A DNA stretch of 35,186 nt from a virus (lineage: Duplodnaviria; Caudoviricetes). The position numbers were made by a program, and so were the translations under genes. This document shows positions 1-35,186 of this stretch, piece after piece. Numbering within the stretch: position 1 is the first letter of the stretch; the number at the start of each line of letters is the position of its first letter. The DNA is taken from positions 1 to 35,186 of IMG/VR virus record IMGVR_UViG_3300044724_001982. One strand, given 5' to 3'. The notes under the pieces were generated by a model. The model saw only the letters and a list, made by a program, of their open reading frames with translations, had not been told where the DNA came from and searched no databases.

Positions 1-482
1 TTAAATGTAAATTCAATACGCCAGATCTCATAACCTGTTGGTGCTGTATAAGTTTCCTCAAAAACATAAGTTGCAGGATTCCAATTAGATGGGTTATTGT
101 AATTTACCCAATCAGGATTAGATGAAGTTCCATTTGAGTCTTTTAGAAATACATTGTAAGCCCAAGCATAATCTACTGCTCCAACATCAAAACCTATTTC
201 TGTAATCCCTGTATCACCAAAAGTTATTTGCAACATTCGATTTTGTGTATTGCCTGTGTTGTAGTTAAGACAATAGTTTTCACAACCATAGTCGCCATTG
301 TAAACAGTGTCTATTGAATATGTCGCATTAGAGTAATTTGTTACACTAAAGTTTGAATTAGTAAAACCTGTAGAATCAAAATTTTCTGTTTCAGTTTGCT
401 CTGCACCTATAGCAATAGGCATAGGATAAATAAGTAATAGAACAATTAATAAACGAGCTAAGGTATTGAATTTGCGAAGCAC
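1..482 (-). CDS. Secreted or membrane-anchored protein with N-terminal signal peptide (3' truncated by window edge)
   Basis: Not in ORF track. My translation from GTG at 482 reads MLRKFNTLARLLIVLLLIYPMPIAIGAEQTETENF... and stays open to the window edge: basic N-terminus, hydrophobic core, AIGA|E-type cleavage site. Confidence 0.7.
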   Translation of the reverse strand, partial: MLRKFNTLARLLIVLLLIYPMPIAIGAEQTETENFDSTGFTNSNFSVTNYSNATYSIDTVYNGDYGCENYCLNYNTGNTQNRMLQITFGDTGITEIGFDVGAVDYAWAYNVFLKDSNGTSSNPDWVNYNNPSNWNPATYVFEETYTAPTGYEIWRIEFTF

Positions 483-512
483 TCTCTCATCACTTCCTAC
501 CTCTTCCTACCA

Positions 513-854
513 TCATTTTTTTTTGCCGCCATCGTACCAAATAGCATGACCTTTTTCTATCATTTCTTCATTTATATTGACTTCGTCAACAAATAACTCA
601 CCCAATATACGACCATACTTACCTGATCCGTGTGATTTCATTTCTACTGCTTTAAATTCTAATCTATCAATAAGCCACTGTTTTGCAGCAAGCCCTCTTG
701 CTTTCTCTTCCAGATCTCTTGTTCGTGATTCTGGAGCATCAATACCCATGAGTCGTACACGACATTTATGCCACACATTAAAACCCAAATCAATTCTGAC
801 ATCTACAGTGTCCCCATCTACTATTCTTAACACTTCTACTTTATAATAATACAT
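513..854 (-). CDS. Thermonuclease (staphylococcal nuclease-like, SNase)
   Basis: Motifs IVDGDT, RVRLMGIDAPE, GKYGRILG, INEEMIEKGHA; AGGAG RBS upstream. Confidence 0.92.
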   Translation of the reverse strand: MYYYKVEVLRIVDGDTVDVRIDLGFNVWHKCRVRLMGIDAPESRTRDLEEKARGLAAKQWLIDRLEFKAVEMKSHGSGKYGRILGELFVDEVNINEEMIEKGHAIWYDGGKKK

Positions 855-870
855 AATACTCCTCTACGAT

Positions 871-898
871 GACAAAGGGGGCTTTTGCCCCCAAAGTC
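871..898 (-). terminator. Putative intrinsic terminator or hairpin after the holin
   Basis: Minus strand GGGGGC-AAAA-GCCCCC (877-892) followed by TTTG; U-tract is short. Confidence 0.5.
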
Positions 899-908
899 TT
901 TGCGCACC

Positions 909-929
909 TGATCCTCTTTTTGAGGATCA
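909..929. repeat. Inverted repeat (hairpin)
   Basis: TGATCCTC-TTTTT-GAGGATCA, perfect 8-bp stem just after the holin stop. Confidence 0.7.
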
Positions 930-933
930 AATT

Positions 934-1158
934 CTAACCTTTCGGAAAGTTTGACATAAATTTAAAAGGCGATTCTTCAACTACATTTTGTAAAGCTGAG
1001 AAAAACGCTGCACCAGCAGCTACCAAAGCACCCTCTAGTACGGACATTTCGAGCCAGCCTGATTGCGCAGCAACTATTACTCCAACTCCTGCTTGCATGC
1101 CAGTTCTTAACGCCCTTATCAAAGACACTTTAAAAGCGTCTGTTAGTTCCCAATTCAT
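934..1158 (-). CDS. Holin (r1t-like / actinophage type)
   Basis: 74 aa, two hydrophobic segments, RALRTGMQA motif, directly downstream of the endolysin. Confidence 0.75.
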   Translation of the reverse strand: MNWELTDAFKVSLIRALRTGMQAGVGVIVAAQSGWLEMSVLEGALVAAGAAFFSALQNVVEESPFKFMSNFPKG

Positions 1159-1166
1159 ATATTCTC

Positions 1167-1970
1167 CTACTGTTTAGCGAAAGTTATTTTCCAAGTTTCA
1201 GGTCCTAAGACACCATCTTGGGTTAGTCCAAATTCTTTTTGGAGTTCCATAACTTTCAATCTAGATCCATTTCCAAACCATCCATCAGCAGTTAATCCTG
1301 CGGCTTTTTGCCACTCTTTTAACTCATCTGATTTCATCATTGGAACTTGAACTTTAAAATGTATATTTGGCCACTTAGGAAAATCTTTAGAAAAATCATA
1401 GATCTCTGTTTCTTTTTTTCCGATGTCGGCAACATCTTTTGCTGGACTTTCAGAATAAACTGGTTCTCTCCCAGACACAGCAATATATTCGTTGTCACCA
1501 CAGTCGTCAAAATCTACATATTTTACAAAAACTTCTTCACCAGATAAAATAGCATCTCGCACTTTCGGATATACAAATTTATACGCAGAAACGCTTGATC
1601 CAACCCAGCCATCTGGTTTTACTAGGTTACTTTCTTGATTTTGGCCAAAAATGAGACAGCCGCTAGTCGACTCGTCAGAATTTCCAGTATGCCATAATAT
1701 CCACTCGAAATTAGGGACATTATTGACATAGATCATGCCACGATGCCAGTCGCCATACTTATTTTTGTACCTTGAATGAAACCCTCCTTCTGTGCGAAGT
1801 GTTAATTTATACATGCCAGCAGGGATTCTAGTTTCGTGTTTTACTTTTTTTGATCTATATTCATCTTCAATGGTATAGCAAAGAAATTTTCTTTTGTTAT
1901 CAGTAATATCAAACAAGATACCACTTGTTGAATCTTCTTGTGAACTTATTCTTAGGACTTCTAAAATCAT
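1167..1970 (-). CDS. Endolysin: DUF5675-like catalytic domain plus C-terminal peptidoglycan-binding domain
   Basis: CYTIED...ETRIPAGMY...ILWHTGNSDESTSGCLIFG; C-terminus WQKAAGLTADGWFG...LQKEFGLTQDGVLGPETW (PG_binding_1-like); adjacent to holin. Confidence 0.8.
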   Translation of the reverse strand: MILEVLRISSQEDSTSGILFDITDNKRKFLCYTIEDEYRSKKVKHETRIPAGMYKLTLRTEGGFHSRYKNKYGDWHRGMIYVNNVPNFEWILWHTGNSDESTSGCLIFGQNQESNLVKPDGWVGSSVSAYKFVYPKVRDAILSGEEVFVKYVDFDDCGDNEYIAVSGREPVYSESPAKDVADIGKKETEIYDFSKDFPKWPNIHFKVQVPMMKSDELKEWQKAAGLTADGWFGNGSRLKVMELQKEFGLTQDGVLGPETWKITFAKQ

Positions 1971-2011
1971 ATCAAGACCATTTTAGATGAGCTAAAACTT
2001 GTTTCAGGTAT

Positions 2012-3250
2012 TTAACAATTGTACGGAAAGAATTTTAAATCATCCCAAAAATACATCTTATTTTCTGATGATACAGTAAAACCTACCTGTGCTGGTGGAG
2101 ACCAGTCACCAGATATATCTTTAAACCACTCGGATCCACCATCAACCGATGGAGCTTGCATAAACCATCTACCACGATTAGATATACAAAAATAATGATG
2201 AAAATGACCAGATAAGATTAGATCTGCGTCCCCAATAGGCTCTCTGCCCATACATTGACCTGCAAACCATCTAATACCTTTATCAAAAGCATATTTACCT
2301 GATTTTAAAGAAACTCCAGATCTAAATTGGTGACCATGAACCATCCCAACAATTTTACCTGATACTTCTACAGTTGCAGATAATTCGCTCTCAGGGATCT
2401 GAAACTTAACATGTCCAAATGCTTTTTTATTTTGAGCTAAGATCTCCTGAACCTGCTCTACTATTGCGACATCGTGATTATCAGCAAAATCCGTATAAGA
2501 TTTTCCGTTGTTTCGGTTCTCACCATGATTTCCAGCAATTGCCGAGATTACGACATTGTCAAATAATGGAGCCCATTCAGTTACAGCTTTAACCATAATT
2601 CTACGAGCTACCTTAACTTGATCACGAAGATTGAGCTGAACACCATAGGTTTGTGTGTCATAGTGGCCATTACAATTTTCTATAATATCACCTAAAGCAA
2701 TAATGTGTAAGTTTTTTAGTTTCCTACCATTTTTTCTTAATTTTAAAATATAATCTTTAAAATCTGGGATCATCTGATTGAGGCGATCTACAATTGCAGC
2801 AGTTCCGTCCCCATCAGGTTTTCCCAGTTGCCAGTCAGACCACGCAATAACTACACTATCATTTTTATCAACTTTAGGAAGTTTAGGCTTTTTAGCTTTT
2901 TTGACTTCAGCTAATAATTTGTCATAATCTGGATCATTAGGGTTTCTTGGTTTCTTGGATACTATTTTTGCTTTGTAGTAAAAAAGTCGTGTCCCACCAT
3001 CGACCATAGAGTCCCAACTTCTAACCTCTACTGGCTCTATTACATCATATAATTTAGGATCTAGCTCTAGTTCCTTTAATACATGAGAAAAGTCAGTGAT
3101 GTTTCCATCTTTTTGTGGTTTAGAAGTTATTTCACCTTCATTACCTTTTAACTTATAACCAGGATCATAACCTTTTAAATTTTCGTTATTTTTTCTTTTT
3201 GCATTGTTAAAATCACTATTATTCTTGTTGTAATCTTCAAGACTTGACAT
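2012..3250 (-). CDS. Calcineurin-like metallophosphoesterase (possible nuclease)
   Basis: Motifs SDWQLGK, LGDIIEN, GNHGE, VHGH, SGHFHH in the expected order. Confidence 0.85.
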   Translation of the reverse strand: MSSLEDYNKNNSDFNNAKRKNNENLKGYDPGYKLKGNEGEITSKPQKDGNITDFSHVLKELELDPKLYDVIEPVEVRSWDSMVDGGTRLFYYKAKIVSKKPRNPNDPDYDKLLAEVKKAKKPKLPKVDKNDSVVIAWSDWQLGKPDGDGTAAIVDRLNQMIPDFKDYILKLRKNGRKLKNLHIIALGDIIENCNGHYDTQTYGVQLNLRDQVKVARRIMVKAVTEWAPLFDNVVISAIAGNHGENRNNGKSYTDFADNHDVAIVEQVQEILAQNKKAFGHVKFQIPESELSATVEVSGKIVGMVHGHQFRSGVSLKSGKYAFDKGIRWFAGQCMGREPIGDADLILSGHFHHYFCISNRGRWFMQAPSVDGGSEWFKDISGDWSPPAQVGFTVSSENKMYFWDDLKFFPYNC

Positions 3251-3473
3251 AGCGTTCCATTGTATTCCTAAGTTGTGTTCTTATAGTATCTACCATAAGA
3301 GGACAATTCTGATCTTCTACAAGCCAGATAGCAGCTTTTCTTGCTGATATTCCACTCTTGATACCCTCACAGGCTTCAATCCATGCAGCCCTGTTAGCTT
3401 CAGATTGTTCACGCCACGGAATAGGTCCAGATTTTTCTTTTGATTTATCTGCAAATTCCTCTAGCGAAGTCAT
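3237..3473 (-). CDS. Small hypothetical protein, possibly HTH-like, coupled to the phosphoesterase
   Basis: Overlaps the start of the downstream gene; TAATG coupling with the upstream gene; helical pattern GISARKAAIWL...VDTIRTQL. Confidence 0.6.
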   Translation of the reverse strand: MTSLEEFADKSKEKSGPIPWREQSEANRAAWIEACEGIKSGISARKAAIWLVEDQNCPLMVDTIRTQLRNTMERYVKS

Positions 3474-3700
3474 TATTCTTCTTCGTTATTTGTAGCGTCT
3501 GGTACATTTTCACCAGAAACTTGTGCTAAAACTTGTTGTAAATTAGTACTACGAACTTTAAGTTCAGAGTTTCTTAATTCAAGATTAGCTATTTTTTCGG
3601 CTGTATCTGCCAACATTTGCCTGAATGTTTTATTTTCAGCTTGCAAAGTATTAACTAATTCAGCAATTTGTTCTGGAGTTAGTTGTTCTCCTGCCATCAC
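3473..3700 (-). CDS. Coiled-coil hypothetical protein
   Basis: Heptad pattern (LQAENKTFRQMLADTAEKIANLELRNSELKVR); GAAAGGA RBS upstream. Confidence 0.7.
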   Translation of the reverse strand: MMAGEQLTPEQIAELVNTLQAENKTFRQMLADTAEKIANLELRNSELKVRSTNLQQVLAQVSGENVPDATNNEEE

Positions 3701-3736
3701 AATCCTTTCACTAATAGTATCAGTAATTACAACATC

Positions 3737-3765
3737 ATTATATACATAAAATGTCTGAGATTGAA
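3737..3765 (-). promoter_or_regulatory. Possible sigma70-type promoter for the downstream phosphoesterase/lysis genes
   Basis: Perfect TATAAT (3742-3737) with TTCAAT 17 bp upstream, in one of the few true intergenic gaps. Confidence 0.4.
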
Positions 3766-3768
3766 GTT

Positions 3769-3915
3769 TTAGGAGTCTTTATTTTCCTCTTGATGTTCAT
3801 TGATCTGGTAATGATTTGGCACTATTTGATCATCACCCATTATAGATTTAGGTGACCTACTGGTAACTTGGCTTTTTTTAAGCAGTTCCCACTCTAGATT
3901 ATAGTTATTTACCAT
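3769..3915 (-). CDS. Small hypothetical protein (48 aa)
   Basis: Not in ORF track. MVNNYNLEWELLKKSQVTSRSPKSIMGDDQIVPNHYQINEHQEENKDS; ATG 4 nt after the ferredoxin stop, fills the gap. Confidence 0.6.
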   Translation of the reverse strand: MVNNYNLEWELLKKSQVTSRSPKSIMGDDQIVPNHYQINEHQEENKDS

Positions 3916-3919
3916 ATTG

Positions 3920-4183
3920 TTATTCTACTATAAAAATGCACTCGCCTGGGCATTCTTCAGCTGCTTCACGGACAAGATCTTCCTGACCTACAGGAACTCT
4001 TGCTAAACCCTCTTCACCCTGTGGGTTACTATGTATTAAGCTAAATATTTGTAGTTCTCCAAAATTACCGACAATTTCTTGTACATACGCTAAACCATCG
4101 TTTTGCATAACAAACACATCTGGAGCTATTTCTGCACAAAGTCCATCACCAGTACAGAGATCTTGATCAATCCATACTTTCAT
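3920..4183 (-). CDS. Single-cluster ferredoxin (3Fe-4S/4Fe-4S, actinobacterial type)
   Basis: MKVWIDQDLCTGDGLCAEIAPDVF...EAAEECPGECI; CxxDxxC...CP cluster motif. Confidence 0.93.
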   Translation of the reverse strand: MKVWIDQDLCTGDGLCAEIAPDVFVMQNDGLAYVQEIVGNFGELQIFSLIHSNPQGEEGLARVPVGQEDLVREAAEECPGECIFIVE

Positions 4184-4197
4184 AGTTATATGATAAC

Positions 4198-4938
4198 TTA
4201 TTTTTTATTTCTTCTAGTTATATCCCTATAGCCACCAGTAAATTTAGATCTAAGCCTAAAGCTCTCGTTATTAATAGTCTTATGATCATCTTCACTAAAA
4301 GTTGTAACATCTAACCCTATTTTTTCTCTTTTAAAAGGAATTGCATGTAAGAAAGGCATTCCTCTTTTTAAAAGAATATCACCCTCTGAGTGCCATATAC
4401 TTGGAAAGTTAACTTGATGAAAGCTGTCAGTTTCAACAATACCTGGTAACACAGTAAAGTTATCATTTTTGTGGAGTAGTGGTGGAATAAATAGTGTACT
4501 CCAACCAGGTGGTGTAAAAAAGAACCAAGGACTTGTAAATTTAACAGCTCGTTTATAATCTTTTTCATCAAAAGGATAAGTAGGAAGTTGTTCAAAGTCA
4601 TGAAACTCTATATGACTACTGTTTGTATTTATAGAATTAGATTCAAAATGAAAACTATCACCATGTCTTTGTACTAATAAGTCATACCACATTGGGATAA
4701 TGTATCCTTGTGTAAAGTAATCAACTACAGCAGGGCATTTTTTAACTGTATGAGAATTGTAATCCTTAAGCATATCACCCATCTTAGGAAAGGGTTGTGC
4801 ATGTAGCACTGCTAGATCTAAGTTTAACTTTTGAAACCATTCAGGTATCATCTGACTAGCTGGTACTGGTGGTGCTATCTCTACTAACGGCTCGTCTATT
4901 GTAGCAAATCGCATTGTTTTAGTTTTCACCCATTTCAT
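4198..4938 (-). CDS. DUF6065-like protein (paralogue 1)
   Basis: PPVPA..IPEWF, TVKKCPAV, GYIIPMW, PW...TPPGWS, LPGIVETDSFHQVNFP, G.PF...IPFKRE, shared with 6243-7061 and 21812-22570. Family name recalled from motifs, not searched. Confidence 0.65.
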   Translation of the reverse strand: MKWVKTKTMRFATIDEPLVEIAPPVPASQMIPEWFQKLNLDLAVLHAQPFPKMGDMLKDYNSHTVKKCPAVVDYFTQGYIIPMWYDLLVQRHGDSFHFESNSINTNSSHIEFHDFEQLPTYPFDEKDYKRAVKFTSPWFFFTPPGWSTLFIPPLLHKNDNFTVLPGIVETDSFHQVNFPSIWHSEGDILLKRGMPFLHAIPFKREKIGLDVTTFSEDDHKTINNESFRLRSKFTGGYRDITRRNKK

Positions 4939-5441
4939 AACTTTTTCTCAAAAAACCAATGATCTGGTTCTGCAAAATGCAGAAATAACATGCCTACTCT
5001 ATTCCAACTTGGAACTGGAAAATCTTCTCGCCAGTGATCTTGTTCCTCACCATAAAAAGCTAGTGCCTCATTTTCTTCTAAATTATATTCTTGATCTTCT
5101 ACTATTAACGGCCATTGTACATTTTGATACAAACACACATCAAGAGTATAAGTACATGCGTTTGTGTCTTTGTGTTTGTGTAATTTAGCATCTTCACCCT
5201 CATAGTGAACAATAAGACCATAAGTAAATTTTAAAGTATCAGATCCAAATATTTCTTTAGCTTTATCTAATACTTCATCTGCATAATTTTTTATACTTGA
5301 ATTTTGTTCACTTGATTCTTCAAACCTACCAAATCCTTCAAAGTATTCAAAGTTCTTATAATTATTGTTTAGATAAGATTTTAAATGATTGAAAGATTGA
5401 TGGTTTAATAGATCCTTAACAAGTTTTACTTCTTTAGCCAT
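4935..5441 (-). CDS. 2OG-Fe(II) oxygenase
   Basis: LHKHKD (HxD), later HWRE and LFLHF; typical small phage oxygenase. Confidence 0.8.
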   Translation of the reverse strand: MAKEVKLVKDLLNHQSFNHLKSYLNNNYKNFEYFEGFGRFEESSEQNSSIKNYADEVLDKAKEIFGSDTLKFTYGLIVHYEGEDAKLHKHKDTNACTYTLDVCLYQNVQWPLIVEDQEYNLEENEALAFYGEEQDHWREDFPVPSWNRVGMLFLHFAEPDHWFFEKKL

Positions 5442-6250
5442 TTTTTCCTCGGCAGTAGTTTTTTAGGTCTTCTAGCTAAAGCGTCAGGATATAAAGTATT
5501 AGTTTCTCTTCTATTTACTGCTGATCCAACGATCATATTCCATCTTTCACTAAATGTTTCATTCCAGTCAACCCATTCAACTTTTACAGGCTTAGAGAAA
5601 AGTATATTAAACATTACTGTGTCATGATTCAACTCTAGTGTATCTTGTTTTGGATCAGTCCACTCAAATGCCCAAGATAAACCCCTAGACCAAGAATATA
5701 TAGGCATAAACCCACCAATCAGAGATATAGGTAAATTCTTTCCTGAGTTTCTATCACTAGGTACAATATCTAGCCACACTTCTGGATCATCTGTAAAAAA
5801 CATAAAAGGCATAGTTATTTGCATAACAGGTTGCTCTGGGTTAGCCCATGCTTCCTTTTCTTCCATAATAATGTCTCTAAAAGGTCCATGATGTTTTACT
5901 GCACCATGATAATTAGCTTGCATAGAATAACCACCAAAGCGATCTACTTCATCAGCAAATTGATTTTGTGTTAAAGATACTTTTACATGACTGTAGGGAA
6001 AATACATTTCATACAATCTATTTCTTAAAAACTGTGTTGAGACACAGCCATTTGGTGCTTTTACAAACTTTCTAGGCGCACCATAATTGATAATAGGTAT
6101 ACTGCTTTCCTCTTCGTGTTCCTTACCTACTGTATTTGCTAATGGTTTTGGTATAGTGAAAGCTACTCTTGGTAAGTTTCTGTTAGTCTCTCTTATTGGC
6201 TGACTCCATAAAGATCCGATGTCAGGTATTTTTATTGGACACTTACTCAT
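5426..6250 (-). CDS. Divergent DUF6065-like protein
   Basis: GCVS...LYEMYFPY, MPFMFFTD, LIGGFMPIYSWSR.LSWAFEW, MFNILF follow the same layout (Cys motif, beta core, basic C-terminal helix) as neighbours, but similarity is weak. Confidence 0.45.
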   Translation of the reverse strand: MSKCPIKIPDIGSLWSQPIRETNRNLPRVAFTIPKPLANTVGKEHEEESSIPIINYGAPRKFVKAPNGCVSTQFLRNRLYEMYFPYSHVKVSLTQNQFADEVDRFGGYSMQANYHGAVKHHGPFRDIIMEEKEAWANPEQPVMQITMPFMFFTDDPEVWLDIVPSDRNSGKNLPISLIGGFMPIYSWSRGLSWAFEWTDPKQDTLELNHDTVMFNILFSKPVKVEWVDWNETFSERWNMIVGSAVNRRETNTLYPDALARRPKKLLPRKKWLKK

Positions 6251-7061
6251 CTAATATTCCTTCCTTAGTCCATTGTTTTTTATTCTTTTGTGTGAGCCAA
6301 CGATACCACCCATTTTGCCTAGTTCTTTCGGCAGCCCTACTTTTATCATAATACTCTTTGTCTTGATCATCCATTTCTGCGACTTCTAATTTGTTTAAAG
6401 TTTCTCTTTTGAATGGGATTATTTGTATTAGTGGCATACCTTGTCTAAATGTTCTTTCACCCTGACCATGATATAAAAATGGAATATTCATTTGATGATA
6501 AGAGTCTGTTTCAACAATACTAGGAAATATTTCTATGTCTATATTTCTGTGATACCACGGATCCATAACCATTATTGACCAACCAGGTGGAGTAATTATA
6601 TCCCAGGGGTTCTCAAACTTTAAAGCTGTATGAAAGCTGTGATCGTGTAACGGCATTTTACCTATAGATCTTGCATCGTGAAATGATATTGTATTTTCAA
6701 ATGCGTGCTTGTTATACCAATTCAAACCAGAATCTCTATCATGTGATATTTTAAGATCTAACCAAAGTGGTATGATGTAGCCCTCGTGCATAATATCTTT
6801 TACTGTAGGACATTTTTTTAAACTATTATCTTTGTAAGGTACAGTATTCCAACTTTCGTCATGACCTTCACCATGATTTCCGTCTCTCATCTCAGACCAC
6901 TCACGCTTTAGGTTCTTATACCAAGCAGGTATAAATTCTTTAGCTGGTCTAGGTGGTGCAAGATCTATATATTCTGATTTTTGTGTTAGAAATTTTATAG
7001 TATCAAATTCTACTTTGTGTTGTTTAGTTTCTAAAAATCTGTTGTACTTTTTCCCCATCAC
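6243..7061 (-). CDS. DUF6065-like protein (paralogue 2)
   Basis: PPRPAKEFIPAWY, SLKKCPTV, GYIIPLW, NPWDIITPPGWS, PSIVETDSYHQMNIP, GMPLIQIIPFKRE. Confidence 0.65.
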   Translation of the reverse strand: MMGKKYNRFLETKQHKVEFDTIKFLTQKSEYIDLAPPRPAKEFIPAWYKNLKREWSEMRDGNHGEGHDESWNTVPYKDNSLKKCPTVKDIMHEGYIIPLWLDLKISHDRDSGLNWYNKHAFENTISFHDARSIGKMPLHDHSFHTALKFENPWDIITPPGWSIMVMDPWYHRNIDIEIFPSIVETDSYHQMNIPFLYHGQGERTFRQGMPLIQIIPFKRETLNKLEVAEMDDQDKEYYDKSRAAERTRQNGWYRWLTQKNKKQWTKEGILDE

Positions 7062-7068
7062 TTACCTT

Positions 7069-7776
7069 TCATTCCAACAATAATGTTGCTGTCATCACAG
7101 CTCTTAAGTTTTCTTCATTTTCGTCAACATCAACAGTATTAAATGATATTGTGTCACCAGTTTCCCAGTGAATTATCTTAATAGATGTAAAATTGTCTCT
7201 TAAATACTGTATTGCAGTGTTAATGCTACTAATTTGATCAGGTTTCCATTCAATGACAACTTTTATACCAGAATTATCACCTATTAGTGTTTCAGCGCCT
7301 TTTAGGACATCTACTTCTTTACCATTAGCACTTACGACTAGAAGATCACAATTTGCTAAAAGTAAGCTATCAATAGTTATAATATCTGTTTCTTGTGTGC
7401 TGTCACCGAAGATCATATCTAAAATGCCACCAGATTTATTATCATCGAAAAAATACATAGTGCCTGTACCATTTGTGTCAGAGCAGGCTTTTTCTATATT
7501 TGTTTCGTCAGAAAAGTTTTGATCTAGTATTGCAAAACGATCTGCATTAGGTTCAATGTTTGTAGTGCTTACGCCAGCAGACTCTAATATCCCTGTAGCT
7601 ACACCACAACCAGCACCTACAATACAAGCATCTGTAAAATCGCTTGCATTATCTACTAAGTAAAACTCTAATGACGGATTAATGTGATCTAGATCGCCCA
7701 CTTTACCATATTCAGATTTATCATTTTCATCTATATTTATAGTGATACCATTTCTAAATGTTTGTGATTGTGTCAT
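7069..7776 (-). CDS. FkbM-like SAM-dependent methyltransferase (degenerate motifs)
   Basis: IVGAGCG, IEPN, ACSDTNGTGTMY, ITIDS, ANGKEVDVLKGA, VVIEW follow the FkbM layout. Confidence 0.7.
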   Translation of the reverse strand: MTQSQTFRNGITINIDENDKSEYGKVGDLDHINPSLEFYLVDNASDFTDACIVGAGCGVATGILESAGVSTTNIEPNADRFAILDQNFSDETNIEKACSDTNGTGTMYFFDDNKSGGILDMIFGDSTQETDIITIDSLLLANCDLLVVSANGKEVDVLKGAETLIGDNSGIKVVIEWKPDQISSINTAIQYLRDNFTSIKIIHWETGDTISFNTVDVDENEENLRAVMTATLLLE

Positions 7777-7788
7777 AGCTACATCTTA

Positions 7789-8481
7789 CTACATTAAATC
7801 TATTTTTACATTTTGTGGTAAATACATAGGCGGCAACCCATCAAAATCAATAGTGTGTCCTAACCATGTAACAATTGCATACTTACTGCCTTTTATGACA
7901 GGCATTGCTTTGTGTGAGTAAGCCCAATTACTTGGAAACAGTACTAAAGCTGGTTTATCTGGTTTTACCATTTCATCAAAGTGTGTAAAGTATGTACCAC
8001 CACCCTCGTAATCACTAGGATTTAAAAGTATTAAAGCTGATAGATGACGAGGATTATGTGGTGCATAGTCACAGTGAGCTTTATACTCTTGACCACCTTG
8101 ATACCTCAACAATGTATACCCCTCATCAAAATGTATACTTATTTCATACTTTTCACAGTAATTGTTTACATACTCTAATAATTTATTAGAAAGCAGTTCA
8201 TTAATATTTTTAAGATTTTTTATGTAGTCTTCTTTATTATTTTTAACAGCTTCCCTTATGATCCTTGCTTCGCCTGGTTCATTTGCATATTTGCTTATGG
8301 GAAACAATTGATTAGTTCTTATGTTTCCACCTTTATGACCTTTACCAATACCAGCATTTTCAAAACCAAGTTTAAAGTCTTTATCTTGATCTATTTCCTC
8401 AATAGCATCTATAATCTTTTGTGCTTGATCTTGCGACAAAAAGTCTTCATAAACTTCCACACAACCCATCGATAGTTTCAT
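7789..8481 (-). CDS. Prolyl-4-hydroxylase-like 2OG-Fe(II) oxygenase
   Basis: LLRYQGGQEYKAHCD, RHLSALILLN, YEGGGTYF, LFPSNWAYSH, GSKYAIVTW. Confidence 0.92.
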   Translation of the reverse strand: MKLSMGCVEVYEDFLSQDQAQKIIDAIEEIDQDKDFKLGFENAGIGKGHKGGNIRTNQLFPISKYANEPGEARIIREAVKNNKEDYIKNLKNINELLSNKLLEYVNNYCEKYEISIHFDEGYTLLRYQGGQEYKAHCDYAPHNPRHLSALILLNPSDYEGGGTYFTHFDEMVKPDKPALVLFPSNWAYSHKAMPVIKGSKYAIVTWLGHTIDFDGLPPMYLPQNVKIDLM

Positions 8482-9194
8482 ATAATCTGTCTCCTTGTTA
8501 GTTCTTCAGGTGGTACACCATCTAAAAATGAATCTAAATCAAAACCACTAGAACAGGCTACAAGAAAAGCTGACTTTCTGCCATTTAATAAAGGAGTTGT
8601 TGCATGTGAGTAAACAAAAGCACTCGGCATAATGACTAAACTACCTGCTGGTGGTTTATAAGGATCGTGTTCAAAGTACTCAAAATCTAAAGCGCCACCT
8701 TGATGTTTGTCAGTCAAATAAGTTAAAGCTGTAATTCTTCTTAAAAATGGTGCGTTCCAGAACCTTCCTGTTGCAGGATTTCTGGTTGATCTATTATCGC
8801 CATGATAATTCATATACTTAGGTGGTTTATAAGTAATATACTGATATTGTTCCATCCAATGTATTTCATCTTTTACCATTGGGTATATTTCTTTATAATT
8901 ATTTATTTTATCTAAAGTGTTTCTTTGCACTTGCCAAAAGTATTCTTTACTCGCTTTTTCTTTAAACTCTATTTCAGGATCGAATCTTATAGGGCCATTT
9001 TCATTTTTGACTGTTTGATAATTACCACCTCTGTCGTATTCATTATTATCAATGACTTTTTGTTTCCACAGATCAACTTCTGCATTCATAGTCTCGACAA
9101 CACCTTCAGGTACTTCTATACAATTCTCGTAAGCTATAACACCTTCAACTATTTTTTTAGGTTCTACTTCTTTCCATAATTTACTTAGAACCAT
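8478..9194 (-). CDS. Prolyl-4-hydroxylase-like 2OG-Fe(II) oxygenase
   Basis: YMNYHGD, RRITALTYL, QGGALDF, GSLVIMPSAFVYSH, GRKSAF. Confidence 0.88.
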   Translation of the reverse strand: MVLSKLWKEVEPKKIVEGVIAYENCIEVPEGVVETMNAEVDLWKQKVIDNNEYDRGGNYQTVKNENGPIRFDPEIEFKEKASKEYFWQVQRNTLDKINNYKEIYPMVKDEIHWMEQYQYITYKPPKYMNYHGDNRSTRNPATGRFWNAPFLRRITALTYLTDKHQGGALDFEYFEHDPYKPPAGSLVIMPSAFVYSHATTPLLNGRKSAFLVACSSGFDLDSFLDGVPPEELTRRQII

Positions 9195-9661
9195 TACTCT
9201 TCCTCTTGATTTTCAAAAACAGCAAGTTCTTTGACATCAAACATTTCACCATTTTTCATAAATATAAGTAAATACCACCCTGTATTTAATCTGACATGCT
9301 CGGTTTCATATAATTGAAATTTCTTATTGTAACCTAATATGTGTGTGTCTACCTTTTCCTTTTCAGATTTAGGGTTATCATAATCCCTACTCCATACTTC
9401 CATTGTGTAGCTTGGATCATCTTCAAACTCACCATAGTCATCTACAAGTCTGTAAATTAAATACTCTGTATCAGAACAAGTTTCTGGTGTATGTGTTAAT
9501 TGAAATTCAGGGATCCTAAATGGATGTGCTTTATCAGGAGTTAAAACATATTTTTTATTATTAGTAGATAGACCTGTATGTATTTCTTGAAATTTACCCT
9601 GCCACTGATCTTTATAATCGTTTATATCGTGACCTTCAGGTATAAAGAATACCTCTCTCAT
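9194..9661 (-). CDS. Hypothetical protein
   Basis: GGAGG RBS; TAATG overlap with the next gene; beta-rich C-terminus (LNTGWYLLIF). Confidence 0.75.
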   Translation of the reverse strand: MREVFFIPEGHDINDYKDQWQGKFQEIHTGLSTNNKKYVLTPDKAHPFRIPEFQLTHTPETCSDTEYLIYRLVDDYGEFEDDPSYTMEVWSRDYDNPKSEKEKVDTHILGYNKKFQLYETEHVRLNTGWYLLIFMKNGEMFDVKELAVFENQEEE

Positions 9662-9680
9662 TTTACCTCCCCAAAATGAT

Positions 9681-10577
9681 CTAGACTAGATTTGGTCTTG
9701 TTTCTAGCAACTCTTTTAAGTAATCTATTGTGTTTTCTAAAACATCACTTTTACTAGCTTTATAAGTATCGAAGTCAGCGAGGAAATCAGCTTCGTCAAA
9801 ATCTGCTGGAACTTCGCCTAATTTATAAAGACAGTTAGCAATAGCTTTGTCAACCATTTGTAATGCGTCAGCTTTTTCAGCTGATAAAGCATCTGCGTCA
9901 ATTGATAATTGCATATCTTCTCCTATAGTGTAAGTCTTACCACACAAGTTTAACATAAGTATGGTCATGATTGTGTCCATATTTTCGTTCTTTAATATTT
10001 GATTAAGAACACTTTGTGGTATTTCTAGTGTAGTAGAATTTTCATAAGTATTGAATATTTTGTAGTGTGTCCACCACCAACCTTCGCCCTCTTCCCCATG
10101 TTCTCTACCATCTTCGTGTAAAATATCATCTGTATCTATATAACTATCATCACCACTTAAAGTGATTGCCATTGGTGATATTGCTTGAAAAAAACTATCT
10201 TTATATAGGTATGGTTTATTTTCTTTCACATAAACATCTTCATATAAGTTTTCTTGTATAGAGTATATAAATCCAGTCATCCAGAATATTGACTCAGGAG
10301 TATATGTTGCATTTTCGTCTAAGTCATATAAAAAGTCTTTACGCCTAATATAGAAATCACAATTTTTTGCACCATTTAGATCTATATCTACATATCCATA
10401 ATTACCAGAAACAGTAAAATCTTTTTTTACTCTAGGTGCTTCATTGTATAGATTTTGATAAGTATGATCAGGATCTAGTAAATCAGGGTTTCCCATGTGT
10501 CGACCAGGCATATACCAAAGATTATAGTTATCATAATCTTGATCTTCTCTACTGTAATAAATGCGAACAGTAGACAT
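9681..10577 (-). CDS. Hypothetical protein with CBM41/pullulanase-N-like N-terminal domain and acidic helical C-terminal domain
   Basis: VRIYYSREDQDYDNYNLWY...DFTVSGNYGYVDIDL...DFYIRRKD...DVYVKEN resembles the CBM41 consensus; domain call is tentative. Confidence 0.55.
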   Translation of the reverse strand: MSTVRIYYSREDQDYDNYNLWYMPGRHMGNPDLLDPDHTYQNLYNEAPRVKKDFTVSGNYGYVDIDLNGAKNCDFYIRRKDFLYDLDENATYTPESIFWMTGFIYSIQENLYEDVYVKENKPYLYKDSFFQAISPMAITLSGDDSYIDTDDILHEDGREHGEEGEGWWWTHYKIFNTYENSTTLEIPQSVLNQILKNENMDTIMTILMLNLCGKTYTIGEDMQLSIDADALSAEKADALQMVDKAIANCLYKLGEVPADFDEADFLADFDTYKASKSDVLENTIDYLKELLETRPNLV

Positions 10578-10579
10578 TG

Positions 10580-11239
10580 TTATACCTTAAATGTTTTTAC
10601 AGTACCACTTGCATAACCAGTTACATCCGTAAGAATACCTGTTAGTGGTAGATCTTGAGAAATAATAAATATAACGCCACCACCAGTTGTTGTCTCACCA
10701 CTAGCTTCTATTGTTCCATAGCCCTGCAATTTTCTTGCACATAGGACTACAATGCCACCACCATGATTGACATTATCGCCTGCACCACCTTGTAGAGCTG
10801 CTGGTGTTGTTTGGCCACCATGAACTATTACGCCCTCTATAGCAATGTCTGGGTGATTAAAATACTCTGCTCCAACAGTAGGTGCTGTAGCTGTATATCC
10901 ATTTCCATTACCACCAAGAGAGTTTGTTACGGCTGCGACTGCACCACCTCTAAGGGTTCCTGATGTTGAAACTCCACCGACTCTTCCAATTTTTGTATCA
11001 GATTGATTAGTTGATGTTGGTGCCATTCCTAAACTATTCCTTACAAAAACTCTATATCCTGCTGTATCTAACACAATACCTGGATCTATTGTTAAATTGT
11101 TATAGTGCATATCTCTAGTGAGAGTTGTATTAGATGAGATAGTAACATTTCCGTCCATACCTGATCCATAAATGCTATCAGGGATCACATCAAAAGTTTC
11201 AAAATCGCTTGGTACTTGACCTATTTCTGTAATTGCCAT
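10580..11239 (-). CDS. Gly-rich virion/adhesin-like protein (short paralogue)
   Basis: IYGSGMDGNVTISSNTTLTRDMHYNNLTI...LDTAGYRVFVR; GGGIVVL and GGGVIFI motifs; paralogue of 11248-12600. Confidence 0.7.
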   Translation of the reverse strand: MAITEIGQVPSDFETFDVIPDSIYGSGMDGNVTISSNTTLTRDMHYNNLTIDPGIVLDTAGYRVFVRNSLGMAPTSTNQSDTKIGRVGGVSTSGTLRGGAVAAVTNSLGGNGNGYTATAPTVGAEYFNHPDIAIEGVIVHGGQTTPAALQGGAGDNVNHGGGIVVLCARKLQGYGTIEASGETTTGGGVIFIISQDLPLTGILTDVTGYASGTVKTFKV

Positions 11240-11247
11240 AATTACTC

Positions 11248-12600
11248 CTAACTACTTGGATCTGTATCTGTCGCTGCAATATTAAATACAGTAACGACTG
11301 TTCCTGCTGTTGCAGAACCAGATCCACCTGTTCCAGCCGCAGCTGCTAATGTCAAACCTGACGGCAAAGGTTTAGTTCCTGTTACAAAAACTACTGCGCC
11401 ACCACCAGCATTATAAGATTGAGAAGCTGTACCCCCAGATCCACCAGCACCTCCTGGGTGATAGTTTGTTGGGTTGCTATCATTGTTTGTTGGATTATTG
11501 TTACCACCATATGAATAGCCATAAGAGTATCCGTATGAATACCCATAGCTATAACCATATGAATAGTTATTACCTGGATATGAGTAGTTATTACCAGGAT
11601 ATGAATAGTTACTACCAGGATAACTATGCGTATGTGCATAGTGATAATGATAAAAACCTGTTGCGTAGTTATTTATTGGTGGACTTGGATGCCAGTGATA
11701 ATGTGTGTGAGAACCATAATTTGTTGGGTTAGATCCGTAATTAGTACTATTACTACCTGAGTTTGAGGGGTTTGAGCCACTGTTAGATCCATAGTTTGCA
11801 CCATTGTTGGCACCATAGTTTGCACCATAGTTTGTTGGATTAGTATTACCAGGATAAGAATAGTTATTACCTGGTGTGGATGCGTCTGGGGCTGGTGCGC
11901 CATCTGCACCTTGTGTGGTACCAGTAGTATCATCTGCGTCTGCTCTAATTGTTCCATCTCCTGAAACAGCTTTAGCTACTACTAAAACTACTCCACCACC
12001 TACTGCACCTGTACCTGCTGATGCTGAGTTACCATCTGCGCCTTTTCCACCATCTGCACCTACAGTTTGATAATCAGCCCAACCAGTGTCTCCTCCGTCT
12101 GCACCACCAGTAGCGTCTGCTGTTATTGCACCATCGGATGCGCCTGATCCACCACCTAAAAATTTAAAAGTTTCAGTAGATTGATCAAACTTTTGCCCAG
12201 CTAAAGCTACTGACAAGTTAAAGAAATCGTTTTCACCATCAAAAAAAGTATTACCAGAGTGTTCTCCGTCTGTTTGTTCTGAAGATCTACCACCTAAAGT
12301 GTCTGTAGCATCTGTACCTTTATCAAAACCACCTTTAAGTGTTCCTGCTGTTGCTTTACTTGTAAATCTACCTATACGAGATGTAGCGTCTGCAAATGTC
12401 AATGTACCTCTTACAAAAACACGATACCCATTAGTATCTAATGTGACATTGGCGTTAATCGATAAATCGTTGTAATACATATCACGAGACAATGTCGTAT
12501 TTGAAGCAAGGGTAACATCACCATCTTGCCCATAACCATATATTTCATCGCCACCTAATCTGTCCAAAAAGATTGGCTCAGGTACTTGTATTTCAGGCAT
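11248..12600 (-). CDS. Gly-rich virion/adhesin-like protein with mirror-repeat His-tipped insertion
   Basis: Start at 12600 (MPEIQ, TAATG overlap) is preferred over 12654. IYGYGQDGDVTLASNTTLSRDMYYNDLSI...LDTNGYRVFVR; N/Y/G/S/P-rich insert. Confidence 0.75.
   Translation of the reverse strand: MPEIQVPEPIFLDRLGGDEIYGYGQDGDVTLASNTTLSRDMYYNDLSINANVTLDTNGYRVFVRGTLTFADATSRIGRFTSKATAGTLKGGFDKGTDATDTLGGRSSEQTDGEHSGNTFFDGENDFFNLSVALAGQKFDQSTETFKFLGGGSGASDGAITADATGGADGGDTGWADYQTVGADGGKGADGNSASAGTGAVGGGVVLVVAKAVSGDGTIRADADDTTGTTQGADGAPAPDASTPGNNYSYPGNTNPTNYGANYGANNGANYGSNSGSNPSNSGSNSTNYGSNPTNYGSHTHYHWHPSPPINNYATGFYHYHYAHTHSYPGSNYSYPGNNYSYPGNNYSYGYSYGYSYGYSYGYSYGGNNNPTNNDSNPTNYHPGGAGGSGGTASQSYNAGGGAVVFVTGTKPLPSGLTLAAAAGTGGSGSATAGTVVTVFNIAATDTDPSS
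11503..11832 (-). repeat. Coding tandem repeats with mirror symmetry
   Basis: NYGA NYGA NNGA NYGS NSGS NPSNSGS NSTNYGS NPTNYGS | 28-aa His-rich core | SYPGSNY SYPGNNY SYPGNNY SYGY x4 SYGG. Confidence 0.9.
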
Positions 12601-12929
12601 TAGCTTACCTCTACACCAGAAACTTGTATATTCACTGAAGTTGCTGCTGAACATTTTGCAGCAACAGAAGCATTAGCAGGTATAACCATAGCTAAGTCAA
12701 TAACTGTAGTTGTATTTGCTTGAACAGTTGTATCACCAAAAATGATATGTTGATCACCAGTTGTATCCCCTGTAGGAATAAGTTTGATCTCCACTGTTCT
12801 GTCTGTTGCTGTATAGTTAGCTAACATAATTTGCTTAATAATACACTTGTTAGAATTACTGAAAATTTCTGCTTCAGATGTTCCAAGTGCAGTTACTTCG
12901 GCTAACTCAGCTGCGTTATATACTGCCAT
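12600..12929 (-). CDS. Small beta-sandwich virion structural protein
   Basis: IIKQIMLAN...VQANTT...SVNIQVSGVEVS, a pattern common in phage tail modules; AGGAG RBS. Confidence 0.65.
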   Translation of the reverse strand: MAVYNAAELAEVTALGTSEAEIFSNSNKCIIKQIMLANYTATDRTVEIKLIPTGDTTGDQHIIFGDTTVQANTTTVIDLAMVIPANASVAAKCSAATSVNIQVSGVEVS

Positions 12930-12937
12930 TTATTCTC

Positions 12938-13393
12938 CTATAATCCCATCCAGAGCAACGATTCGTTTGTGAATAGTTGTACTGGATTTACTTTTACCAT
13001 TGATGTAGATGAATTATCATATAGCATGACTAGATCATTATCTTCGTCTACATCTATTGATGTTCCATCTGTAAGTCTTGTTGCGTCTATTAAGATCGAT
13101 ACTGCCCCACTTGTTGCACCACCAGATATTCCTGAAGTGGCACTTGTTGTAACACCTGTCACATCACCAATATCTAATTGCAACCAAGCGCTTGAAGTTC
13201 TTACTTCTAGTCGATCATCGTCAGTATTGTATATAACCATACCTTCGGTTGCAGATGTAATTGCGTCTCTCTGTGATTCTGTGTACGCAGGTACTAATGG
13301 ACCGCCATCAGCATGACCATCTTGAAATTCTGCTAGACCTGATGAGTCAGATCCAGTCATTTTTACTCTTAGTAATTGTTGTCTATCAGCCAT
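12938..13393 (-). CDS. Short tail fibre-related protein
   Basis: TESQRDAITSATEGMVIYNT, GDVTGV..GISGGATSGAV, DLVMLYDNS fibre motifs; N-terminus resembles that of the 2183-aa fibre. Confidence 0.65.
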   Translation of the reverse strand: MADRQQLLRVKMTGSDSSGLAEFQDGHADGGPLVPAYTESQRDAITSATEGMVIYNTDDDRLEVRTSSAWLQLDIGDVTGVTTSATSGISGGATSGAVSILIDATRLTDGTSIDVDEDNDLVMLYDNSSTSMVKVNPVQLFTNESLLWMGL

Positions 13394-13395
13394 AT

Positions 13396-13518
13396 TTATT
13401 TACCTTCTCCTAAATAGTGTTGAGGTGTAAACTTGCAACTAATATAGTTGACAAGTGCTTTCCCACCAACTTTATTATATTCTAAACTTTCGTGATCTAT
13501 GGCTTTTAAATCTTCCAT
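13396..13518 (-). CDS. Possible 40-aa micro-ORF
   Basis: Not in ORF track. MEDLKAIDHESLEYNKVGGKALVNYISCKFTPQHYLGEGK; TAATG overlap with the upstream stop and ends 2 nt before the next ATG. Confidence 0.45.
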   Translation of the reverse strand: MEDLKAIDHESLEYNKVGGKALVNYISCKFTPQHYLGEGK

Positions 13519-13817
13519 TATTCACCTGGTTTCGGATTACCTGTTCTAACTTGATTATATTTCTCAACATAAGCATCCCACTTAGTTGAATCTCCACCTA
13601 TTTCTTTTTCTGTATAGGCTTCTATAAATTCTAATATTGATGGATATTCTTCACCTCTAGCATTAATTACAGCTAGCTCTAATTTCTTAGCATCAATTTC
13701 TTCAATGGTAGGTTGTGTAATATCTGGTGAATGCCACTCAATAACGCCATCTCTTATTGTATATTCAGCGTTAGGTGTTAATTCACTTATTGCTTGTGAT
13801 GTTAATCTTTGACTCAT
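13518..13817 (-). CDS. XkdW-like / tail fibre assembly protein
   Basis: AISELTPNAEY..IEWHS...QPTIEEI...R.EEYPSI...PKP; directly follows the fibre gene. Confidence 0.65.
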   Translation of the reverse strand: MSQRLTSQAISELTPNAEYTIRDGVIEWHSPDITQPTIEEIDAKKLELAVINARGEEYPSILEFIEAYTEKEIGGDSTKWDAYVEKYNQVRTGNPKPGE

Positions 13818-16800
13818 TATGCTCCTACCTCTATTGCAGTAATTGTAGGCGACTGACCTCCACCTTCTTCTCCGTAAGTCAGATCACCACTACCTCTTTG
13901 CGCTCTTATTGAAAATGTAATTTGTGAAGTGCTAGATGGACTATCTAAAGTATGCAAAGCCCAAGCGTGATTTTCACTTGTGCCAGAGGCTTGATAAATT
14001 ATATGATTTCCAATAGCTGTTGAATCTCTATAAAATTTAACTCTATTCCAAGCAGTTCCACCACCAGAGTTACCATCACCTGTTGCAAATAATAATATTT
14101 TACTTGTTGTAGCAGCAGGTGTTATATCAACACTTACTAAAGAAGTATAGGTTGTGCTGTTTACAGTCACAGCAGAAGTTCCTGTAGTCGATACAACTTG
14201 TAATATCTTTCCACCACCACTTGCTGCACCCCAACTAATATTTCCTGATCCATCTGTTTTTAATACTTCGTCAGCACTACCTGCTGCACCTGCTATTTCT
14301 AATTTAGCTGATGCTATATCTAACACACCTGTAGCGTCAATAGTAACTCTTTCGCTACCTGCTGTGTGCATTTCTATTTCATCATTATCAGAATTAGAAC
14401 TTTCTACTCTAATAAATGTATCTGTATCGCCATCTCTAAATGTTGTGGCAGAGTTTGAAGTTCCTGTGATGTTTATTGGATCAACAGTTCCATCTGCTAA
14501 TACAAGATCAAGATCTGTTGCTGATGTTCCAACATTTGCAAATTGTATAGGATCCGAGGAATTGTCTGCAAGTGTAAGAGGCATTTCATCATTTACATCG
14601 AAACTAACACTTCCTACTAAATTGCTTTTTGTGATCTTCTTATAATCAGTAGCACTTGTGTCATAAATTAAGATAACATCGTCATCTGCTGCTGTAGTTA
14701 AAGCTGATTGACCTGTCAAAGCACTTGTGGTTAAACCTGTTGCATTACCTTCAAATGTACCTGCAACGAAAGTTTCGGATCCAACTGTCCATTTGTCTGT
14801 TGATTCGTTCCATATAAGAGTTTTATTAGTGTCATCGCCCCTCTCAATTTCAATACCACCATTCTCTGAAGCAGAGCCAGTTGCATTGGAATTAAGAACG
14901 ATCTGATTATCAGCTAAGTTAATTGTCTCAGTATTAACGGAAGTTGTAGTCCCTGAAACTGTCAAGTCTCCAGATACTATTAAATCATTAAAAGTTACAT
15001 CGGAAGTTGTTGAGACAGCTTGACCTATACTGATATCACCTGATGAAACAGTAACACCTGTACCACCACTTACATAGCTATCTATCTTTGTTTGGACTCT
15101 TGCATCTGTGTAATATAAATTTGATGAACCCTCACTTAGATTATCTGTATCTTTAGTCGCAAGTCTTGTGTCAAATGCACTGTTAGATCTAGCGTCTGTA
15201 TAGTAAAGATTTGTTGATCCCTCTCCAATATCATCAGTATCAAGAGTTACATTTACCCATGCAGATCCACTGTATCGTAATACTTGATTAGTAGCCAGAG
15301 AAGTTAATGTTACATCTGTTAACTGAGCTACTTGTGAACTTGCGTCACCAGGTTCCCATGTAGAACCAGACCATTTAAGAGCTTGACCTGAACTAGGTGC
15401 GCTTGTTGTTGTATCAACATCACTAAGATCATCTATGGATACAGATCCAAAATCTATATCTATTTCATCATTTGCAGTGTCATTAGTTACAGTAATCTTG
15501 GAAGATCCTGCATTGATACCTCTAAACTCTAGATCTTCACCTGTCTTTTGTAGGAATACACCAATACCTGCTGTGTTCTGATTAGATGCTGTGTTAACTT
15601 CACCAGATCCAGATAAACCACCAAGAGATGAAAGAACAAAACCACCTGAGCTATTACTGTAAGATACAACTTTTGCGTCATCGCTTGATGTTGGATCGCT
15701 GAATAATACATCACTAAGATCATTTAGATCTGCCGCAGTAATCCTTGCGTCTGCTCTAGCATTTGTAAAGTACAGATTAGTGCTACCTTCTGTTAGGTCA
15801 TCAGTAGTTGCTGCTGCTATCCTTGCATCAGCTCTTGCATTTGTGAAATATAAGTTTGTTCCTTCAGATAGATCACTAGTACTGAATCCTGATAAAGATA
15901 CAGTTGCGTCAATAGCACCATCGTTTGCGTCATCATAAGCAAAAGATATACCTGTATGTGATCCATTTGTGACAATCTGTGCGCCTGTTATATCTTGAAC
16001 TTGTTCAGAACTTAAAGCGGCAGTATTAGCAATTGTTAATGTTCCTGCTGAGTCATCATAAGTGACGGATATATCTGTACCAGCAGTTACAACTCCTGCT
16101 ACATAATCTTCTACTTGTTCTTGTGTAAGTTGTGTATTTGTATCTGTAGAGGTAATTGTTAATGTATTAGCAGTGTCATCATAAGTAAGTGATACATTAG
16201 TTCCCTCTGTAAGTAAAGCATTTACCCTGTCATCTACTCTTTCATCAGTAAAGTAAAGATTTGAAGATCCTTCTGACAAACTATCAGTATCATGATTAGC
16301 TATTGAGGAAACTGTTCCTGTTACATCACCTGTTAAGTTTCCTGTAAATGTTGAGTATATACTTCCTGCATCGAATCTTTCTGATCCAACAGTCCATTTG
16401 TCATCAGTTTCATTCCAGATAAGAGTTTTATTAGTAGAACTACCACGCTCTATTTCAATACCTGCATTTTCTGTAGGTGAACCTGTGACATTGTTATTTA
16501 ATACAATTATGTTGTCATCAACTGTTAATGTTTCAGTATTTAAAGTTGTAGTAGTACCACTTACAGTTAAATCTCCTGATACAACTAGATCATTAAAAGT
16601 TACATCACTTGTAGTGCCTACAGCCTGACCTATGCTTATTTCTCCAGATGATAAAGTAACACCTGTTCCTGCGCTGAAGTGCGCTCTTGTCTCGCTAGCG
16701 CTAGGACCTGTATATGTAAATACGCCAGATCCACTGTTGTAAGATAATGATCCATCACCACCACTATCAGTTACCGAAACTGCACCTCTAGCCCTTGCGT

Positions 16801-19800
16801 CTGTGTAGTAAAGGTTAGAGCTGCCTTCGGTCAAATCGTCTGTATCACTAGCAGATAAACTAGATCCAGCTATTGATACAACTGCATCTCCACCCATACC
16901 AGAGTGAGCTGAACAGTAATAATATAGAGTGTCTGATGTTGCAGCGTTTATAGTAATTTGTAAATATGCACCAGAAGATCCTTGAGATCCATTCGTAGTT
17001 ACACCAGTAGTATATGATGATCCACTGTTATGAGAACCATCCTTTGTTGTAGATAGTAAGAATGGATGTGAACCTGTAGATGAATCTGATAAATCGAATC
17101 TATAAGTTATACCTGGTACTAATTGTACACTTGCAGCCTCTTCACCATCTAGATAATATTTATTACCAGATCCAGAGTTTGAAACTGTAACAGCAAATTC
17201 GACTATTGCAGTATTGTTTTCAAAATTAATTGTTTTGTTTGTAAGTGTATCAGTACTGGTTGGTGTAAAATCTGCTGTAAGTGATCCTGAGGAATAAGTA
17301 AGCCCTGATCCTATTTCATTTGCTCCAATTAAATCTACCCAGTTTCCTGCATGTGCATAATAAGCTCTACCAGTTCCATGAACATGAGCAAACATACCAT
17401 GATAAGTTGAAGCACTTGGTAGATCACCTTCTGCTGAATACACATTGCCAAAAAGGACTCTTCTACCACCCATATCAAGATCTGAAGTATTATCAAATGC
17501 AATTGTTCCTGAACTAAAGCTGATATTTGTACCACCACTAAAGCTGGCCAAAGTTGTAAATGCAGAAGTTGAATTATCATAATTAGATAAGTCATTGTCT
17601 ACTACAAAATCATAATTATTATTAGTGTCATCATAGGTAACAGTTATGAGAGTTTGAGTTCCCATAGTTAAAGCTGTGCCTAATGCGTCTTGAGCTCTTT
17701 CGTTTGTAAAATAAAGATTTGTAGAACCTTCAGACAAATCATCTGTATCATTGTTTGATAGATCATCTTCTGTTGCCGAAATAGTAAGTGTTCCTGCACT
17801 ATCGTCATATGACAAAGTTATATTTGATCCTGCTGTTAATAAACTATCAACTTGATCGTCAACTCTTTCATTAGTGAAATAAAGATTTGTACCTTCGGCT
17901 AAGTCGCTTGTTGTTTTACCTGACAAAGCACTGTCGAATCTTGCTGTGGTGTAATAGAGATTAGTTCCCTCAGACAAATCACCTGTATCTGCTGCTGCCA
18001 ACTTTGTATCAAAATCTGTATTAGCTCTTGTAGTTGTGTAGTAAAGATTTGAGCTACCCTCACTAAGACTATCTGTATCATGATTAGATATATCTGAAAC
18101 TGTTCCTGTAACATCGCCTTGTAAATTAGCGATTAATGTTCCAGTTGAAAAACCAGTAGCACTTGTATCGACTGATGTAGTAGGCTCTGTTTGTGAACCA
18201 TGAAATAATCTAAATTTATCAGACTGACTAGCATCCCAAACCATACCTGCATATTTTGTTGTCGATGACTGTATGTATTCGCCATACCAACCTATATCTA
18301 CTGTATTACCTGAGTTTTCATCTGCATACTTGAATAACGGATCATTTACAGTGACAGTTGTACTATCAACAGTTGTAGTCGAACCACTTACAGTCAAGTC
18401 TCCTGAAATAGTTGCATTACCATCAATACTTATGTTTGTAGATGTAATGTCATCAGATGTTAAAGTGCCATCAACTTGTATATTATTAAATTGTACATTA
18501 TCAGTAGTGCCAACAGACTGACCTATTGATATCTCACCAGAGGATATTCCTATACCAGTTCCAGCAGTGAAATGCGCTCTAACTTCCGATGCTGATGGAC
18601 CTGTGTAAGTAAACACTCCTGTTGTGTTATCGTAACTTAGCGATCCATCCCCACCAGCATCAGTAACCGATAAAGAACCTCTGGCTCTAGCGTTTGTAAA
18701 GTATAAGTTAGTAGATCCCTCTGACAAATCATCGGTATCTTTAGTTCCTAATCTTGTATCAAATCTTGCTGTTGTGTAGTAGAGGTTTGTACCCTCTGTT
18801 AAATCAGATGTAGATTTACCTGTAAAAGCTGTATCAAATCTAGCAGTTGTGTAATAAAGATTAGTTCCCTCTGTTAGATCAGCTGTGTCCTTAGTTGCCA
18901 ATCTTGTATCAAATCTTGTGTCAGTATAATATAGATTAGTTGAACCTTCCCCAATGTCATCTGTATCTAGTGTGACATTTAACCAAGCTGAACCACTGTA
19001 TCTTAATACCTGATTTGCAGCTAAAGATGTCAGCGTGACATCATTCATTTCGCTGATTTCGTTTTCTGTAGCTACAGCACTATCTACATAAGTTTGAGTT
19101 GCATAACTGTTAGAAGTTAAATATGTTCCAACTCGTGTATCTGTATAGTAAAGATTAGTAGATCCCTCTGATAGATCGTCAGTATCTTTTGTAGCTAGTC
19201 GAGTATCAAAAGCACTATTAGATCTTGCATCCGTATAGTAGAGGTTTGAAGATCCTTCTGTTAAATCATCGGTATCAAATGACGACATTGTAACTGCGAC
19301 AGTAGGGGTTTGTGACTCTCCACTAGTCGTGCTGACACTTATACCTGTACCAGCAACTAAATTTTGTACGAAATCGCCAACTGTATCTGTAGCTAGATCT
19401 ATTGGATCATTAATCCATGAGGATCCATTATATCTAATTACATCACCATTTGCTAGACCAGAAAATCCTACATTTGCAAGATCTTCAATATTGGCTAAAG
19501 CTATTCTTGCATCTGCACGAGCATTGGTATAGTAAACATTGGTGCTTCCCTCAGTAATACTATCTGTATCAAATTCGGTAAAATCCACGGATCCTGTAAC
19601 TGTTCCTGATCCTTCAGTTAAAGTAAGACCTGTACCACCAGTAAATGTTATTGTTCCACCTAACGAGATATCCGTTGAGTTAGATCCGTCTGTGACTGTT
19701 ATAGAACTATTACTAAATGCAGTGTTAGGAATATTAGTAAGAGTGTTAGATCCACCATCAATTGATTTGTTAGTTATAGTATCAGTTGAGGTTTGTGTCA

Positions 19801-20368
19801 AAATCTCGTCATAAGATTGATTTTCACCCAAAACCCAACGATTTGTCGATACATCATAAAATAATCTTGCGTCATCGGTATCTGATGTTTCAATAATTAA
19901 TCCAGCATCAACTTCGCTATTTCCTGTATTCAGTTTTACAAAAGCGTCATCAACAACTATTACTTCTGCCGTAGTATTAAGAAATTCACCTTGAACATCA
20001 AGGTTGCCTTGTATAGTTACAGAACCACTGGTTGTTAATCCTGTAAATGTTGGACTGTCACCTGTTCCTAAACCTAAACTTGTTCTTGCTGTTGCACCTG
20101 ACTCTGAAACCCATTGACTTCCATCTGATACAATAAATACGCCATCTGAATGAGTTATATTTGCTAATGTTGATAAATCTGCGTCATAGGCTTGGACATT
20201 AGAGCCAATTTGTAAACCTAAACCTATTCTTAAATCTGCTAGTGAACTATAAGATCCACCAGTTCCACCATCGGTTAAACCTATAAAATCTGCTGATTGA
20301 AATTCAGCAAAACCATCAGGATTACCATCTCCGTCTAAATTCAGCCTTATCGGATCTTTTTCTGCCAT
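13817..20368 (-). CDS. Giant tail fibre / virion structural protein (2183 aa) with EG(S)TNLY(Y/F)T repeats and a cupredoxin-like domain
   Basis: About 17 copies of DDLxEG(S)xNLY(Y/F)TxxR, repeated GDLTVSGTTT...GIEIERG modules, HPF...YYYCSAHSGMGG, C-terminal GKILQVV...ITAIEVGA domain. Confidence 0.85.
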   Translation of the reverse strand: MAEKDPIRLNLDGDGNPDGFAEFQSADFIGLTDGGTGGSYSSLADLRIGLGLQIGSNVQAYDADLSTLANITHSDGVFIVSDGSQWVSESGATARTSLGLGTGDSPTFTGLTTSGSVTIQGNLDVQGEFLNTTAEVIVVDDAFVKLNTGNSEVDAGLIIETSDTDDARLFYDVSTNRWVLGENQSYDEILTQTSTDTITNKSIDGGSNTLTNIPNTAFSNSSITVTDGSNSTDISLGGTITFTGGTGLTLTEGSGTVTGSVDFTEFDTDSITEGSTNVYYTNARADARIALANIEDLANVGFSGLANGDVIRYNGSSWINDPIDLATDTVGDFVQNLVAGTGISVSTTSGESQTPTVAVTMSSFDTDDLTEGSSNLYYTDARSNSAFDTRLATKDTDDLSEGSTNLYYTDTRVGTYLTSNSYATQTYVDSAVATENEISEMNDVTLTSLAANQVLRYSGSAWLNVTLDTDDIGEGSTNLYYTDTRFDTRLATKDTADLTEGTNLYYTTARFDTAFTGKSTSDLTEGTNLYYTTARFDTRLGTKDTDDLSEGSTNLYFTNARARGSLSVTDAGGDGSLSYDNTTGVFTYTGPSASEVRAHFTAGTGIGISSGEISIGQSVGTTDNVQFNNIQVDGTLTSDDITSTNISIDGNATISGDLTVSGSTTTVDSTTVTVNDPLFKYADENSGNTVDIGWYGEYIQSSTTKYAGMVWDASQSDKFRLFHGSQTEPTTSVDTSATGFSTGTLIANLQGDVTGTVSDISNHDTDSLSEGSSNLYYTTTRANTDFDTKLAAADTGDLSEGTNLYYTTARFDSALSGKTTSDLAEGTNLYFTNERVDDQVDSLLTAGSNITLSYDDSAGTLTISATEDDLSNNDTDDLSEGSTNLYFTNERAQDALGTALTMGTQTLITVTYDDTNNNYDFVVDNDLSNYDNSTSAFTTLASFSGGTNISFSSGTIAFDNTSDLDMGGRRVLFGNVYSAEGDLPSASTYHGMFAHVHGTGRAYYAHAGNWVDLIGANEIGSGLTYSSGSLTADFTPTSTDTLTNKTINFENNTAIVEFAVTVSNSGSGNKYYLDGEEAASVQLVPGITYRFDLSDSSTGSHPFLLSTTKDGSHNSGSSYTTGVTTNGSQGSSGAYLQITINAATSDTLYYYCSAHSGMGGDAVVSIAGSSLSASDTDDLTEGSSNLYYTDARARGAVSVTDSGGDGSLSYNSGSGVFTYTGPSASETRAHFSAGTGVTLSSGEISIGQAVGTTSDVTFNDLVVSGDLTVSGTTTTLNTETLTVDDNIIVLNNNVTGSPTENAGIEIERGSSTNKTLIWNETDDKWTVGSERFDAGSIYSTFTGNLTGDVTGTVSSIANHDTDSLSEGSSNLYFTDERVDDRVNALLTEGTNVSLTYDDTANTLTITSTDTNTQLTQEQVEDYVAGVVTAGTDISVTYDDSAGTLTIANTAALSSEQVQDITGAQIVTNGSHTGISFAYDDANDGAIDATVSLSGFSTSDLSEGTNLYFTNARADARIAAATTDDLTEGSTNLYFTNARADARITAADLNDLSDVLFSDPTSSDDAKVVSYSNSSGGFVLSSLGGLSGSGEVNTASNQNTAGIGVFLQKTGEDLEFRGINAGSSKITVTNDTANDEIDIDFGSVSIDDLSDVDTTTSAPSSGQALKWSGSTWEPGDASSQVAQLTDVTLTSLATNQVLRYSGSAWVNVTLDTDDIGEGSTNLYYTDARSNSAFDTRLATKDTDNLSEGSSNLYYTDARVQTKIDSYVSGGTGVTVSSGDISIGQAVSTTSDVTFNDLIVSGDLTVSGTTTSVNTETINLADNQIVLNSNATGSASENGGIEIERGDDTNKTLIWNESTDKWTVGSETFVAGTFEGNATGLTTSALTGQSALTTAADDDVILIYDTSATDYKKITKSNLVGSVSFDVNDEMPLTLADNSSDPIQFANVGTSATDLDLVLADGTVDPINITGTSNSATTFRDGDTDTFIRVESSNSDNDEIEMHTAGSERVTIDATGVLDIASAKLEIAGAAGSADEVLKTDGSGNISWGAASGGGKILQVVSTTGTSAVTVNSTTYTSLVSVDITPAATTSKILLFATGDGNSGGGTAWNRVKFYRDSTAIGNHIIYQASGTSENHAWALHTLDSPSSTSQITFSIRAQRGSGDLTYGEEGGGQSPTITAIEVGA

Positions 20369-21549
20369 TATTCACCCATGTTTATGTCTTGTGTCTGTGT
20401 AGTGCCATCTGATGAGGTCGTAGTAAGGACTAACGATTTACCATCTGAAGTGGGAGGCATTACTATTCTTGATAAAGTTGAACCATCTGTTTGTAATACT
20501 TCAACAGCTCTCGTACTCATAGCAACTGTGCTACCACCACCATTTACCGAAGCAGTCGTAGTTACTGGTATAAAGTGATTTTTTAAAGGAACTCCACTAG
20601 TAGATCCTCCACTAAGCACTAATGGCATTTTACCACTATGACTATGAGTTATCGGTATATTTGCCTTTAGAGTTATAGATCTTTGACTAGTATCTGTGAC
20701 AATATCTAATTTACCTTTACGCTCAGTCCTTGTAACACTTGGCTCTACAGTATCTAAAGATAAAGTATCCGTAGTGCTGCTTGCTGTAATTGTACTTTGA
20801 TTGGGTGCAGAAACATTTTTAAATATATCTTGTGATCCTGATCCACTACTCGTTGAGTCAATTGTTATCTGATCACTATTAGCATCAGCAGTTAAAGTAA
20901 TTCCTGATCCTGCAACAAAGGTTAATGTATCCGTTTCACTATCAGCAAGAAGATCAGATCCACTAGCAGAACCAGATCCAGAGCCAACTGCAAAAGTAGA
21001 AAAGGCATTGGCAGCAGTATTTGTATTAGATATTGTGATCTTTTTCGGTGTAGCAGTTGGATCAGTAGTTACGCCAATTCCAGATCCAGCTTCTATTTCT
21101 ATGTTTTCACTTGTAGATCCAGCAGTAATAGTTGTCGATCCATTTACTTGTATTCCAGCAATAGCATATTGAGTATTATCTACAGTTGACCAAGATATAT
21201 TACCTAAGCCATCTGTTGTTAAGACTTGTCCTGATGTTCCATCCGATCCATTTATGCGAAGTTTTGCAGATAGAATATCTAATCTTTGCGAGCTGTCGAT
21301 TTTTAAAGCTGGTGTACTGGCAGATCCAAGGACTAGATATGTATTAGAGGCAGAAGTTCCTATAGATAAATTACCATCAGATACTACTGTTTTACCATCT
21401 AAATATAAATTATCATTTAAAGAAACTATTTGGACAGTTGCGTTAGATAAAGTATAACCCTCACCAGTATCATCATTATCAAAAAAGTCGTCTTGTGTTG
21501 AAAGATTAGCTATTTCAAGTGTATTTCTACTATGTGTTGTTAACGACAT
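20368..21549 (-). CDS. Tail fibre-related structural protein
   Basis: GTSGQVLTTDGLGNISW and repeated DTLTFVAGSGITLT-type motifs; S/T/G-rich. Confidence 0.7.
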   Translation of the reverse strand: MSLTTHSRNTLEIANLSTQDDFFDNDDTGEGYTLSNATVQIVSLNDNLYLDGKTVVSDGNLSIGTSASNTYLVLGSASTPALKIDSSQRLDILSAKLRINGSDGTSGQVLTTDGLGNISWSTVDNTQYAIAGIQVNGSTTITAGSTSENIEIEAGSGIGVTTDPTATPKKITISNTNTAANAFSTFAVGSGSGSASGSDLLADSETDTLTFVAGSGITLTADANSDQITIDSTSSGSGSQDIFKNVSAPNQSTITASSTTDTLSLDTVEPSVTRTERKGKLDIVTDTSQRSITLKANIPITHSHSGKMPLVLSGGSTSGVPLKNHFIPVTTTASVNGGGSTVAMSTRAVEVLQTDGSTLSRIVMPPTSDGKSLVLTTTSSDGTTQTQDINMGE

Positions 21550-21787
21550 TCTTAATATCTCCTAGATCGTAGGTGCCTCCCAGTTTTTCATATACCTTTT
21601 TCAAATTACTGATACTCTCAGTCATTTGATCTAAACCATATTTCCATTCAGCATAATCAGGATGATTTTCAGCGACAGGTGTTAGTAAAGTAGCAAATAT
21701 TTGTATTTCACCTTGCAATATATTATCTAATAAATATTGCCTTTTCATCCTGTCATTAAATACATTAAATTCGTAAGATTCTGCCAT
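21530..21787 (-). CDS. Small helical protein (YExLGG family)
   Basis: Overlaps the next gene; ends VYEKLGGTYD, similar to 22567-22788. Confidence 0.65.
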   Translation of the reverse strand: MAESYEFNVFNDRMKRQYLLDNILQGEIQIFATLLTPVAENHPDYAEWKYGLDQMTESISNLKKVYEKLGGTYDLGDIKNVVNNT

Positions 21788-21811
21788 AAATACCTTTTAG
21801 ATACTTATAGG

Positions 21812-22570
21812 TTACTTGATATTTTTTTGTCTTTGGGTAATTGATCTGTAAGCATTTTTAAACTTACTGTTTAAATCATTTTTATGCCCAGTATCTTGAC
21901 TTTTTTGCTTTTCAGACATTTGTCCAACATCAAAGTCATAATCATCTCTTTTAAATGGAATGACTTGAATAAATGGCGTACCTCTATCTATTATTAGATC
22001 TTTATTTGTATGCACTATGCTTGGAAAGTTTATATGATGATATGTATCTGTTTCTACGATACCAGGTAGAACAGTAAATCTTTTTTCAAATTCATAAAAT
22101 GGTGCTATAAATAAAACTGAATAACCTGGTGGTGTGTATATACGCCACGGATTAACAAACTTAACACCCTCAGGAAAATCTGTTTTTTTAAGTTTCCAGT
22201 GACTTATTTGTTCTTTGCTGTGAAATTCAATACCATACGGAAAATTTTTATTATCCCACTCAAGAAGTGCATCATTTCTCTGAATTAAAAAATCGCACCA
22301 CATAGGGATTACAAAGCCCTCAGTTATTAAGTCTATTATTGCAGGACATCTTTTTACAGTTCCACCACTGTGTTTTTTAGCAGTTTCTTTTGTTTTACCA
22401 AAAGCATTCGGAAGTCCAGATGGATTTGGTTGTCTTATAATGTAATCATCCATATCTTTAAACCAACTTGGTATAAAGGAATTAGATTTTTTTACAGGTG
22501 AAATAGATTCAAGACCTACGACATCGGTCTTAAACTCTATGAATTGTTTTCCCCCCAAAGAAAACTTCAA
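21812..22570 (-). CDS. DUF6065-like protein (paralogue 3)
   Basis: FIPSWF, TVKRCPAI, GFVIPMW, NPWRIYTPPGYS, LPGIVETDTYHHINFP, GTPFIQVIPFKRD. Confidence 0.65.
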   Translation of the reverse strand: MKFSLGGKQFIEFKTDVVGLESISPVKKSNSFIPSWFKDMDDYIIRQPNPSGLPNAFGKTKETAKKHSGGTVKRCPAIIDLITEGFVIPMWCDFLIQRNDALLEWDNKNFPYGIEFHSKEQISHWKLKKTDFPEGVKFVNPWRIYTPPGYSVLFIAPFYEFEKRFTVLPGIVETDTYHHINFPSIVHTNKDLIIDRGTPFIQVIPFKRDDYDFDVGQMSEKQKSQDTGHKNDLNSKFKNAYRSITQRQKNIK

Positions 22571-22788
22571 TCGAAGTTTCCTCCTAGATCTTCATATTCA
22601 CCAATAAGTGCAGTCAATTGAGATTCAATAGCCTCAATTTCATCTGTCTCTTCTTCACTTGGTGATTCAATTGCATCTAAAACTAAGTGATGTTTTTCTA
22701 GTGCATGAATTTGTATATAAAGTTTGTCCAACTTTTCTTCTGTGCTTTCGGTCACTGTTGGATCAACTATTTTATATTCGTGTGTCAT
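22567..22788 (-). CDS. Small acidic helical protein (YExLGG family)
   Basis: TAATG coupling to the tail-tip gene; ends EYEDLGGNFD. Confidence 0.65.
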   Translation of the reverse strand: MTHEYKIVDPTVTESTEEKLDKLYIQIHALEKHHLVLDAIESPSEEETDEIEAIESQLTALIGEYEDLGGNFD

Positions 22789-25700
22789 TATTCTCCTTCG
22801 AGTTCTTCAACTCTGGCTGTTAACAATTCTATCTTAGCAGATAGTTCTTGTATTGATTTAATAACAGGACCTATAAATTGTTCTAGATCAACTGTTTGTA
22901 TGTCTTCAAAATTGTCTTGTTCTGATTCAGCTTTATACCCAAGTCCACCGAAAGCAGTGTTAGAGGAGTGATTATCAAAAGTAGAAGTTCTTACTTCTTG
23001 TGCGATAAAACCATGTTTAACTCCTGCATACATGTCTCTTAAAAAAGGTGCATTTTCATCACTAAAGTAAGAATCAAGAGTATCTGAAGTATATTCATAG
23101 TCAACAGGTCTTAATGAGTTTATGTAAGAAAGACCAAAAGAAGTATCTACAATATTTGTCTTTAACCTTGAGTCAGAAAAGTGAAGGTTATTTAAGTGAT
23201 TGCTATAAGTACTATTTGTTACATAAGAACTATGGTTATGACTGTGGCTATTATGAGGAGTTGCGTAAAGGTTATCAGCACCAGAAGTAGTTAGAACTGT
23301 ACCTGAGTGATTATGAGATCCATGAGATCCATGTGAAGTGTCAACATTTGCATTTGTTAAATTAGAGTTACCATTTCCGTTACCATTTCCATTACCTGTA
23401 CCATAAGGGTGATTGTGTGGAGTTGAATAAAGATTGTCAGCACCAGATGTTGTTAAGACTGTACCTGAGTGATTATGAGTATTTCCATGTGAGTGATTAC
23501 TGTTAGTTAAAACATCTCCTAAAGTCAACCCATGAGCTACACCTGCGTTTCCTGCTGCCATAGCTGTGTGACCTACTGCACTTAAAAAGTTTGTATTACT
23601 ATTTGTTACATAGTCAGACAAATCAGCATTGCTTATGAAATTAGAGTGAGCAGTGTTATTTTCATTGTGATCTGTATTTTGTAGATAAGCATTATGTGCA
23701 TTATTAGAATTTGTATGATTAGTTAAATCTGTTGATGTTAAGAAATTTGAAAAATCAGTTGAGTGATTGTGATTATTATCAGATAATACTGTTCCTGAGT
23801 TAGGGAAAGTTATACCTGTGTGATTATGTCCTGCAACAGTTTCCCAAGATACTCCTGTAGAGTTACTTTGTAACACTTGACCTGATGTACCATAATCGTA
23901 GTTTCCATTGTTAGTTGCTATACCTATTTTTACATCGACTTGTGAAATATTATTAGTTCCTGGTGTACCTAGATTTATTGGACCACCTGAGGCGTTACCA
24001 TAAGCATTAATTTTTATAGTTCCTGCATTAAGTTCTAGTTCCTTACCTAAGACTGTGCTTAGTTTGACATTATCATCTAAACCACCAACCATTTGAAATT
24101 CATCAGTTGATGCTTGCATTGACATTGTTAGTTCATCAGAACTATCATAGAAATTGATCATACCAACACTTGATGTTTCTTTTATTTCAACTCTTGATCC
24201 TGATGAAGCTGTTCTTATTGTTCCACCATCTAAAGTAAAGTTATCTGTGAGTGATGTCCCTTCCAGAGTACCTCTAATAGTTACATCTCTAAATATTGCA
24301 TTACCATTAGAACTTATTTGAAAACCACTAGAACTGTTAAATCCTGTACTTTGTATTTCAGTACTATTTATTGTTATACCTGCAATAGTTCCATCTGTTA
24401 TTGCGTCACCATTTTCAAAAGGTGTAAAATTCAATTCGTTTGCAGTAATACTGTTTGTTGTAATGTTGCCACCATCAATAGTTGTTGATCCTGAGTTCAC
24501 ATCACTTGCTGCACCACCTACAGCTATAAAATTAGTATCGAGTCTATCAGATGACAAAGTACCTGCTGTAATATCACTAGCATTTAAAGATCCTCTAATA
24601 GTTGCATTTTGAAACTCTGCTGTTCCATCTGAAGTTATAGCCCAACCAGCTGATCCTGTTGAGTAGTTAGATGATTTTATAATAGAGTCATTACCAGTAT
24701 CACCACTAGTGTTAAGGATAATTGTTTGACCTGCTATTGTACCTGCTGTAACTTTACCTGCTGAAACATCTGCGACTTTTAGATCTGTAATTGCTGCATT
24801 AGCAATAAGAGCATTTGTAACAGCTAAGTTTGCAATATTAGCTGAGTTCACAAGATCAGCATTACCAGTTTGCTCGTTACTAGGCTCAGACTCATTACCA
24901 GAACTATCAACTGCTGTCACTCTAAAATAATGAGTATCTGCATTGTCAAGATCTATATAGCCAACAGCAGCAATTCCATTTTGTATATGAGCTGAAGTTG
25001 CAACTAATTGACCAATTTTAAAACCTGTCTGTGTAACTTTGTTAGTAGTTGAATTATATTGGAGATCAAAACCACTTGTTGTTGAGGCATATATGTTTAG
25101 ATGACTAAGATCCTTAGCTAATGTGAAATTTACAACTGGACTGACTGCATTACCATTACTATCTTTTGCTTGACCTAAGTTATGTATAAACTGAACTCTT
25201 AATGGATTAGAGGCTATTGTTGCAAAACCATCAGGTTTATTGGGTGCTCCACCATCAGCAGGAGTTTGTACTGATGATATTGAGGCAAAATCACTATCAA
25301 AACCAGTGATATCTACTGCTTGGACACCTACAGAATAATAAGTGTTTGGTGACAAATCATAAATAATAAATTCTCTTGTATCAAACTGTACTGTTGAATA
25401 GTTAAATTCTGTAACTTGTGTATCGTTTTCGTCAATAATATTGTTGCCATCTGTATCTTGAACTACTCGCCACCTAACACGATAAAAGGATCCGTCAGTT
25501 ATAGATGTTCCATCTGTATTAAGAGGTTCAGTCCAACTCAGCTTTACAAAACCTTTTGATATACCATTACCATCTGAGTAAGTACCTGCTACAGTAGTTA
25601 ATCCTGATGGTGTATCAGGTATAGATTTATCTGGACTACCTACAAGATCTACAGTATGACCACTAAACCCTAAACTTTCTTTAATTGTCGGTGCAACATC

Positions 25701-26903
25701 ACCTATCTCTAATTGAACATCTGAAGTTTCAAAAATACAATAGTCTGTAAGTTCTAAATAATTACCATCTTTATCTCTATAAAAAACACCATAACCATTT
25801 TGTATCGGCCAAGTGATACCTAATACTCGGATCTTAGTTGGATTTAATACTTGACCTTGATAAACAGTTTCAAATAGAGAAGATCTACCATCGCTAACTC
25901 TATCTGCCTCAGTATCGACAAAACCTATATCAGGATCAAAAATAAATATTTTATCACCTACAGTAAAGTCTCCTGCTATATCATATTCCTCTAGAGAAAC
26001 ATTCAATTGTTTTTTTACCTCGTTAAGTTCTAAAAGATATTCTTGCGCTCTTTCATTTTTCTTAGTTCCCTCTGTCTGAGGATCAGAAACATATTGCGCT
26101 CTAAATAGACTCTCACCAAACAAATCTTTATACGGAATAGAACTTGCAGTTGCAGATCCTATGTTTGCCTCAGCACCATGCTTGCTTGCAATCAATTCAA
26201 CACGACTTACAAACTCTGAAGCGTCATATTGAGCAACTAAGCTAGTGGTATTTATACCAGTTATGTTTGGATCTTGACCATTTGCACCACGAACTATGAT
26301 CGCAGTTGGATCAGTATCATGACCAGCAAACAAAGACGCTGATGGTCCTGCATCTAATAAACCTGTAGTGCTTACTTTAAATTCAACATTCAGATCAGAA
26401 CAAATAAACTTGAGTGCTTTTAAAACTGACTCTGTGTAATGTTTTCCTGTATAAGTTGTATTTGAACCAGTAGGTTCTGTTATCGTCCCTTTTCTGATGG
26501 GACCAAATGATCCATCTTCTGCTCTTAAAATACCTTTTGGAGATCCTGTGCTATCTAATGTTTGTTCTAAAGTTTTGTTCTTATAACTTCTTACTCCTGA
26601 TGGACCACCACTTGTAGCTATAGGCATACCTCTAGTATCGCCATCACCAAGATACGAGACTAGACCTGTACCCATAATTTGTACATCGTTTTCCATACCA
26701 AGCTCTAGAGACTCTACAATGCCTACATATCTTGCGGCACTTAAAAGTGTGCTGTCAGAAAACTCTTGCACATTTAGATCTCCCTTAACAATTACGATAT
26801 GTCCCCATGCGTCAATACTGTTAATTATAGAATTTGGTGTGTCCTGTTTATTTAAGGCAAGGCTGAACTGCCCTTGAGCCATTAATTTTTCTGTTACGCT
26901 CAT
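22788..26903 (-). CDS. Tail tip / central fibre protein with FN3 domains, His-rich region and C-terminal peptidase S74 intramolecular chaperone
   Basis: Follows the distal tail gene. FN3 motifs (LSWTEP...LSPNTYYSVGVQAVD; YFRVTAVDSSGNES), ITDLKV/AGKVTAGTI shaft, and SDSRLKTNI...LRPVDY...HGFIAQEV...IQELSAKI. Confidence 0.85.
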   Translation of the reverse strand: MSVTEKLMAQGQFSLALNKQDTPNSIINSIDAWGHIVIVKGDLNVQEFSDSTLLSAARYVGIVESLELGMENDVQIMGTGLVSYLGDGDTRGMPIATSGGPSGVRSYKNKTLEQTLDSTGSPKGILRAEDGSFGPIRKGTITEPTGSNTTYTGKHYTESVLKALKFICSDLNVEFKVSTTGLLDAGPSASLFAGHDTDPTAIIVRGANGQDPNITGINTTSLVAQYDASEFVSRVELIASKHGAEANIGSATASSIPYKDLFGESLFRAQYVSDPQTEGTKKNERAQEYLLELNEVKKQLNVSLEEYDIAGDFTVGDKIFIFDPDIGFVDTEADRVSDGRSSLFETVYQGQVLNPTKIRVLGITWPIQNGYGVFYRDKDGNYLELTDYCIFETSDVQLEIGDVAPTIKESLGFSGHTVDLVGSPDKSIPDTPSGLTTVAGTYSDGNGISKGFVKLSWTEPLNTDGTSITDGSFYRVRWRVVQDTDGNNIIDENDTQVTEFNYSTVQFDTREFIIYDLSPNTYYSVGVQAVDITGFDSDFASISSVQTPADGGAPNKPDGFATIASNPLRVQFIHNLGQAKDSNGNAVSPVVNFTLAKDLSHLNIYASTTSGFDLQYNSTTNKVTQTGFKIGQLVATSAHIQNGIAAVGYIDLDNADTHYFRVTAVDSSGNESEPSNEQTGNADLVNSANIANLAVTNALIANAAITDLKVADVSAGKVTAGTIAGQTIILNTSGDTGNDSIIKSSNYSTGSAGWAITSDGTAEFQNATIRGSLNASDITAGTLSSDRLDTNFIAVGGAASDVNSGSTTIDGGNITTNSITANELNFTPFENGDAITDGTIAGITINSTEIQSTGFNSSSGFQISSNGNAIFRDVTIRGTLEGTSLTDNFTLDGGTIRTASSGSRVEIKETSSVGMINFYDSSDELTMSMQASTDEFQMVGGLDDNVKLSTVLGKELELNAGTIKINAYGNASGGPINLGTPGTNNISQVDVKIGIATNNGNYDYGTSGQVLQSNSTGVSWETVAGHNHTGITFPNSGTVLSDNNHNHSTDFSNFLTSTDLTNHTNSNNAHNAYLQNTDHNENNTAHSNFISNADLSDYVTNSNTNFLSAVGHTAMAAGNAGVAHGLTLGDVLTNSNHSHGNTHNHSGTVLTTSGADNLYSTPHNHPYGTGNGNGNGNGNSNLTNANVDTSHGSHGSHNHSGTVLTTSGADNLYATPHNSHSHNHSSYVTNSTYSNHLNNLHFSDSRLKTNIVDTSFGLSYINSLRPVDYEYTSDTLDSYFSDENAPFLRDMYAGVKHGFIAQEVRTSTFDNHSSNTAFGGLGYKAESEQDNFEDIQTVDLEQFIGPVIKSIQELSAKIELLTARVEELEGE

Positions 26904-28132
26904 GACTTAACGATCCTCACAACTTCATAAATATTATCTAAATATTGATCTCTAATACTGTCAGCAGTATCGTAAGAAGTTGCAGAGGAGCCATTGAATA
27001 CATATCCAACAAATGCTTTCATTGTAGCTGTATTCGATGTTGTACTTATCCCACCACTTGTAGTATCGACATCAAAGTTTTGAGGAGAACCCATAACCAA
27101 TTGATTCCCATCAGCGTCATCGTTAGTCATTACTGCATAACTCGTGTTATCAGTAAAAGGTAATGTAGAGGTTGTTTTTAAATTTAATTTACCTGTTGAC
27201 CACTGTGTAGCAACAATTGAAAAGTGTCTAGCACCTCTACGAAGGGTGACATCAAAAGTAAGTCTTTGATCTTTTGTAGTAGCGTCATAATAACTTGTTA
27301 ATCTAATAGTTGCTACTTCTGGTTCATTTTTAAGTATTTGAATTGATCTCCAACCTTGCCATTCGACTTCACTAGAACCTCTTGATACGGCTATTTGTTT
27401 TAATGATTTGTAACCATCACCATCATAAGCTCTTAAATTAAACCTAGATTGTGTAGTTGTGTTATCAAATGTCATTTGAACTAAACCATTTTGCAACTTT
27501 ACCGATGTCGGAAAATTTGGTGTTTCTAAACCACATCGTAGCCTTTCTGTATCAGAACTATCTTTTGTATAGATTTCACAAGCATTTTTATAAAAATCAC
27601 TCGGATCTACTAAAAATTTTGCATTGTTAGATCTAACAGAAGATCCGAATTTTGCATAAATAGATCCATCTTCCCCTACTCTTTCAAAACTTGTTGGCTC
27701 GTTACTATGATCATGACTGTAGTGATTTGTTGGTGGTGCATAAAACTGTTTAGTTGTAGAAGTTATAGAGTGATCATTTTCTAGTAAAGCACCTGAGAAT
27801 TGACTTTCTAATTCTACTTCACCTATGTTCCCTAAAAATTCCATAGAAATTGAATAATCGTAACCACCAATATTTACTCTTTGTGTATTTACAGAGGCAC
27901 TTGTTACTTTTACATAACCAGACACAGTATCATCACCCTCCCAAGTGAAAGGAACTATATAGTAACCATTAGCTTTTGCTAATAACTCATCTCTAAGATA
28001 TTTTACTTCTGCCAATGTTTCTGTCACAAACTTACCAGTAATAGTAAACTCATGACTAGTACCACTCTTACTATCACTTAAAGTAGCTGGTGATGTAAAA
28101 CTTAATCTTCCTATTGTTACTGTATTAGCCAT
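26900..28132 (-). CDS. Distal tail / minor tail protein
   Basis: Position between tape measure and tail tip; beta-rich. Start at 28132 (MANTVTIGR, TAATG overlap) is preferred over 28138. Confidence 0.65.
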   Translation of the reverse strand: MANTVTIGRLSFTSPATLSDSKSGTSHEFTITGKFVTETLAEVKYLRDELLAKANGYYIVPFTWEGDDTVSGYVKVTSASVNTQRVNIGGYDYSISMEFLGNIGEVELESQFSGALLENDHSITSTTKQFYAPPTNHYSHDHSNEPTSFERVGEDGSIYAKFGSSVRSNNAKFLVDPSDFYKNACEIYTKDSSDTERLRCGLETPNFPTSVKLQNGLVQMTFDNTTTQSRFNLRAYDGDGYKSLKQIAVSRGSSEVEWQGWRSIQILKNEPEVATIRLTSYYDATTKDQRLTFDVTLRRGARHFSIVATQWSTGKLNLKTTSTLPFTDNTSYAVMTNDDADGNQLVMGSPQNFDVDTTSGGISTTSNTATMKAFVGYVFNGSSATSYDTADSIRDQYLDNIYEVVRIVKS

Positions 28133-28254
28133 TAGCACATATCCTTTGCTCTACATTGTTCACAATACTTATATTTAGGTCCATAAAAATAATTACCACA
28201 TTTAAAATCTGATTTACATGGTTTTAAAACTTCTTTATCTTTGTTGTCTATCAT
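28132..28254 (-). CDS. 40-aa Cys-rich (zinc-finger-like) micro-protein
   Basis: Not in ORF track. MIDNKDKEVLKPCKSDFKCGNYFYGPKYKYCEQCRAKDMC; TAATG overlaps at both ends. Confidence 0.65.
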   Translation of the reverse strand: MIDNKDKEVLKPCKSDFKCGNYFYGPKYKYCEQCRAKDMC

Positions 28255-28343
28255 TACTCTTCTTCCCATTCAACATATTCATTATCGTGAGTAGCTTTGT
28301 GTTGTTGATGAAAGTTAGCGTGTGAATAAATTATATCTTGCAT
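28254..28343 (-). CDS. 29-aa His/acidic micro-protein
   Basis: Not in ORF track. MQDIIYSHANFHQQHKATHDNEYVEWEEE; overlaps the upstream micro-ORF and has TAATG coupling to the next. Confidence 0.5.
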   Translation of the reverse strand: MQDIIYSHANFHQQHKATHDNEYVEWEEE

Positions 28344-28441
28344 GAGTCCCCACAATCATCTGCTTCAAAATCTTTTGAAGTATCTACGAATACAGGATTA
28401 TCTGTAAACATATTATCTGGAAGTACAAAGTCATCTTTCAT
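28331..28441 (-). CDS. 36-aa acidic micro-protein ending CGDSCKI
   Basis: Not in ORF track. MKDDFVLPDNMFTDNPVFVDTSKDFEADDCGDSCKI; TAATG overlap with the tape measure stop; GAGGT RBS. Confidence 0.6.
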   Translation of the reverse strand: MKDDFVLPDNMFTDNPVFVDTSKDFEADDCGDSCKI

Positions 28442-31400
28442 TATCTACCTCTTATACCTGTTCCTATTAATCCTTCACGATCTAGCTTGTGTAATGCTTT
28501 TCTTATTTCTATTGCGGCTTTTCTTGCTTGTGACGGATCAGATGGTACACCAACAACATTTACATTTAGATTAGATATGGAAATTGTACTTCTACCATGA
28601 TTACCTATTGGCGTTATATCAACACCACCACCAGGTATTGCTCGCACCATTTCTGGTCCGTACTCACCTACTAGACCTAAACCACTTCTTAATGTTCCAC
28701 CATTAGCAAACATCGGAATACGACCACCACCAGCATACATACGCATACCACCTGCACCCATAGGTATTCCTGCTTTTGCAGCTGCTAAAACAATTGGGTT
28801 TTCACTTGCAAAGTTTTGAGCAGCAACATAATTATTTATAAAATTACTAAGTGCATTGTTTGCTTGTGAGGCATCAGCTTTAATAGTTATTTCTTCTTGT
28901 TCCATTTTCATATTTAAGTTGAAGTAATCTTGTCCAAAATCATTAATAACACCTGCAAAATCTTTTCCTATAGTGTTAGCCAACTGTTCTGTTTTACCAG
29001 TAACAGTTTCAATCAAACCACTATCGATACCTAAAACTTCAGCAATTTTCTTAAATTGATTTATACCCTCTGGTCCAAGCTGTAGTATTTGGAAAGCCTG
29101 ATTGGCCAAACTCATCATACTTTCAGCTTGAGATATTTGTGAATCTTCTATTTGTTTATTTACATTATTAAGTTGTGTTTGTCTAGCATTCTGTGCCTCA
29201 GCTAGCTCCTCTTCAGCAACAGCTAATTCCTCAGCACTAATTGTTCCCTCAGCGTAAGCAATTCTAAGAAAATCTACTTTGTCTTGTGCTTCTCTAATAG
29301 CTAGTACCTGTCTAGCACTATTACCTTGAAGTAGTTTATCTCTTTCTATAAGAAGATCGTTATACTTTTGCTCTTCGCTTAATAAACTTTTTTGCGATCC
29401 AAATAAGCTAAATTGACTACCAAAAACAGTTTGGATCCTGCTCATAGCATCAGTAACACTTTGCTCAGCTATATTTACAAGATCAATCATTGTATCTTTA
29501 AATTCTGTTTCTAATGCTGGGTAGTTATCTTTGATACCTTTTACAAAACCTAACATCATGAATTTAGATATTCTTGCTGTTTTACGAGATGGTGATGAGT
29601 TACCAGCAGCATCGTTTGCGACCACTATACCCTCAGATATTATACGATCAATAGCGTCATAGTATATTTGTTCTTCACCCTCTAAACCAAGAACTGCACC
29701 GATCATTAAGTTACCACCAATATCTTTACCTAATAATTCAAACTCTTCACCATAAGTAGCTCTAACTTTCTCGGTATTTTCTTTTAATTTTTCACTAGCA
29801 GTAATTCTTTGTCCCTCTAAACCAGCTTCAATAGCTCTTGCTATTTCTGGATTATTAAGTAATTCTTGTAACTGTGGTGCAAACTCTGGTCCTAAAGTAG
29901 AAGCAAATAAACCTAGATCATCCAGCCCTGCAAATTCTAATTGTTTCATTTGTGATTCAAAAATTTCTGCGAGAGCTAATCTTTCTGCAAAGTTTTTTGC
30001 CATCTCCTCTGCTGTCTTAATTGTTACATCTGGTAATGCTTCAAAACTCTGTACAAAAGAGTCTGTAGATTTTTTCATATTATCTGTAACAGTTGAATAG
30101 ACAGTATCTAGTTGAAGTATTGCTTCTTTTTCTGCCTGAAGTGCTTTTTCAGTATCAGACATTTTTTTATTTTTCTTTATATAATTTTCAATTTCTCTTT
30201 CTTGTTCTTCTCGGTGTCTTGTTCTTTTCTCAGCCAATCTTGTGATACCAAGAGCTTCCATAGCATCATCTCTGATCTTCTGATCTCTTGCTTGTTCATA
30301 TTCAGTAGTTGCTGTATTAATTTCTCTAGCTATCTCTAACTCTATTTCTAATAATCTATTTTGTTCTTTTAAACCATTTTCAGCATCATTCAAATATTTT
30401 CTATAATCATCTGTTTGGAAAGCCTGAAACATTAATTCCATTTGTTCATCTGTTTGCTGGTTTATGGTAGATAAATAACCTGAATATCTCTGAGCAAATT
30501 CTTGGAACTCTTCAAAAGTCTTGATTGTTCCATTTTGCACATTTTTTCTAAGATCAGCACCCATACCATGTGTAAGAAGATCATCAGCAACATCTATAAG
30601 ATCTTTATTTTTTTCGATAGTCGTATCTAGATCATTTAAATATGCTGATCTTTCAGCAGGTGTTCCTGCGAGTCCCTCAATGATACTTCCTCGTACTTCT
30701 CTTCTATCTTCCTCTTGTAATCGGTTAAGTGCGTTGGCATATTCATTTGTAACTTCAGTAAGAGCTTTTATTGTATTTTTTGTGACTTCACCATCTTGTG
30801 CAAAGGCTTCAAGTGTTCTTTGTAATTGTTCAGCTTCACCTCTTGCATTCATCATTTTGACAGCAAAAATAGATAAAGCAGCTACGATTGCAGCGATCCA
30901 ACCCACTGGTCCTGTAAGAGCTAGTCGTAGAGCAAATCCAAACTGTTTAACTCTTTTTGTGATTGGCATTAAAATATTTAAAGCTCTTAATATAACTAGT
31001 GAAAAGCTAGTAGTCAGTCCAATCAAAGTTGGTAATAATAAATTAAATTCTCTAAAACCTAAAATTGTTTCTTGTATTACATCATTAAAACCTTTTGCAA
31101 CAGGCATTAACTGATCTCCTAGAGAAACTTGTAATTCGTTGAAAGCGTTTTTAGTAATTTGTAATTGTGCCTCTAGAGTCGTATATCTCTTTATAGCCTC
31201 ATCCGTTGCTGCTGTATTTTCCTCAAATGCTGTTCTACCTGTCTCTAAAACTCTAGGTAGAAGATCACCTGCCTCAGCTAAACCTAGAATTGCTAGAGTT
31301 GTTCTTCTTTGAGATAGTCCCAGTTTTTCTAGAACAGTCATAGTATCTTCACCAGATTTGTTCATTTCGGCAAGACCTTCTATAAACGCCGCAGCTGCCA

Positions 31401-32232
31401 TAGCAGGATCATCACCGAACATTTGTGCAAATCCTTCTGCTGAAACTTTGCCTGATCTTGCAGCTACTTTTGAGAACATATCAGCTTCGTCACCAGCTTG
31501 GATTATTGCTGATTGGATACTTTGAAATACACGAGCTACAGCAGTACCACCAGCCTGAGCAGGAACACCAATTGCCTGAAGTGCCGTAGCAAAAGCAAGT
31601 GCATCTTGTGTAGTAGCACCAACCTGAGCTGCTGCCTGTGCAATACGCAAAACTGTAGTCATAATTTCTGACTCTGTAGCTGCGAAGTTGTTTCCTAAAT
31701 CTACGATTGTTGAAGCTAAATTGGAAAAGGTTTCACCATTAGTTTGTGCAATAGCATCGAGCCTAGCTAAACCAAGAGCTGCATTATCTACAGTTAAGTT
31801 AGTAGTTGTTGCAAGAGTAGAAACTGTGGCAATAAATTCTGGTAAGTTTTGAACTGCAATACCTAACTGACCACCAAGTTCACCAATTCTAGATAATTCC
31901 TGAGCAGAAACAGGTATAGCCGTTGACATACGCAGGATATTTTGTGCTAAATCTTTAAATTCTTTATCGCTTGCTTCTACTGTTTTTCTGATACCTGCGA
32001 AAGCTGACTCGAATGCTGCGCTAGCCTGTATGGCTTTTACTAACTCAAATGTTACAGCAGCAATACCGACCATAGCACCTGTGATCATAGAATACTGAAC
32101 AGCCTGCATTCTTTTTGTGGCTTCGGACATAGCCTTACCACTTTTTGCTAGGTCAGCTTGTAATCCTTCGGCAACAGGAGTTGCACCTATGATGAGTTTT
32201 AAAAATCCGACTTTAGCTTGTACTGGAGGCAT
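28441..32232 (-). CDS. Tape measure protein (TP901-type core)
   Basis: FESAFAGIRKTV, GGQLGI, LGNNFAATESEI, AGGTAVARVF; long helical body; C-terminal FANGG..LVGEYGPE; follows the chaperone pair. Confidence 0.95.
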   Translation of the reverse strand: MPPVQAKVGFLKLIIGATPVAEGLQADLAKSGKAMSEATKRMQAVQYSMITGAMVGIAAVTFELVKAIQASAAFESAFAGIRKTVEASDKEFKDLAQNILRMSTAIPVSAQELSRIGELGGQLGIAVQNLPEFIATVSTLATTTNLTVDNAALGLARLDAIAQTNGETFSNLASTIVDLGNNFAATESEIMTTVLRIAQAAAQVGATTQDALAFATALQAIGVPAQAGGTAVARVFQSIQSAIIQAGDEADMFSKVAARSGKVSAEGFAQMFGDDPAMAAAAFIEGLAEMNKSGEDTMTVLEKLGLSQRRTTLAILGLAEAGDLLPRVLETGRTAFEENTAATDEAIKRYTTLEAQLQITKNAFNELQVSLGDQLMPVAKGFNDVIQETILGFREFNLLLPTLIGLTTSFSLVILRALNILMPITKRVKQFGFALRLALTGPVGWIAAIVAALSIFAVKMMNARGEAEQLQRTLEAFAQDGEVTKNTIKALTEVTNEYANALNRLQEEDRREVRGSIIEGLAGTPAERSAYLNDLDTTIEKNKDLIDVADDLLTHGMGADLRKNVQNGTIKTFEEFQEFAQRYSGYLSTINQQTDEQMELMFQAFQTDDYRKYLNDAENGLKEQNRLLEIELEIAREINTATTEYEQARDQKIRDDAMEALGITRLAEKRTRHREEQEREIENYIKKNKKMSDTEKALQAEKEAILQLDTVYSTVTDNMKKSTDSFVQSFEALPDVTIKTAEEMAKNFAERLALAEIFESQMKQLEFAGLDDLGLFASTLGPEFAPQLQELLNNPEIARAIEAGLEGQRITASEKLKENTEKVRATYGEEFELLGKDIGGNLMIGAVLGLEGEEQIYYDAIDRIISEGIVVANDAAGNSSPSRKTARISKFMMLGFVKGIKDNYPALETEFKDTMIDLVNIAEQSVTDAMSRIQTVFGSQFSLFGSQKSLLSEEQKYNDLLIERDKLLQGNSARQVLAIREAQDKVDFLRIAYAEGTISAEELAVAEEELAEAQNARQTQLNNVNKQIEDSQISQAESMMSLANQAFQILQLGPEGINQFKKIAEVLGIDSGLIETVTGKTEQLANTIGKDFAGVINDFGQDYFNLNMKMEQEEITIKADASQANNALSNFINNYVAAQNFASENPIVLAAAKAGIPMGAGGMRMYAGGGRIPMFANGGTLRSGLGLVGEYGPEMVRAIPGGGVDITPIGNHGRSTISISNLNVNVVGVPSDPSQARKAAIEIRKALHKLDREGLIGTGIRGR

Positions 32233-32907
32233 CTTCCTTACCTATTCTTTTCTGATCCGAGATCATTTCATCTATACTTGTTGCCTGTCTTTGACGACCT
32301 GATCTATTTCTGCGTTTATCTAACTCTTCCTTATACCAGTTTTTTGGTGGTTCATCGGATAACGCTTCCTTTGGATCTTCACCATTAACAATGGCGTTAT
32401 ATTGCGGTCCAAAGAATAAAGACTGGTCTATAGGTATTGTACCTAACAATCGCCAAAATTTACGCCATTCTAATTCCAAAGGTTCTAAAATGTTATAGAT
32501 TTTGTTAAAGTCGGATTCGACTGATGACCAATCATTAATTATATCCTCAGTCGAGTAACTTATTTTGGGGTATCACCCTCGTCCTCTTCAGGAACGACTG
32601 CATTAAGATCTTCTGGTTGCATACCATATTCAGTCATTAGATATTGTGATATTTCTTGAAGTGTAGGTAGATCTACCTTTGCAGCAATCTTTGTGAAGTT
32701 ATCTTCACCCATAATTGCTATAAACCACTTCGGAAGATTTGGTGCCGCGATAGAACCATCTTCTTCTAGCCAAGTTAACTGTGTCAGTATAGTCTCGGCT
32801 GTCAGAAAGGGTGGGAAAGTAAAACTTTCTTCTCCTACCTTAACCTCTATAGGTTCGGTATTTAGTCCTTCTTTCGCAGCACTAAAATCTTTAAAACGCT
32901 TACTCAT
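32213..32907 (-). CDS. Tail assembly chaperone, long (GT) form made by -1 frameshift
   Basis: The -1 frame from the slippery site reads PKISYSTEDIINDWSSVESDFNKIYNILEPLELEWRKFWRLL..., in frame with track ORF 32213-32479. Confidence 0.85.
32517..32569 (-). promoter_or_regulatory. Programmed -1 frameshift signal: slippery heptamer plus downstream hairpin
   Basis: C CCA AAA (32569-32563) immediately before TAA; 8 nt later TCGACTGA...TCAGTCGA 8-bp stem (32554-32517). Confidence 0.85.
32560..32907 (-). CDS. Tail assembly chaperone, short (G) form
   Basis: Between major tail and tape measure genes; RFKDF...GEESFTFPP; GGAGG RBS. Confidence 0.88.
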   Translation of the reverse strand: MSKRFKDFSAAKEGLNTEPIEVKVGEESFTFPPFLTAETILTQLTWLEEDGSIAAPNLPKWFIAIMGEDNFTKIAAKVDLPTLQEISQYLMTEYGMQPEDLNAVVPEEDEGDTPK

Positions 32908-32933
32908 TATTCCTCCAATCGTTATGAGTTAAT

Positions 32934-33590
32934 TTAGTTTACGACTCCTTCAGTTGAGCCATTAGTATTTTCTACTATTCTAAATAGATTTTCTTTTCCA
33001 TCAGTTGTTCCGACAGATTGAGCTGTAGAACTTGGTACTAATATCTTGAACTCAACAGCAATAAGCACTTTTTGAGGTGCTTTTTGGTGAGCCATAGAAA
33101 ATGCACCTACATTAACTGCTCTAGGTATTTGGAAATGTCTTATGTTTCCTGAAGGTCCTTCAGTTATTAACAATAATGACTTTTCGCCATATCCAGTTGT
33201 AGCTGGTGGGACTAAGGTATCATAACCTGATGAATAATTAGTTGTATCATCTTCAGTTAATGTACCTCCACCAAAAGCTGTTTGTAAGTTAGACAAACTA
33301 GCTTGTGCGAGTGTACCAGTAATTCTGATCTCTTGTGCAGTTTTGACTGATTTAATAGGATCAATCTCTTCTGCAACCATGATGTCCTCAAAAGACTTAT
33401 CGTATTCTAAGGTCCATCCATCTTCGGAATATCCTACATCTGACCAGCTTGAGCTGACATCTGCCCACTCGGTTGCTGTAGTACTATCTTCCTCTGGGAA
33501 AGCTGTTCCTACATTGGCGACATAAAGAACGCCAGTACCGATTAGAACATCAGATATAGATCCTGATGTATTATATGATGTTGTTGACAT
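32934..33590 (-). CDS. Major tail (tube) protein
   Basis: GTGVLYVA..GTAFP, WSDVGYSEDG, TLAQASLSNL; canonical position. Confidence 0.9.
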   Translation of the reverse strand: MSTTSYNTSGSISDVLIGTGVLYVANVGTAFPEEDSTTATEWADVSSSWSDVGYSEDGWTLEYDKSFEDIMVAEEIDPIKSVKTAQEIRITGTLAQASLSNLQTAFGGGTLTEDDTTNYSSGYDTLVPPATTGYGEKSLLLITEGPSGNIRHFQIPRAVNVGAFSMAHQKAPQKVLIAVEFKILVPSSTAQSVGTTDGKENLFRIVENTNGSTEGVVN

Positions 33591-33623
33591 ACAATACCCT
33601 TCTACTCTTGTTACTTATACTTA

Positions 33624-33641
33624 ATATGTTTGCAAACATAT
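33624..33641. promoter_or_regulatory. Perfect 18-bp palindrome upstream of the major tail gene
   Basis: ATATGTTTGCAAACATAT is its own reverse complement; intergenic. Confidence 0.5.
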
Positions 33642-33643
33642 CT

Positions 33644-33952
33644 TTATTCTTCCTCTGAGGCATACCACTCATCAGAACTGTCAGGCTTTTCAACAACCTC
33701 ATCTACAATATTGTCTATTGTAATTTCGGATTCAATAACTGGTTGGACTTCCCAATGTTGATCTTCTGTGATAAATCTAGGTATGCTTAGATCTTTCCAC
33801 AAACGACCTTTTGAGTCTTTAAGTCTTTTCCAATTAGTTTGACTAACTTCTTCCCATTTATTCTTAGTAAATGTTATGCCTGTTTCGGCATCACCGATTG
33901 CATCGCTAGGATAGATCGGATTAACTTTAACTTTAATTTTCTTATTGGCCAT
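33644..33952 (-). CDS. Hypothetical protein
   Basis: GAGGT RBS; basic N-terminus and acidic C-terminus. Confidence 0.7.
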   Translation of the reverse strand: MANKKIKVKVNPIYPSDAIGDAETGITFTKNKWEEVSQTNWKRLKDSKGRLWKDLSIPRFITEDQHWEVQPVIESEITIDNIVDEVVEKPDSSDEWYASEEE

Positions 33953-33998
33953 AATTTACCTCTGAGATAATATTAGAGGATTATTATGCAGATTAGTG

Positions 33999-34475
33999 TT
34001 ATTCGGAGTATCGGTATGTCATAGTGACACCGACATTAAAATTAGCTACTAAAACTTCTGACTCTTCTATTCTTACTGGTGCATTAGTAACTTCAAATCC
34101 ATATATTTTTGCTTTAGTACCACCAGTTGTTGTGACATATGAACTGCCTACTTTAAATAATGCTTGATATATTGTTTGCGCTAAGTTTGATGATGTTGCA
34201 TAATCTGGCTCAGCTTTAGAACCATCTGCACCCCAGCGACCTGCAAAACAATCAATTGTTATATCTGCATCGTTTAAAGCTACCTGAGATCCTGGATTTG
34301 TTGGAACATTACCTAAGGCTGTAATAACAACAAAAGGAAGTGTGGGTTCTGACGGCAACCTTGTTGCTACTCTAGTTCCTACAATTGCTGTAACTGATGA
34401 TTGATCTAATAGCCACTGACGAAATATTATTTCTGGATCAGGTGGCATATTTGCAACTTCTATACCTTGTGTCAT
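33999..34475 (-). CDS. Tail terminator / tail completion protein (DUF3168-like)
   Basis: PDPE..FRQWL...VTAIVGTRVATRLP..PTLPFVVI...ITIDCFA; just upstream of the tail tube gene. Confidence 0.85.
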   Translation of the reverse strand: MTQGIEVANMPPDPEIIFRQWLLDQSSVTAIVGTRVATRLPSEPTLPFVVITALGNVPTNPGSQVALNDADITIDCFAGRWGADGSKAEPDYATSSNLAQTIYQALFKVGSSYVTTTGGTKAKIYGFEVTNAPVRIEESEVLVANFNVGVTMTYRYSE

Positions 34476-34478
34476 AAT

Positions 34479-35186
34479 TTATACTCCTGCTTCATATCCC
34501 ATACCTTGTAATAAAGCATAGTCTTCACTTGTAACATTTCTGGCAGATAATTCAAAAGATCCTCTATAACCACCAGTAGGTATTTTAGGTTGTAGATATT
34601 TTACAGATAAAGCTGATTGAGGTCTGAACTGATAATTCCAGCCATCAAAGTGTTTTGTAGCTATTTCTAATCGTTTAGGTAAACTTTTTTTGATACCTTG
34701 CAAAACTGCATTGCCCCACCAGTAAGGCTTTGAGGCACTTATCCACTGGCTGTTATTGTTAATTCCAAATTTACGAAGATCATAAAATGCACCAGCATAA
34801 GTAGTTTTCCACCAATAAGGTGCTAAATCTGCAATATCACCATTGTTACCCTCGCTTGATCCTACAGTTATACTTCCAGTGACAAGTCCTTCTGGATCAT
34901 CTGTTCTAAACTCTCTTAGATTGATAGACTTAACTAAGTTACCAGACTCAATCGGTGCGTTACCAGTTCCAGCATTTAAACCTACCATGTATGCCTGTAT
35001 ATCAAAAAGCAAATTTACTGGGTTATATTCTGACAAACTAACACCACTAGTATTATAACTTAGCTTTGCCGCAGAATATTGCCCTTGCATTCTTGGTGTT
35101 TGCTGTATTGCTTTCTTTGTAGCATTAGTAATCTCGTAACCATTTATGTAAGCCTGTATTTTGGTTTTTTTGTTGAAATATTGCTG
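34479..35186 (-). CDS. Neck-region protein (possible HK97 gp10-like), 5' truncated
   Basis: The frame is open from 35090 to the window end, so the true start probably lies outside. APIESGNLVKSI resembles the gp10 APVDTGxLxxSI motif. Confidence 0.55.
   Translation of the reverse strand, partial: QQYFNKKTKIQAYINGYEITNATKKAIQQTPRMQGQYSAAKLSYNTSGVSLSEYNPVNLLFDIQAYMVGLNAGTGNAPIESGNLVKSINLREFRTDDPEGLVTGSITVGSSEGNNGDIADLAPYWWKTTYAGAFYDLRKFGINNNSQWISASKPYWWGNAVLQGIKKSLPKRLEIATKHFDGWNYQFRPQSALSVKYLQPKIPTGGYRGSFELSARNVTSEDYALLQGMGYEAGV

Follow-up and report, generated by a model that had tools for sequence, protein, structure and literature searches.

How can a phage protein carry an insert whose two halves differ in sequence and nevertheless match in length and unit order, and does such a chain fold back on itself? 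The question is raised by a gene for an adhesin-like protein of 450 aa in the window analysed here, a 35,186-nt (35-kb) piece of an uncultured marine tailed phage in which all long genes lie on the minus strand. Features of the gene and its surroundings are collected in Table 1. The start ATG at 12600 overlaps the stop of the upstream gene (TAATG), and the frame also opens 18 codons earlier, at 12654. The protein was assigned no family in Pfam or PHROG searches and had no match in cultured phage records or GTDB genomes; sequence searches of the PDB returned antibody linkers and chance matches only, none below E 0.3. Searching the ESM Atlas with the whole protein gave three viral clusters, with no family assigned.

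Table 1. Positions in the window of the insert gene, its parts and the neighbouring genes discussed in the text.
Feature	Positions	Strand	Remarks
Insert gene (adhesin-like tail-region protein, 450 aa)	11248..12600	-	relatives align from its Met
Base, N-terminal part (residues 1-239)	11884..12600	-	predicted beta-helix rungs; glycine-rich loop ~149-203; glycine-rich lead-in to insert
Outbound arm (residues 240-297, 58 aa)	11710..11883	-	mostly A-type units (NPTNYGS, NYGA/NYGS); one B-type core near base
Tip (residues 298-325)	11626..11709	-	HxHxHxH, variable loop around conserved NN, HxHxxHxH
Return arm (residues 326-380, 55 aa)	11461..11625	-	B-type units (YSYPGNN, YSYG); A-like units near base
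Base, C-terminal part (residues 381-450)	11248..11460	-	glycine-rich return segment and last predicted beta-helix strands
Insert-less base paralogue (219 aa)	10580..11239	-	directly downstream in 32/32 loci; BLASTP E 8e-24, 50% over 92 aa
Downstream block	4198..10577	-	two unknown proteins, two Pfam 2OG-Fe(II) oxygenases, FkbM methyltransferase, DUF6065-like proteins
Two small upstream genes (109 and 151 aa)	12600..13393	-	accompany insert gene in 32/32 loci
151-aa protein (one of these two)	12938-13393	-	G-x-A-E-F-Q motif near N-terminus
Fibre-like protein (2183 aa)	13817-20368	-	G-x-A-E-F-Q motif near N-terminus
Third DUF6065-like gene	21812-22570		behind tail-tip gene
Tail-tip protein (1371 aa)	22788-26903	-	C-terminal S74 chaperone domain

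The original prediction had described a mirror-symmetric stretch at 11503-11832. Read on the minus strand, these positions encode exactly the 110 aa described: 20+21 aa outbound, a 28-aa tip with 8 His, and 21+20 aa back. Unit sizes and counts were likewise as given, with two adjustments to the sequences: the outbound units are degenerate (NYGA, NYGA, NNGA, NYGS and NSGS, then NPSNSGS, NSTNYGS and NPTNYGS), and the last 4-mer of the return arm is SYGG where SYGY had been assigned. The matched arms also extend past these coordinates, as far as the base on both sides (Table 1). Further out, where partners had been said to swap sides, a YSY core of the outbound arm does face DSN on the return arm. 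An assembly artefact was ruled out by three overlapping contigs of run X10 that tile 11200-12076 with zero differing letters and by two loci (L001 and L035) encoding an insert identical to that of the window. Contigs X15 and X18 from RNA libraries contain identical pieces of the insert, which is not proof of transcription.

Arm lengths were compared across relatives in two sets. The first comprised 32 viral loci (of 34 found) and 59 proteins (the window's own, 57 close matches and P0077); 8 incomplete members were dropped and the remaining 83 gave 65 distinct inserts. Outbound minus return length was exactly +3 in 61 of the 65, the value of the offset being set by the choice of anchors. A second search yielded 80 metagenome loci, 10 without a complete insert and one (L074) without the tip, and added 32 new inserts: 28 at +3, 2 more after correction of a replaced anchor His, and 2 unbalanced. 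Pooled, 91 of 97 distinct inserts were balanced at one fixed offset, with outbound arms of 43-70 aa in 17 lengths and matched-arm inserts of 99-164 residues. Shuffling of arms gave 8.1 balanced inserts expected of 97, with a maximum of 20 (10,000 shuffles). Because relatives are not independent, the set was reduced to one row per rung architecture, after which 52 of 58 were balanced, against 4.4 expected and a maximum of 13 (20,000 shuffles). The two arms thus co-vary in length in homologues, as the original prediction had anticipated.

Homologues with unbalanced arms, which would have spoken against that prediction, make up the other 6 of the 97. They lie 4 to 48 residues away from the usual offset; 5 of them resemble losses or gains on one arm when set against a close relative that is balanced, and in the sixth, P0047, both arms differ. 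In L077, the only unbalanced insert traced to a repeat, 12 nt are missing inside a 34-nt exact repeat. In L074, 297 nt are missing between 17-nt repeats and the tip is gone. These may be assembly collapses or real transient alleles.

Facing residues were then assigned with the arms read antiparallel, starting at the outer His. Of the 545 YSY cores, 479 have G-x-N at the mirror position and 540 have x-x-N; a second YSY is never found there. Counted per architecture, G-x-N faces YSY in 271 of 310 cases (87%), compared with 16% when arms of other relatives were used and 22% when the arms came from relatives with the same tip type and orientation. The NTH core, like YSY, faces G-x-N, and PGN faces PTN-like linkers most often; the code put forward originally (NPTNYGS with SYPGNNY, NYGA with SYGY) was seen in relatives. 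The usual spacing between rungs is 4 or 7 residues, with 6 or 9 in some cases. Either unit type can lie on either arm, and the types swap sides between relatives: among 52 distinct rung architectures, B cores lie on both arms in 27, on the outbound arm only in 22, on the return arm only in 2 and on neither in 1. On a quick tree of the base the orientation classes are interleaved. Mutual information was 0.52 at the His-to-His register (null 0.04) but peaked at shifts of -1 and -3, so the exact register is not fixed. The inserts of two relatives, P0040 and L081, are built from other units (YYGG and NPSGG, without YSY) and still have the same arm balance and 8-His tip.

The tip contains 8 His in 97 of 97 inserts (H298, 300, 302, 304, 318, 320, 323 and 325 in the numbering of the 450-aa protein), placed at mirror positions within a length of 27-36 aa. 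It occurs in two mirror forms, with 7+8 residues in 70 inserts and 8+7 in 27, and 56 different tip loops were counted around the fixed His. The arms, by comparison, are rich in Tyr, Asn, Gly and Ser (24% Asn, 15% Gly, 11% Pro) and hold 0.8% His.

At the DNA level, six short inverted pairs (13-22 nt, 73-86%) were found. A DNA palindrome was rejected as the cause of the symmetry, none of the six joining mirror positions. Across 24 loci, neighbouring 7-mers share codons above background (61% vs 47-49%), which would fit tandem duplication, and neighbouring 4-mers share codons at background (49% vs 45-53%); selection for scrambled repeat codons was not found in these loci. Since the arm DNA is not an inverted repeat and the codon sharing of the 7-mers fits tandem duplication, the symmetry is maintained at the level of the protein.

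The whole protein was modelled with AlphaFold2 at a mean pLDDT of 57.8, the confident parts lying in the base. Values below 50 were obtained for residues 1-23 and for both arms (247-299 and 318-375), to which no strands were assigned, and the insert modelled alone reached 32.6. Short strands were placed at 240-242 and 379-381 and, with low confidence, in the tip at 298-305 and 315-323. In this model the short strands at the base and those in the tip fit an out-and-back path, and the arms between them have no confident structure. The base model (residues ~25-441) aligns to beta-helices, for example bactofilin 6ria (Z 8.0, rmsd 1.9, 81 residues aligned), Z 8 being a level common among unrelated folds. 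Only beta-helices were among the best 50 matches listed by VIA-align, and the absence of gp37 and gp38 from those 50 does not amount to their exclusion. Foldseek returned nothing in the PDB at E <= 0.001, and two viral models that are collagen-like but poor in rmsd.

The insert and a neighbouring loop are bordered by four glycine-rich segments (residues 149-239 and 381-401). These segments could be parsed in 84 of 88 relatives; the other four have short flanks, and their first loop is probably mis-anchored. Their lengths are 30/21/14/16 aa in the 38 near relatives, 42/36/29/30 aa in the 18 distant relatives and 36/30/23/24 aa in a single intermediate. This is a second length matching, in which all four co-lengthen by ~12-15 residues between near and distant relatives (P0060-P0092). 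It suggests that the four segments of a single chain form a polyglycine-II pedestal, a structure for which DSSP gives no PPII label and with respect to which the fold search was dominated by beta-helices.

The same base carries other inserts in a wider family. From 33 distant matches, 27 (P0060-P0090) were parsed; these have Arg-rich tips with 0-1 His and matched arms of 74-109 aa, so the stalk does not need His. Their arm offsets range from -1 to +5 in 12 (Spearman 0.96) and from -1 to +2 in 7, and are constant in two groups of 4. The full profile search gave 2044 representatives at E <= 0.001. In 34 longer representatives that were inspected, His-rich inserts are common: many had His-packed inserts at the same base site and one was Cys-rich. 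NP and PGN motifs recur in several of them, on opposite halves. Extreme forms at this site (P0128-P0263) hold up to ~55 His, with a His-rich stretch of >800 residues in P0219; P0136 is the Cys-rich one. The start of the base was located in 24 remote proteins, and in 2 of them a Gly-X-Y run stands just upstream of it, which suggests display in threes. A further variant, found in 28 long forms of 510-550 aa (P0023-P0053), bears an inserted domain of ~105 aa that may be cupredoxin-like in fold and that also occurs in the 2183-aa fibre at residues ~1045-1167 (31-42% identity in 5 tested; a YYYC..H motif that some retain and others have lost). Fusion of the upstream 109-aa gene was rejected as the source of these long forms, their additional sequence being the domain found in the fibre.

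In the window, the gene order on the minus strand is tail completion protein, tail tube, tape measure, tail-tip protein with S74 chaperone domain, the 2183-aa fibre-like protein, small genes and the insert gene, followed by a block of oxygenases, methyltransferase, DUF6065-like proteins and ferredoxin. Both oxygenases and FkbM are linked to the insert gene in 30 of 32 loci, the two misses being loci that end early downstream; the ferredoxin score of 0 in 32 loci reflects flank length only. The enzymes of this block (oxygenases, FkbM, DUF6065-like) possibly modify the Pro/Asn/Tyr/His-rich fibre. The 109- and 151-aa proteins encoded upstream are possible attachment partners, and the motif common to the 151-aa protein and the 2183-aa fibre (Table 1) is possibly a shared docking end. 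If this phage has a trimeric metal-bound spike, the more conventional candidate is the 1371-aa tail-tip protein, with 37 His and 8 HxH motifs. Sequencing runs containing the window were marine or estuarine wherever the habitat was stated. WhiB, a protein linked to Actinobacteria, is present in 3 of 5 related virus records, including the one that encodes the identical protein, and the host is therefore probably actinobacterial.

Because its halves match in length and unit order in nearly all relatives, the insert likely folds back like an RNA stem. We regard a fold-back stalk with a residue pairing code as highly probable, since readings that lack it leave at least one of single-residue matching, partner exclusion and side swaps unaccounted for. 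The two arms of one chain would pair antiparallel, with Tyr packing across Gly or Asn; Tyr packs across Gly in beta-strands. Rungs, mostly of 4 or 7 residues, can be gained, lost or switched to the opposite arm, which would make the length of the stalk adjustable, with ~14-23 nm as the upper limit for full extension at 3.3 A per residue. Repeat slippage would alter one arm, and a chain would persist only if its other arm had undergone a matching change. Metal, which the 8-His tip probably binds, would hold the His strands of the tip together, and the stalk would raise this tip and its variable loop toward the host cell, where the loop probably binds the surface. The position of the gene behind tail and fibre genes, the variety of tip loops around fixed His and analogy with known fibres all point to an adhesin role on the virion.

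How the chains are arranged is a narrower question. The arrangement we favour, with moderate confidence, is a single-chain antiparallel fold-back stalk on a predicted beta-helix/glycine-rich pedestal, with a metal-clamped His tip and a host-binding variable loop. Pairing within one chain is argued for by the co-lengthening of the four glycine-rich segments and by a base site that takes His-free, His-packed and Cys-rich inserts alike, although a lone two-stranded ribbon of such length is unusual. The fuller form of the proposal, a protein stem-loop with a true two-letter code, flippable Tyr/Gly/Asn rungs and a single-chain tunable needle bearing an 8-His metal cluster or swappable tips, is offered tentatively and with slightly less confidence than doubt. 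A needle of the T4 gp37 type, with three chains interwoven into six strands and 24 His binding about four octahedral metal ions (iron), would leave the fold-back and the pairing code unchanged and place the contacts partly between chains; we think it rather unlikely. HxH motifs and an out-and-back chain are hallmarks of gp37 in passages of PMC9603124 and PMC6957217. Moreover, 8 His in each of three chains would make the 24 of four six-His sites, odd registers would give the 4-mer region one all-small and one Tyr-rich face, as suits a narrow barrel, and the collagen-type runs before the base in two remote proteins agree with three chains. These points are outweighed, in our view, by a dense block in which four His face four, at about twice the density of a continuous HxH stack by our estimate, by the absence of gp37 homology (hhalign probability 0.1% against gp37 811-1026; no Pfam collar domain), by matched arms in relatives with 0-1 His, and by the very different inserts accepted at one base site.

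Other pairing geometries, namely a face-to-face hairpin dimer with four-His sites, a chain swap or a polyproline-II/turn zipper, are improbable. Covariation does not separate pairing within a chain from pairing between identical chains, the 16 His of a dimer would fill four tetrahedral sites, and the Asn, Gly and Pro content of the arms is poor for the regular beta-sheet that AlphaFold2 also does not assign them; but the data hold no direct sign of a dimer, and two-fold fibres are rare on phage tails. It would likewise be possible to regard the inserts as disordered or amyloid-like linkers, or as substrates of the oxygenases, whose symmetry came from a DNA process or from shared ancestry. Composition, low pLDDT and the linked oxygenases are all in keeping with this; it leaves unexplained why 52 of 58 architectures match to the single residue, why YSY never faces YSY and why sides are swapped, and the arm DNA holds no mirror inverted repeat, so that we give it very little credence. 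Modification by the oxygenases is in any case compatible with a folded stalk.

If the pairing in the fold-back stalk is physical, it would constitute a natural and simple code by which a thin protein rod can be given a chosen length, and a clean system for the study of compensatory indel evolution. The insert would then be a candidate receptor-binding and metal-binding part of marine phages that are widespread and probably have actinobacterial hosts, and would bear on the idea that some of the bound iron in the ocean is carried by phages. Should the protein stem-loop proposal be true, it would add a new fibre architecture within a large aquatic phage adhesin family and a sequence-readable pairing rule usable for design.

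Several known systems share features with the locus. In Syn9-type phages, arrays of 2OG-Fe(II) dioxygenases with a dUTPase-fold protein are described in a passage of PMC2938197, where secondary-metabolite synthesis is proposed for these cyanophage arrays. A tandem oxygenase/accessory block is found here as well, directly downstream of the insert gene; unlike those arrays it is tightly linked to a fibre-like gene, and the likeness concerns the neighbourhood, not the insert. The HxH 'Ferrojan horse' tail fibres, e.g. of Alteromonas phage R22Y, whose HxH motifs are proposed to bind iron (in a passage of PMC11705849), resemble the present protein in belonging to marine phages, in lying in the tail region and in conserving HxH. 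As portrayed there they are gp37-like trimers with isolated HxH and a Gram-negative host, whereas here the His are dense (4+4) and the probable host is actinobacterial.

The gp38 adhesin of S16/T2/T6 is described, in portions of PMC12032242 and bioRxiv 10.1101/2023.11.25.568672, as a beta-helix with ten short PPII helices and short loops. As in gp38, N- and C-terminal segments are predicted to form a beta-helix here, by structure prediction only, and glycine-rich motifs accompany variable, presumably host-facing, segments between them. No homology to S16 gp38 was detectable (hhalign probability 0.7% and 0.2%; no PHROG match), and unlike gp38 the present protein has four glycine-rich segments of adjustable length that carry one long matched-arm insert.

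The closest likeness is to the needle (domains D10-D11) of the T4 long-tail-fibre protein gp37, in which, according to passages of PMC9603124 and PMC6957217 citing Bartual et al. 2010, the chain runs from base to tip and back with ~64 residues per arm over 20 nm. Both are insertions of similar length that run out to a variable tip and back and contain HxH motifs; here the out-and-back path with both ends at the base is indicated by covariation and not by structure. The resemblance drawn in the original prediction holds to that extent and does not reach homology. The gp37 stem is Thr/Ser/Gly and has no tandem units; seven staggered His pairs occur along its length, none mirroring another within 2-10 residues (ungapped estimate), and the base is a collar. 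In the phage insert, by contrast, HxH sites are not spaced along the stem or staggered between arms, all 8 conserved His lie in the tip, the stem consists of Tyr/Asn rungs that swap sides, and the base is a predicted beta-helix with glycine-rich segments. A description of matched-arm repeat phage fibres was not found in the literature covered, which left out most subscription journals. Fold-back needles are known from T4 gp37 as fixed sequences; in the present insert, as read from the sequences, the two arms show compensated insertions, fixed partners and side swaps, in the manner of an RNA stem.
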